Source of the DNA: Clostridia bacterium
GTDB lineage: Bacteria; Bacillota; Clostridia; Oscillospirales; CAG-272
DNA: 53,687 bases
Assembly: GCA_017507985.1 (NCBI GenBank)
Contig: JAFVZV010000052.1
Span: 1 to 53,687, forward strand
Reading direction: 5' to 3'
Shown here piece after piece: positions 1 through 53,687 of this stretch. Below the pieces are notes generated by a model. The model did no database searches. It was not told the DNA's origin and saw only the letters and a list, made by a program, of their open reading frames with translations. Within the stretch, counting starts at the first letter, position 1; each line of letters begins with the position of its first letter. The position numbers were made by a program, and so were the translations under genes.

Positions 1-107
1 CTCCCTCGCGGTAGTGTCCTGCCCGAAGTAGCAACCGCTGATTGTGCAGTCGGAAATCTCGCAAGTCCCTATGAGAGAGCCGTCGTGTATGTTGCACTCA
101 CGTATCA

Positions 108-151
108 CGGGATTTTAAGTCCCGGGCGTCTGCCTGTTCCGCCACGCCGGC
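108..151 (-). tRNA. tRNA-Leu(UAA)-like 5' half only (acceptor 5' strand, D-arm, complete anticodon arm). No variable arm, T-arm or 3' acceptor strand in the remaining 107 nt to the window edge.
   Basis: The minus strand reads GCCGGCG-TG-GCGGAACAGGCAGACGC-C-CGGGA-CTTAAAA-TCCCG. That gives a class II tRNA-Leu D-arm, a 5-bp anticodon stem and a 7-nt loop with anticodon UAA. No GGTTCGAnTCC-type T-loop and no CGCCGGC 3' strand follows. Confidence 0.5.
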
Positions 152-215
152 AAAGCTTCCCGTGGAATCCATCCGATGTACACGTCTCAACGAGTTCTCA
201 TCGGTTCGCTTGGAT

Positions 216-244
216 ATTATACCCTAAAAGCAGCTGATTGTCAA
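216..244 (-). promoter_or_regulatory. Consensus SigA-type promoter (TTGACA-17-TATAAT) firing toward the window start
   Basis: Reverse complement of 239-244 is TTGACA and of 216-221 is TATAAT, with exactly 17 nt between them. No ORF of 60 aa or more lies downstream on this strand (1-237). Confidence 0.7.
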
Positions 245-355
245 GCCTTTTTGGTAAAAAAGAAAAAATATTTTTTCGACACGCTGTTTCGACCTTCATC
301 GCGCAGGCAAAGATATCCGCGTACGGCACAACGGTCATACGCGGATATTACATGA

Positions 356-715
356 TTATTTACTTGAATTTTCCGCTTCGTTTTGTGTCTTTGGAAGATT
401 CTCCGACAAGCCCACAACACCGTCGACCGGCAGTGAGAAGGCAATGCCCTGCCCCGGCGTTTTCAGACCAACCGCACGATACAGCGCGTGCAAAATATCT
501 TCCTTGATTTCGCTCGGAACGAGAATCAGTACCATTTCCTTTTCCGGCTGAACGGTGACACCAAAGAATTTTTCAGCCTCTTGGTTTGCCGTTCCGCGAG
601 CATGGACAACGGTACCACCGCGCGCGCCAAATTCCTTGGCGGCATCCATGACGGCCTCGCTGAATCCGGCATTGACGATACAAACGATACACTCATGTGT
701 AAATTCCATGTTCAT
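356..715 (-). CDS. PII-like (nitrogen regulatory protein P-II family) small protein, copy 2
   Basis: 119-aa ORF. RBS GGAAAGGAGAGGA upstream. The ATG overlaps the upstream stop (ATGA). The size and alternating hydrophobic pattern (CIVCIVNAGFSE...GARGGTVVHARG) fit PII-like proteins that accompany DUF1538 genes. Confidence 0.7.
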   Translation of the reverse strand: MNMEFTHECIVCIVNAGFSEAVMDAAKEFGARGGTVVHARGTANQEAEKFFGVTVQPEKEMVLILVPSEIKEDILHALYRAVGLKTPGQGIAFSLPVDGVVGLSENLPKTQNEAENSSK

Positions 716-1149
716 TCCTCTCCTTTCCCACTGGTAGGCATACGGTTATTGGTCAAAAAACGGTAGATCGCCACGCCGACGACACTCTTGAGCGGAATGG
801 TATAGGCAATGCCCTTTCCTCCGCGCACCGTTTTGAATTTTTCGCCCAGCAGAGCCAGAGCCTCGCGGGCACGATCCTCGCGGACGAAGCTGAAAATAAC
901 CGATTTTTCCGAATCAGCAAGCCCCAGCAGCTGAAGCATATCTGTACTTGCCGTGCCATAGCCTGAGGTAGCAAGTTGTACGTTGACCTCCATGGACTGA
1001 AGGAGATCCATGTAAAATTCTGCTTTGTTACGGCTCACAATGGTAACCAGCAACTTAACACGTTGCGGTGCCTGCTGAGGTGCAGGACGTTTGCCGCGCA
1101 AACGGCCTCTATCCGATGCAACGTGCTTGGGTGTACCTTGATTTTGCAT
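712..1149 (-). CDS. PII-like small protein, copy 1, with a roughly 30-aa basic Pro/Arg-rich N-terminal extension
   Basis: 145-aa ORF with a strong RBS AAGGAGG 8 nt upstream of the ATG. Core LLVTIVSRNKAEFYMDLL...GKGIAYTIPL resembles the PII fold and is paralogous to the next gene. Confidence 0.7.
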   Translation of the reverse strand: MQNQGTPKHVASDRGRLRGKRPAPQQAPQRVKLLVTIVSRNKAEFYMDLLQSMEVNVQLATSGYGTASTDMLQLLGLADSEKSVIFSFVREDRAREALALLGEKFKTVRGGKGIAYTIPLKSVVGVAIYRFLTNNRMPTSGKGEE

Positions 1150-1163
1150 TGATGCTCCTCCTT

Positions 1164-2690
1164 TTACATGAAATCAATGATTTGCTCGTCTTCGGCATCC
1201 AAAATGCGGCGCATAACGATTTGCTCACGCACCTTGCGGGAAACAACCGCTCGGAAACCGAGCAGCTGGATGGTGATCAACGGCGTCATCGCAACCATAG
1301 CAACCACGCCAAAGGCACAGCTCATAATACTATCCACACCTTGAAGATCCGCGCAAATACCGATGGCAAAGGGCAAAATAAAGCTAGATGTCAAAGGACC
1401 GCTGGCAACACCGCCCGAGTCAAACGCAATGGCAGTGTAAATGCCGGGAACGAAAAATGACAATCCCAAGGAAATAAAATAACCGGGAATGAGATAATAC
1501 AGCACGCTGAAGTCCAGATAGATACGCAAAACAGACAATCCGATGGAAACACCGACACCGAGAGAAAGCGCGATCATCATGGATTTTTTGCTGACGGTGC
1601 CGTCGGTAATGGACTCGACCTGCTTGTTCAGAACGTGAACGGCAGGCTCGGCAAGAACGACGACCAAGCCCAGCAAAAATGCAAAGCCGATCAGCCAAGG
1701 AGAGGGCAATTTGGCAAGCATGGTGCCGAGCGTATAACCGATGGGCATGAAGCCGATGGTAACCGCCGACAGAAAAATGACCAATCCCACAAAGGTATAG
1801 AGAATACCGATGGCAATCTGAATCAGCTTTTTGCGAGGCAAATGCAAGAACGTCACCTGCAGGATCAAGAAGAAAATAACGATCAGCCCCAGTGCGATCG
1901 CGACCTCTTCAACGACAGACAAAACGGTCGGCAGCAGCGCGCCGCCCAGATGTGCGTCAATGGAATAATCGGGCAAGGTATAGCCAAGATCGCCACGGAC
2001 ACTTAAACCAAGTGCAGTAACGGCCAGGATCGGGCCGACCGAGCAAAGCGCGACAAGACCAAAGCTGTTCTCTCCCGAATCCTTACCGCCCAGCGTTGCC
2101 GCAATACCGACGCCAAGTGCCATAATAAAGGGCACGGTGATAGGGCCTGTCGTAACGCCGCCCGAGTCGAATGCCATAGGCAGTAATTCCTCGTTGCCCG
2201 TAACAATCAAAAGCGACGACAGAGCAAACAGCAGCATATAAAAGAACATAAGCAGTGAGGATAAGCTCTTGTGAAACACGATCTTCAGTACCGCCAACAG
2301 CAAAAACAATCCGACACCGACACCAACGGTCACGATAAGCAGCGTGCCGTTCATAACCTCGGCAACTTGAGAGGCCAGCACGGAGAGGTCGGGCTCGGCA
2401 ACCGTAATCAGCACGCCCATCGCAAAACAAACAGACAACAGCAACCACAGCTTGCGCGATTTGGCAAGTCCCGCACCTACGTGCTCGCCCATGGGTGTCA
2501 TAGCCAAATCAGCACCGAGGTTGAACAAGCCGATTCCCAGCACCAAAAACAATGCTGAAATCAGAAAAATAATCAGTTCCCTGTTTGACAATGCAATTAA
2601 GGGAGTCATATGTAGAATAACGACGATGAGCGTCACGGGCAAAACCGATATCATCGCCTCTTTGCATTTTGCAAATAAAACCTTAAGCAA
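1164..2690 (-). CDS. DUF1538 family polytopic membrane protein (two tandem DUF1538 repeats)
   Basis: 508-aa hydrophobic ORF. TTG start preceded by TAAGGAG 7 nt upstream. The motif AFDSGGV(T/A)(T/S)GP occurs once in each half (AFDSGGVTTGPITVPF and AFDSGGVASGPLTSSF). Confidence 0.8.
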   Translation of the reverse strand: MLKVLFAKCKEAMISVLPVTLIVVILHMTPLIALSNRELIIFLISALFLVLGIGLFNLGADLAMTPMGEHVGAGLAKSRKLWLLLSVCFAMGVLITVAEPDLSVLASQVAEVMNGTLLIVTVGVGVGLFLLLAVLKIVFHKSLSSLLMFFYMLLFALSSLLIVTGNEELLPMAFDSGGVTTGPITVPFIMALGVGIAATLGGKDSGENSFGLVALCSVGPILAVTALGLSVRGDLGYTLPDYSIDAHLGGALLPTVLSVVEEVAIALGLIVIFFLILQVTFLHLPRKKLIQIAIGILYTFVGLVIFLSAVTIGFMPIGYTLGTMLAKLPSPWLIGFAFLLGLVVVLAEPAVHVLNKQVESITDGTVSKKSMMIALSLGVGVSIGLSVLRIYLDFSVLYYLIPGYFISLGLSFFVPGIYTAIAFDSGGVASGPLTSSFILPFAIGICADLQGVDSIMSCAFGVVAMVAMTPLITIQLLGFRAVVSRKVREQIVMRRILDAEDEQIIDFM

Positions 2691-2701
2691 TTTCGATCTC
2701 C

Positions 2702-3448
2702 TTACGCGTCAAATTCATCCACGACGCGGTAAGGCAGGCAAGGTGCGCCATCGGGCACGGCCTTTGCGCCTTCAGTGGGCATAACGTAATAAACAGCATT
2801 GCGAATGATCTTTTGCACCCATTCGTTATAGTAGGAGGGGCATTCCTCATGACCGGGCTGGAAGTAGAAAATCTTACCGGCGCTACGCTTGAAGACCATG
2901 CCCGAGCGCATTACGAAGCCGTCCTCAAACCAAGAGGCAAACACAGTTTCGTCTGGTTCGCCAATGTAGAAGGGCTCTGCATACAGCTCCTCCTGCGCCA
3001 AGCAGAAGTGGTCGGGAATGCCGGCCGCGATGGGGTGGGTAGGATTGAGCGTCCAGACGATCTCCTTTTGGTTGCGTCCCCAAGATAAGTTGCCCGACGA
3101 GCCGATCACACCGCGGAACACCTTGGAGTGGTGCCCCGAGTGAAGCACGACCAGACCCATTTTACCCAAATATACTCTTTGCTTGATGGCCTCGACCAAC
3201 GCATCGTTGACCTCATGATGCGCCATGTGTCCCCACCAAAGAAGAACGTCGGTATCATTCAGTACGTCCGCAGGCAGGCCCTGATCGGGATCGTCCAGTG
3301 CGGCAAGGCGCACCTCAAGCGCGGTATCCTTCGACAAGGCCGCACCGATGACAGCATGCAAGCCGTCCGGATAAATGGCACGGATATGCGGCTCCGATTT
3401 CTCGTGACGAAACTCATTCCATATGGTAACTCTGATTTTCTTTTCCAT
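2702..3448 (-). CDS. ThuA-domain protein (trehalose-utilisation-like, class I glutamine amidotransferase-like fold)
   Basis: 248-aa ORF with RBS GGAGG 8 nt upstream. The N-terminus KIRVTIWNEFRHEK...IYPDGLH and LLWWGHMAHHEV are typical of ThuA family proteins. The gene ends 11 nt before the DUF1538 start. Confidence 0.75.
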   Translation of the reverse strand: MEKKIRVTIWNEFRHEKSEPHIRAIYPDGLHAVIGAALSKDTALEVRLAALDDPDQGLPADVLNDTDVLLWWGHMAHHEVNDALVEAIKQRVYLGKMGLVVLHSGHHSKVFRGVIGSSGNLSWGRNQKEIVWTLNPTHPIAAGIPDHFCLAQEELYAEPFYIGEPDETVFASWFEDGFVMRSGMVFKRSAGKIFYFQPGHEECPSYYNEWVQKIIRNAVYYVMPTEGAKAVPDGAPCLPYRVVDEFDA

Positions 3449-3491
3449 TGATGTATCCTCCTTGTGAGAAATATAAAATCTTCCTATTTAT

Positions 3492-3521
3492 ATTATACCT
3501 TAACACACCCTTGTCTGTCAA
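3492..3521 (-). promoter_or_regulatory. Putative SigA promoter for the thuA-like operon (TTGACA-18-TATAAT)
   Basis: Reverse complement of 3516-3521 is TTGACA and of 3492-3497 is TATAAT. Confidence 0.5.
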
Positions 3522-3598
3522 CCTTAAAACAAAGGTTTTTTTGTTAAAAAAATACCAAAACCCGAAAAGAAAAAACCTGCTCATTTATGGAAAAAGTC

Positions 3599-3627
3599 TT
3601 TACAATTTTGTCCGTTTATGCTATAAT
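3599..3627 (+). promoter_or_regulatory. Putative SigA promoter for the uxuA operon (TTTACA-17-TATAAT)
   Basis: TTTACA at 3599-3604 and TATAAT at 3622-3627, about 70 nt upstream of the uxuA ATG. Confidence 0.55.
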
Positions 3628-3698
3628 GAAGACAATGGGAAAGTATGGGCAAACGGTCGCCCATTTTCCAAAACGAATGAAGATAAGGAGAAATTCTC

Positions 3699-4742
3699 AT
3701 GAAAATGACATTCCGTCATTACGGCCCCGGTGATCCCGTAACGCTGGAACAAATCTCGCAGATTCCTGTGGTTCGCTCTATCGTTTCCGCCGTTTACGAC
3801 GTCCCCGCTGGCGGCGTCTGGAGCCACGAAAGCATCGACGCGGTCAAATCCGCCGCTGCTGCACACAACCTCGCATTTGAGGTCGTTGAGAGCGTCCCCG
3901 TTCCCGAAGAGATCAAGCTGGGTGCGCCCGAGGCTGCCAGGCTGATCGACAACTATTGTGAAAACGTCCGCCGTCTGGGCGCGGCAGGTGTCAAGTGTAT
4001 TTGCTACAACTTCATGCCTGTATTCGACTGGCTGCGCAGCGAGATGGAGCACGTCTCTCCCGACGGCTCTAACTCTTTGGCATACGATGAACAGACCGTT
4101 CTTGCCATGAACCCGCTGACGGGTGAGCTTTCCCTGCCCGGTTGGGACGAAAGCTATACCAAGGATCAGCTCCGCGGTTTGCTTGCCCGCTACGAAAGCA
4201 TTGGCGAGGAACAGCTGTGGAAGAACCTGCAGACCTTCCTTGAGGCCGTCATTCCCGTCGCACATGAGGCAGGCATCAACATGGCCATTCACCCGGACGA
4301 TCCGCCTTGGGGCATCTTCGGTCTTCCCCGCATCATCACCTGTGAGAAGAACCTTGACCGTTTTCTCTCTTTGGTGGACATGCCCGAAAACGGCCTGACC
4401 TTCTGCACGGGTTCTCTTGGCGCAAATCCCGATAATGATCTTGTCAAAATGGCCGAAAAATATGCCGGCCGCATTCATTTTGCTCACGTCCGCAATATTC
4501 TGCACACGGGTGAGCGCAAGTTCCACGAAGTCGCACATCCCACCGACTGCGGCTCGCTGGATATCTACGGCATCGTCAAAGCGCTGTATAAGGGCGGCTT
4601 TGATGGCTATATGCGCCCCGACCACGGCAGAATGATCTGGGGTGAGAGAGGCAGATATGGCTATGGCCTTTACGATCGCGCATTGGGTGCGATGTATCTG
4701 TCCGGTCTTTGGGAAGCCATTGACAAAGAAAACAAGGCGTAA
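3699..4742 (+). CDS. uxuA: Mannonate dehydratase
   Basis: 347-aa ORF with RBS AAGGAG. The sequence MKMTFRHYGPGDPVTLEQISQIP...YNFMPVFDWLR...HFAHVRN matches my recollection of UxuA. Confidence 0.9.
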   Translation: MKMTFRHYGPGDPVTLEQISQIPVVRSIVSAVYDVPAGGVWSHESIDAVKSAAAAHNLAFEVVESVPVPEEIKLGAPEAARLIDNYCENVRRLGAAGVKCICYNFMPVFDWLRSEMEHVSPDGSNSLAYDEQTVLAMNPLTGELSLPGWDESYTKDQLRGLLARYESIGEEQLWKNLQTFLEAVIPVAHEAGINMAIHPDDPPWGIFGLPRIITCEKNLDRFLSLVDMPENGLTFCTGSLGANPDNDLVKMAEKYAGRIHFAHVRNILHTGERKFHEVAHPTDCGSLDIYGIVKALYKGGFDGYMRPDHGRMIWGERGRYGYGLYDRALGAMYLSGLWEAIDKENKA

Positions 4743-4766
4743 TTGCCGGTAAAGGAAGGTATAACT

Positions 4767-5591
4767 ATGAATAACGTTTGTGTTGTCACCGGTGCAGGCG
4801 GTGTGCTTTGTGCCGCATTTGCAAAAGAAATGGCAAAAAAGGGCTACGCTGTGGCTCTGCTTGATATCAACGAGACGGCCGCTGCTGCTGTTGCCGACGA
4901 GATCGTCGCCGAGGGCGGCGTTGCCAAGGCCTATAAGACCAACGTACTGGACCGCGAGATACTGGAAAACGTTCACGCACAGATCCTTGCCGATCTTGGC
5001 AAGTGCCAGATCCTCATCAACGGCGCGGGCGGCAACAACCCCCGTGCAACCACCACACACGAGTACTACGAGGAGGGTGACATCGATCGCGATGACATCA
5101 CCACCTTCTTCAACCTTGACAAGGGCGGCTTTGATTTCGTTTTCGACCTGAACATCAAGGGCGTTTTGCTCCCCACCCAGGTATTCGCACGCGATATGAT
5201 CGGCGGCGAAGGCTGTTCTATTTTGAACATCTCTTCCATGAACGCTTACACGCCCTTGACCAAGATCCCCGCCTACAGCTCGGCTAAGGCAGGTGTTTCC
5301 AACTTTACTCAGTGGCTGGCCGTTCACTTTGCAGGCGCAGGCATCCGCGTCAACGCCATCGCTCCCGGCTTCTTTGCCACCAATCAGAACAGAGCCCTGC
5401 TGTTCAACGAGGACGGCACGCCCACTGCACGCACGGGTAAGATCCTGGCCGCTACGCCCATGAAGCGCTTCGGCGAGGCAGACGAGCTGCTGGGTGCTCT
5501 GGACTTTTTGACTGATCCTGCAAAGTCGGGCTTCGTCACGGGTGTTATCCTGCCCGTTGACGGCGGCTTCTCCGCTTACTCGGGTGTATAA
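4767..5591 (+). CDS. SDR family oxidoreductase, likely D-mannonate/fructuronate oxidoreductase type
   Basis: ATG at 4767 behind AAGGAAGG; the ORF-track start at 4743 is a TTG extension. Rossmann motif VVTGAGGVLC and catalytic YSSAK. Sits immediately after uxuA. Confidence 0.8.
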   Translation: MNNVCVVTGAGGVLCAAFAKEMAKKGYAVALLDINETAAAAVADEIVAEGGVAKAYKTNVLDREILENVHAQILADLGKCQILINGAGGNNPRATTTHEYYEEGDIDRDDITTFFNLDKGGFDFVFDLNIKGVLLPTQVFARDMIGGEGCSILNISSMNAYTPLTKIPAYSSAKAGVSNFTQWLAVHFAGAGIRVNAIAPGFFATNQNRALLFNEDGTPTARTGKILAATPMKRFGEADELLGALDFLTDPAKSGFVTGVILPVDGGFSAYSGV

Positions 5592-5604
5592 CGGAGGCAA
5601 TTTT

Positions 5605-6453
5605 ATGAATCAGTTACTCAAGCTCTGCGCCTTTGCCGACGAGGCTGATCCGAGGCTCGACGCGCAGATCGATATGATGCTCTCCAACGGCATTCCGTAT
5701 CTCGAAATGCGCGGTGTGGACGGCAAGAACGTAGCGGATCTGACCGACGACGAACTCCAGAGCGCTGTGGATCGCCTGAATGCGGCAGGACTCAAGGTCT
5801 GGTCGCTCGGCTCTCCCGCGGGCAAAACCAAGATTACGGATGATTTTTCCTTTGAGGAGAAACGCTTTGAGCGCCTGCTCCACATTGCCGATGTGACGGG
5901 AGCCAAGTGCATCCGTCTGTTCAGCTTTTACGGAACGGACGGCTCTGACGAGTATTTCGATGAGGTCTGTGCACGATTGTCCCGCTTCATCGAAATGGCC
6001 AAGGGACACGATGTCATTTTGTGCCACGAAAACGAAAAGGGCATCTACGGTGACACGGCCGAGCGCTGTGTCAAGCTGCTGAAGGCTCTGCCCGAACTCA
6101 AGGCCGTCTACGACCCTGCCAACTTCCTGCAGTGCGGTGAGGACACCTTGAAGGCCTGGGACGCACTTGCTCCCTATGTCTACTATATGCACATCAAGGA
6201 TTGTGCATCCGACGGTCGGATCGTCCCCCCGGGTGAGGGCGTGGGACAGATTCCTACCCTGCTCTCCCGCTACGCCAAGGCTGGCGGCGGCATTTTGACG
6301 CTGGAGCCCCATCTAGCCGAGTTTGTCGGTCTGTCCGATCTTGAGGAAGAGGGCGACAAGAGTGCCGTGGGCGGTTGCAAATTTGCCTCGGGGCGCGAAG
6401 CCTTTGACTACGCTACCAATTCCATTAAGAATATCATTGCCAATTTGGCATAA
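5605..6453 (+). CDS. Xylose isomerase-like TIM-barrel protein (sugar phosphate isomerase/epimerase family)
   Basis: ATG at 5605 behind GGAGG (5593-5597). The LEMRG...IRLFSF...CHENE...YMHIKD...LTLEPH pattern is typical of the AP_endonuc_2 fold. Confidence 0.8.
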   Translation: MNQLLKLCAFADEADPRLDAQIDMMLSNGIPYLEMRGVDGKNVADLTDDELQSAVDRLNAAGLKVWSLGSPAGKTKITDDFSFEEKRFERLLHIADVTGAKCIRLFSFYGTDGSDEYFDEVCARLSRFIEMAKGHDVILCHENEKGIYGDTAERCVKLLKALPELKAVYDPANFLQCGEDTLKAWDALAPYVYYMHIKDCASDGRIVPPGEGVGQIPTLLSRYAKAGGGILTLEPHLAEFVGLSDLEEEGDKSAVGGCKFASGREAFDYATNSIKNIIANLA

Positions 6454-6467
6454 GGAGGATACCTATT

Positions 6468-7238
6468 ATGATTATCGGTGCACAACTCTTTACTCTGCGC
6501 GATTTTTGCAAGACCACGCAGGATCTGGACGAAACCTTAAAGAAGGTTGCTGACATGGGCATCAAGACTGTTCAGCTTTCGGGCGTCTGCGCTTACGATT
6601 CCACGTGGATGGCAGAACGACTCAAGGAGTACGGCTTGACGGCTGACATCACCCACTTTGACATCAACCGCATCGCGGGCGATCCCGAGGGAACACTCAA
6701 GTTTCACCAGGCCATGAACTGCCCCTACATCGGCATTGGCTGTATGCCTGCCGACTATATGCGCCCCTTCACCGTCGAAAAGCTGAACGCTTTCTTTGAT
6801 CGCGTTCGCCCTGCCGCTAAGTATTTTGCCGAGAATGGCAGTAAGTTTATGTATCACACCCATCACTTCGAGTTTGCTATGGTAGACGGCAAAAACGTAC
6901 TGACGCGCATGCTCGATGAATTCCCTGCCAACGAGTACGGCATCACCTTCGACGTTTGGTGGGCTCAATACACGGGCGAAAATCCTGTCAAGTGGTTGTA
7001 CGCGCTGGAAGGCCGTACCGATTGTGTTCACTTCAAGGACATGTCCCACAACGCCAATGGCGACATCATCATGGTTCCCAACGGCGACGGCATCATGGAT
7101 TACGACGCGATCATCAAGGCTTGCGTTGACACGGGCGTCAAATACGGCTACATTGAGCAGGACAACTGCAACGGCGAAGATCCCTTTGCTTGCATGAAGC
7201 GCAGCTATGACTTCTTCCGCTCCCGCGGCTTGAGCTAA
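6468..7238 (+). CDS. Xylose isomerase-like TIM-barrel protein, second paralogue
   Basis: 256-aa ORF with RBS AGGAGG. MIIGAQLFTLRD...TVQLSG...YHTHHFEF...VHFKD...IEQD pattern. Confidence 0.8.
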   Translation: MIIGAQLFTLRDFCKTTQDLDETLKKVADMGIKTVQLSGVCAYDSTWMAERLKEYGLTADITHFDINRIAGDPEGTLKFHQAMNCPYIGIGCMPADYMRPFTVEKLNAFFDRVRPAAKYFAENGSKFMYHTHHFEFAMVDGKNVLTRMLDEFPANEYGITFDVWWAQYTGENPVKWLYALEGRTDCVHFKDMSHNANGDIIMVPNGDGIMDYDAIIKACVDTGVKYGYIEQDNCNGEDPFACMKRSYDFFRSRGLS

Positions 7239-7272
7239 TTTTAAATTCTACCAATTGAAAGGATACATAATC

Positions 7273-8472
7273 ATGGAAAAAGTAAGACTTGGTATTATCG
7301 GTGTCGGTAACATGGGCTCCGGACACCTCTCCAATATTCTCGCTCGTAAGTGCCCCGAGATCGAGGTCACGGCCGTTGCCGATATTGACACCGCTCGTTT
7401 GGATCACGCCTGCAACATGGTTGAAAAGGCACGTGCTGAGCATCCCGAGATCCCCGAGATCGCAACCTTCACCGACGCGATGGAGATGATCTCCTCGGGT
7501 CAGGTTGACGCCATTATCGTCGCCGTTCCTCATTACGATCACCCCCGTTACTGCATCGCAGGTCTGCAGGCAGGCCTGCACGTCATGAGTGAAAAGCCCG
7601 CCGGCGTTTACGCTGAGCAGGTTCGCGAGCTGATGGAAGAGGCTGACAAGCATCCCGACCTCATCTATGCTCTGATGTTTAACCAAAGAACCAATCCTCT
7701 GTATCGTAAGATGCGTGACATGATTCAGAGCGGTGAGCTCGGTCAGATCCGTCGTTCCACCTGGATAGTCACGGGCTGGTACCGTCCCCAGGCTTACTAC
7801 GATTCGGGCGCATGGCGCGCAACCTGGTCAGGTGAGGGCGGCGGCGTTCTGCTCAATCAGTGCCCCCACAACCTGGATTTGTGGCAGTGGATCTGCGGTA
7901 TGCCCAGCAAGGTCGATGCCAAGTTGCACTTTGGTAAGTGGCATGACATCGAGGTTGAGGACGACGTAACCGCATACGTGGAATATCCCAACGGAGCTAC
8001 CGGTATGTTCATCACCTCCACGGGCGATGCCCCCGGCTCCAACCGTCTGGAGGTCGTTTGCGATGGCGGTATGCTCATTTGCGACGGCGGCTCGCTGACG
8101 TTGCGCAAGCTCGAGATCCCCGAGCCTGAATTCTCCCGTACCAACAAGGTTCCCTTCGGTCAGCCCAAGTGCGAGACCATCAAGGTCGATTGTACCGGCT
8201 GTGGCGACAATTCCCAGCACGTTGGCGTGCTCAACGCATTCGCAGGCGCGATCCTGCGCGGCGAGCCCCTGATTGCCGACGGTCGCGAGGGTGTCAACGG
8301 TCTGACCATCTCCAACGCGATGCATCTGTCTGCTTGGCTGGGCCGCCCCGTCGACATTCCCATGGACGACGCTCTGTTCAAGTCCGAGCTGATGAAGAGA
8401 GTCAAGACCTCCCGTCGCAAGGAAAATGTTTCTGCCGGTCTGGCCGATACGGAAGGCACCTACAACGCGTAA
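7273..8472 (+). CDS. Gfo/Idh/MocA family NAD(P)-dependent oxidoreductase
   Basis: ATG at 7273. N-terminal Rossmann motif RLGIIGVGNMG. The EKP motif (MSEKPAG) and overall length are typical of the family. Confidence 0.85.
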   Translation: MEKVRLGIIGVGNMGSGHLSNILARKCPEIEVTAVADIDTARLDHACNMVEKARAEHPEIPEIATFTDAMEMISSGQVDAIIVAVPHYDHPRYCIAGLQAGLHVMSEKPAGVYAEQVRELMEEADKHPDLIYALMFNQRTNPLYRKMRDMIQSGELGQIRRSTWIVTGWYRPQAYYDSGAWRATWSGEGGGVLLNQCPHNLDLWQWICGMPSKVDAKLHFGKWHDIEVEDDVTAYVEYPNGATGMFITSTGDAPGSNRLEVVCDGGMLICDGGSLTLRKLEIPEPEFSRTNKVPFGQPKCETIKVDCTGCGDNSQHVGVLNAFAGAILRGEPLIADGREGVNGLTISNAMHLSAWLGRPVDIPMDDALFKSELMKRVKTSRRKENVSAGLADTEGTYNA

Positions 8473-8502
8473 CCATTGAATTTGAGCAGGAGAATGACTT
8501 GC

Positions 8503-10221
8503 ATGGACAAAAAGAAGCTGCTTTGTTTACTTTTAGCCTTATTTCTTCTGACCACTTGTATATTGACCATTGGCTGTGACCAAACAACGCCGCCCGAAGA
8601 CGCAAACAACGACACCGGCGACGTGGGTAACAGTCAAACCGAAGAAAACAATTATACTTTGGGCAATATCAAAAACACCATTGAGGATTACACCATTATC
8701 CGCTCGGAAAAAGCCACAAAGCTGGTCAAAAATGCCGTTATCCTGGCACGAACGACCATCAAGGAGGCAACCGACACCGAGATTGAGGTCGGCGAGGACT
8801 GGGTCGAGGACATGAAGTCCGATCATGAGATCCTCGTTGGTGAAACCAATCGCCCCGAATCTGCCGAGGCCATGAAGCTGCTATCAGACAGCAATCCCTA
8901 CACGGTCACGCAGATCAACGGAAAGATCTGCCTGGTTGGTACAGACGAATACGCCGTTCGCCGTGCCGTGTATGAGTTCCTTACAGTGTATTTTGGCTAT
9001 GAGGTCCCCAATTACAATTACAACTACCACAACGTCATTGATTACGGTGCCGAAGGCGACGGTGTCCGTGATGAAACCGAGTCCTTCCGCGCCGCCATCA
9101 CTGCGGCTGAAAAGGACGGTCTTCCCGTCTATGTTCCTGCCGGCACGTATCTCATCTCGGATATGCTGGAGCTTGACAGTGTCACTCTGTACGGCTATCA
9201 TTCAGGCGCTTGGACAGCAGACGACAGCGATCTGCCCGTCATCGTGCAGACCAATCTTGAACTCCCCGTGTTCAACGTTATCGCAGGATCCTTGTCCGGT
9301 CTTTTGATCGATGTCAAAGGCGTAACCAAAGGCATGGACATCACTCCTGCCGAGACAATTCGCCTCTCTCATGCCGGCGCTCGCGTCAGCAATTTGAAAA
9401 TCTATAATCCCTATATCGGCATTTCTACCTTCTATGACGGCGGTGACAATCCGGGGCGTTGCTTCATCGAAAATATTTTCATTGTCAATGCCTATGAAAT
9501 CGGCGTCAACGTCCATAGCACATGGGACGTTGCAACGCTTTGCAACATTGAGGTTTGGAATCCGCACACCGGAGGTGCCAATCAAAACTCCTGTGCCGTT
9601 GCCTTTAAGTTTGGCAAAAATGATGACCTTCGCGCAGTCAATCTATTCACCTTCAATTCCAAGATCGGTTTTCTTTTTGAGGAGACTGACATTGGCGGCG
9701 GTGTATACGAGGGCTGTTGGGGCAGCTTTACCAACTGCTCGACCGACTTGTGTGAAACAGGCTTGAAGATTGACAAGGGCCAGCACGCGCTGACTGTCAT
9801 CGGCGGCACTTACTGGAACCACCATTACGGACTACACGTCACAGCCAAAACAAGTGCTCTGACCCGTATTACCATGACGGGCTGTGAGCTCAAGACCAAC
9901 GGTGACGCAGGAACCGTCAACATCGCGGGTGGGCAAATGGTCACCGTCACGGGCTGTAATATCTCGCGCACGCAATCCGATCACAAGGGCATCCCCGTGA
10001 AGATCTCGGACGGCTCGGGCGTAACGCTCTCGGGCAATACCATCTGTGCCAACGGCACGGCAGGCATTAATATCGCTTCGACCTTCAATGGCGCGGCAAC
10101 CGTCACGGGCAATACCATCATCACCTCGCAATCATCGGCAGCAGGTGCCATCACCGGCAAGACGAGCGAGCGCGTTGTGATCGAAGGCAATGCTGTTTTG
10201 ACAGATTATCAATACGAATAA
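8503..10221 (+). CDS. Secreted, possibly lipid-anchored right-handed beta-helix protein (pectate-lyase-superfamily / GH28-GH55-like N-terminal motif)
   Basis: Signal peptide MDKKKLLCLLLALFLLTTCILTIGC. Motif NVIDYGAEGDGVRDETESFRAAI...VYVPAGTYLI is typical of Pectate_lyase_3-type beta-helices. The C-terminal part has repetitive G/T/N-rich strands. Start could be 8494 or 8503. Confidence 0.7.
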   Translation: MDKKKLLCLLLALFLLTTCILTIGCDQTTPPEDANNDTGDVGNSQTEENNYTLGNIKNTIEDYTIIRSEKATKLVKNAVILARTTIKEATDTEIEVGEDWVEDMKSDHEILVGETNRPESAEAMKLLSDSNPYTVTQINGKICLVGTDEYAVRRAVYEFLTVYFGYEVPNYNYNYHNVIDYGAEGDGVRDETESFRAAITAAEKDGLPVYVPAGTYLISDMLELDSVTLYGYHSGAWTADDSDLPVIVQTNLELPVFNVIAGSLSGLLIDVKGVTKGMDITPAETIRLSHAGARVSNLKIYNPYIGISTFYDGGDNPGRCFIENIFIVNAYEIGVNVHSTWDVATLCNIEVWNPHTGGANQNSCAVAFKFGKNDDLRAVNLFTFNSKIGFLFEETDIGGGVYEGCWGSFTNCSTDLCETGLKIDKGQHALTVIGGTYWNHHYGLHVTAKTSALTRITMTGCELKTNGDAGTVNIAGGQMVTVTGCNISRTQSDHKGIPVKISDGSGVTLSGNTICANGTAGINIASTFNGAATVTGNTIITSQSSAAGAITGKTSERVVIEGNAVLTDYQYE

Positions 10222-10226
10222 CCGCA

Positions 10227-10260
10227 AAAAACGCCAAGTCCCACAGGACTTGGCGTTTTC
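10227..10260. terminator. Bidirectional intrinsic terminator between convergent genes
   Basis: AAAACGCCAAGTCC-CACA-GGACTTGGCGTTTT hairpin flanked by an A-run and a T-run. Confidence 0.8.
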
Positions 10261-10274
10261 TTTTGCTTTTGTAA

Positions 10275-12212
10275 TTATCTTCTCTTTTCTGCGATCTCGT
10301 CTACGATCATGGATAGGAAATCTGCCGTGGGCATCGCGCCCTGCTCGCCTTCCTTGCGGGAGCGGACGGAAACGGTACCCTGCTCCACTTCCTTTGCGCC
10401 GACGATAAGCATATACGGCACCTTCTCCTGCTGTGCGGCACGAATTTTGTAACCGATGGTGTTGTTGCTCTTGTCGATCTCAACACGCATGCCCATTGCG
10501 GTCATGCGATCAGCAATCTTCTGGCAATATTCAACCTCACCGTCGCCCATAGGCAGGAACTTAGCCTGTACGGGTGCCATCCAGGTAGGCAGTGCGCCTG
10601 CGTACTTTTCGATCAGATACGCCAGCGTTCTCTCGTAGCAGCCCAGCGAGGTACGGTGGATGATATAGGGCTTCTTGAGCTGTCCGTCGCTGTCAACGTA
10701 TTCCATGCCAAACTTTTCAGCCAACAGCATGTCGATCTGGATGGTAACGATGGTATCTTCCTTGCCAAACACGTTCTTGTACTGGATGTCCAGCTTGGGA
10801 CCGTAGAAAGCAGCCTCGTCAATACCAATGTCGTACTTGACTTCCAGCTTATCGAGAATATCCTTCATGACGCTTTGTGCGTGCTCCCACTGCTCGGGCG
10901 TACCCTCGTACTTGATGCCTGCACGGGCGGGATCCCACTGTGAGAAGCGGAAGGTGCAGTCCTCCAGCATACCAACGGTATCCAAACAATACTTGGCCAG
11001 CTCCAAGCATCCGCGGAATTCTTCCTCCAGCTGCTCAGGACGGAGCACCAGGTGACCCTCGGAAATGGTAAACTGACGAACGCGGATCAAACCGTGCATC
11101 TCGCCGCTGTCTTCGTTACGGAACAGGGTGGACGTTTCACCCAAGCGCATGGGCAGATCTCGGTAAGAACGCTTTTTATTCAAAAATACCTGATACTGGA
11201 AGGGGCAGGTCATGGGACGCAGGGCGAAGCATTCCTTGGTTTCATCGTCTGCGTCACCCAAAATGAACATACCGTCACGATAGTGATCCCAGTGACCCGA
11301 AATGCGATACAGATCGCGCTTAGCCATCAAAGGCGTCTTGGTCAGCAGGTAGCCTCTCTTCTGCTCCTCATCTTCAACCCAGCGCTGAAGCGTCTGAATG
11401 ACGCGTGCACCCTTGGGCATGAGAATGGGCAGGCCCTGACCGATGACGTCGACTGTCGTAAAATATTCCAAGTCGCGGCCGAGCTTATTATGGTCGCGCT
11501 TTTTTGCTTCTTCCAACTGAGTCAGATGAGCATTCAGACCTTCCTTGTTGGGGAACGCTACGCCGTAGACGCGCTGCAGCATCTTATTGCTTTGGTCGCC
11601 CTTCCAATACGCGCCCGTGCACTGGGTCAGCTTGAAGGCCTTGACAGCCCCCGTCGCGTACAGGTGAGGACCGGCACAAAGGTCAACGTACTCGCCTTGA
11701 CGGTAGAAGCTGATGGTCTCGCCCTCGGGCAGCTCCTCGATCAGCTGAACCTTGTAGGGCTCTTCTCTTTCGGTCATAAAGGCGATAGCCTCCTCGCGAG
11801 GTAAGGTAAATCTCTCAATAAGAAGATTCTCCTTGACGATCTTTTTCATCTCGTCCTCAAGCTTTTTGAGCACGTCGGCCGAGAAGGGCGTTTCGCTGTC
11901 GAAATCGTAATAGAAGCCGCTCTCGATGGCAGGACCGATGGTCAGCTTGGCCTCGGGGAACAGTCTTTTAACCGCCTGCGCCAGCACGTGAGCCGCCGTA
12001 TGATTAAACACGTGGCGACCGTCCTTGTCCTCAAAAGTGAGCAGCTGAACGTCCGCGTCTGCATCGAGAACGTGCGTCATATCGACGACCTGACCGTTCA
12101 CACGCGCTGCCAGATGGGCGCGCGTACCGACCTCTGCCGCACGAGCAGCATCAAAGACGGACAGCGGTGCATCAAAACTCATTTCTTTTTCTGCAAATTT
12201 TACTAAAAACAT
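10275..12212 (-). CDS. thrS: Threonine--tRNA ligase
   Basis: 645-aa ORF with TGS, editing and class II core regions recognisable, preceded by a Thr-specific T-box leader. Confidence 0.95.
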   Translation of the reverse strand: MFLVKFAEKEMSFDAPLSVFDAARAAEVGTRAHLAARVNGQVVDMTHVLDADADVQLLTFEDKDGRHVFNHTAAHVLAQAVKRLFPEAKLTIGPAIESGFYYDFDSETPFSADVLKKLEDEMKKIVKENLLIERFTLPREEAIAFMTEREEPYKVQLIEELPEGETISFYRQGEYVDLCAGPHLYATGAVKAFKLTQCTGAYWKGDQSNKMLQRVYGVAFPNKEGLNAHLTQLEEAKKRDHNKLGRDLEYFTTVDVIGQGLPILMPKGARVIQTLQRWVEDEEQKRGYLLTKTPLMAKRDLYRISGHWDHYRDGMFILGDADDETKECFALRPMTCPFQYQVFLNKKRSYRDLPMRLGETSTLFRNEDSGEMHGLIRVRQFTISEGHLVLRPEQLEEEFRGCLELAKYCLDTVGMLEDCTFRFSQWDPARAGIKYEGTPEQWEHAQSVMKDILDKLEVKYDIGIDEAAFYGPKLDIQYKNVFGKEDTIVTIQIDMLLAEKFGMEYVDSDGQLKKPYIIHRTSLGCYERTLAYLIEKYAGALPTWMAPVQAKFLPMGDGEVEYCQKIADRMTAMGMRVEIDKSNNTIGYKIRAAQQEKVPYMLIVGAKEVEQGTVSVRSRKEGEQGAMPTADFLSMIVDEIAEKRR

Positions 12213-12457
12213 GGGCTTTTTCCTCCATTGATATATTATTTAAAATAAAAGCGCACCCCGACAAAGAATCTTTGTCGGGGTGCGGATATTCTCCGCACGG
12301 TTCCACCCGTGCTTTAACTTCATTGATATTCAACTGACGAGCCGGTGGTATATCGGGGCTTTGCACAAGGGCCTTTCAGCACGAGCATTGCTCGGGTCCT
12401 CTCTCTGGTTGTAAAGCGCTCCCTTTACATGTCCGATTCGCGGCAAACGCGTTGCCA
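12213..12457 (-). promoter_or_regulatory. T-box riboswitch leader (threonine specifier ACC) with terminator/antiterminator
   Basis: The minus strand shows the AGAGA bulge motif, GCTGAAAGG distal loop and a specifier region ATATACCACCGG containing ACC codons. The T-box sequence is GGGTGGAACCGTGCGG (12293-12308). The terminator GCACCCCGACAAAGA/TCTTTGTCGGGGTGC plus a T-run (12241-12283) overlaps the antiterminator. Confidence 0.85.
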
Positions 12458-12463
12458 TGCATT

Positions 12464-12492
12464 ATTTTACCGCATGGACATACGTTTGTCAA
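12464..12492 (-). promoter_or_regulatory. SigA promoter for the thrS leader (TTGACA-17-TAAAAT)
   Basis: Reverse complement of 12487-12492 is TTGACA and of 12464-12469 is TAAAAT. Confidence 0.6.
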
Positions 12493-12504
12493 TAGATTTT
12501 TCAA

Positions 12505-12933
12505 TTATTTTTTATGGCGCTGATTATAAGCCGAGCGAGGATTGAAAATCTCACGCCAATCCAAATCGCCGCGGTCCAGTGCTGTAATGATCACCTCGGC
12601 CGTCGCAATATTGGTTGCAACGGGAATATTGTACATATCACACATACGGAACAGCTCATGCTCCACAGGATCAACGTAGTCGGACTGACGGGTATCACGG
12701 AAATCCAGCAAAATGTCGATCTCGTTATAAGCAATACGAGAGGCAATCTGCTGCTCGCCGCCCTGCTCGCCTGTCAAAAGCCGTTCAATATTCAGGCCCG
12801 TAGCATCCGAAATATATTTCGCAGTAATGCTCGTGGCACAAAGATTATGCTTACTCAAAATGCCGCAGTATGCAATACAGAACTGAGCCATCAGTTCTTT
12901 CTTCGTATCATGGGCGATAATCGCGATTTCCAT
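12505..12933 (-). CDS. Methylglyoxal synthase-like (MGS-like domain) protein with substituted catalytic positions
   Basis: 142 aa. IAIIAHDTKKELM, GGEQQI and NIPVATNIATAE align with MgsA blocks. The TGTTG, GGDQQ and PHDPD positions read TSITA, GGEQQ and YVDPV. Confidence 0.7.
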   Translation of the reverse strand: MEIAIIAHDTKKELMAQFCIAYCGILSKHNLCATSITAKYISDATGLNIERLLTGEQGGEQQIASRIAYNEIDILLDFRDTRQSDYVDPVEHELFRMCDMYNIPVATNIATAEVIITALDRGDLDWREIFNPRSAYNQRHKK

Positions 12934-13044
12934 TCATTTCATCCTCTCTTTGGTATAAATACATGGATTTCTGCATCCAAATCGTCATATCATGTGGCGA
13001 AATGCACAACAAATTTATCTGAGATATGATCAATTTTATGGCTT

Positions 13045-13073
13045 ATTATACCATAAAATTCACAACTTGTCAA
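13045..13073 (-). promoter_or_regulatory. Perfect consensus SigA promoter (TTGACA-17-TATAAT) for the MGS-like gene
   Basis: Reverse complement of 13068-13073 is TTGACA and of 13045-13050 is TATAAT. An A/T-rich UP-like tract lies upstream (13080-13150). Confidence 0.65.
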
Positions 13074-13220
13074 CACCCGTACCCCTCGTTTTAAATTTTT
13101 TCTCCTACTTTTTTTTGCATTTTTGAAATTTTTTTATTCGTATAAAACAGCAAAACCGACCGCGCACCATCAGCATGATTGACGGAACCGCGATCGGTTA
13201 TGCAAAAGTAACAAAGCAAA

Positions 13221-15629
13221 TTATTTGAGTTCAACAACCGTCACACCGCCATCGCCCTCGCCATACTGACCGAGGCGGAAGGAGGACAATCGCTTATCGC
13301 CCTTTAAAAAACGCCAAAGCGCTGTTTTCAGCGCGCCCGTGCCCTTGCCGTGAATGAGCGAAACGGTTTTGATACCGTGCAGCTGTGCCTCGTCGAGATA
13401 CTTATCAACCGCACTCCATGCCTCCTCACCCGTCATGCCCCGCAGGTCGATCTCGGGCTTGAAATTGTGACTGACCTGTGCGCGATAATCCGCTGCTTTT
13501 TTGCTCTGCTTGTCTTTCGTAATCAGTTGGGGGCTGTTTTCGATCAGCTTGAGATTTTTGATCTTGGTTTTGGTCGTAATGATGCCCGCCTTGACCATAA
13601 CGTTTCCACTACGATCGGGCTCTGAAACGACAACGGCTTGCTTGCCAATATCCATGAGATAGACCTCGTCGCCTTTGCGAAGGGCGCGCGGCAGTACGTA
13701 GTTTTCATCCTTGCGTTCATCCACAGGATCCAACATATTCTCGTTTTCCCTCAGATAGGCACGAACGTTGCGGCGTGTTTCCTCCAACTGTGATGCCAAA
13801 CGATCGGTCTGTTGGGCCCGGCGAACCTTGTCTGCCTGTTCCAAAATATAGTCGCTGGACACCTTAGCGCTGGTCAAAATGGCCTGCGCCTTTTCGCGTG
13901 CCTTTTCCAACGTGGTTTCCGACTGTGCCAGTTGCTTTTGAATCTGTCGCTCGGCCGAGACCTTGTAGGCCTCATATTCCTTGCGCAAGCGCTCAGCCTC
14001 CGCGCGCTCTTTATCCATAGCGATACGGCTACGCTCCAGCTGTTCGATGACATCTTCAAACTGTTTGTTATCCGCGCTGATATATTCCTGCGCCCGTGCT
14101 ACAATGGCAGAAGGAATACCAAGCTTGGTTGAAATGGCAAACGCGTTGGATTTACCGGGCGTGCCCACGATCAGCTTGTAGGTCGGTTTGAGTGTTTCTA
14201 CGTCAAACTCACATGAAGCGTTGCAGACGCCGGGTGTCGATAAGGCATAGGCTTTCAGTTCTGCATAGTGTGTCGTCGCACCGCACATCGCGCCCGCGTC
14301 GCGTACGGCCTCGATGATGGCCACCGCCAGTGCCGCACCTTCCACAGGGTCAGTGCCGCCACCCAACTCATCAAACAGCACCAGAGAGCGGTCGGTCAAT
14401 TCATTCAAAATAGAAACGATATTGACCATATGCGACGAAAAAGTTGACAACGATTGCTCAATGCTCTGCTCGTCGCCAAGATCGACCAAAACACGATCAA
14501 ACAAACACATAGTAGATGGCTCATCGGCAGGAATATGCAAGCCGGATTGCACCATCAAAGCAAACAGGCCCAGCGTTTTGAGGGTGACCGTTTTACCGCC
14601 CGTATTGGGACCGGTGATAATTAAGGTATCATAGCCACCGTTGTCCCCGCAGCCTGCGCCCAAGGATACGTTGATCGGCACCACGGTGCTTTTATCGATG
14701 AGGGGATGACGAGCACGCGAGAGCTTGACTGTTCTTTCGCCCGTTAGAAGCGGTGCAATGCCCCTCATACGTGCGGACAGCTCACCGCAAGCGAAAATAA
14801 AGGCCAACTCGGTGATATTGCGGTAATTCAGATCGATGACACTGCCAACCTCGCTGACAGCGGCAGACAACTCCGCCAAAATTCGCTCGATCTCACGCTC
14901 TTCCTTGGCGTGAAGAAGACGGAGCTCGTTGTTGGCTTCGACCACAGCCATAGGCTCAATAAACAGTGTCGCGCCTGAGGCAGAAGTATCGTGCAACAAG
15001 CCGGGAACGTCACCGCGGCATTCAGCACGCACGGGAACAACGTAACGCCCATCGCGCGTGGTCACCAGATTCTCCTGCAGGAATTTGGCGTGCGTTCCGC
15101 CCGAAATATATTTGTGCAGAATATCCTTGATGCGGATATTGGCTGCACGCATATTGCGGCGGATAGTGGCAAGCGCAGGACTTGCTTCGTCTGCAATCAT
15201 GTCTTCGGCGGGGATAGCTCGCTCGATCTGAAGCTCCAGATGACGGTTGGGCATCAAACGCTCAAACATTTCATCCAGCGAGGTCTCAAACGTCATATTT
15301 GTCGTGCCGTAATCGCGAAGCGTCCGCGCCGTGCGAAGTACGTTCGCAATGTCTAACAGCTCACGGGGAGAGAGCACCGCGCCCTTCTCTGCTCGTTCGC
15401 AACAACCGACGACGTCCTTGACCATACCAAAGGACGGCATACCCTTGGCATCACACATACGGCGTGCATCTGTTGTATGTCGCAGGCGGCGCAATACAAC
15501 GTGAATGTCATCCGATGGAGAGAGGCGTACGGCCATTGCGCGACTCCCCTCGGTTGGGGCACAGTCAGCAAGCATGGCAAGAACGCGATCGAACTCCAGC
15601 GTTGTCATTGTTTTTTCTGTAATTTTCAT
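13221..15629 (-). CDS. mutS2: Endonuclease MutS2
   Basis: 802 aa. Walker A GPNTGGKT, long coiled-coil middle region and a C-terminal Smr domain (DLRGMTGEEA...IHGKGTGAL). Confidence 0.93.
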   Translation of the reverse strand: MKITEKTMTTLEFDRVLAMLADCAPTEGSRAMAVRLSPSDDIHVVLRRLRHTTDARRMCDAKGMPSFGMVKDVVGCCERAEKGAVLSPRELLDIANVLRTARTLRDYGTTNMTFETSLDEMFERLMPNRHLELQIERAIPAEDMIADEASPALATIRRNMRAANIRIKDILHKYISGGTHAKFLQENLVTTRDGRYVVPVRAECRGDVPGLLHDTSASGATLFIEPMAVVEANNELRLLHAKEEREIERILAELSAAVSEVGSVIDLNYRNITELAFIFACGELSARMRGIAPLLTGERTVKLSRARHPLIDKSTVVPINVSLGAGCGDNGGYDTLIITGPNTGGKTVTLKTLGLFALMVQSGLHIPADEPSTMCLFDRVLVDLGDEQSIEQSLSTFSSHMVNIVSILNELTDRSLVLFDELGGGTDPVEGAALAVAIIEAVRDAGAMCGATTHYAELKAYALSTPGVCNASCEFDVETLKPTYKLIVGTPGKSNAFAISTKLGIPSAIVARAQEYISADNKQFEDVIEQLERSRIAMDKERAEAERLRKEYEAYKVSAERQIQKQLAQSETTLEKAREKAQAILTSAKVSSDYILEQADKVRRAQQTDRLASQLEETRRNVRAYLRENENMLDPVDERKDENYVLPRALRKGDEVYLMDIGKQAVVVSEPDRSGNVMVKAGIITTKTKIKNLKLIENSPQLITKDKQSKKAADYRAQVSHNFKPEIDLRGMTGEEAWSAVDKYLDEAQLHGIKTVSLIHGKGTGALKTALWRFLKGDKRLSSFRLGQYGEGDGGVTVVELK

Positions 15630-15718
15630 AGTAGAATCGTAGTCCCTTTGAATCGGAAATATTGGTAATCGGGATATAGCTCCCTGTAAAGATCGTTCCG
15701 CGTTGACGATCTTACACG

Positions 15719-16513
15719 CTATTTTCCCCTCATTTGCTCATACATTTTCAAAGCCGCGCTGTCCACGTCCAAATGATACCGCACGAACTTCTCTCCCGCG
15801 CGTGACAAATCATATCGGCCGGTCTCATCGTCCAAACGGAAGGACATCATCTTACCCAGCGGCGTGGAAATGGCAAATCGAATCGCCTCCAGTGCCCCCT
15901 GCGAAAGCAACACCCATTCGTGGCGAGGAGCATCGTCGTCTATGCGCAAACCGTCGCCAAGCACCTCTCGCTTAGCACGACACTCGCCGCAGAAAAGCTC
16001 GCCCTGCGCAATATCCAGCGCAAAACCACCATCCTGCACCTTACCGCATCCACAGCAACGATGGACCGCAGGAGACAGCCCTTGCATTGCAAGAACTCTC
16101 CACTCAAATACCCCCTTGATCAGCTCGTCGGGATAGGTCTTGTTGGCAAGAAAATACAGCGAATTGAGCAGCAATCGCAACAGCTCCTCGCAAGGCTCGC
16201 CCGGCTCGCTGACAGCAATCGCGACATCACAAAAATATGCCGCCAGATTGAGCGCATCCAGACGCGAGGTCACACCGTAAAAGTTTTCCTTCAGCTCTCC
16301 GGTGCGCAGCCAATAGAGATCTCCCTTTTTGTACAATTCAAAATCACCGTAGCAAAAGGGCTGGCTCATGGCCATTTGAGGTCCCTTGAGCGATCTCGCA
16401 CCTTTGGCAATCACGGTCATCTTGCCCATCTCAGGCGTCAGCAGCGTAAGGATGACATCCTTTTCTCGCTTGGCGCGAATGACCAGCCCCATGGTATGGC
16501 ACTGCTCCGACAT
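15719..16513 (-). CDS. recO: DNA repair protein RecO
   Basis: 264 aa with RBS AAAGGAG. N-terminal OB-fold-like GLVIRAKREKDVILTLLTPEMGKMTVIAKGARS and a Cys-rich zinc motif CCGCG...CGEC. Sits downstream of era as in other Firmicutes. Confidence 0.88.
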   Translation of the reverse strand: MSEQCHTMGLVIRAKREKDVILTLLTPEMGKMTVIAKGARSLKGPQMAMSQPFCYGDFELYKKGDLYWLRTGELKENFYGVTSRLDALNLAAYFCDVAIAVSEPGEPCEELLRLLLNSLYFLANKTYPDELIKGVFEWRVLAMQGLSPAVHRCCGCGKVQDGGFALDIAQGELFCGECRAKREVLGDGLRIDDDAPRHEWVLLSQGALEAIRFAISTPLGKMMSFRLDDETGRYDLSRAGEKFVRYHLDVDSAALKMYEQMRGK

Positions 16514-16550
16514 ATCCTCACGCTCCTTTCGTATCTATGATTGACCTTGG

Positions 16551-17465
16551 TTATTCGTCCTGATAGCCGAAATTGCCGACGGCACGGGCATTGTCGCGCC
16601 AGTTTTCCTTGACCTTAACCCAAAGATTAAGATACACCTTCTTTTCCAGCATCTTTTCCAAGTCTGCACGGGCATACGAGCCGATGCGCTTGAGGCCTTC
16701 GCCACCCTTTCCGACGATAATACCCTTGTGAGATTCCTTCTCGCAGAAGATCTCTGCGCGAATACTGACCAACGTGTCCTCTTCCTTAAACTCCTCAATC
16801 ACGACGGCGACACCATGGGGAATTTCCTTGTCCAGCGTGCGCAAAATCTTCTCGCGAATGATCTCGGCAGTCACCTGGCGCATGGGCTGGTCGGTCATCA
16901 TATCCTCGGGGAACAGCCATTCGGAGTCCACAAGGAACTTTTCGCACTCGGAAAGCAACGCCTTTGCGTTTTTACCGTTCTTGGCGCACAGCGGCACGTA
17001 AGCGTCAAATGCGTGGCGCTCCGAGTACGTCTGCAGACAGATCGCGATCTGCTCGGGTGTGGCCAGATCGGTCTTGTTGACCGCGAGAATGGACGGAATG
17101 CCCGTTCTTTTGATATTTTCGATGATCTTTTCCTCGACCGCACTGATCTTGCTCGTCGCATCGACCATCAGTATCACGGCATCCGAGTCACCCAGCGACG
17201 CGTCTGCCGTGCGCACCATAAACTCGCCCAGCGCGTTGCGGGGCGTGAAAATGCCGGGAGTGTCCAAAAATACGTACTGATCGTTACCCTCGGTCAAAAT
17301 ACCGAGAATGCGATTTCGCGTTGTTTGGGGCTTGTTGGAAACAATGGCGATCTTCTCACCAAGTAATGTATTCAATAGTGTCGATTTTCCCACGTTGGGT
17401 CGCCCGACAATGGCGATATATGCGGTTCTTGTCTGATTCATATTGTTTGTTTTCTCACCTTTCAT
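16551..17465 (-). CDS. era: GTPase Era
   Basis: G1 motif GRPNVGKST, DTPG, NKTD and a C-terminal KH domain. The ATG overlaps the upstream stop (ATGA). An alternative start lies at 17441. Confidence 0.93.
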   Translation of the reverse strand: MKGEKTNNMNQTRTAYIAIVGRPNVGKSTLLNTLLGEKIAIVSNKPQTTRNRILGILTEGNDQYVFLDTPGIFTPRNALGEFMVRTADASLGDSDAVILMVDATSKISAVEEKIIENIKRTGIPSILAVNKTDLATPEQIAICLQTYSERHAFDAYVPLCAKNGKNAKALLSECEKFLVDSEWLFPEDMMTDQPMRQVTAEIIREKILRTLDKEIPHGVAVVIEEFKEEDTLVSIRAEIFCEKESHKGIIVGKGGEGLKRIGSYARADLEKMLEKKVYLNLWVKVKENWRDNARAVGNFGYQDE

Positions 17466-17950
17466 TCTACCTTATCGGGAGCAAAGATCTCTGTCTGCTC
17501 GTATGTATTCAGGTCCACGAGAATAACCGAAATGATGGACGTTCCCTTGGCTTCGGACGTTACCATCAAATAATAGTCGCCACCTTCAACGTTGTAACGA
17601 CATACGTATACGATATCCTCTCCCAACACCTCACAGGGATAGTCATGGAGATCCTTCCACGTCAGATTCTCTCCTTTGGCCATAATCGCCTGCATCTGCT
17701 CAACCGTCATCAGATTTTCAGGCTCTTCTACCAAATTACCGTAGTGGGTGGCGCGGTAGATGCCAAAGCCGATCATAATGGCTACAATGACCAGCATACA
17801 ACCGATAAAGGTCAGTAGTTTGACGTTGCGTGTGACAAAGGTTTCGGTCTTTCCTATCGTATCAGCAGGCATCGCTTTTTGCTCTCTTCGAATGGGCTCG
17901 GGCTGTATATCGTCGCTATTTCTTTTGTTTTTAAATCCCGGATATGGCAT
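17462..17950 (-). CDS. Hypothetical single-pass membrane protein
   Basis: 162 aa with RBS AAAGGAG 5 nt upstream. One TM segment (LLTFIGCMLVIVAIMIGFGIY) followed by a roughly 100-aa extracytoplasmic domain. No family recognised. Confidence 0.6.
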   Translation of the reverse strand: MPYPGFKNKRNSDDIQPEPIRREQKAMPADTIGKTETFVTRNVKLLTFIGCMLVIVAIMIGFGIYRATHYGNLVEEPENLMTVEQMQAIMAKGENLTWKDLHDYPCEVLGEDIVYVCRYNVEGGDYYLMVTSEAKGTSIISVILVDLNTYEQTEIFAPDKVE

Positions 17951-17982
17951 ATTAGCTCCTTTCTCCGCCGCAGTTGTTCTGA

Positions 17983-18468
17983 TTATCCTTCCACGGACAA
18001 TCCCATGCGGTCCATGATTTCTCTTTGACGCGCTCTCATATCTGCCTCGTCCTGCTCGCTTGTTTCATGATCATAGCCAAGCAAGTGAAGCATGGAATGC
18101 ACCGTCAAAAAAGCGGCTTCTCGCTCAAAGCTGTGTCCATACTCCTGTGCCTGTGCTGTCGTGCGTTCCAAATTGAGTACAATATCACCCAGCATATTTT
18201 GAATCTCATCTACAGGAGGCTCGTCCGTCTCACCTTCGAAATCAAACAACGGGAAGGACAAAACGTCCGTAGGCGCGTCAATGCCGCGGAAACGCAGATT
18301 GAGATCCTGAATGCCCTCACTGTCAGTCAGCGTCACGCTGACCTCTGCGTCATTGTTATACTGTTCATAGGCCAGCGTTTCAGCAATGGCGCGGCGAATG
18401 AGCATTTTCAGCTTATAGGTTACGGGAGTAGCGTTTTGTTCGTTTTCGTAGTATACTATCAAGTTCAT
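17983..18468 (-). CDS. ybeY: rRNA maturation RNase YbeY
   Basis: 161 aa with the metal-binding motif HSMLHLLGYDH. Confidence 0.92.
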   Translation of the reverse strand: MNLIVYYENEQNATPVTYKLKMLIRRAIAETLAYEQYNNDAEVSVTLTDSEGIQDLNLRFRGIDAPTDVLSFPLFDFEGETDEPPVDEIQNMLGDIVLNLERTTAQAQEYGHSFEREAAFLTVHSMLHLLGYDHETSEQDEADMRARQREIMDRMGLSVEG

Positions 18469-18496
18469 GATGTTTACCGTCCTTTATTTTGATGTT

Positions 18497-19537
18497 TTAG
18501 TTTTTCTTGAATTTTTTTGCCGCGAAGCTCTCGCCGCGCTTTTCATTTTCGGCACGCCGCTCGTTTTCAAATCGGTCGTAAGCCTGAATGATCTTTTGCA
18601 CCAGGTGATGGCGCACCACGTCGCGCTCGGTAAAGTGGTGGATGGAAATGTCCTCAATATCCTGAAGAATTTTGACCGCTAACGAAAGACCACTGCGCGT
18701 TCCGTGCGGCAGGTCGGTCTGAGTCAAATCTCCCGTGATGACTGCTTTGGAGTTAAAGCCAAGACGAGTCAGAAACATTTTCATTTGCTCGGGCGTGGCG
18801 TTTTGGGCTTCATCGAGAATGATAAACGAATCGTCCAGCGTGCGTCCGCGCATATAGGCAAGCGGCGCGACCTCAATGGTCTGCTTTTCGACACAATGCT
18901 GATAATTCTCGGGCCCCATCATTTCAAACAACGCATCGTAAAGAGGACGCAGATACGGATCGATCTTGCTTTGAAGATCGCCCGGCAAAAAGCCCAGGCG
19001 CTCGCCTGCTTCAATCGCAGGGCGAGTCAGGATGATACGGCTGACCTGCTTGTCCCGCAGCGCCTTGACCGCCATGGCGACGGCAAGGAAGGTCTTACCT
19101 GTACCGGCAGGACCGACACCAAAAATGATGGTATTTTTACGAATCGCATTGACGTAGCGACGCTGACCGACCGTCTTGGCCTTGATGGGCTTTCCGCGCG
19201 TTGTCACGCAAATGCAATCGTCGCTCATGTCGGACAGTGCGCTTTGCTCGCCTGCTCTGACCATATCGATAATATACCGCACCGATTGCTCGGGCACAGC
19301 ATCGCCTTGCTTGGCAACGGTTCGTACCGTTTCAAGCACCTGTACCGCTTGCTCAACGCCACGAGCATCATTGCCCTCAACACTGATGGCGTCCTCGCCT
19401 TCCGCACCGCCGTGGCGATTGCGAATAACAACGGCAAATGCTCGCTCAATCAGCGTAACGTTGGCATCAAACGGGCCAAACATACGGGAGGTGACCTCAG
19501 CACTTGGTAAGTTTATAATCTTTTTGTGTTGACTCAT
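18497..19537 (-). CDS. phoH: PhoH family ATPase
   Basis: Walker A GPAGTGKT. ATG at 19537 behind GGAGG; the ORF-track start at 19567 is an upstream extension. Confidence 0.9.
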   Translation of the reverse strand: MSQHKKIINLPSAEVTSRMFGPFDANVTLIERAFAVVIRNRHGGAEGEDAISVEGNDARGVEQAVQVLETVRTVAKQGDAVPEQSVRYIIDMVRAGEQSALSDMSDDCICVTTRGKPIKAKTVGQRRYVNAIRKNTIIFGVGPAGTGKTFLAVAMAVKALRDKQVSRIILTRPAIEAGERLGFLPGDLQSKIDPYLRPLYDALFEMMGPENYQHCVEKQTIEVAPLAYMRGRTLDDSFIILDEAQNATPEQMKMFLTRLGFNSKAVITGDLTQTDLPHGTRSGLSLAVKILQDIEDISIHHFTERDVVRHHLVQKIIQAYDRFENERRAENEKRGESFAAKKFKKN

Positions 19538-19563
19538 ACTTTGCCTCCGGCAACAAAAAACTT

Positions 19564-20766
19564 TCATTCAGGAACGCGCTCACCAGACTCTGTTGCAAAA
19601 GGCAACGGCACAGCGATATTTTCAAGGCTTGTGTATGTGCACGTCAGCACACACGCTTCGTCCGTAAGTTCACAGGTCACACGCCGGGACAATAGCATCG
19701 CATCGCGTGTGGCCATTGTCAGTTCGCGTCCCAATTGTTCGTATGCCCGCTTTTGTGCCTCATCGGGTGCAAGATTAACCGTATGCATTTCATACGGTCG
19801 CACCTCGACGGTTTCCATCGAAACAGGCAGGGCGGCATTGCCAAACAGACTGTATATTTCCAGTCTCTTTATTGTATCACAATTCCCCCCTATAATTCCA
19901 GTACTTTTTGTAACTTTTATTGCTTTTCCGAAAAAAAACAGTGTTTTTTCTCTCTTTTTTTCGCCTGTATAGACTTTTTGCTCATAAGACAGCGGAATTT
20001 CGACTCTGATCATATGCGTCGTGCGAGCCATCACCTCGCCTCGCGCCTCGGTCAGTGCAAAACCATCGACACCAACATCGCGCACCCCCGAGATAAGAAG
20101 CTGCCCTTTTCGCACCAGATCTCCCGGCTTGACGACCACCTCACCCGCCATCAGTCTGACCGACTCGACGATACCCTCGCCACCTGCCACCAAATTGACC
20201 GTCTCTCCGTTTGAGCCAGCCTCATCAGGCGTAAGCAAGGGCCGGATCTGTACGTAGGCAACTGTGCCCCGCATATTGATTGACACCCATGCGATACCTT
20301 GCGAAGTCGTCAACAGGCGGCTTTCGATCTCGTCTGTTTCCAGATCGGGAATCCAATCGCCAACCGAAAGTCCACATACAGCCAGCTGCTCACGCATATG
20401 AATATGGCTCACGTCTCCCTCTGCCTCAATACGCACGTCCCACACCACATGACAGGACAGCCACACCAAAATGCAGGCCAGCAAGCCGCCCACCGCCAAG
20501 CCCGCGCGGCGACGGTAACGATAAAAAAAGCGCGGCAGACCGCCATAGATCACATTGCACACCTCAATGCCACATTGAGCGCAGTGCTTCAGCAAAGCCG
20601 ACGAAATGGCAAGACGGCATCGATAGCAATACGTATCCTCATCATCATGAGCAGTAACCGGTTGATATAAAAACCCCTTTTCGTGGCAAAGATTTAAAAA
20701 GCAGACCGCGTGTGCCGCGCGCACGTAAAATTCACAATATCCTAAAATCACATACTCAAGCCGCAT
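19564..20766 (-). CDS. yqfD: Sporulation protein YqfD
   Basis: About 400 aa with one central TM. Sits immediately after yqfC and before phoH, the conserved Firmicute order. ATG at 20766 behind GAGGAGG. Confidence 0.8.
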   Translation of the reverse strand: MRLEYVILGYCEFYVRAAHAVCFLNLCHEKGFLYQPVTAHDDEDTYCYRCRLAISSALLKHCAQCGIEVCNVIYGGLPRFFYRYRRRAGLAVGGLLACILVWLSCHVVWDVRIEAEGDVSHIHMREQLAVCGLSVGDWIPDLETDEIESRLLTTSQGIAWVSINMRGTVAYVQIRPLLTPDEAGSNGETVNLVAGGEGIVESVRLMAGEVVVKPGDLVRKGQLLISGVRDVGVDGFALTEARGEVMARTTHMIRVEIPLSYEQKVYTGEKKREKTLFFFGKAIKVTKSTGIIGGNCDTIKRLEIYSLFGNAALPVSMETVEVRPYEMHTVNLAPDEAQKRAYEQLGRELTMATRDAMLLSRRVTCELTDEACVLTCTYTSLENIAVPLPFATESGERVPE

Positions 20767-21077
20767 ACATCCTCCTCGCACGTCCCATCCTCACGTCCTA
20801 AGACGATGTGGTAGATTCTGCCCTCTACCACCACCGCATCAGGATGATAGCTCAAGCATATCAATTCTTCTCCGAGCACGGTGATTTCGCACGCATCGGG
20901 ATCGCGAAGCGCCAGCCGTATGCGGCGATTGCCGTATTCGAGTATCTTCTCACAGCCTTGCAGGGTCAACTGCCGACAGCCCTGCATTTCACCGCGCAGG
21001 CAATGTCCCATGGCGCAATCATACCGATCCCGCATTCGTCGCCACAGGGAGACTCTCTTTTGTTTTTGTTCTTTCAT
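20748..21077 (-). CDS. yqfC: Sporulation protein YqfC (YabP/YqfC family)
   Basis: 109 aa. Assigned from position upstream of yqfD and from size. Its ATG overlaps the ylbJ-like stop by 4 nt. Confidence 0.7.
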   Translation of the reverse strand: MKEQKQKRVSLWRRMRDRYDCAMGHCLRGEMQGCRQLTLQGCEKILEYGNRRIRLALRDPDACEITVLGEELICLSYHPDAVVVEGRIYHIVLGREDGTCEEDVCGLSM

Positions 21078-22231
21078 CTCTCACAGCCTCGTTTCTTTTT
21101 GTTTTGCATACTGTAACATCGGATCGCGATCACCAGAGCCACCGCGAATAGCACGTTACACACCATGCCGAATCCATGCGCAAAGTGACCTACCCATGCC
21201 GCGCTTCCGCTGACCATCATATCCCGCAATGCCGTTGACTCGGGCAAGCGATCAAGTTGTACCAATCCTGTTTTGATAAGCAAGATCATACCCCCACCGC
21301 ATAGCAACGCCTGCAAAATACGCGACAGCCAAAACCACCCCATGGCCACAGGGCATCCCTCACAAACAGCCAGCATCTGGCAATGCACAGACAGCCCCGC
21401 CCAGCCTACGATGGCAGCGCAAAGAGCAGCCGCCACCGCAGGCGGGCAAAGTGCGGATGCCTCACACACCCCCGTCGACAATTCGAACACCCCATAGATC
21501 ACCGCCCGCGCAAGGCCGCCGATAGACAGCCCGTCAAGCGTGTGCATCAGCGTGCCGACAAAAGCTGAAAATAAAAGCACCGTCGCACATACGTTGAGCA
21601 TTCCCGTAGCCGCAGAGGTTATCGCCATAGGCAGCAGTTGCCCCTGTGACGCTTCACCGCGCGGTGCGCTTTGCCCGACACCATACTGCCAAGCATTTTT
21701 CCGCGGCAGTAAAAAACGAAACAGCATACCTGCCGCAAGCGATGAAACAAGAGCCAGCGCAACCAGCCATCGCCCAAGCGAGGCATTGCCAAACAGCGCA
21801 ACCCCCACGGCGCTGACCAAAAACGCAGAGCTTGGCACGTTGCAGCTGCAAACAATCACATGAAACTGCCGTTTGGTCAGCCGTCCCGCGCGATAATAGT
21901 CTGCGGCCGCTCGACTGCCTACGGGAAAGCCGCACAGCCAGCCCAGGATCAAAGCGCAAACGCCCTCATCCGGCACATCAAGCAACGGTCGTAAAATGCG
22001 GGCAGGATAGCGCGAGGCCAGCTCACCTGCACCGCTTTTCACAATCAATTCAGACACGACCATAAAGGGAAACAGCGAGGGGATCATTGTGCGAACGCAG
22101 ATCAACATTCCTCTGCGCATATGCTCCATGGTAATATGCGAGTATCTGATCAGCAATACTGCCATCAAAAGCGCCATGCCGCCGAACAGAATCTTTGTAT
22201 ACGAGAGGCGCGCTTTTGTTTGAATATACAT
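21074..22231 (-). CDS. ylbJ: Sporulation integral membrane protein YlbJ-like (nucleoside-recognition/Gate domain)
   Basis: 385-aa polytopic membrane ORF with RBS AAGGAGG. The IPSLFPFMVVSELIV motif is typical of YlbJ-type proteins. Confidence 0.7.
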   Translation of the reverse strand: MYIQTKARLSYTKILFGGMALLMAVLLIRYSHITMEHMRRGMLICVRTMIPSLFPFMVVSELIVKSGAGELASRYPARILRPLLDVPDEGVCALILGWLCGFPVGSRAAADYYRAGRLTKRQFHVIVCSCNVPSSAFLVSAVGVALFGNASLGRWLVALALVSSLAAGMLFRFLLPRKNAWQYGVGQSAPRGEASQGQLLPMAITSAATGMLNVCATVLLFSAFVGTLMHTLDGLSIGGLARAVIYGVFELSTGVCEASALCPPAVAAALCAAIVGWAGLSVHCQMLAVCEGCPVAMGWFWLSRILQALLCGGGMILLIKTGLVQLDRLPESTALRDMMVSGSAAWVGHFAHGFGMVCNVLFAVALVIAIRCYSMQNKKKRGCER

Positions 22232-22324
22232 ATCTGCCCCTCCTTTTTTACTGTTTTATTGTACGCATGCGATATGTTTTTTATGATTGTGCTCTCCTTT
22301 TCACGGAAAAATCAGCCAAAGTTC

Positions 22325-22353
22325 TTGTATATTTCGTTTTTTTCGTCTATAAT
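22325..22353 (+). promoter_or_regulatory. Putative SigA promoter (TTGTAT-17-TATAAT)
   Basis: TTGTAT at 22325-22330 and TATAAT at 22348-22353, about 30 nt upstream of the pseudouridine synthase ATG. Confidence 0.5.
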
Positions 22354-22385
22354 ATCAGAGGAAGCAGATCTTTGGAGGTGAGGAC

Positions 22386-23318
22386 ATGCAATATATCATA
22401 CAGGCAAGGAATGACGGCGTATTGCTACGCGATTATCTTTTGCGTACACTCGGTCTTTCCCACCGTCTGATCACCCGACTCAAGCAGACGCCCCGAGGCA
22501 TTCTGCTCAATGGCGAGAGCGTGACCGTTCGTGCTGTATTGCATCAAAATGACGTGCTGATACTGGCATGGGAAGACACGTCTGAGACGCCGCACGGCAC
22601 CATCATCCCCTCGGACGCATGGCCAACCGTTTTATACGAGGATGCAGATATACTGGTCTGTAACAAGCCCCATGGTATGCCCACACACCCCTCTCACGGA
22701 CACTTTGACGATACGCTGGCCAATGCCGTTGCCCACTACGAGCTGGCAACGATGGGGCACGCTCCCGTCTTTCGTTCTGTTAATCGCCTGGATCGCGATA
22801 CCAGTGGCGCGGTATTGCTTGCCCGCAATCAATTAGCCGCCGCGCGATTGTCGGTTGCCATGCACGAAGGTCGTATCCATAAAAATTATCTGGCATTGCT
22901 TGAGGGCATATTGCCTCAGCGCCAAGGCGAGATCGACCTTCCCATTCGCCGTACCAAGGAGAGCATCATCACCCGTGAGGTCTGTTCTCCCGATGCTGTC
23001 GGTGCACACGCGGCTAAAACGCGCTACGCTGTCATTGCCAGTTGGAACGTCGGCACATACGCCCGCACGTTGGTCAAGGCACAACCGCTGACGGGGCGCA
23101 CCCATCAGCTTCGCGTTCACTTTGCTCATTTAGGAGCTCCCATCGCAGGAGATACACTATACGGCGAACACACAGAGGGAATTCCTACCCCCACGCGTCA
23201 GGCGCTTCACGCCTATTCTCTGGTCTTCCCTCACCCAACGACAGGAAAAATCGTGACGGTCGTCGCGCCGCTCAGTTCTGATCTGCGCGCGTTTTTGCCC
23301 GACCATAATATAACATAA
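22386..23318 (+). CDS. RluA/RluD family pseudouridine synthase
   Basis: N-terminal S4-like domain and catalytic motif NRLDRDTSG. RBS GGAGGTGAGG. Confidence 0.9.
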   Translation: MQYIIQARNDGVLLRDYLLRTLGLSHRLITRLKQTPRGILLNGESVTVRAVLHQNDVLILAWEDTSETPHGTIIPSDAWPTVLYEDADILVCNKPHGMPTHPSHGHFDDTLANAVAHYELATMGHAPVFRSVNRLDRDTSGAVLLARNQLAAARLSVAMHEGRIHKNYLALLEGILPQRQGEIDLPIRRTKESIITREVCSPDAVGAHAAKTRYAVIASWNVGTYARTLVKAQPLTGRTHQLRVHFAHLGAPIAGDTLYGEHTEGIPTPTRQALHAYSLVFPHPTTGKIVTVVAPLSSDLRAFLPDHNIT

Positions 23319-23347
23319 ATCGGCCGTCTTGCGGCCACGGAGGATAT

Positions 23348-24502
23348 ATGATATTCAAAAAGAAAGCTCCAACCGCTCACAGCAAAGTCGCGCCTACAGA
23401 GACCCGACCGCGCTGTGAACAATTGCCCCGTATTTGTATCATTTCATTTATCATCACGGGAATATGCGGTATTTTGACAATCGCATTTCGCCTGTTTCCC
23501 GGCTTTGCCGATTGGTTCAATCGCACGATCAGTCAGGCCTTTCGCTTTGTATTTGCCAAGCTGACCTCCTTTTTACCCTTCTCATTTGCTGAGATCCTAC
23601 TCATGCTGTCGCCGCTGATTTTGATTGCACTGGTTATTTACGCCATAAAGACGCATGCAAAAAGCTGGCGATCGGTCAGTATGTACCTGCTCAAGGTCGT
23701 CAGTGCCGTTTGCGTGTTTGCCATTTTATTTGTCACCAATTTTGCCGCCGGCTATTACGGCGTTACGTTGGACGACAAGTCCAAACTGGATCTGGACCGT
23801 GAAAAGGTAAGCGCCGAGGAGCTGTATGCCGCTGCTGTTCATTTGATTGACAACATCCATCGCGATGCTGAACAGGTGGATTTTATCGAAAAGGACTTTT
23901 CAGTCATGCCCTATTCGATCGGCGAAATGAATCAAAAGCTACTCACCGCCTATGATAATTTTTGCGCCGAATATGACTTTATCGCCCATTTTAACAGCCG
24001 TGTCAAGCCCGTGATCCTCAGCGAAGCCATGTCCTACACTCATATCACAGGTGTTTATTCTTACTTTACCGGCGAAGCCAACATCAACGTCAATTTCCCC
24101 GATTATACAATTCCCTACACAGCGGCACATGAAATGGCACATCAGCGCGGCATCGCTCGCGAGGACGAGGCCAATTTCATCGCCTTTCTCGTTTGCATTT
24201 CCTCGGATGACGCTTACATTCGCTACAGCGGCTATTTGAATCTGTACGAATACGTGGCATCCTCGCTGTACTCTGCCGACCCGGGCTTGTATGTGCAGGC
24301 ACGCAATCAACTGCCGATGACCGTCCGCTATGAAATGAGCGCATACAGCAAGTTTTTTGATAAATACCGCGACTCGGTGGCAGGCGAAGTCAGCGGCACC
24401 ATCAACGACCTCTATCTCAAGGGCAATGGCACCGAAGGGACCCGCAGCTATGGGCTTGTCGTTGATCTGGCCGTGGCCTATGATAAAAAACTGAATCCGT
24501 AA
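23348..24502 (+). CDS. DUF3810-like membrane-associated zinc metallopeptidase-like protein
   Basis: Three N-terminal TM segments and an HExxH motif in AAHEMAHQRGIAREDEANF. Confidence 0.7.
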   Translation: MIFKKKAPTAHSKVAPTETRPRCEQLPRICIISFIITGICGILTIAFRLFPGFADWFNRTISQAFRFVFAKLTSFLPFSFAEILLMLSPLILIALVIYAIKTHAKSWRSVSMYLLKVVSAVCVFAILFVTNFAAGYYGVTLDDKSKLDLDREKVSAEELYAAAVHLIDNIHRDAEQVDFIEKDFSVMPYSIGEMNQKLLTAYDNFCAEYDFIAHFNSRVKPVILSEAMSYTHITGVYSYFTGEANINVNFPDYTIPYTAAHEMAHQRGIAREDEANFIAFLVCISSDDAYIRYSGYLNLYEYVASSLYSADPGLYVQARNQLPMTVRYEMSAYSKFFDKYRDSVAGEVSGTINDLYLKGNGTEGTRSYGLVVDLAVAYDKKLNP

Positions 24503-24503
24503 C

Positions 24504-24540
24504 AAAAAACCGTAGCTTCTTTACAAAAGCTACGGTTTTT
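24504..24540. terminator. Bidirectional intrinsic terminator
   Basis: A-run, then CCGTAGCTT / AAGCTACGG hairpin, then T-run, between convergent genes. Confidence 0.75.
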
Positions 24541-24554
24541 CATATACACTATCA

Positions 24555-24794
24555 TTACGTATCTTCTTGAGCTTCGCCATCGTGAGTCAGTATGGCCGCA
24601 CTGCCGTTTTTGCGAATGACCAAAACGGCCTGCTCACCGCCCAAGATAAAGGGCTCCTGCCGCTCACCGCGAGGCAGCTCGTATCGCTCACCGTCAATTT
24701 CCAACACAACGTGCCGCCAAAAAACGCTGCAACGATAAATAAGTTTATGCTCTACGCCGTCCAGTGTGACGGTAAATCGCTGTACCCTGGCCAT
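24555..24794 (-). CDS. Hypothetical 79-aa protein
   Basis: ATG at 24794 lies 1 nt after the upstream TGA (TGAcATG). The ORF is followed by the terminator. No family recognised. The ORF-track start at 24845 overlaps the upstream gene and is unlikely. Confidence 0.5.
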   Translation of the reverse strand: MARVQRFTVTLDGVEHKLIYRCSVFWRHVVLEIDGERYELPRGERQEPFILGGEQAVLVIRKNGSAAILTHDGEAQEDT

Positions 24795-24795
24795 G

Positions 24796-26277
24796 TCAGC
24801 TCTCCGCAGGCGGTTGTCCGTCACCCTCGGCAACAAGCACCTCATCCTGTTTCTTTTTTTGCTTCAAAGCAACAACAACGGCATCTATGCCGATGATGGT
24901 GAATACCATCAAAATCAACAGAATCTTAGCCTTCTGCTGGGTCTGACGGGCGCGCAGGGCACTCTCGTTGTTTTGATTGTTTTCATTTTCCGTTCCCGGT
25001 CCGGGCGTGGGAGGCAGAGGAAGCTGCTGTTCGCCATCGTCAGGAATATCCTCCGGAGGATTTTCGGGAGGGTTATCAGGGTTGTCATCAGGCGTATCAT
25101 CCGGCTTTTCTTCACGTGCGATGGGCGTGGCGCCCAGGATCAGATTTTCAATGGATCGGGGGGCAGAAAAGTAGATATTATCCACACGGAAGGTCCAGAC
25201 ATTACCCTTGGCTTGCGTAATATCTAAAGTATGGAAACGAAGATAATTGATCGCCGCCATGTTCGGAGCTCCATCACACGTACTTGCTGCTGCGATCGGT
25301 AATCGAATATGATTCCACCCCTCGTGCAGGACATATTTGTCCAGCGACCAACAGTACTCCTGGTGGTCACACGTTCCGGAAGACGTGATCTCAAACTGAA
25401 TGGCATATCGGCAGTGCTCAAACGCACTAAGATCCGACACATATACGTCCATTTCAACGTGAGTCGCACCCGTAGCATTCATGGGCTCATATGTTTTTTG
25501 CGAAACCAAATGTCTCTGCTCGGGCAATACCACTTGGTATTGAATACTAGCCGTTCCCTGCTTCTTATTGGCTGTGTCGCACAACGGAGGAGCGGCATAT
25601 CCGGCATCTCCGATTCCCGACCAACCGTCTGCAGTATCACACATATCCACAGTACGCAGCTTATGGTATTCGACAATTGTTGCCGTGATATTATCGATCT
25701 TGATCTCAACATCTTCAAGATCTTCCGTCGGATTGACATGGAAGAATTGCAGACAAAAATAGTTTAGGTTTGTATCCTTGAAGGACCGATTGATGGCTTC
25801 ATTGACCGGCAAGCTGATGCGATACCATCCACTTTCCTGAATGCCGCTGAAGGCATCCTCATACCAGGTAATCAACTCGCTATCCGGTGACTTTGAGGAA
25901 CCAAAATCCAAAGCAATGATCTGCGAGGCGGTCAACAGTGCAGGATCGGAAATATAAAAGTCAAACGAAAATGCTCCTACGCCGCTGACATCGACATCAT
26001 CAAACGTCGCGCGCACCGACAAAATGGCATTGCTGTCTTGCGCCACATCCAACGTGACCGATACACAGCCCTCGCCCTGCGTGAAATCCTCGGTATCCAG
26101 AGCCAATTCACCGTCAGCCGTCCAGCCGTCCAGTGTTTCAGCTCCGTTTGCGACAGTCTCCGGCAGTGCAGAGGTCTGCGAGGATTGTTGTGCGGATACC
26201 GTCGGAAGGGGAAGCACACACAAAATCATAAAACAAAGAAATAGTCCCAATATGCGTCGTGCCGGTTTCATTTGCAC
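24796..26277 (-). CDS. Secreted, C-terminally membrane-anchored protein with two tandem jelly-roll/CBM-like modules and a Pro/Asp/Glu-rich stalk
   Basis: Signal peptide ending VSA-QQ. Two roughly 175-aa repeats share DGW..., ...D(V/F)Y(I/V)SD..., GW(Y/N)(R/H)I(S/R)LP, NY(F/L)..., DNI. The stalk EEKPDDTPDDNPDNPPENPPEDIPDD is followed by a TM helix ILLILMVFTIIGIDAVVVAL. Confidence 0.7.
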   Translation of the reverse strand: MQMKPARRILGLFLCFMILCVLPLPTVSAQQSSQTSALPETVANGAETLDGWTADGELALDTEDFTQGEGCVSVTLDVAQDSNAILSVRATFDDVDVSGVGAFSFDFYISDPALLTASQIIALDFGSSKSPDSELITWYEDAFSGIQESGWYRISLPVNEAINRSFKDTNLNYFCLQFFHVNPTEDLEDVEIKIDNITATIVEYHKLRTVDMCDTADGWSGIGDAGYAAPPLCDTANKKQGTASIQYQVVLPEQRHLVSQKTYEPMNATGATHVEMDVYVSDLSAFEHCRYAIQFEITSSGTCDHQEYCWSLDKYVLHEGWNHIRLPIAAASTCDGAPNMAAINYLRFHTLDITQAKGNVWTFRVDNIYFSAPRSIENLILGATPIAREEKPDDTPDDNPDNPPENPPEDIPDDGEQQLPLPPTPGPGTENENNQNNESALRARQTQQKAKILLILMVFTIIGIDAVVVALKQKKKQDEVLVAEGDGQPPAES

Positions 26278-26436
26278 CTCTTTCCGCCCTCTGCGTACAG
26301 ATGGGCATCATACTACGCATAGTTTAACAGAATTTCAATGCAATGTCAAGTTGCTCTTGTAATATTTGGCTAAAACGACGAATTTTTTATAAATTCTTTT
26401 GTTAAAAGTATGAAGCAAAAAATATGCCGATTCCTC

Positions 26437-26465
26437 TTGCAAAAGTCTCGTTTTGGGATTATAAT
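26437..26465 (+). promoter_or_regulatory. SigA promoter (TTGCAA-17-TATAAT)
   Basis: TTGCAA at 26437-26442 and TATAAT at 26460-26465. The leader to the ATG at 26494 is only about 25 nt. Confidence 0.6.
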
Positions 26466-26493
26466 ATTGACATCCTGTTCTCGAGGTTTTGTT

Positions 26494-27036
26494 ATGAAAC
26501 AACATTCTGTTCATTTACGCAACCTGGTCATGTCTGCTTTGTTTGCCGCTTTGATCTACGTTTCAACACGATTTTTTCAAATTCCCATTCCGGCAACGGG
26601 CGGCTATATCCATCCGGGGGACTGCCTTTGCCTGCTTGCCGCTTGGATGCTTCCCCTTCCCTATGGCTTGGCCGCTTCCGCTATCGGCACTATGCTGGCC
26701 GATTTACTCAGCGGATATGCGGCTTATGCCTTGCCCTCGTTTGTCATAAAGGCTACGGTTGCTCTTGTAGCGGGTGCCCTGTTTCGTCGGCTGTATCGCG
26801 GCGTTCCCACCTTCAAAAGAACGTTACTCCCTTGTCTTGTCAGCGGCTTTACTGCCGAGATCTTTATGGTGCTCGGATACTTTTTCTTCAGTGCCGTCAT
26901 TCGTGGCGGTGGCCTTGCTGCAGCAATCAGCATCCCCGGCGACTCTTTGCAGGCCGCTTTCGGTATTGTCACAGCTACTATGCTGTTTTGTCCTTTGGCA
27001 AGCAGAATACTGCCAAGACTGCAAAAATTACTGTAA
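26494..27036 (+). CDS. ECF transporter S (substrate-capture) component, substrate unknown
   Basis: About 180 aa with six hydrophobic segments and the motif IPATGGYIHPGD typical of ECF S components. No EcfA/EcfT genes are adjacent. ORF-track starts at 26410 and 26424 lie upstream of or across the promoter. Confidence 0.7.
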   Translation: MKQHSVHLRNLVMSALFAALIYVSTRFFQIPIPATGGYIHPGDCLCLLAAWMLPLPYGLAASAIGTMLADLLSGYAAYALPSFVIKATVALVAGALFRRLYRGVPTFKRTLLPCLVSGFTAEIFMVLGYFFFSAVIRGGGLAAAISIPGDSLQAAFGIVTATMLFCPLASRILPRLQKLL

Positions 27037-27040
27037 CGCC

Positions 27041-27075
27041 AAAACTGCTCGATGCGCAACGCATCGAGCAGTTTT
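27041..27075. terminator. Bidirectional intrinsic terminator
   Basis: AAAACTGCTCGATGCG-CAA-CGCATCGAGCAGTTTT perfect hairpin between convergent genes. Confidence 0.8.
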
Positions 27076-27079
27076 ACTT

Positions 27080-28936
27080 TTATCCTTTGGATTTTCTCGT
27101 CATTATCATCTCGGTCACGCGCAACTTAGCCGCGCCGTACGGAACAAGCAGCATCTCGCGTGCTTCACCTTGAGCAACGGCTGAATTTGCCTTTTCAGCG
27201 CTGACATTATCATAACCATCGGCAAAATCCCAATCCACCGGAGCCATACTTGCCTTCAGAGCGATCCGAGGCGCAGATGCCGAGAAGGGATATTCGTTGC
27301 CCTCCCCCAAGCAAGGCTCAAGCGTCTTGCTTGCAAAGCCATATCGCCATTCACTCTTGGGCGTCAGTTCATAATCGCAGTAGGGGAATTTGCGCTCCAC
27401 GCCGTCGCGGGTGTATTCCTTCATATGATACTCCGCCTCGATGGGCAAGGCGAACACCAACGGACCGTAGGCAGCCACATACACGCCGTTTGGACGTTTG
27501 ACCAAATGAGGCTCATCTTTCAAGATGATCTCCACAACGCTTTCCCCCTCCCATGCGCGATCAATCACAAGATAGTCGCCCATGCGAAGCGCCTTCTGAC
27601 CGTCGGTCCTGGCCGCAGCACTCTTAGCCCAGGACGGTACACGGATCTTCAATGGGAACGTTACCTGACTCTGCACGCTCACGTGAATGGATGCATTCAG
27701 GCGGAAAGGATACTCGGACACGTTCTCTATCGTAACCGCAACACCGTTGACGGCAGTGGTCAGTTTGCAGGGAACAAGGTGCGCGCAGACGATCGCGCCG
27801 TCGTCGTGCTGATAAGCGTTCATCGCAAATTTAGGCCAAGCCTGATTAAAGTTAGAGGTACAGCAACCAAAGCCGGGCTCAAGACCAAACAGCCCCGACT
27901 CGCCGTTATTGGTACGGAAGATGGGCTTGTTGGGATATTTTTCGCAGGCGATCTGGTTGACCAACTGGTCATACTGATGCGTCCACATATCGTCGCTGAT
28001 GGCGGCCGGCAACGCGTTGAAGGCCGCCTTTTCTACACGATCGGCCCATACGGCATTGCCCGTAGCGGTATACAGCGTTTCGCAGGAATACATCAGCTCA
28101 GCAATGGAGCAGAGCTCAAAGCCGTGCGTGTTGCCAATGCCCGCCAGACATTCGTCGCCTGTGATAGTGCCGACGGCCGTGCCGTTGTATTTTTCCAGGA
28201 TGCCCCAGAGATACGCAGGATCGTCCTGCACTGTCACGCTTTCCTCGCCAAGCAGCTGCTTGACCAGCGCACCGTATTTGATCATCATGTTCAGATTAAC
28301 GACGTGCGTTTCCAGCGTCCAGATATTCAAAGGACGCACCCAACGCTCGGTCAAGGCGGTGTAGTCCGTTCCCTGCTCGCGTAAGAGCCTTGCCAGTGAG
28401 AGCAAATATTCCTCGCCCGTGCGCTCATAGATGTAGGCAATGGGAATGAGTGCCTCGAACCAACGGAATTTGCCCCAATCCTTGAGCTTGACCGTTCCAT
28501 TGCTCATCAGCTCGTAAAGGCAGCGCAGCGCGCGGCAAAGGCCATCGTAGGCGCGCTTGTCTGCCGTGAAGTCACAGTACAGCGCCAGTACCTTGCATAC
28601 AAGCTGATACGCCCAAACGTCATAATCCTTGCGCGCTTCTTTTGAACAAGGACAGATCCAACCGTCAGCACACTGACGATCAAGAATGCCGTCAACATAT
28701 CGTTTCGCACGCGCTTTCATATCCTCATCGTCAAGCAACCAGGCCAGCGGAATGAAGCCGTCAAGCCAGTAGGGCACACGCTCCCAGCCATCGCGGTCAC
28801 CGCCGATCCAGGCGCTATCACGGATATCGGGCCAGATCTTATCCAGATTGCCCGACAGGCCGTCGGCCTGGATGCGAAGCTGACGATGCAGCCAGCCTGT
28901 GGGCTTGAGGTAATTGGCAGAAAAAAGATGTAACAT
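27080..28936 (-). CDS. GH127/GH146-like (DUF1680, beta-L-arabinofuranosidase-type six-hairpin) glycoside hydrolase, cytoplasmic
   Basis: 618 aa with no signal peptide. GFELCSIAE and GFGCCTSNFNQAW resemble the Cys-containing GETCAS and FGCACCPANIAR blocks of HypBA1-type enzymes, as I recall them. Confidence 0.6.
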   Translation of the reverse strand: MLHLFSANYLKPTGWLHRQLRIQADGLSGNLDKIWPDIRDSAWIGGDRDGWERVPYWLDGFIPLAWLLDDEDMKARAKRYVDGILDRQCADGWICPCSKEARKDYDVWAYQLVCKVLALYCDFTADKRAYDGLCRALRCLYELMSNGTVKLKDWGKFRWFEALIPIAYIYERTGEEYLLSLARLLREQGTDYTALTERWVRPLNIWTLETHVVNLNMMIKYGALVKQLLGEESVTVQDDPAYLWGILEKYNGTAVGTITGDECLAGIGNTHGFELCSIAELMYSCETLYTATGNAVWADRVEKAAFNALPAAISDDMWTHQYDQLVNQIACEKYPNKPIFRTNNGESGLFGLEPGFGCCTSNFNQAWPKFAMNAYQHDDGAIVCAHLVPCKLTTAVNGVAVTIENVSEYPFRLNASIHVSVQSQVTFPLKIRVPSWAKSAAARTDGQKALRMGDYLVIDRAWEGESVVEIILKDEPHLVKRPNGVYVAAYGPLVFALPIEAEYHMKEYTRDGVERKFPYCDYELTPKSEWRYGFASKTLEPCLGEGNEYPFSASAPRIALKASMAPVDWDFADGYDNVSAEKANSAVAQGEAREMLLVPYGAAKLRVTEMIMTRKSKG

Positions 28937-28960
28937 CGCAGTTTCTCCTTTTGTTCGTCG

Positions 28961-29704
28961 TCATTTGAATTCGGTCACGCCATCCGTCAGATAGACGTGG
29001 GTGCGCAAAATGGTATATTCGCTCGTCATATCGCCCTCGGGCAACAGGCCAAAGCGTTCACGCAGCGCGCGAATGAGATATTCGGGATTCAGATAGTCCG
29101 AGCCCGACACACACAGCGTCGCGCGGATTCGAAGCTCGTCGTTCTCTACGCTCGAGTCAAGCGAGCGAATGAGGGTAGTAATATCCACCTGACGGATGCC
29201 CGACTTGGACTTTTTGTCCATCATCAAGGGCGAGGTCGTCAGATAAGTTTTGATCTCGTCGGCAAGCGAAGGGGACAATCCCTGCGTTCGCAGGCGAATA
29301 TCGTACGCCGCCCAGATAATATCGGCAAAGGCCGATCCCTGAGGCACAGCGTATACGTCCAACACGTAAAGCTCGTCGGTCAGTGCACCGTTCAGACGGT
29401 CCTTGATCTCCTCACAGCTCATATCGCGATCAATGCGCAGATCAAGATATTCGCAAAGGCTCTCAGCGCCAACACTCAGCGGCAGACCGAACGTCATCTT
29501 GGCATGAGGATTGAAGCCCTTAGTGTACCACATAGGAATGCCCGCGCGGACCAGCACGCGGCTGATGGTACGCTGCAGATCGAGATGCGAAATGTATTGC
29601 AGGTTACCTATCTTGCGAAATTTGACGCGCACGGTACGCGGCTGCTCCAAGGCAGGATATGCCTCTTTGGGCTTGCGATTTACGATTTGCTGTTCGGACA
29701 GCAT
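28961..29704 (-). CDS. TIGR03936 (DUF2344) radical-SAM-associated protein
   Basis: 247 aa. VRVKFRKIGNLQYISHLDLQRTISRVLVRAGIPMWYTKGFNPHAKM is characteristic of the family. Overlaps the end of the radical SAM gene. Confidence 0.8.
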   Translation of the reverse strand: MLSEQQIVNRKPKEAYPALEQPRTVRVKFRKIGNLQYISHLDLQRTISRVLVRAGIPMWYTKGFNPHAKMTFGLPLSVGAESLCEYLDLRIDRDMSCEEIKDRLNGALTDELYVLDVYAVPQGSAFADIIWAAYDIRLRTQGLSPSLADEIKTYLTTSPLMMDKKSKSGIRQVDITTLIRSLDSSVENDELRIRATLCVSGSDYLNPEYLIRALRERFGLLPEGDMTSEYTILRTHVYLTDGVTEFK

Positions 29705-31575
29705 GCGCGCTCACCTCCCCACTTATTTGCGCCGCAACCACTGCACGCTTCGCGACAGTTGGGCGTTGTAGCGGCCTTATAAGCGCGCTCACGCTCGCGC
29801 TTGAGAAATGCTTTAGTCACGCCGCAGTCAATAATATCCCATGGCAGTACCTCGTCAAGCCCGTACGCACGATTGGCGTAAAAGGCCGGATCAATGCCCG
29901 TATCGGCAAACACCGACATCCATGCATCATAATCAAAGTATTCCGACCAGGCATCAAATTTGAAGCCACGTCGGCAAGCCTCCTCCAGCGCCTTGCCCAA
30001 ACGGCGGTCGCCGCGTGCCAGCACAGCTTCGATGCGGCAGGTAGGAGCATCATGATGATTATACTTGATCTTGCGATCGGTCACGCAAGTACCGACGAAA
30101 GCCTGCTTGCGGCGCATCTCCTCCAGCGTGTCCTGCGCCTCCCATTGGAAGGGCGTGAACGGCTTGGGAATAAAGGGAGAGACGCTGATGGTCACCTGTG
30201 GCGGACGTGCTTTATTGCGATTGGGATTTTTGTAATATTCGTCAATGACGCGATGCGCCAGCGCAGGGATTTCGGCAAGATCGGCATCCGTTTCGGTCGG
30301 GTGTCCCTGCATAAAGTACAGCTTTATTTGATTTTTACCCGCTTCAAAAGCGACGTTGACTGCTCGCATCAAATCTGCCTCGTCAAGGTTTTTATTGATT
30401 ACGTCGCGCAGTCTCTGTGAACCCGCCTCTGGTGCAAAGGTGATGGACGATGCACGAATAGAAGTTACCTTGTCCATCAGCTCCTTGGTAAAGGAGTCGG
30501 CACGCAACGAGGGCAATGACAAATTGACCATATTAGGATTGGTCCATTCGAGCAGCTTGTCCGTCAGCTCGCCCACACGTGTGTAATCACTGATGGACAG
30601 CGAGGACAGTGAAAGCTCCTCATATCCTGTGGTGTCAAAAATCTCGCGCGCCTGGCAGTTGATCACATCGGGCGTTTTTTCGCGCACGGGGCGATAGACC
30701 ATGCCTGCCTGGCAGAAGCGGCAGCCACGGATACAGCCGCGACCAACCTCGACCGTGATACGGTCCTGCACCGTTTCAATATAGGGCATAACCACCGTTT
30801 TCGGAAAATACGCCCGGTCCAGATCCTGAATAATCCGCTTTTCGATTTTCGTGGGAATATCATCGTAAATGGGGGTGTAGGCCTCGATCGTTCCGTCCTC
30901 ATGATAGCTCACGCGATACAGCGAAGGGACGTACACGCCGGGAATGGTACGAGCCGCCTCGTGCAGAAAATCCGCACGGGTATAGCGCCCTTCGTCCTTC
31001 ATCCGGATGTACAATCGCACGATCTCGGGAAGCATTTCCTCGCCCTCGCCAATATTGAACAGATCAAAGAAATCTGCCACAGGCTCGGGATTATACGCGC
31101 AGGGGCCGCCGCCGATCACGAGAGGATGCTCTTCGCAACGGTCCTCGGCACGCAACGGAATATGCGCAAGCGACAGCATATTAAGCACGGTCGTGTAGCA
31201 CATTTCATATTGGAGCGTGAATCCAAGGAAGTCAAATTCACGCACGGCATCGCCGCTTTCCAGCGCGCACAGAGCAAGATCGTGTCCGATCATCTGCTCT
31301 TGCATATCCACCCAAGGCGCAAATACACGCTCGCACCAAATATCTTCGTGGCTGTTGAGGGCACCGTAAAGAATACGCATACCGAGATTGGACATACCGA
31401 TCTCGTAGCTATCGGGAAAAGCAAACGCAAATCTTGCCTTGACCGTCGCCTTATCCTTTACGATTTGCCCATACTCACCGCCGGCATACCGACCGGGCTT
31501 GGAGATGGATTTGAGCAACGTGCTGCTGTAGCGCGCGCCGTTGTTACGATTCTCAATTTCTTGTGTCATTTTCAC
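29680..31575 (-). CDS. TIGR03960-type B12-binding-domain radical SAM protein
   Basis: 631 aa with the CxxxCxxC cluster motif in GRGCIRGCRFCQAG and an N-terminal B12-binding-like region. Paired with the TIGR03936 gene. Confidence 0.85.
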   Translation of the reverse strand: MKMTQEIENRNNGARYSSTLLKSISKPGRYAGGEYGQIVKDKATVKARFAFAFPDSYEIGMSNLGMRILYGALNSHEDIWCERVFAPWVDMQEQMIGHDLALCALESGDAVREFDFLGFTLQYEMCYTTVLNMLSLAHIPLRAEDRCEEHPLVIGGGPCAYNPEPVADFFDLFNIGEGEEMLPEIVRLYIRMKDEGRYTRADFLHEAARTIPGVYVPSLYRVSYHEDGTIEAYTPIYDDIPTKIEKRIIQDLDRAYFPKTVVMPYIETVQDRITVEVGRGCIRGCRFCQAGMVYRPVREKTPDVINCQAREIFDTTGYEELSLSSLSISDYTRVGELTDKLLEWTNPNMVNLSLPSLRADSFTKELMDKVTSIRASSITFAPEAGSQRLRDVINKNLDEADLMRAVNVAFEAGKNQIKLYFMQGHPTETDADLAEIPALAHRVIDEYYKNPNRNKARPPQVTISVSPFIPKPFTPFQWEAQDTLEEMRRKQAFVGTCVTDRKIKYNHHDAPTCRIEAVLARGDRRLGKALEEACRRGFKFDAWSEYFDYDAWMSVFADTGIDPAFYANRAYGLDEVLPWDIIDCGVTKAFLKRERERAYKAATTPNCREACSGCGANKWGGERACCPNSKS

Positions 31576-34561
31576 TCTTTTTTTCCTGTTCGTTTATCAT
31601 ATTTTTGCGAGACAGCAACACGCAAGGAATGCACCACACGCACTGCAGCACTGCGGTCAACAGCACCGCCATGGGATCGATCATATCGAAGAACATCAAT
31701 CCCGCGCTCAAAAGTGCCCCCAGCAGCAGTCCCACATAGTATACAAGCTTGACTCGACGGTCATTATCTGCAAGGCGATGGCAAGCCGTCACAGCCCTCG
31801 CGATATCGCGGGCACTGCGGGTCGCAATCAGACCGCTGTCTACAACGCTTGATTCAACTGCCTTTTCAAAGTGGACCGGCTTGATCACACGCACGGGTGC
31901 GATTCCCGGCTCGCGGCTGCGTGCTAAGAATTCAGCATGGATACAGGGGTCATAGCTTTCAATCGCAACAGCCGTACGGTTGTTTGCCAGCTCTGCGACC
32001 ATATGCTCAAAGCGCCCTGAGATACGGTAATCGATCTCATAGCCAAGACGCAGCTTGCCCTCAAATGCAAGGTACAAAATACAGCTTTCCACGTGTCTGC
32101 GCACCAACAGCTCTGCCGTCTCACTCGGTACACGAATGCCGTTTTTGATCATAAACGCAGACGTTCCCGCCAAGATGTGCACTTTACCGTCAATGCGCGC
32201 CTCCACGCCCTCGTCCATCACGCGCAAGATCTCGACGCGGTCCTCATACGTTTCCTCGGACAGATCCGAGGTCGTTACGTTGCGTAACGTGCCACCCAAC
32301 GTGCGGAACAGTCGCTTGGCGTATCGGATATATTTTCTTGTGTCGCCGCCACCCTTAATGGTGATCTCGGTCGAGCTCTTGGAACGGAACATTTCCGTCT
32401 CGTCAAACAGCAAAATGCTGTCGGTCGCGTACTGATCCACCGCGCCATCACCAACAATGGCACAGCCTTGTTTGGCAAGGCTGACCGAAGCGAGTAGCTT
32501 GGGATAGGTATACGCGATCAATGCCGATGCAGGCAAGGTCAATTGCAGCGTGAGCATAAATGCAGTAAATGCATGATACAAATCATGCTTCAAAAGCAAT
32601 GTCACCACGCCCATAACCACGGCGATGAGCAAGGACACCATCAAGACAGACGAGAGTGCCCGACAGCGCGTGCTACCTTGGCCTGTACGCTGAAAATAGC
32701 CGCCGATCTGCTCGGTACGGCGAACACGGCGCAAGCTCAGATCCGCATCGTCGTTGATGATCTTAACAATATGTCCGTCACGAATGACCTTTTTCTTTTT
32801 TGCCTCCATATCGGACAGGGCAATCTTTCGCGAGCGTGCGCTGACGACGGAAAAGGTCATCATTTCACTTTTGATTTTCATTCGCTCCCCGATTGCCAGC
32901 AAAACCAGCATAAGAGCCGTTGGCAAATTGAGCATGACGCCGCACACGGGAGCAAACAAGCCGGGCACGTCATATAACACAGTCAATATGACCAAAATTG
33001 CGGGAAGGGTCGCAGGCGAGGGGGAAAATCGGAACAGATCCGCAACTCCCTGCTTGAGCAAGGGGAAAGAAAACAGCGCTGTCAAGCTTAGCAAAATCAA
33101 ACCGATGGCGCTATACATTCCCGAGGTGGGAAGGATAGCAAAGGTATCGGGCAAATAGCCGCGAAACAGTGGGAACAGATCCGTCAGCGCGACCATCAGC
33201 GTCAACAGCACTGTAAACGTCAGTCGTGCAGAAGCACGGCGCACATGCTTGCGATAGGCATCGGTGATCTGTTTATCCTGTGCGTGTCCGCTGTATTCTT
33301 CGCCGTTGCAGGCGTAAACACGATTCATACGGCGATGCTGCTCGCGGTCATCCGTTTGTCTGTTTTTGAGTGTTTCGATTCGTTGCGATCCGACCTTGGC
33401 TGACAAATTGCTTTCATATCCAAGATCAAGCAACAGCTCTACATCCTCGTCGCTGAGCGTTTTCTCACGGCGATCCCGACCAAAGGCAGGCGCACCGCCA
33501 AGCGGCGTTACGTTACCACGGGCACCCGTGCGTTCAGCAGCAATCGCATCCAATGGCGACTGTTTGGGACGCATTACATCCGTCTGTGCCCCCGCGCGCG
33601 CATTGGCATTTCTTGCCGCATCCAAGGGCGAAGAGACGGGAGCCACCGAGGATTTGTCAGCGAGCTTGGGCTCTTGCTCATCGGCAATCTCTCCTGCTTT
33701 CATCGTCGTTTGATCTATTTGCGGCAATTCTTCATCCTTGTCCAGTACAATATCCCCCTCACGCAAGGCGGAGTCTTGCTCCGCTATGTCTGCGGCGCTT
33801 GAAGGCTGTTCTTCAAACAGTCCCTCGGGAGCAAAGCCTTCAACAGGCAGATAACCATCTTCCATTGAAGATGCGCCTATCGTTCCCTGCTCTCCTTGCG
33901 CAGTAACGGTCATGCTGTCTTCGTCCGTCGCGCCGACCTCATCGCTCACAGCTTCGGGCGAGGCCGCAAAGGAATCCGACGGGATTCGGAGCTGCTCGAC
34001 CACTTCTTGGGGTACCTGTGAGGACAGATCGCCAAGGTCAGTCTCCTCGGTAACGAAAACATCTTCGATCTGCGGCTGCTCCTCACCGATCACCTCATCG
34101 GGAAGCTCCACCTGAGTGTCGGGATGTGGCAACTCTTGCTCAATCACCGTAGCATCGGTTGACGTTTCGACCGTCTGCTCCACTTGGGACTCCTCTGTCG
34201 CTTCAGCAGACAATAACTGCTCCTCGGGAGCATCCACATCGGAAAGGACTACCGTATCGCGATCGGCAATGGATATCTGCTCCATTGCTTGTTCTTTTTT
34301 TGCGGGAGCTTTTTTTCTTCTCCCCTTGGTATGCTTTTTGGCGTTCTCTTTGGGCGTAGCTTCTTGTTGCGGCACAACCTCTCCAAGCAATGCCGCCATA
34401 TAAGAATCAAATGCCGCGATCTCATCGTCCTCTTCCCTTGAACGAGCAGAAGCCGAATCATCGGCAAATACGTCGTCAGGCGAACCGTCTTCCTCGTTAT
34501 CGAGCGAAGCGCGAAGTGCCTGCAACAGCTCGTCGGTAGAGTCTTTGGATAATCGATTCAT
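31553..34561 (-). CDS. P1B-type (heavy-metal) ATPase homologue with degenerate catalytic motifs and a long acidic, low-complexity N-terminal region
   Basis: ATG at 34561 behind AAAGGAG; the ORF-track start at 34582 is a GTG. The C-terminal roughly 530 aa are collinear with CopA-type ATPases, but DKTGT reads DETEM, CPC reads LPA, TGDN reads ESYD, and GDGxNDxP and TGES are absent. The first roughly 470 aa are rich in D/E/Q/S/P/V. Confidence 0.7.
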   Translation of the reverse strand: MNRLSKDSTDELLQALRASLDNEEDGSPDDVFADDSASARSREEDDEIAAFDSYMAALLGEVVPQQEATPKENAKKHTKGRRKKAPAKKEQAMEQISIADRDTVVLSDVDAPEEQLLSAEATEESQVEQTVETSTDATVIEQELPHPDTQVELPDEVIGEEQPQIEDVFVTEETDLGDLSSQVPQEVVEQLRIPSDSFAASPEAVSDEVGATDEDSMTVTAQGEQGTIGASSMEDGYLPVEGFAPEGLFEEQPSSAADIAEQDSALREGDIVLDKDEELPQIDQTTMKAGEIADEQEPKLADKSSVAPVSSPLDAARNANARAGAQTDVMRPKQSPLDAIAAERTGARGNVTPLGGAPAFGRDRREKTLSDEDVELLLDLGYESNLSAKVGSQRIETLKNRQTDDREQHRRMNRVYACNGEEYSGHAQDKQITDAYRKHVRRASARLTFTVLLTLMVALTDLFPLFRGYLPDTFAILPTSGMYSAIGLILLSLTALFSFPLLKQGVADLFRFSPSPATLPAILVILTVLYDVPGLFAPVCGVMLNLPTALMLVLLAIGERMKIKSEMMTFSVVSARSRKIALSDMEAKKKKVIRDGHIVKIINDDADLSLRRVRRTEQIGGYFQRTGQGSTRCRALSSVLMVSLLIAVVMGVVTLLLKHDLYHAFTAFMLTLQLTLPASALIAYTYPKLLASVSLAKQGCAIVGDGAVDQYATDSILLFDETEMFRSKSSTEITIKGGGDTRKYIRYAKRLFRTLGGTLRNVTTSDLSEETYEDRVEILRVMDEGVEARIDGKVHILAGTSAFMIKNGIRVPSETAELLVRRHVESCILYLAFEGKLRLGYEIDYRISGRFEHMVAELANNRTAVAIESYDPCIHAEFLARSREPGIAPVRVIKPVHFEKAVESSVVDSGLIATRSARDIARAVTACHRLADNDRRVKLVYYVGLLLGALLSAGLMFFDMIDPMAVLLTAVLQCVWCIPCVLLSRKNMINEQEKKSENDTRN

Positions 34562-34600
34562 ACAAAGAACGTCTCCTTTCACTTTATTGAAGGGCGCGTA

Positions 34601-35548
34601 TCATCCGTCGGTACGCTCTGCCGCCTTTTTTTCTCTTGCCGCGGCATGTTGGCGGGCAGCTTCCGCAAGCAAAATCGAGGCCGCGGTCGACACGTTGAGC
34701 GAATTGACCTGCCCACGCATGGGAATGGAAATGATTGCGTCACATTTTTGTTTGAGCAAGGCAGACACGCCATTGCCCTCACTGCCAAAGATAATCGCAC
34801 AAGGCCCTGTCAGATCAGTCTTGTCATACGACTGTCCACCTGCCTCGGCAGCATACACCCATACGCCCTGCTTTTGCAATTCCTGCACCGTCTGGGCAAG
34901 ATTGGCAACCTTGGCAACCGCCAGATGCTCGATCGCGCCCGCACTGGCCTTGGAGACCAGCGGTGTCAATCCTACGGCACGACGCTTGGGCAGGATCAGG
35001 CCATGAGCGCCAAGACCCTCGGCGCAACGGATCAGCGCACCAAGATTATATGGATCGGTGATGCCGTCCGCAATCGCAATGATGGGATGCTCGCCACGCT
35101 CACGTGCGATAGCAAGGATATCCTCTACGTCAACGTATTCTTTTTCTGCAGCCATAGCAATAATGCCTTGATGAGGGGCAAAGCCTGCAATGGCGTCCAG
35201 CTTGGCGCGATCGACCTCGACCACGGGAATCTTCTTTTCCAAGGCCTGTGCAACAAGCACAACAATAGAGCCCTCGCGCTCACCGCGCTGAACGAGCAGC
35301 TTGTCAATGGTGCGCTCGCTGTGCAGCAGCTCACGAACCGCATTGCGGCCGATCACGATACCACAGCTCTCCTGATCGTCCGTCATTGCGCTCACATTTT
35401 CCTTTGCCTGCGCGCTGCGATCGACGTGATCGTATTTGGATGCGCCGCGATAGTCGCGGCTCGGACGGCTGTCGCGGCGGTCGTTACGGTCGCGACGGGG
35501 CTTGCCGCCCTGCGATTTATTCTTTCTGTCTTTTTCCATATTGCTCAC
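34601..35548 (-). CDS. rlmB: TrmH/SpoU family 23S rRNA 2'-O-methyltransferase (RlmB-like) with an Arg/Asp-rich N-terminal extension
   Basis: SpoU substrate-binding region (GRNAVRELL) and C-terminal methylase knot motifs (IFGSEGNGVS, IPMRGQVNSLNVS). Start uncertain: GTG at 35548 or ATG at 35539. Confidence 0.8.
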   Translation of the reverse strand: MSNMEKDRKNKSQGGKPRRDRNDRRDSRPSRDYRGASKYDHVDRSAQAKENVSAMTDDQESCGIVIGRNAVRELLHSERTIDKLLVQRGEREGSIVVLVAQALEKKIPVVEVDRAKLDAIAGFAPHQGIIAMAAEKEYVDVEDILAIARERGEHPIIAIADGITDPYNLGALIRCAEGLGAHGLILPKRRAVGLTPLVSKASAGAIEHLAVAKVANLAQTVQELQKQGVWVYAAEAGGQSYDKTDLTGPCAIIFGSEGNGVSALLKQKCDAIISIPMRGQVNSLNVSTAASILLAEAARQHAAAREKKAAERTDG

Positions 35549-35569
35549 TTCACTTTCTCAATTCAAGCA

Positions 35570-37030
35570 TCAAACAACGTTCCAGTCCTCGATCAGCTTG
35601 GCCAAAACACGCCAAACGCGCTCGACCGAGTCAAGAAAGAGCACTTCATCCGGCGAATGGATGCCACGCATATTCGGGCCGATCGAAATGATATCCATAT
35701 CGGGCAGTTGCTTTTTGATATAGCCACATTCCAACCCTGCGTGAATGGCAACGACGTGCATCACATCGCCCACAACCGCCTCGTACGCGGCTACATAAGC
35801 ATCACGTACCGCCGATTCGGACGCGTATTCCCAGCCCGGGTAACGGCTGTGGTGGTTGATCTGTCCGCCAAGCGCGGCAGACAGCGCACCAAGCGATGAG
35901 ACCGTACCGTCCAAACGGCTCTCACGCGATGCGCGTGAGGTAAACGTCATACAGACTGCCTTGTCCGTCGTTCTCAAAATGCCAAGATTGCGAGAGTATT
36001 CCACAAGTCCCGCCACCTCGGCGTTCATGGCAAGCACGCCGCACGGCGCGTTGGCAAGCAAGCCCAGCACACGGGCGGTAGCGGCTTCGCTCATCATACC
36101 CGTGATGGCAGCCGCTTCCTCATTGGTCAATCGCTCGCAAACAATACGGCAGTTTTCATCTTCCTGGACCAGCTCGCCCGAGATCTCGTCGGCAAGACCA
36201 AGCAGCGCCATGCTCGTCATAGCCACGCTGGGTACAGCGATCACAGCAACAGCCTCACGGGTGATGGCATTATCCTTGGAGCCACCCTCAATGCTGACCA
36301 GACGAACGTCGGAAAGTGCGGCAAGCAACCGGCCAAGCAAAAGATTGGCGTTGGCACGTCCGGTGTGAATATCCGCACCGCTGTGACCGCCACAAAGTCC
36401 CGTCAGCGAAACTCGACAAAGCTCGCGGTCGCCAAGGGGCTCGCGATCAACAGCAAGGCTCAAATCGCTCCGAATACCGCCTGCACAGCCCACCGTAACG
36501 GTGTCCTCTTGCTCGCTGTCGAGGTTGATCATGTGCTTGGCCTTCAGAAGCGAATAGTCAAATGCAATGGCGCCGCCCATGCCCGTTTCCTCTTCAGTGG
36601 TAAACAAACATTCAATGGCCGGATGACTGTCCAACTCACCGTCAAGCATCGCCAGCATCATAGCTACGGCAATGCCGTTGTCCGCGCCAAGCGTCGTGCC
36701 GTCGGCACGCAGACAATTGCCCTCGAGTATCAGACGAATGGGATCACGCTCAAAATCGTGTACCGTATCGTTATTCTTCTCGCACACCATATCGGTGTGT
36801 CCTTGAAAAAGCAACGGCGCATGATCTTGTCTTCCCTTCGTTGCAGGCTTTTTGATCAATACGTTATTGTTGGCATCGCGCACACAGTCCAGACCGCGTT
36901 CCTTGGCAAAGCGGCACAGATAATCTGCCACGCCCGCCTCGTTGCCCGAGCCGCGTGGAATGGCGCTGATCTGTTCAAAAAAAGCAAATACGTTAGCAGG
37001 TTTAAAACCGCGAATTACTTGTTCACTCAT
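35570..37030 (-). CDS. pepD: Aminoacyl-histidine dipeptidase (PepD, M20C family)
   Basis: Start at MSEQVIRGFKPANVFAFFEQISAIPRGSGNE (ATG at 37030). Motifs HTDMV, GADNG and EEETGMGGA. Confidence 0.88.
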   Translation of the reverse strand: MSEQVIRGFKPANVFAFFEQISAIPRGSGNEAGVADYLCRFAKERGLDCVRDANNNVLIKKPATKGRQDHAPLLFQGHTDMVCEKNNDTVHDFERDPIRLILEGNCLRADGTTLGADNGIAVAMMLAMLDGELDSHPAIECLFTTEEETGMGGAIAFDYSLLKAKHMINLDSEQEDTVTVGCAGGIRSDLSLAVDREPLGDRELCRVSLTGLCGGHSGADIHTGRANANLLLGRLLAALSDVRLVSIEGGSKDNAITREAVAVIAVPSVAMTSMALLGLADEISGELVQEDENCRIVCERLTNEEAAAITGMMSEAATARVLGLLANAPCGVLAMNAEVAGLVEYSRNLGILRTTDKAVCMTFTSRASRESRLDGTVSSLGALSAALGGQINHHSRYPGWEYASESAVRDAYVAAYEAVVGDVMHVVAIHAGLECGYIKKQLPDMDIISIGPNMRGIHSPDEVLFLDSVERVWRVLAKLIEDWNVV

Positions 37031-37055
37031 ACACTCTATCCTTTCGCTATGTTGA

Positions 37056-38144
37056 TCAGAGGCGGTCGCGGCGCGCGCGCGCCAGATTGATGGTTCCTTC
37101 GGGCAGTTGCTTATAGTTGCGAAGCGCAATGCCCGTTCCCTTTGCCACACAGCAAACGGGGTCCTCTGCCACTCGAACGGGAACGCCCGTTACCTTGCAG
37201 ATCAGCTTATCAAAGCCGTTTACCATACTGCCACCGCCCGTCATGATAATACCATACTTAAGAATATCGCCGAGCAGCTCGGGCGGTGTGCGTTCGATCA
37301 CAGAGCAAACAACGTCCAAAATCGCGCTGACAGGCTCTGCCATCGCCTCCAGCATTTCTTTGGAGGACAGCGTGACCGTTTGGGGCAGACCCGTCTGGGC
37401 ACTTCGTCCGCGCACTTCAACGCTGCGAACTTGTTTGTGGGTATACAACGCACCGATGCGTTGCTTGATCAGCTCTGCCGTTTGAATACCGATCAGCACC
37501 CCATGCTCTCGTTTAACATAGCGAGCGATCGCATCGTCCAGCTTTTCACCCGCGATGCGGACAGACTCGGAAACGACCACGCCTCCCATCGAAATCACGG
37601 CGATGTCGGTCGTACCGCCGCCGATGTCGATGATCATACGGCCGACGGGTGCATCAATATCCACACCTGCGCCAAGTGCCGCCGCCACGGGTTCTTCCAT
37701 CAGATAAACCTTACCCGCTCCTGCTTCCCTTGCCGCATCGACCACAGCACGTTCCTCTACCTCGGTCACGCCCGAGGGAACGCAGATCATAACGCGGGGG
37801 GGCAACAGCATATGTCCGCAAGCGTTACGGATACAATACTGCAGCATCCGAAGCGTCACGTCATATTGACTGATAACACCATCACGCAACGGGCGAATGG
37901 TTTCCAAATTGGCAGGTGTTCTGCCGATGAGGGCCTGCGCCTCGTTACCGACCGCAACGATCTGATCTGTAGTCTTATCCACGGCAACGACGCTGGGCTC
38001 CTTGAGGACAACGCCCTTGCCTTCCACGTAAACCAAGGTATTAACCGTCCCGAGGTCAATACCGACGTTACGGCGCAAATTGAGTCCGCTGATCCATTTT
38101 TTTATACGGGCGAAAATGCCTCTCGCCCCTCCTACTTTAGCCAT
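37056..38144 (-). CDS. mreB: Rod shape-determining protein MreB/Mbl
   Basis: Actin-fold motifs GIDLGTVNT, DIGGGTTD and GIIMTGGGS. ATG at 38144 lies 6 nt after GGAG. Confidence 0.92.
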   Translation of the reverse strand: MAKVGGARGIFARIKKWISGLNLRRNVGIDLGTVNTLVYVEGKGVVLKEPSVVAVDKTTDQIVAVGNEAQALIGRTPANLETIRPLRDGVISQYDVTLRMLQYCIRNACGHMLLPPRVMICVPSGVTEVEERAVVDAAREAGAGKVYLMEEPVAAALGAGVDIDAPVGRMIIDIGGGTTDIAVISMGGVVVSESVRIAGEKLDDAIARYVKREHGVLIGIQTAELIKQRIGALYTHKQVRSVEVRGRSAQTGLPQTVTLSSKEMLEAMAEPVSAILDVVCSVIERTPPELLGDILKYGIIMTGGGSMVNGFDKLICKVTGVPVRVAEDPVCCVAKGTGIALRNYKQLPEGTINLARARRDRL

Positions 38145-38203
38145 ACACATCTCCTTGTGGGTGTTGTTGACATACTTATCCAGTTTAATATATAGTTAAT
38201 TAT

Positions 38204-38232
38204 ATTATAGCGGAAAGCAAAGCAAAAATCAA
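38204..38232 (-). promoter_or_regulatory. Putative SigA promoter for mreB (TTGATT-17-TATAAT)
   Basis: Reverse complement of 38227-38232 is TTGATT and of 38204-38209 is TATAAT. Confidence 0.5.
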
Positions 38233-38360
38233 TATGTGAAAGGAAAATTGTTGGATAGATTGCTTGAAATTCGGGTGTCTCCTCCGTATTTCAAGTCTTT
38301 TTGAGCGTTATCAAACGAGTGAATGGAGATTTTCAGCGATTTCTCCTTGGGACCGCGAAA

Positions 38361-38396
38361 AATATAGCAAAACGGTGACGATCTCTCGTCACCGTT
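38361..38396 (-). terminator. Intrinsic terminator after comF
   Basis: AACGGTGACG-AGAGAT-CGTCACCGTT hairpin followed by TTGCTATATTTTT on the minus strand. Confidence 0.8.
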
Positions 38397-38402
38397 GACT
38401 TT

Positions 38403-39140
38403 TTATTTATGCTCCGTTTTTGCAACAACAGCGCAGATCACGCGTGCCGCACCTGCATCTTTCAACAATGCCACACAAGCCGCGAGCGACGAGCCCGTCG
38501 TACAAACGTCGTCCACCAGCAAAACCGTCTTGCCGCTCACATCAGCAGCAGACGCAAGCTCAAAGCTGTGCGCCGCATTCTTTTCACGCTCTGCCGCGTT
38601 CAACTGCTTTTGCTGCTTTGTCAGCACCTTGCGACGAAGCTCGGTCTGCACAGGCAATTTCAGCTCGTGCGCCAGAGTACTCGCCAACTGCTTGGCGTGA
38701 TCGTGTCCCGTGGCCTGCACTGCGGCACGGCGTCTGGGCACGTAGGTAATCATATCCACGTCATTATCGTATCCAAACGCCCGGATCGGCAAGGATAATT
38801 CCTTGGCCAAAAAGCGAAAAACATCACGATCATTGTTGTCCTTACAACGCAGAATCAACGCGCCCGCCGCCGTCTTTCGATGGGCGCGATACGCACTCAA
38901 ATGCACGAACGCATCACAGCCGGCATCGCGCAATACAACCGGAATACAACAGCACTGCGCATGAACCTTACCACAAGCCGGACAAGTCTCTGCCAGCTCC
39001 TCATTCCATCGGTTCATACAATCCGGGCAAAGAACGCCGGGCAGCCGCGGTGCAAACACCGTTTGACGCTCATTGCACATACGGCAAACGGGCGGAAACA
39101 GCAGCCCGCTCAGTCGGGCAAACAATCCTTTAAATTTCAT
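38403..39140 (-). CDS. comF: ComF family protein (phosphoribosyltransferase-like, ComFC type)
   Basis: N-terminal Cys clusters (CRMC...CPDC...CPAC) and a C-terminal PRTase motif VLLVDDVCTTGSS. The ATG overlaps the recD2 stop by 4 nt. Confidence 0.85.
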   Translation of the reverse strand: MKFKGLFARLSGLLFPPVCRMCNERQTVFAPRLPGVLCPDCMNRWNEELAETCPACGKVHAQCCCIPVVLRDAGCDAFVHLSAYRAHRKTAAGALILRCKDNNDRDVFRFLAKELSLPIRAFGYDNDVDMITYVPRRRAAVQATGHDHAKQLASTLAHELKLPVQTELRRKVLTKQQKQLNAAEREKNAAHSFELASAADVSGKTVLLVDDVCTTGSSLAACVALLKDAGAARVICAVVAKTEHK

Positions 39141-41404
39141 CTCATTTCACGCAAACGGTGCGCAAGTCCGGTGTATCTCATCGACTGTCGATGATTTTCG
39201 ACCATTGTGCGCGCCACATCCTCTCTCCCCACCAGAATGACCATGCTCTGCGCCCGCGTTACGGCGGTGTAGAACAAATGTCTTGTCAAAAGCATATAAG
39301 GGGCACGGTACAAAGGGATAATGACAATGGGGTATTCACTTCCCTGACTCTTATGCACCGTAATGGCATACGCGTGCTCCAACTCCTCCAACAGTGTAAA
39401 ATCATACACGACGTGGCGATCGTCAAAACGGATCTCCATGCATTCGCCCGCGTGATTGATCGCTTCGATCTCACCGATATCGCCATTGAATACACCCATA
39501 CCGGTACTGCCATCCAGACGCTCCCAGGCAATATCATAGTTGTTACGGATCTGCATGACGCGGTCTCCCTCGCGAAAGATCTTATCGCGGAATCGATATT
39601 GTGTCTTGTCCTCCCTTGGAGGATTGAGCCCTTCCTGTAAGAGCACGTTCAAGTTTTCCGTACCGCCCTCCCCCTTACGCGAAGGAGAAATAACCTGAAT
39701 GCCCGTACGTGCCATATCTCCGTAGGTGCGCGGCAACCGATTTTTATACAAATCGGCAACCGTCAGCACAATATCTCGGTCATGATCACGCCGCAAGAAG
39801 AAAAAGTCGTTGTTTTTCACATCAAGCCGAGGCATCTCGCCGCGATTGATGGCATGTGCGTTGGTAACGATCAGACTCTGCTGCGCCTGACGAAAGATCT
39901 CGGTCAGGCAAACGGTGGAAAAGCACTCGCTGTCAATGAGATCTCGCAACACGTTGCCCGCTTCTACGCTGGGTAGCTGATCGGCGTCGCCGATGATAAT
40001 AACGCGTGCGCCCGGCTTGATGGCCTTGAGCAAGCTGCTCATCAGCCCATTGCCCACCATGGAAGCCTCGTCGATAATAATGACATCTTCTTCGAGCAAG
40101 TTGGTTTCATCGCGACGAAAATGCGCACCGCGTTCATCCCCCGCGTCGCCGTATTCCATTTCAAGCAGGCGGTGAATGGTTTTGGCCTCACTCAAGGTCG
40201 ATTCGGACAATCTCTTGGCAGCCCGTCCCGTCGGCGCGGTCAAGGCCACACGCAGATCCATGCTGTTGAAAATATTTAGCAATGCCCGAACGACGGTCGT
40301 TTTTCCCGTACCCGGGCCGCCCGTCAGAATCATAACGCCACACTGCAGGGCGTCGAACATGGCCTTGCGTTGAAGCGAGGCATATGCAATGCCGTTTTGT
40401 CGCTCCTCACGGTCGATAAACGCGTGCACGTCAGGCGCATCTACCGCCGCACAAAGGCGATCCAGCAGGCGCAATTTGGTTGCGATATATTGCTCATTAT
40501 CGTAGGCATATGCCTCATAAACATAGGTTGCGCCATCCAAACTATACGTTTTCAGCCGTCCCGAATACAAAAGGATATCCAACGCCCCACGTAGTTGCTC
40601 GGGCGTACCGCCGAGCAGCGTTCCCGCCGCGGCAAGCAGCTTATCCTCGGGCAGACAAACGTGACCGTTTTGAAGAGCATTGGCGTGCAAAACATAAACG
40701 ATGCCGCTGGAAAGCCTTGCGGGGCTATCAGTTGAAAGCCCCAAATCATGCGCCATGCGATCAGCCTTTTCAAAGCCGATGCCCTCTACTTCATCGCAAA
40801 GAATGTAGGGATTTTGTTTGGCGCGGTCCACCGCCGACGATCCAAATCTCTTATAAATGCGCATGGTCAGCGCCGCGCCGAAAAAGTCACGGAAAAACAT
40901 CATGGCCGATCGGATGCCCGATTTTTGCTTGAAGTCCTGTGAGATTTCCTCGGCCTTCTTGCGCGAGATACCGGGAATGTGAGCAAGCCAGTCGGGATGA
41001 TTCTCCATCACATCAAAGGTGTCCTCGCCAAACTCCTCGACGATCTTCTGTGCAGTCTTAGGACCAATGCCTTTAATCGCACGCGAAGAAAGATAGCGCA
41101 AAATCGCATTCACATCGGCAGGCAAAACACGCTCATAGCGCTCTACGGAGAATTGTCTGCCGTATTTGGGATTATGAACCCAGCGACCATAGACGGTCAC
41201 GCCGTCCCCCTCGGCAATGTAGGGCAACGTTCCTTGGATGGTCACAAGATCGTTGTCGTCTGTGCCGAGATCGCATACCGCGTATCCGTTTTCCTCGTTG
41301 GCATAAATCACCCGTTCAATACTACCCGAGAGCTGCTGAAAACGGGCATCCTCTGCCGCCGCACGATAATCTTCCATATTTGTGCCATCCTTTCTGCCGC
41401 TCAT
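39137..41404 (-). CDS. recD2: SF1B ATP-dependent RecD-like DNA helicase (RecD2)
   Basis: 755 aa. N-terminal HhH region, Walker A GGPGTGKTT, and the DEASMV and IIGDADQLPSV motifs. An ATG at 41377 is an alternative start. Confidence 0.9.
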   Translation of the reverse strand: MSGRKDGTNMEDYRAAAEDARFQQLSGSIERVIYANEENGYAVCDLGTDDNDLVTIQGTLPYIAEGDGVTVYGRWVHNPKYGRQFSVERYERVLPADVNAILRYLSSRAIKGIGPKTAQKIVEEFGEDTFDVMENHPDWLAHIPGISRKKAEEISQDFKQKSGIRSAMMFFRDFFGAALTMRIYKRFGSSAVDRAKQNPYILCDEVEGIGFEKADRMAHDLGLSTDSPARLSSGIVYVLHANALQNGHVCLPEDKLLAAAGTLLGGTPEQLRGALDILLYSGRLKTYSLDGATYVYEAYAYDNEQYIATKLRLLDRLCAAVDAPDVHAFIDREERQNGIAYASLQRKAMFDALQCGVMILTGGPGTGKTTVVRALLNIFNSMDLRVALTAPTGRAAKRLSESTLSEAKTIHRLLEMEYGDAGDERGAHFRRDETNLLEEDVIIIDEASMVGNGLMSSLLKAIKPGARVIIIGDADQLPSVEAGNVLRDLIDSECFSTVCLTEIFRQAQQSLIVTNAHAINRGEMPRLDVKNNDFFFLRRDHDRDIVLTVADLYKNRLPRTYGDMARTGIQVISPSRKGEGGTENLNVLLQEGLNPPREDKTQYRFRDKIFREGDRVMQIRNNYDIAWERLDGSTGMGVFNGDIGEIEAINHAGECMEIRFDDRHVVYDFTLLEELEHAYAITVHKSQGSEYPIVIIPLYRAPYMLLTRHLFYTAVTRAQSMVILVGREDVARTMVENHRQSMRYTGLAHRLREMR

Positions 41405-41430
41405 CCGCGGCGTATTTTATCAAAATTCAA

Positions 41431-41748
41431 TTATTTTTTCATCTGCGCAACCAACCAGCGTCCGCCGAAGGATTCGATCAATTCCCTCTCCGCCTCGCTC
41501 GGCTCGCCATATGCAAGACAAAGCTCCGCGCTGTAAAGCACGATCAACGGCGCGCGTCGCGGTACAAATGGCGCATGCCGTACCTCCTCGAGCAGCATGG
41601 GCAAATTGGCCGCCGCCGTGCGATCAAATATCTCAATCACCGTTCCGATACAGCGAGATGCAAACAGTGCTTGCGCCGTCAACCGAATAGTACACCAAGC
41701 ACCAAACACAGCAAAGGCCGCAACTAAAATTTCAAAAAACAGCTCCAT
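41431..41748 (-). CDS. Hypothetical 105-aa protein with one N-terminal TM helix
   Basis: ATG at 41748 lies 8 nt after GGAGG. The 201-aa ORF-track version overlaps metK and is rejected. No family recognised. Confidence 0.5.
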   Translation of the reverse strand: MELFFEILVAAFAVFGAWCTIRLTAQALFASRCIGTVIEIFDRTAAANLPMLLEEVRHAPFVPRRAPLIVLYSAELCLAYGEPSEAERELIESFGGRWLVAQMKK

Positions 41749-41827
41749 ATCAACTACCTCCCCCCCACAGTTTATGCACCGTAGGGCGGCGCGGCATCTC
41801 AGAGCTGTTTTTTGTTGTTCGCACCGA

Positions 41828-43027
41828 TTAAGCGTTGACCGTTTCGGACAGCAGCTCCGCGCGAAGTGTATCAGCAAGATCGGTTTGCTCCCAAGGAGCG
41901 GCAACATCCTCTCTGCCCATATGACCGTATGCGGCCACCTGGCAATAGATGGGACGGCGCAAACCGAATTTTTCAATGATAGCAGCAGGACGCAGATCAA
42001 CATGGCGCAATGCAGCCTCAGAGATAAGCGACTCATCCACCTTGGCAGTACCGAACGTGTCGATCAGCACCGAAACGGGACGGGCAACGCCGATGGCGTA
42101 CGCCACCTGCACCTCGCACTTGGAAGCAAGCCCTGCTTTGACAATATTTTTAGCCAAATAGCGCGCGGCATAGCACGCCGAACGGTCAACCTTGGTCGGG
42201 TCCTTACCCGAGAAAGCACCGCCACCGTGGCGAGAGTAGCCACCGTAGGTATCGACAATGATCTTACGACCCGTCAGACCCGAGTCACCCGCAGGGCCGC
42301 CGATAACAAAACGTCCCGTGGGGTTGATGTAAAATTTAGTATTCTCGTCCAAAAGCTCGGCAGGAACAACAGGACGGATGACCTCACGAATGATATCCTC
42401 ACGGATTTGAGCGCTTTCGACCGCATCGCTGTGTTGGGTGGAAACGACCACCGCATCAACACGGACAGGCTTGCCATCCTCATACTCGACAGTCACCTGC
42501 GATTTCCCGTCAGGACGCAGATAGTCGAGCAAGCCGCTCTTGCGCACCTCGGTTAATTTTTTTGCCAGCGCATGAGCCAGCGAAATGGGCAGCGGCATCA
42601 GCTCGGGCGTTTCGTCGCAAGCGTAGCCGAACATCAATCCCTGGTCGCCCGCACCGATGTCAAAGGCATCGGTATCGCCGTTTTTTGCTTCAAACGACTT
42701 ATCAACGCCCATAGCGATGTCGGGAGATTGCGCATGGATCGAATTGATGACGGCACAGCTGTCGCAGTCAAAGCCAAACTTCGCGCGTGTGTAGCCAATC
42801 TCGCGCACAGTTTCGCGAACGATGGTGGGAATATCAACATAGGCCGAGGTGGTAATCTCACCCATGACCATCACCAATCCCGTGGTGCAGGCTGTTTCAC
42901 AGGCAACGCGAGACATGGGATCCTGCTCAAGCAGGGCATCGAGGATGGCGTCCGAGATCTTGTCACAGATCTTATCGGGATGTCCCTCGGTCACGGATTC
43001 GCTGGTAAAAAGCATTTTGTTTGCCAT
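41828..43027 (-). CDS. metK: S-adenosylmethionine synthase
   Basis: Start at [22 protein letters not shown] (ATG at 43027), preceded by a SAM-I riboswitch. Confidence 0.95.
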
Positions 43028-43070
43028 TATTTTTTGTCCTTTCTTATTCGAATTCTGCTCGTTTGACAAA

Positions 43071-43095
43071 AGAAAAAACCTCGCAGCCGAGGTTC
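43071..43095 (-). terminator. Riboswitch expression-platform terminator
   Basis: Minus strand AACCTCG-GCTG-CGAGGTT followed by TTTTTCT. Confidence 0.8.
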
Positions 43096-43104
43096 AGAGC
43101 AAGT

Positions 43105-43205
43105 CCTTATCACTTTGTCTCATCTCTCGGGATTTAGCACCTTTGTCATTGACTGACAGGTTGCCGGGTTTCATAGGGCCAGTCCCTCCACCACTCTTGA
43201 TAAGA
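43105..43205 (-). promoter_or_regulatory. SAM-I (S-box) riboswitch
   Basis: The minus strand reads TCTTATCAAGAGTGGTGGAGGGACTGGCCCTATGAAACCCGGCAACC...GGTGCTAAATCCCGAGAGATGAGA...GATAAGG. This matches the S-box consensus core and P1 pairing. Confidence 0.9.
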
Positions 43206-43236
43206 TCAGAATTCTATTTGTTTTTTATACGAGTAG

Positions 43237-43265
43237 ATTATAGCATATTTTTTATCGTATTGCAA
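43237..43265 (-). promoter_or_regulatory. SigA promoter for the metK leader (TTGCAA-17-TATAAT)
   Basis: Reverse complement of 43260-43265 is TTGCAA and of 43237-43242 is TATAAT. Confidence 0.6.
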
Positions 43266-43322
43266 TAGGGTTGGAATATTTTTTTGTCGGTAATGTAAAG
43301 AAAATTTGTTTCGCATAAAACC

Positions 43323-43347
43323 GCGGAGGGCTTCGAAAGCCCTCCGC
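43323..43347 (-). terminator. Intrinsic terminator after the large beta-helix gene
   Basis: GCGGAGGGC-loop-GCCCTCCGC hairpin followed by GTTTTAT on the minus strand. Confidence 0.7.
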
Positions 43348-43353
43348 TCATAT

Positions 43354-45972
43354 TTATTTCAGATAAATGACGGACGGACGATGCGCGGCATTATATTGAT
43401 ATACCGTCACCATATTGCCTTTTTTGACCTCTTCCAGTCCCTCTTGTTGATTCTCACGGATAAAGTTGACACCCGTCAGTACGACCTCACCGCCAAGAAC
43501 AAAGCTCTTTCCGTGCCCGATATGTCCCGATTCACAGTTCAAAAGGAACAGATCACTTCTGGCCGTTTCCAAAAACGTATTGGCACCGTAGTGGAACACG
43601 TGACGCAATTGAACGTCATCGCTATCCTGTATCTTGACCAGCGTCATACGAGGGCTCAGATGCGTGTCGATCAGCTCATAAACGCGCGAGTGGTCTGTCA
43701 TCCAGTCGGGATGAAGCACCGTCTGTGCCTTGATACCGATATTATGATACGTACCGTTGGTATGGATTCGGGTGATCGCGCCGTTTTTAGCATTGAACAC
43801 GCCAATGCCGTTATCATACACCGTCATGGAAATACGGTCAACGATAAAACCGTTCGCGCCGTCAATACAAATGCCGCGCGATGCCGCAACCAGACACAGC
43901 TCTGTCGCAAACGTATTGTTACCCTTGCAACGCACGAAATACGCATATTCATCGGGCGATTCTGTCAGCGTGTTGGACGAGCTGACACCATTGTTGGGAT
44001 AATAAACCGTCATGCCCATCACACCACTCTGATTGCCCGCCACCGTAATGGTTGCCGTGTCGCTCTCCTTACCATCTTCGCCGTGCGTAACCAAAAGAAC
44101 GGTACCTTTGAACGAGTCGCTGCCCTTCTGGGGATTCTGATATGCCCCCATGATGACCGTCTTTTCTCCGACCGTTACTGGTTTGGTCAGACGATAAATG
44201 CCTGCCGGCAGGTAAACGATACCACCGCCTGCCGCCGACGCCTCGTCCAAGGCCTGTTGCAAAGCCGACGAAACATCACTTTTGCCCGTCGCATCCGCGC
44301 CGTAATCGGCCAAATTGAACAGCGCTGTCGCAGCAATGGTAGGACGAACGGAAATGGGCGTATAGTCGGTATCCATGGCCACGCTCCCCGAAGACAGCGT
44401 ATGCACGTGATCGCTGATTTCCCCCTTGATGGTACAATTCAGCATATATACGTTGGGAACACTTTCCTTGGAGGGGGGATCATTCTGAATCGCAATTTCG
44501 GATGCATCAATGGTACTATTTGTCAGCAGCAGACCATACGCACCGTTCAAGCCGTGCAATTCCATTCCGATTTTAGCATTCAGAATGGCGATATTGTAGT
44601 AGCTTCCGCAAAGGCCCGCGCGAGTAGGTTCACGGTTATAAATACCTGTAGCAAAGCCGTCCAACGTGATATTTTCATAGGTATCACGGTCGCAGTCGCC
44701 CAGCGAAAGGCCAATGGATCCGTTCTTTTGCATCAGCGCACGAATGTCCGCCTCTGCGGGAGCACCAAATATTTCTCCCGCATTTGCCCAGTACGAGGGC
44801 GAAAAATGTACATCGATCGTCACGCAGATATCAGCACTGTTGTCATTATCCAAACCTCGCCAAAGTGCCGTTCCCTTAACGTTATCCACCGTCAGCATTC
44901 CCTTGGCGCCTTTACCGGTGAAAATTGCATAATAGCTGTTGATAAAGTTACAGTCACGGACCGTGCACATATCGCCGCTCGTTTCCACTGTGGGCATGTA
45001 TTCCACGGGGGCGCTGACCGACTGACCGTCATGGTACAGCGTCACACCCTCCAGTGCACTGCAATTTTTGAGGAGCACTGCGCTGACGCGCTTGAAATCG
45101 CCGTCTTTATCCAGCCAAAGCACCGTGCCACGTGACATATCCCCTTCATCGAGGTCGGCATAAGTACCGCGCAACGTTACGTAGGAGGGCACTTCGAGCT
45201 GCTTGGTGATACGGTACGTTCCCGCCGGCAAATAAACCACGCCGCCACCCAATTTGGCCACATCGTTGATGGCCTCCTGAATGGTGGACGTTGCGTCCCG
45301 TTCACCGCTACGATCGGCAAAATACGGTTCACTCGACAGATCGGCAACGGCAACAAAGGCATCGCCCGTACCGGTCGTAATGACTGCAGGCTGATTTTTC
45401 TCATACGAACGACTCATGTCCACCGGCACCTCCAATGCGGATTGTTCTGCTGCCAGATAACGCGCCAAAAAGTAACGAAGCGCGACCAATGTGTTGGCAT
45501 CATCCGAGCCGACGATCACGATCTTATTGCCGCGAACACCAATGTGATACCAGTTCTGTGCGTTGTCCGTTTTTGCGGCGGCCGCTTCCATCGCCTCGAT
45601 GCTCTCAATACGATTGGTCCGACCGACCAAAATCTCATATTCTGTATTGATAATGGGAGTTTGCTCTTTGGTGTAATCTGTGCTGATTTTGATACCCTTG
45701 AACTTTTTACTCATTGCGGTATACAGCGAGCTGACCTCAAGACGAACCTCCGCTTCTGCGGTCTCAGAACGCAGGATCGTATACTCGGTCGGATTGGCGA
45801 TGCTCACCGTCTCACCATCATCCGGCCATTGCTGTTCGGGCGGCGTATCGCCCTCCTCATCGCCAGGATCATCCGGCGTATTATGGTCACGACACGCGAC
45901 AGCACCGCAAAGACACAGCGCAGCAAGCAGCGCCAACACAAAAAGACGCATTATCCATTGATTTCGTTTCAT
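43354..45972 (-). CDS. Secreted protein with an N-terminal alpha/beta module and two tandem pectate-lyase-superfamily beta-helix modules
   Basis: ATG at 45972 behind AAGGAG. Signal peptide MKRNQWIMRLFVLALLAALCLCGAVAC. Two copies of the helix-start motif are present (DATSTIQEAINDVAKLGGGVVYLPAGTYRI and DVSSALQQALDEASAAGGGIVYLPAGIYRL). The N-terminal module is paralogous to that of the 8503-10221 protein. Confidence 0.75.
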   Translation of the reverse strand: MKRNQWIMRLFVLALLAALCLCGAVACRDHNTPDDPGDEEGDTPPEQQWPDDGETVSIANPTEYTILRSETAEAEVRLEVSSLYTAMSKKFKGIKISTDYTKEQTPIINTEYEILVGRTNRIESIEAMEAAAAKTDNAQNWYHIGVRGNKIVIVGSDDANTLVALRYFLARYLAAEQSALEVPVDMSRSYEKNQPAVITTGTGDAFVAVADLSSEPYFADRSGERDATSTIQEAINDVAKLGGGVVYLPAGTYRITKQLEVPSYVTLRGTYADLDEGDMSRGTVLWLDKDGDFKRVSAVLLKNCSALEGVTLYHDGQSVSAPVEYMPTVETSGDMCTVRDCNFINSYYAIFTGKGAKGMLTVDNVKGTALWRGLDNDNSADICVTIDVHFSPSYWANAGEIFGAPAEADIRALMQKNGSIGLSLGDCDRDTYENITLDGFATGIYNREPTRAGLCGSYYNIAILNAKIGMELHGLNGAYGLLLTNSTIDASEIAIQNDPPSKESVPNVYMLNCTIKGEISDHVHTLSSGSVAMDTDYTPISVRPTIAATALFNLADYGADATGKSDVSSALQQALDEASAAGGGIVYLPAGIYRLTKPVTVGEKTVIMGAYQNPQKGSDSFKGTVLLVTHGEDGKESDTATITVAGNQSGVMGMTVYYPNNGVSSSNTLTESPDEYAYFVRCKGNNTFATELCLVAASRGICIDGANGFIVDRISMTVYDNGIGVFNAKNGAITRIHTNGTYHNIGIKAQTVLHPDWMTDHSRVYELIDTHLSPRMTLVKIQDSDDVQLRHVFHYGANTFLETARSDLFLLNCESGHIGHGKSFVLGGEVVLTGVNFIRENQQEGLEEVKKGNMVTVYQYNAAHRPSVIYLK

Positions 45973-46005
45973 ATCGTTCTCCTTGTTTGAAACTTTCAAT
46001 GCTTT

Positions 46006-46034
46006 ATTTTATCATACATCACACCGCTTTGCAA
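46006..46034 (-). promoter_or_regulatory. Putative SigA promoter for the large beta-helix gene (TTGCAA-17-TAAAAT)
   Basis: Reverse complement of 46029-46034 is TTGCAA and of 46006-46011 is TAAAAT. Confidence 0.5.
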
Positions 46035-46062
46035 TGTGTTTGCGAAAAAATTTGCAAAAAGA

Positions 46063-46084
46063 TGCCCCCGAACTCTCGGGGGCA
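46063..46084 (-). terminator. Intrinsic terminator after the anti-sigma gene
   Basis: TGCCCCCGA-GAGT-TCGGGGGCA hairpin followed by TCTTTTTGC on the minus strand. Confidence 0.75.
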
Positions 46085-46089
46085 AAAAC

Positions 46090-47328
46090 TCAATGCGTAT
46101 ACATATATTTTTGGATCACGCGAGAATAGGGCGCAATATTCTGGTCAAAGCCCATCCCAAAATTGCCTACCCCACTCGTCTGTGCCATCCAGGCCGCCTC
46201 GGTTTCGTATTCCTCGATGGTGATGATACCCTGCTCCTTCATATACAGCAGGATATATTCGGCCAGCGCACGGCGGGCAGCAGCGGCCTCGGCGCTGTTG
46301 TAGTCATTCCAGTCGGCCATCTCAAAGGCACGCACCTTTTCGTACAACGTCCACATTTCGGGAGCATCGACGTACTCGTCGCATCGATACCGGATATTTT
46401 TACTCATGTAAGAAAAACGAACGGTATGCTCCACGGTCATATAGGATTCGACCGAGGCATAGATGCGATCGCGGTAGGCCCAGGAACAGTACAGCGCCGA
46501 GAGCTCCCGGGCACTGATCTTGCGCATCTTATAGTGTTCCGCGATCATGCGCTCCCAGCAGTCAACCGCACCCGATACTGTCGTGTCCAACCGCAACTCG
46601 ACCATGTCAGCACCATAGTCTACCTCCGCACGGCCAAGGCGCAACGCGCCGTTGTCAAAAAAGGCCGTTTGCCAGTTCTCGTTATAATGCGGCACGTCGG
46701 AGGCCGCGATTTTGTCTTCAAGCGCATCGGCATCCGCGGGCACAAATCCAACCGAAAGTGAAACGGTACCGATAGCATAGGCCTCTTGATAGTCGGGCGC
46801 CAAAACGAGCTTGAATGTAAGCGGCTGCTCCAGAGTATACCGCTTGGCCGCACGATTCTCAATGATCGCAACATTGTTCTCGCCCTCAATTCCCTCAAAG
46901 TGCACATCAAAATCCGGGGCATTGACTGTCAGCTTCAAGTCCCCTGCACCAAGATAGTCGTTCTTCAGTCCAATCTCAAAGCGAAGCTCAATCTTCTCCC
47001 CCGGTTCGTAGCTTCGCGTTTCCACCTCGCCCTTGAGATACAACGTATCTTCCCAAGGAAGCGGCGGATCGCTCGGCTTTTGCGCGCCAATGATCACGGA
47101 CGAGCCCGTTTGCTCGGTGTCGGCAAAGACCGCACCGCCTTGGTGCCGTCCCATGATCACAGCATTACGGATAGGAAAATATGCGCCGACAACCAAGATA
47201 AGACAGGCGGCAACGATACCGATCATTTGCCACATGCGCCATGTGTGGTTGGGCTGCTTCATTGCGGCCATGACGTATTTGTCGTCCACATTGGCAAAGG
47301 CACGGTTGAGTTTTTCGTTGTCATTCAT
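46090..47328 (-). CDS. Putative anti-sigma factor: short cytoplasmic N-terminus, one TM, roughly 350-aa extracytoplasmic domain of unknown family
   Basis: The ATG overlaps the sigma gene stop (ATGA). MNDNEKLNRAFANVDDKYVMAAM is followed by the TM segment MIGIVAACLILVVGAYF. No zf-HC2 cysteines are present. Confidence 0.6.
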   Translation of the reverse strand: MNDNEKLNRAFANVDDKYVMAAMKQPNHTWRMWQMIGIVAACLILVVGAYFPIRNAVIMGRHQGGAVFADTEQTGSSVIIGAQKPSDPPLPWEDTLYLKGEVETRSYEPGEKIELRFEIGLKNDYLGAGDLKLTVNAPDFDVHFEGIEGENNVAIIENRAAKRYTLEQPLTFKLVLAPDYQEAYAIGTVSLSVGFVPADADALEDKIAASDVPHYNENWQTAFFDNGALRLGRAEVDYGADMVELRLDTTVSGAVDCWERMIAEHYKMRKISARELSALYCSWAYRDRIYASVESYMTVEHTVRFSYMSKNIRYRCDEYVDAPEMWTLYEKVRAFEMADWNDYNSAEAAAARRALAEYILLYMKEQGIITIEEYETEAAWMAQTSGVGNFGMGFDQNIAPYSRVIQKYMYTH

Positions 47329-47885
47329 ATCAATATTCCCCTTTCTGTCAAATACTTGGCAAGCTTTTTTTTCATGCGGTCAAGGCGCAGATAGACGGCC
47401 GCCTCGGACAGCCTGGTTGCGCGAGCGATGTCAGCTACTGCTTCGCAGAACCAATATCGGCGCATGAAAATGTAAAGGTTTACCTTATTCAACTCGCTCA
47501 GCCAGTCGTTCAGCATCTGCGTCAGGATAGCATCCTCCATCTCACGCTCGACCGTCTGATCGCTCGGTATGATCTCAGCGATCTCCTCTAAGCTGACGTT
47601 GTAACGGCCATCCCGCTTTTCGGCCTTGTTGTAGTGATAGCGCGTCAGCGACACGTTGCGGCAGACGCGGCATACAAAGGCGCACAGCGGGTCGGGGTGG
47701 GTGGGCGGAATAACATTCCAAACGCTCAAATATGCGTCGTTGACACATTCCTGGGTGTCCTGCTCATTATGCAAAATATTGAAACTGACCGCGTGCATGG
47801 CGTTGCCGTATTTGTCGGCCAGCGCCGCAATCGCCTTTTCCGATCGCGCGAAAAACAGCTCGATAATACCTTCATCTGTCATCAT
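47325..47885 (-). CDS. ECF-type sigma-70 family RNA polymerase sigma factor
   Basis: ATG at 47885 lies 6 nt after GAGGAGG. Region 2 (QECVNDAYLSVW...) and a region 4 helix-turn-helix (VADIARATRLSEAAVYLRLDRMKKKL) are recognisable. Confidence 0.85.
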   Translation of the reverse strand: MMTDEGIIELFFARSEKAIAALADKYGNAMHAVSFNILHNEQDTQECVNDAYLSVWNVIPPTHPDPLCAFVCRVCRNVSLTRYHYNKAEKRDGRYNVSLEEIAEIIPSDQTVEREMEDAILTQMLNDWLSELNKVNLYIFMRRYWFCEAVADIARATRLSEAAVYLRLDRMKKKLAKYLTERGILI

Positions 47886-48055
47886 GCAGATCACCTCCTC
47901 ACCCATATACTAAGCATTCGACACGTTTTTTTATCGGGAAAACAAAAAATTTCACTTTGATTATAGCATAAAACTGCCTTTTGCGCAATTACGTCTTGCG
48001 AAATCAGCATAAATATGCTACAATAAAAACAATCAACCATGCGGAGGTACTGCAC

Positions 48056-48661
48056 ATGAAGTTCGATACAATCAAGACAATCCTGCTCGCACACGGCTAT
48101 TCCGTCAGTTGCTTTGATACGGCACGTGAAGCCGCCGATTATCTCGATCGCGTCATTGACGGCAAGAGCGTCGGTATGGGCGGCTCGGTCACGCTTGGAC
48201 AGCTTGGCATTTGCGATCGTCTGGCGACTCACAACCAAGTATATTCTCATGCAAGACTTGCCGCGGGACAGACCGCCGCGGACATTTTCCCTCTCGCCGC
48301 CCGCGCACAGATATATCTGTCGTCCGTCAATGGCATTGCCGAAACGGGGGAGATCGTCAACATCGACGGCAACTGCAACCGCATCAGTGCCATGTGCTTC
48401 GGGCATGAGAAGGTGTATCTGATCGTCGGCAAAAACAAGATTGCCCCCGACTATGATGCCGCTCTTTGGCGCGCTCGCAATATTGCTGCCCCTCGCAACG
48501 CGCAGCGCCTGCGCCGCAACACTCCTTGCGCCAAGTCGGCAGACTGTTGCTATAATTGCAACAGCCCCGAGCGCATCTGCCGTGCGCTGTCGGTCTTTTG
48601 GGAAAAGCCCCGTTCGGGAGAGTTTGAGGTCGTCCTCATTGACGAGGAGCTGGGTTATTAA
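48056..48661 (+). CDS. LUD-domain (LutC/YkgG-like, DUF162) protein with a C-terminal Cys cluster
   Basis: ATG at 48056 behind GGAGG. The GMGGSVTL...SSVNGIAETGEIVNIDGNCNR pattern is typical of LUD domains, and the tail is CAKSADCCYNCNSPERIC. Confidence 0.7.
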   Translation: MKFDTIKTILLAHGYSVSCFDTAREAADYLDRVIDGKSVGMGGSVTLGQLGICDRLATHNQVYSHARLAAGQTAADIFPLAARAQIYLSSVNGIAETGEIVNIDGNCNRISAMCFGHEKVYLIVGKNKIAPDYDAALWRARNIAAPRNAQRLRRNTPCAKSADCCYNCNSPERICRALSVFWEKPRSGEFEVVLIDEELGY

Positions 48662-48787
48662 GCGCCTCCTTCGTGTGAGAAAAAGAAGTTGACGAAAATT
48701 AAGCAAAACTATCATCTCCCCCTTGTAAATCCCATCAAATTATGTTATACTTTAATTGTAGACTCCAAACGAAAGGATGGTATATCC

Positions 48788-49216
48788 ATGGCAAAATACA
48801 GACGCGGCAGAATCAACGACGAAATGCGAAACGAGGTCGCTTCCATTCTGCGCGAGGTCAAGGACCCTCGCGTTAAGGATGCCTTCGTCAGCGTAACAGG
48901 CGCTGAAGTCACCGCTGACCTTAAATATGCAAAAATTTACTATTCCGCTTTGCGCGGCGACGAAAAGGAACTCTCTCGCGGACTTCACTCCTCGGCTTCC
49001 TTTATTCGCTCCGAGTTGGCTCGCAGACTCAATCTGCGCATGACGCCCGAGCTGACCTTTATTCGCGATACCTCACTTGCTCACGGCGCGCATATCGCTT
49101 CTCTGCTCCATAAAATTGAGCAAGAATCCCCGCGCAATGAGGATGAGGAGTTGGGATCAGACGAGTCGGACGATCGCAATGTCTATGCTGACACCGCCCC
49201 TGAAGCAGGAGATTGA
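48788..49216 (+). CDS. rbfA: Ribosome-binding factor A with an acidic C-terminal tail
   Basis: MAKYRRGRINDEMRNEVASILREVKDPRV is typical RbfA. ATG at 48788. The last roughly 30 aa are D/E-rich. Confidence 0.88.
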   Translation: MAKYRRGRINDEMRNEVASILREVKDPRVKDAFVSVTGAEVTADLKYAKIYYSALRGDEKELSRGLHSSASFIRSELARRLNLRMTPELTFIRDTSLAHGAHIASLLHKIEQESPRNEDEELGSDESDDRNVYADTAPEAGD

Positions 49217-49235
49217 TCCAATTCTTACCAAAATC

Positions 49236-49265
49236 GAATAAAACCTCCCAAATAAGGCAATATTG
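49236..49265 (+). promoter_or_regulatory. Possible forespore (SigF/SigG-type) promoter for spoIIR
   Basis: GAATA at 49236-49240, a 15-nt spacer, then GGCAATATTG at 49256-49265. The latter fits the SigF -10 pattern GGNRANAHTR as I recall it; the -35 is imperfect. Confidence 0.35.
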
Positions 49266-49288
49266 TTGCCGAAAGGGAGGTTTTTTAT

Positions 49289-49927
49289 ATGCATACCAAA
49301 GCAAACAAGCGCCGCGGCGCACTCATTCTTACGTCCATTCTATTACTCGGCATCCTAACTGTCCTCGGGGCGATATATCTGCCTGTCCATGGAGAGGCGC
49401 AAATTTACGATGCCGTCATTCGCCTGCACGTACTGGCCAATTCGGACAGCGAGCAAGATCAGGCTCTAAAAATGCAGGTCCGCGATGCCGTGTTGGCCGT
49501 GACCGCTCCTGCCTTGGAGGAATGCGCGGATCGTGCCCAGGCAAAAGAGCGGCTGACCGCGCTCATCCCCGTCTTGACCGAGGTGGCAGAGCAGACCTTG
49601 CGTCATGAGGGCTGTGACGACAGTGTATCCATTCTTCTCGGTGAAGAGGAATACCCCACAAGAAATTACGAATCCTTTTGTTTCCCATCGGGCGAATATC
49701 TGTCCTTGCGTGTCATGATTGGACAAGCCGAGGGGCAAAACTTCTGGTGCGTGCTGTTTCCTCCCCTTTGTATGTCAGCCGCCACGGTCGATCGTGAGCA
49801 GGCAGAGGATGAATTCATCGCCGTAGGATTATCCAAGAATCAGTACGCTATCATCACCGAAACCGAGAACACCAAATACAAGCTCCGATTTAAATTTCTC
49901 GAAACGCTACAGGGCTGGCTGCGTTGA
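49289..49927 (+). CDS. spoIIR: Stage II sporulation protein R
   Basis: 212 aa with a signal-anchor. IRLHVLANSDSEQDQALKMQVRDAVL and NFWCVLFPPLC are hallmark SpoIIR blocks. Confidence 0.9.
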   Translation: MHTKANKRRGALILTSILLLGILTVLGAIYLPVHGEAQIYDAVIRLHVLANSDSEQDQALKMQVRDAVLAVTAPALEECADRAQAKERLTALIPVLTEVAEQTLRHEGCDDSVSILLGEEEYPTRNYESFCFPSGEYLSLRVMIGQAEGQNFWCVLFPPLCMSAATVDREQAEDEFIAVGLSKNQYAIITETENTKYKLRFKFLETLQGWLR

Positions 49928-49974
49928 CTTGACTCAACCGCTGACCTATCGCTTGCTTTTCTCCGTTCAGCTAC

Positions 49975-50003
49975 TTGACAATTCAGGCAAAATGTCTTAT
50001 AAT
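49975..50003 (+). promoter_or_regulatory. Perfect consensus SigA promoter (TTGACA-17-TATAAT)
   Basis: TTGACA at 49975-49980 and TATAAT at 49998-50003, about 30 nt upstream of the transketolase-C ATG. Confidence 0.65.
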
Positions 50004-50032
50004 GTTATGTAATGAAAAACGGAGGATGCACC

Positions 50033-50980
50033 ATGAGCAATCTGAATGTACCTAAGAAAAAAATGGCCCCCCGCGATGCCTTTGGCCGTGCGCTGGAGGA
50101 ATTGGGCGGCGAACGCGATTTTGTTGTCCTTTGCGCAGACCTGGCAGACGCAACGCGCGCCGGCTTCTTCGCAGAAAAATATCCTGAAAGATTCATCGAA
50201 TGCGGCATTGCCGAGGCGAACATGATGTCCGTTGCAGCCGGTATCGCTACCACGGGTACCCCTGCTGTCGCTACGACCTTTGCTATGTTTGCTGCCGGCC
50301 GTGCATATGAGCAGGTACGCAATTCCATTGCTTACCCCCACCTTAACGTTAAGATCGGCGCAACGCACGCAGGTCTTTCTGTTGGTGAAGACGGTGCAAC
50401 CCACCAGTGCCTGGAGGATCTCGCCCTCATGCGCGAGCTGCCCGGCATGACGGTGCTCTCACCTTGTGACGGTCCCGAGTCGGGACGCGCCATCAAGGCC
50501 GCGTTGGAAATGGACGGCCCCGTGTACGTCCGCATGGGACGCTCTGCTTTGGATGTGATTACCGAGGACAATGCCGAATTCACCATCGGCAAGGGTGTTG
50601 TCATGGCTGACGGTAAGGACGCCGTTATGTTCGCAACCGGTCTTATGGTCGGCGAGTCGCTCAAGGCTCGCGAGATCCTGGCCGAGCGCGGTATCGACCT
50701 AGCCGTTGTCAACATCCACACCATCAAGCCCATCGACGAGGAGCTCATTGTTTCCTACGCCAAGAAGACGGGCCGTGTATTCACCGCAGAGGACCATTTC
50801 ATCACGGGCGGTCTGGGCTCGGCCGTTGCCGAGGTGCTGTGCGAGCAGTGCCCCACGCCTCTGACCCGCATTGGCGTGAAAGACACCTTCGGTCGCAGCG
50901 GTACCTTTGACGATCTGATCAAGGCTTACGGCATGGATGCCGAGAGCGTTGCTGAAACAATCGAAAGTAATATTCGCTGA
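50033..50980 (+). CDS. Transketolase C-terminal subunit (pyrimidine-binding plus C-terminal domains only)
   Basis: ATG at 50033 lies 7 nt after GGAGG. Motifs RDAFGRALEELG, ECGIAEANMMSVAAG and THAGLSVGEDGATHQ. No gene for the N-terminal, TPP/PP-binding subunit is adjacent. Confidence 0.88.
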   Translation: MSNLNVPKKKMAPRDAFGRALEELGGERDFVVLCADLADATRAGFFAEKYPERFIECGIAEANMMSVAAGIATTGTPAVATTFAMFAAGRAYEQVRNSIAYPHLNVKIGATHAGLSVGEDGATHQCLEDLALMRELPGMTVLSPCDGPESGRAIKAALEMDGPVYVRMGRSALDVITEDNAEFTIGKGVVMADGKDAVMFATGLMVGESLKAREILAERGIDLAVVNIHTIKPIDEELIVSYAKKTGRVFTAEDHFITGGLGSAVAEVLCEQCPTPLTRIGVKDTFGRSGTFDDLIKAYGMDAESVAETIESNIR

Positions 50981-50990
50981 TTTTTCACAA

Positions 50991-51030
50991 AAAGGGCAAG
51001 GAAAAGCTGTTGCTTTTCCTTGCCCTTTTT
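50991..51030 (+). terminator. Intrinsic terminator
   Basis: 17-bp perfect hairpin AAAGGGCAAGGAAAAGC-TGTT-GCTTTTCCTTGCCCTTT followed by TT. Confidence 0.85.
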
Positions 51031-51133
51031 CGTATTCAGAGTAGCACTCAAAATAATCTCAACCATCGGTTTCTTGCTTTTTCTCTCATTCGGTGCTATA
51101 CTGAAATCAACAAAAATACAAGGAGCATTACTT

Positions 51134-53005
51134 ATGAAAAAAATCGTTTTCCTCATACTGACTTTCATCTTGCTTACATCGGTGATTTGCCTCATCTCCT
51201 GCCGCAAGCAGCCCGATACGACCAACACTGTGGCCTACTTTGAGCATGGATTTTCCATGGAGCAAAAAGCCATTTTACGATACGAGTACAACGCGCATGG
51301 CAATCTGCTCAACGTTCTCGTTTTAGACTGGAACACACTGTTCCCCGTCATGAAACCTCCCATACAGGATTATGATATTTCCTACCGCTACGACAGCACG
51401 GGCAAGATCATCTCCCACACGTTTCACGGAGCCAAGATAACACTGGAATACGACGAAAACGGGCACGTCAGCCACGGCAAGGGCTACCGCGCCGGAGCGA
51501 CTTATACCCTTGACTATACCTGCGACGAAAACGGCACCGTCCGCTCAATCGTATTGACCAAGGGCGAGCTCCCCTTCTCCACGCAAACGACGACATACGA
51601 ATACAACGCGAACGGTAAGCTGGTCAAGGAAGGAAACTATTTATATAGCTACGAGTACAATACGATAACCGTCAATAGAGACGGCAACTACAATCTCACA
51701 ACTTACATAGTTGAGCTGAATGAAAACAGGCAGATCAAGAAATTCTCTTCTTTAGAGAAAAAGCTGAAAACCTTGTACGAATGGAGCTACGACGACGAGG
51801 GAAAGTGCATCTCGTCCACGGGCTACAGCGCCTATCTCAACTGGGAATACGACATGACCTGTTCCCTGTCTTACGACGAACAAGGGCGTCTGATACAAGC
51901 GATCACGGACGTGGACGAGGCATGTCCCACTATGAAACGCTACGCTGTTTCGTATGAATACGGTGAGGACGGTTTGGTCACTCGCGTCATCAACCAAAAC
52001 GTCGGCGACACGGGCAGCACGAGTACGAGCACCGCTAACGTAGTAAAGGAATACACAGGCGGCATCCTCACCAAATATACCCTCGAATATCCTCCAAACG
52101 TAGACCGTGCGTATACGATCCGAAGCACTTCTATATATGACCCAACGACAGGATATCATTTAACAAGCAACCTCGAACTTTATGATATAGAGGGCAATCC
52201 CGTCAAGTCTGAATCCACCTATCAATACGACGAGCTTGGCCGTCGGATCTATTACAGAGAGACCGAATATAGGAGTGGTGAGATCTATGAGGATACCGAA
52301 CAATTCTACCATTACAACGAGCAAGGCCAGATCGATCAGATCATCAAAAAGGAACCGAAGGATATTTACCGGACCACCGTCACAACGACGACGGACTACG
52401 TAGACGGTCAGCGCGTCAAGGAAATGATCGAGCGTTTCTTTGACAAGAAAATTCACAAGCTTGACAAGGACAAAATCACCGTGGACGTGACGGAATATAC
52501 GAAATATATTGGACAGGACGTACCGACGCGTACACATTCCAAGACGTATGAGGCCGATGGTGAAGCAAAGATTTTGAGAAACGAGCGCACCGACGAGTAC
52601 GATTACGTCGACGGCAACAATATCAAACAGCGGAGAACTATTGTCTATTATAACGAAAGAGGAGAGTTGGAACGCACCGTTTTGATCATTGAAGATGAAT
52701 CGCTGAACTCATCGACCACGGATTGTTACTACGAAAACAGCGTAATGCGAAAGAAGATCGTAGAAAACAATGTTTTCAAGCGCTGGCACTATGATACGGT
52801 TACCGCTATACCCAGACCAACGAACGATACCGTCGAATACTTTGACGCTTCAGGTAAGCTGGAAAAGACCGAGGTCAACGAGTACGAATACCACGAAACG
52901 GACTACCGCGCAAAGCACACCCACCGCGTTTACGACGCGGACGGCACGCAGATCGAAACCGTCGTGTATGAATACGATGAAGCGGGAAAGCTGATTGAAA
53001 CGTAA
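51134..53005 (+). CDS. Lipoprotein composed almost entirely of YD (Rhs-type) repeats, with no recognisable Rhs core or toxin domain
   Basis: ATG at 51134 behind AGGAG. Signal peptide with lipobox LISC. More than 12 Y-x-Y-D/N-x-x-G-x-L repeats are visible (YEYNAHGNLL, YRYDSTGKII, LEYDENGHVS, YEYNANGKLV, YQYDELGRRI, YHYNEQGQID, YEYDEAGKLI and others). Confidence 0.8.
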   Translation: MKKIVFLILTFILLTSVICLISCRKQPDTTNTVAYFEHGFSMEQKAILRYEYNAHGNLLNVLVLDWNTLFPVMKPPIQDYDISYRYDSTGKIISHTFHGAKITLEYDENGHVSHGKGYRAGATYTLDYTCDENGTVRSIVLTKGELPFSTQTTTYEYNANGKLVKEGNYLYSYEYNTITVNRDGNYNLTTYIVELNENRQIKKFSSLEKKLKTLYEWSYDDEGKCISSTGYSAYLNWEYDMTCSLSYDEQGRLIQAITDVDEACPTMKRYAVSYEYGEDGLVTRVINQNVGDTGSTSTSTANVVKEYTGGILTKYTLEYPPNVDRAYTIRSTSIYDPTTGYHLTSNLELYDIEGNPVKSESTYQYDELGRRIYYRETEYRSGEIYEDTEQFYHYNEQGQIDQIIKKEPKDIYRTTVTTTTDYVDGQRVKEMIERFFDKKIHKLDKDKITVDVTEYTKYIGQDVPTRTHSKTYEADGEAKILRNERTDEYDYVDGNNIKQRRTIVYYNERGELERTVLIIEDESLNSSTTDCYYENSVMRKKIVENNVFKRWHYDTVTAIPRPTNDTVEYFDASGKLEKTEVNEYEYHETDYRAKHTHRVYDADGTQIETVVYEYDEAGKLIET

Positions 53006-53034
53006 CCACACAAACCGCCCTCGAACAACAAGTA

Positions 53035-53063
53035 TTGACAACTGTTGATATATAGCGTATAAT
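53035..53063 (+). promoter_or_regulatory. Perfect consensus SigA promoter (TTGACA-17-TATAAT)
   Basis: TTGACA at 53035-53040 and TATAAT at 53058-53063. Confidence 0.65.
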
Positions 53064-53112
53064 ATCCCCATCTAATCTTGATATTCGCTTCATTACAGAC
53101 GGGAGGACCAAA

Positions 53113-53550
53113 ATGAAAACCAATTTCACCCAAGACGCACACGTGCAGGAGCTGATGACCCGCCGCTTCGGGCATGACAACCTGATTGCCATGGCGACCG
53201 AGCAGGATCACACGCCCTTCGTCCGAGCAGTCAATACATACTACGAGGACGGCTCGTTTTATGTCATCACCTACGCGCTGTCAAATAAAATGCTGCAGCT
53301 GCAGAACAACCCCAAGATCGCCATCTGCGGCGACTGGTTTACGGCGCAGGGGCTTGGCGAAAATATGGGGAATATTCTTGCCCCCGAAAACGCAGATTTG
53401 GCCGATAAGCTTCGCACCGCCTTTGCCGAATGGTACGACAACGGACACACCAACGACGCCGATCCCAACACCATTATTTTGCGCATCCGCCTGACAAGCG
53501 GCGTGCTGTTCTCCCACGGCGAACGGTACGATATTGATTTTACGAAATAA
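53113..53550 (+). CDS. Pyridoxamine 5'-phosphate oxidase-like FMN-binding split-barrel protein
   Basis: 145 aa with RBS GGGAGG. The LIAMATEQDHTPFVRAVNTYYEDGSFYVIT...NPKIAICG pattern is typical of PNPOx-like / general stress protein 26-type proteins. Confidence 0.65.
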   Translation: MKTNFTQDAHVQELMTRRFGHDNLIAMATEQDHTPFVRAVNTYYEDGSFYVITYALSNKMLQLQNNPKIAICGDWFTAQGLGENMGNILAPENADLADKLRTAFAEWYDNGHTNDADPNTIILRIRLTSGVLFSHGERYDIDFTK

Positions 53551-53558
53551 AAGGCAAA

Positions 53559-53596
53559 CCGCCCTCGGCCAATCGGCCGAGGGCGGTCTTTTTCTC
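53559..53596 (+). terminator. Intrinsic terminator
   Basis: CCGCCCTCGGCC-AATC-GGCCGAGGGCGG hairpin followed by TCTTTTTCTC. Confidence 0.85.
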
Positions 53597-53687
53597 TGTC
53601 GGGGGAATTTTTTTATCTTTTATGCCGAGAGGGAACCTTCTTCAAAAGAAGGTTCCCTCCTCGCCTCCTCCCTCCAAGAACTTTAAG

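Follow-up and report, generated by a model that had tools for sequence, protein, structure and literature searches.

P-type ATPases rank with the best-characterised enzymes of the membrane, and their signature motifs are regarded as all but invariant; their P-domain has the HAD fold. In the P1B-type pumps (CopA, ZntA, CadA and ATP7A/B; TIGR01525, TCDB 3.A.3.5/6), an HMA domain is common, but not universal. KdpB, another P-type subunit, depends on partner proteins for its role and is a fully active ATPase with seven transmembrane (TM) helices and the canonical DKTGT and TGES motifs. P-type homologues with long N-terminal segments are also known from the functionally uncharacterised FUPA families, e.g., FUPA24 (CtpH/CtpI), in which the P-type motifs are reported to be present in the C-terminal region (PMC3573892). 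In the literature on pseudo- or inactive P-type ATPases, FUPA, TIGR03960, TIGR03936, DUF2344 and an rlmB–radical SAM operon, Chan et al. 2010 and TCDB being outside the scope, no family comparable to the one described below was found.

The window, i.e., the whole stretch of DNA analysed, comprises 53,687 nucleotides from a Clostridia bacterium (assembly GCA_017507985.1, contig JAFVZV010000052.1), and encodes on its reverse strand a 1002-aa protein, hereafter protein X. We hold with moderate confidence that protein X, a derivative of P1B-type ATPases that has kept the architecture of the pump, has lost the chemistry of transport and would now act as a non-pumping membrane scaffold or sensor. 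The gene lies among the following features:

28961..29704, reverse strand: TIGR03936/DUF2344 radical-SAM-associated gene, with an overlap onto the TIGR03960 gene
29680..31575, reverse strand: TIGR03960 B12-binding-type radical SAM gene (TIGR03960, 904 bits), with its start at GTG 31575 or ATG 31569
31553..34561, reverse strand: protein X coding sequence, 1002 aa plus stop (ORF list, 34 full-length homologues, translation check)
34573..34580, reverse strand: Shine-Dalgarno-like GAAAGGAG, 11 nt 5′ of ATG 34561 (read from the sequence)
34601..35548, reverse strand: rlmB, 23S rRNA Gm2251 2′-O-methyltransferase family, 39 nt 5′ of the protein X gene (TIGR00186 at 215 bits; cutoff 160)

An earlier, sequence-only reading of this DNA had described an intact open reading frame with a good ribosome-binding site, and both were recovered, as an uninterrupted 1002-aa frame and GAAAGGAG before the ATG. 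An in-frame GTG at 34582 is a second candidate start, which is unlikely because every homologue starts with MNRK or MSRK. The overlap of 23 nt with the TIGR03960 gene, also noted earlier, applies if that gene starts at GTG 31575 and becomes 17 nt if it starts at ATG 31569; according to gene callers, both values occur in orthologues. A scan of the cluster for promoters and terminators performed no better than on shuffled sequence, the only promoter candidate being a sigma-70-like site 5′ of mreB, and no convincing terminator was detected inside the cluster, whose genes run in the order mreB, pepD, rlmB, protein X, radical SAM and DUF2344.

The gene order of this neighbourhood is conserved, as the sequence-only reading had proposed in describing an operon, but the radical SAM gene is not a universal partner and the invariant neighbour is rlmB. 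An rlmB/SpoU-type gene is located 5′ of the protein X gene in all ten called contexts, directly adjacent (13–48 nt) in eight of them, and likewise in the seven GTDB loci that reach that far; the two exceptions to direct adjacency are relative L025, with an intervening 341-aa ORF, and L026, with a called gap of about 650 nt. The radical SAM gene comes next after the protein X gene in 17 of the 19 contexts showing a downstream gene, overlapping it or lying no more than 75 nt away in most of them, and it is missing beside the two most divergent family members. In L002 and L025, the TIGR03936/DUF2344 gene is fused to the radical SAM gene. PADLOC returned no defence-system match for protein X, the radical SAM protein or the DUF2344 protein, and the PDB relatives of the partners were restricted to a generic radical SAM core (9ccb), with none for DUF2344. 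The constant presence of rlmB next door could be due in part to a gene order inherited vertically among translation genes, and not to functional coupling. RlmB at this locus bears a 63-aa N-terminal tail rich in R, K and N. Electrostatic pairing of such a tail with the acidic tail of protein X is not supported: the two tails do vary together in length (rho 0.72 and p 0.02 for n = 10, with no correction for phylogeny), but their net charges are uncorrelated, and those of the RlmB tails amount to no more than +1 to +6.

Residues 368–1002 of protein X are homologous to P1B-type ATPases, a relationship visible only via TIGR01525, profile–profile comparison and structure. No Pfam domain was found in protein X and 22 family members, including PF00122, PF00702 and PF00403, and searches of the PDB with the single sequence or with a profile gave chance matches only. 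NCBIfam TIGR01525 matched 19 of 22 family members weakly but consistently, with protein X at 24.9 bits (E 8e-6), which is below the curated cutoff of 346 bits. Alignment with hhalign of a 173-sequence family profile to eight genuine P1B ATPases reached 98.9% probability (E 1.4e-17) over 582 columns from MA to M6, another alignment of the family to the same eight giving 97.1% (E 7e-11). For the AlphaFold model (pLDDT 80.8, pTM 0.78), the top 50 Foldseek matches in the PDB were all P-type ATPases, led by LpCopA (4bbj, E 1e-13); ATP7B, HMA4, ZntA, CadA and KdpB were the other top matches, with CopA, ATP7B, HMA4 and ZntA spanning E 1e-13 to 1e-9. The sequence-only reading had named PF00122, PF00702 and an AlphaFold model as checks on a P-type fold, and had allowed that significant homology might be absent; it is the profile–profile comparison and the model, rather than Pfam, that recover this fold. 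The CopA/ZntA-like domain order that it had described is borne out by the hydropathy profile, in which 4+2+2 TM segments form the P1B pattern, by the hhalign alignment and by the helices of the model, which agrees on eight TM helices including the MA/MB pair. By these alignments and the predicted structure, protein X clearly descends from heavy-metal P-type ATPase pumps, although nearly all of the motifs that such pumps require are gone. Its C-terminal module is arranged as follows, from the N-terminal side:

33230..33460, reverse strand: start of the module, three cytosolic helices (LSDEDVELLLDLGYE...) and a pre-MA helix, aa 368–444 (pLDDT 77–94)
32882..33229, reverse strand: TM helices MA, MB, M1 and M2, aa 445–560 (hydropathy, model, hhalign to CopA 186–300, conservation)
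32666..32881, reverse strand: miniature actuator-like domain with a small beta core, aa 561–632 (hhalign; strands at model residues 212–253)
32492..32665, reverse strand: TM helices M3 and M4, aa 633–690 (hhalign, column counts)
32357..32491, reverse strand: first half of the P-domain, aa 691–735 (hhalign register)
32012..32356, reverse strand: N-domain-like insert, aa 736–850 (hhalign), one of the best-conserved stretches of protein X
31772..32011, reverse strand: second half of the P-domain, aa 851–930 (hhalign, column counts)
31556..31771, reverse strand: final TM pair, M5 and M6, followed by the C-terminal tail, aa 931–1002 (hhalign, model), with the last codons overlapping the radical SAM start

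Profile alignment placed the degenerate motifs (DETEM, LPA and SYDP, with neither TGES nor GDGxND) in the same register as the sequence-only reading had done, and revealed no canonical DKTGT or CPC that this reading could have overlooked. FDETEM (aa 719–724, 32390..32407) stands opposite FDKTGT, with the Lys, the Gly and the second Thr replaced. Position 720, the catalytic Asp column, is D in 96 of the 173 members, protein X among them, and R, N, A or S in about 22%, whereas 169 of the 173 have D at position 721, where protein X itself has E. LPA (aa 676–678, 32528..32536) takes the place of CPC, with both Cys gone and Pro677 kept in 173 of 173 members. In the N-domain-like insert, GGTL (aa 756–759, in an LGGTL context) replaces SxHPL, so that the His of the HP pair is lost and only glycines remain; G756, G757 and L759 are conserved at 90–97%, and F752 and G757 stand at the columns of the adenine-binding Glu and His in the hhalign alignment of the family. 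SYDP (aa 869–872, 31946..31957) replaces TGDN, the family reading [ST]xDP and retaining only the S/T and the D, and GDGxND is not detectable in protein X, falling in a 12-column hhalign gap. The TGES region of the P1B templates likewise aligns to a gap in the family. Of the actuator of about 50 aa without TGES that had been described, the missing TGES stands, but the size does not, as the M2–M3 insert has about 70 aa and its beta core about 45; K579 within it is 99% conserved. The reported lack of an HMA/CxxC domain agrees with the absence of PF00403 from the 22 members and with an N-terminus that is acidic and predicted to be disordered; the place of the P1B HMA domain is occupied by the helices of aa 368–444, which are conserved across the 173 members.

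The conservation pattern of the P-domain leads to the possibility that protein X is still an enzyme with a working HAD-type aspartyl-phosphate site, i.e., a membrane phosphatase, a phospho-sensor or a non-canonical pump phosphorylated other than by classically bound ATP, which we regard as unlikely. Across the family, [ST]869 and D871 are conserved at 99%, P872 at at least 97%, K/R894 at 97%, D/E908 at 88% and D/E723 at 80%, and constraint on the protein is strongest in its P- and N-domains. These most conserved polar residues could fill the four HAD motifs, with D721 (98%) or D720 as nucleophile, D/E723 as the '+2' acid in a D-x-[DE] arrangement as in HAD phosphatases, [ST]869 as motif II, K/R894 as motif III and D908 as motif IV. 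However, in the hhalign alignment the column of the nucleophile falls on the variable D720 instead of D721, and the predicted beta strand terminates at residue 720, the end of that strand being where the nucleophile is found in P-type and HAD folds; protein X, moreover, has Glu rather than Asp at 721. Motif IV is not established either, since GDGxND falls in a gap and the conserved D908-S-G is paired by hhalign with the (D)VGIAMG strand, and when the second half of the P-domain was aligned alone, no significant match of K894 and D908 to motifs III and IV was obtained. The empty result for PF00702 and PF00122 in the 22 members, together with the loss of the TGES dephosphorylation loop and of the adenine-binding residues, also speaks against a working enzyme. 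Nevertheless, the kept D720, D721, [ST]869, D871 and K/R894 could, against a scaffold role, represent residual phosphoryl-transfer chemistry.

It is distinctly improbable, in our view, that protein X works as a channel or as a transporter of the passive or secondary kind, which would have kept the P1B membrane pathway and dropped the coupling to ATP, for example to supply an ion or cofactor to the B12-type radical SAM enzyme encoded next to it. Protein X keeps the full set of eight TM helices, and the helix-breaking Pro of M4 is kept throughout the family; the kink glycine of MB, Gly505, is conserved at 98%, and Asn545, Ser679 and, in M6, Gln973 and Trp976 are conserved, all four near the canonical ion site. 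The invariant M4 Pro, Asn545, Ser679 and Gln973 thus leave room for some transport or ion binding, which would count against a pure scaffold. On the other hand, conservation within the protein is lowest in the TM helices, no conserved Cys, His, Met or acidic ligand was found in the TM segments by family conservation, and a pore alone would leave the large and highly conserved cytosolic domains unexplained. The two most divergent members, moreover, have no radical SAM neighbour to be supplied.

The N-terminal tail of protein X contains the following features:

34499..34537, reverse strand: helical motif 1, TDELLQALRASLD, aa 9–21 (alignment; predicted helix, pLDDT about 60)
34388..34426, reverse strand: helical motif 2, DEIAAFDSYMAAL, aa 46–58 (alignment; predicted helix)
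34295..34339, reverse strand: basic patch KKHTKGRRKKAPAKK, aa 75–89, a K/R-rich patch behind motif 2 recurring in many members
33632..34384, reverse strand: acidic low-complexity region, aa 60–310, predicted disordered (pLDDT <50 throughout)
33533..33640, reverse strand: motifs 3 and 4, aa 308–343, PVSSPLDAAR ... RPKQSPLDAIAA, almost invariant in the alignment

The sequence-only reading had given this tail about 470 aa; its acidic and disordered character was recovered, but its length is about 370 aa, because the conserved module begins at aa 368, with the first TM helix at about aa 445. The single basic patch lies where that reading had put it. Between aa 100 and 330, D and E make up 26% of the residues, with a net charge of -50, and the model predicts short helices for motifs 3 and 4 at aa 312–324 and 336–343. 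The N-terminal extension varies in length from 16 to 698 aa across the family, and its helix motifs are seen again in the split ORF of L025 and in members that are only distantly related: an 'ELLxxL' near the N-terminus occurs in 44 of 161 N-terminal extensions, distant members included, SP[LIVM][DE] occurs in 46 of the 161, and motif 2 is also found in the separate 341-aa ORF of L025.

Protein X belongs to a large family of uncultured gut Clostridia that is under strong purifying selection. A deep search retrieved 3059 cluster representatives when the limit was E<=1e-3 and still 1083 when it was E<=1e-30. The family comprises more than 1000 clusters at 50% identity, and the carriers seen in a word-indexed search and cluster look-ups were MAGs of Clostridia, Bacillota or Oscillospiraceae, with nine close relatives in a GTDB scan, all of them MAGs. 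Members are annotated as 'hypothetical protein' or, misleadingly, as 'cation transport ATPase', and the family has no Pfam or NCBIfam model of its own. The C-terminal module is constant in length, at about 632 aa, with dN/dS of about 0.08, and pN/pS is about 0.29 for the N-terminal half. This agrees with the earlier view that the gene is not decaying, as does the finding that no homologue, including the 34 of full length, carries the frameshifts or stops that would mark pseudogenisation. It is scarcely credible that the gene is a pseudogene in decay or that its annotation is an artefact, whether by merging two genes or by taking a chance ORF in acidic low-complexity sequence for a gene. The biased composition and very variable length of the N-terminal half and its separate 341-aa ORF in L025 might be cited for this, but it was ruled out by the low dN/dS of the constant module, a pN that also stays far under pS in the N-terminal half, the intact frames of all homologues, the conserved motifs inside the tail and the confident structure model.

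The reading we favour, a non-pumping derivative of a P1B-type ATPase, would account for these features as follows. Protein X has retained MA, MB, M1–M6, a miniature A-domain and the P- and N-domains, would pump no metals with ATP, and may persist as a membrane-embedded pseudo-enzyme, scaffold or sensor. Its conserved cytosolic P/N head may present an acidic pocket at the old phosphorylation site, formed by D720, D721, E723, D871 and possibly D908, which could serve as a binding site for a partner protein, a cation or another ligand. The pocket has probably kept some ability to bind ligands or cations, because D720 is present and because D721, [ST]869, D871 and K/R894 are almost invariant family-wide. 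The acidic disordered tail, with its four helical motifs and basic patch, could recruit or regulate soluble partners, for which RlmB and/or the radical SAM pair, encoded in the same operon, are the most plausible candidates. The whole case for a scaffold or sensor role, which we infer from sequence, is that the catalytic motifs have been lost and the sequence has nonetheless been conserved. A more specific form of this proposal, that in a family specific to Clostridia the pocket has turned into a poly-carboxylate cation or ligand sensor and that the tail tethers RlmB and the TIGR03960/TIGR03936 pair to the membrane, is quite doubtful at present.

If this sensor and tether proposal were true, evolution would have turned a pump into a membrane platform for signalling or assembly in ribosome or RNA modification, and protein X would be, to our knowledge, the first bacterial pseudo-P-type ATPase having a defined non-transport role. 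The family can be seen as a natural experiment on the capacities of the P-type scaffold without the Post-Albers cycle. Its fixed place beside rlmB, and usually beside the TIGR03960/TIGR03936 pair too, provides a handle on two uncharacterised proteins of abundant gut Clostridia, and a family model would mend the annotations of thousands of proteins.

Compared with known systems, protein X resembles P1B ATPases in the core from MA to M6, with eight TM helices, a kinked MB, the M4 Pro and the Asp of TGD, and in the order of two TM pairs, A-domain, TM pair, P- and N-domains and final TM pair. It differs from them in having only 11–16% identity and an A-domain cut to about 70 aa, in the replacement of DKTGT by D(E/D)TEM, HP by G(T/P) and CPC by LPA, and in the substitution of an acidic disordered tail with short motifs for the HMA domain. 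KdpB of KdpFABC (P1A) gives the next-best structural matches (E 1e-8); unlike it, protein X crosses the membrane with eight TM helices, its motifs are degenerate, and neither KdpA nor KdpC is encoded next to it. With respect to HAD phosphatases (DxDxT), D721-x-[DE]723 of the family is closer to D-x-D than to DKT, whereas protein X has no PF00702 match and its domain sits in a full pump architecture. FUPA24 shares with protein X an unusually long N-terminal segment on a P-type homologue, but is set apart by its description, in which the motifs lost in protein X are kept (PMC3573892).

X descends from P1B pumps and preserves their architecture without their catalytic and metal-binding signatures. 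It is under strong constraint, above all in the cytosolic head, and its gene is locked beside rlmB. The gene, its neighbours and the strings quoted in the sequence-only reading, all of which translation placed where that reading had them, are located as follows.

31553..34561 (-): X, an intact ORF of 1002 aa (ORF list, translation)
34601..35548 (-): rlmB, upstream of X (TIGR00186, 215 bits against a cutoff of 160)
35570..37150 (-): PepD-type M20 dipeptidase gene, upstream of X
37056..38150 (-): mreB/mbl, upstream of X
upstream of X (-): recD2-like and comF-like genes
29680..31575 or ..31569 (-): TIGR03960 radical SAM gene, downstream of X (904 bits)
28961..29704 (-): TIGR03936/DUF2344 gene, downstream of the radical SAM gene
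aa 75-89 of X: basic patch
aa 676-678 of X: LPA
aa 719-724 of X: FDETEM
aa 869-872 of X: SYDP

The start of X is placed at ATG 34561, since the in-frame GTG 34582 listed by the ORF finder adjoins the ribosome-binding site (GAAAGGAG, 11 nt 5' of the ATG) and all homologues begin with MNRK or MSRK. At its 3' end X overlaps the radical SAM start, as had been claimed, by 23 nt with GTG or 17 nt with ATG, and both versions occur in orthologues.

X largely escapes standard annotation tools. A Pfam scan gave no match for X or any of 22 relatives, PDB sequence searches returned only noise, and the sole lead from annotation searches came from NCBIfam TIGR01525, 'heavy metal translocating P-type ATPase', with a match below threshold (E 8e-6, 25 bits, cutoff 346) that recurs in 19 of the 22 family members. 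This lead was checked in two independent ways, by profile-profile comparison (hhalign) and by structure. Against a diverse set of eight true P1B ATPases (CopA and ZntA of E. coli, a pMOL30 pump, CadA of S. aureus, SilP, two pumps from enterococci and one from Streptomyces), a 17-sequence profile of the C-terminal module (aa 368-1002) aligned with 97.1% probability (E 7e-11, 400 columns), and a 173-sequence profile with 98.9% probability (E 1.4e-17, 582 columns), spanning from upstream of helix MA to M6 of CopA. The AlphaFold2 model of aa 368-1002 was good (pLDDT 80.8, pTM 0.78), and its best PDB structure matches were all P-type ATPases at 11-16% identity, led by the P1B pumps (LpCopA 4bbj at E 1e-13, then 7r0g, 3rfu, ATP7B, HMA4, ZntA and CadA) and with KdpB ranking after them. 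Together with a 4+2+2 helix pattern in hydropathy, as in P1B, these results settle that X is a P-type ATPase homologue by sequence and fold, so that the homology proposed from sequence is borne out.

The hhalign alignments reproduced the motif register of the sequence-only reading, with the following states in X and its family.

FDKTGT of P1B: FDETEM
CPC (in ACPCAL) of P1B: LPA (in TLPASA)
SxHPL of P1B: LGGTL
LTGDN of P1B: ESYDP
TGES segment of the actuator domain: alignment gap
GDGxND hinge: 12-column gap
(D)VGIAMG strand: D908-S-G-(I/V), although the part C-terminal to SYDP has a register of no independent significance when aligned separately

The M2-M3 insert of about 70 aa was modelled with a small beta core, and Phe752 and Gly757 align to the adenine-binding Glu and His of P1B nucleotide-binding domains. 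In the 173 full-length members, whose median identity to X is 27%, position 720 lines up with the phosphorylated Asp but holds D in just 96 (otherwise E 28, R 18, N 9, A 7, S 4, others 11). No acidic position in the family is more conserved than 721, the Lys position of DKTGT, with D in 169 of 173 members and in more than 90% of the 22 close relatives; X (codon 32399..32401, -) is among the four members with E there. At position 723, 80% have D or E. On all sequence criteria, X has lost the ATP-driven, thiolate-based cycle of metal pumping.

An initial search found 34 full-length relatives. When 1.84 billion cluster representatives were searched exhaustively with a profile, 3059 matched at E<=1e-3, of which 2434 reached E<=1e-10 and 1083 reached E<=1e-30. 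The best 150 of the 3059 are mostly full length and share one architecture, in which a module of about 620-635 aa comes after an N-terminal extension of variable length (16-698 aa, median 347), 24% acidic in composition. Nei-Gojobori estimates for X against its two closest orthologues gave dN 0.10, dS 1.2-1.3 and omega about 0.08 for the C-terminal module, and pN 0.21 against pS 0.70-0.73 for the N-terminal half, where synonymous sites are saturated; purifying selection is acting on both halves. The earlier view that X is not a decaying gene thus stands on this omega and the large family, and the chance that X is a pseudogene or artefact is negligible, being ruled out by selection and conservation.

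All named members are 'hypothetical protein' entries, and their MAGs bear the labels Clostridia, Oscillospiraceae/Ruminococcaceae, Eubacteriales or Bacillota, with no cultured carrier found among them; two JGI entries read 'cation transport ATPase'. The window also encodes an RHS-repeat protein, two pectate-lyase-fold (rhamnogalacturonase/epimerase-like) proteins and a GH127 beta-L-arabinofuranosidase-like protein (51020..53005 (+), 43354..45999 (-), 8476..10221 (+), 27080..28936 (-)), a content that fits a plant-polysaccharide-degrading gut Oscillospiraceae organism; the long ORFs 3621..5600 (-) and 24796..26277 (-) had no Pfam match.

In the full-length model, aa 60-310 are predicted to be disordered (pLDDT <50) and folding is modelled with confidence from about aa 371 onwards, so that the acidic disordered N-terminus of the sequence-only reading is retained at about 370 aa rather than 470. 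Four short low-confidence helices (9-21, 46-58, 312-324 and 336-343) fall on the islands conserved in the alignment, which are DSTDELLRALRASL, IAAFDSYMAxLLGEV, PVASPLDAAR and RPKQSPLDAxAA; the first two motifs, followed by a K/R-rich patch, recur in distant members. The tail is probably best described as an acidic disordered linker bearing short linear motifs, which would be typical of partner-recruiting regions. At locus L025, the N-terminal part of X forms a separate 341-aa ORF (5949..6974, +) between rlmB and a short 704-aa X, with ELLxxL and FQAQLAAMLGSL motifs, a basic patch and long PEEPIVEE-type acidic repeats, representing either a true gene split or an assembly frameshift.

The order rlmB, X, TIGR03960 radical SAM, DUF2344 is found in the window and in L001, L002, L004/L005, L006, L025, L026 and L027 (the L028 context ends after X), and in all nine GTDB genome loci, seven of which have mreB-pepD upstream; it persists down to about 23-25% protein identity. 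Among ten called contexts, rlmB is upstream of X in every one and directly adjacent (13-48 nt) in eight, the others having an extra ORF in between (L025) or a called gap of about 650 nt (L026). The two most divergent relatives, P0208 and P0210, retain the SpoU/RlmB gene 13-18 nt upstream yet lack the radical SAM neighbour, which makes rlmB the invariant partner; of the conserved operon proposed earlier, the rlmB junction therefore holds, whereas the radical SAM pair is frequent but not universal. After X, these two members carry an EF-G-like GTPase paralogue (667-670 aa; L029 8572..10575 (+) and the P0210 context), a further translation-related neighbour. In some contexts rplJ/rplL or a sigH-like gene is found close to X, an arrangement reminiscent of the classical Firmicute rlmB ... 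rplJL translation-gene neighbourhood, so that inherited gene order may account for some of the linkage. Overlapping genes and very short spacers point to co-transcription. A consensus scan placed a sigma-70-like site upstream of mreB only, with site counts not above shuffled controls, and revealed no convincing internal terminator in the cluster.

The radical SAM and DUF2344 genes overlap in the window (28961..31575, -) and form one fused 869-875-aa protein in L002 and L025; a PDB search found no characterised structural relative of either product, and the searchable literature yielded no description of the TIGR03960/TIGR03936 system. RlmB itself bears an R/K/N/G-rich, probably disordered N-terminal tail, which measures 63 aa in the window and ranges over 13-105 aa among the loci compared (window, L001, L002, L004, L006, L025-L029); E. 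coli RlmB is not known to have such a tail. Tail length correlates with the length of the X extension (Spearman 0.72, p 0.02, n=10, without phylogenetic correction) but net charges show no correlation (n=10), and the idea that the basic RlmB tail pairs with the acidic X tail is weakly supported.

We lean towards X being a pseudo-enzyme that does not pump and serves as a scaffold or sensor in the membrane. The P/N head could bind a ligand, cation or protein in a pocket lined by the carboxylates D720, D721, E723, D871 and possibly D908 (structural register provisional), and the tail motifs could recruit soluble partners, plausibly operon products. Apart from Gly/Pro, K579, D721, Y845 and D871-P872 are near-invariant among the 173 members, [ST]869 is 99% and K/R894 97% conserved. 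Although this pattern is suggestive of a residual HAD-like site for phosphoryl transfer, whose motif I would be D721-x-[DE]723, such a site is unlikely, as the alignment register opposes it, the predicted strand ends at residue 720 and the hinge is missing. Column entropy is lower in the cytosolic P-/N-domains (2.0-2.3 bits) than in the TM helices (2.5-2.7 bits), where Pro677 of M4 is invariant and none of the segments has a conserved Cys, His or Met; passive transport through the retained membrane pathway is a distinctly doubtful reading.

The searchable literature yielded no description of X or of a bacterial pseudo-P-type ATPase family, though an earlier survey or TCDB may list it. In evolutionary terms the finding is solid and, for a superfamily defined by its motifs, fairly surprising, and the family is widespread in gut Clostridia. 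FUPA families with long N-termini retain the P-type motifs (PMC3573892), which X has lost. X is homologous to the P1B ATPases, yet it lacks their defining DKTGT, TGES, CPx, HP and GDGxND and falls below the TIGR01525 cutoff; annotating it as a heavy-metal ATPase would be inappropriate.
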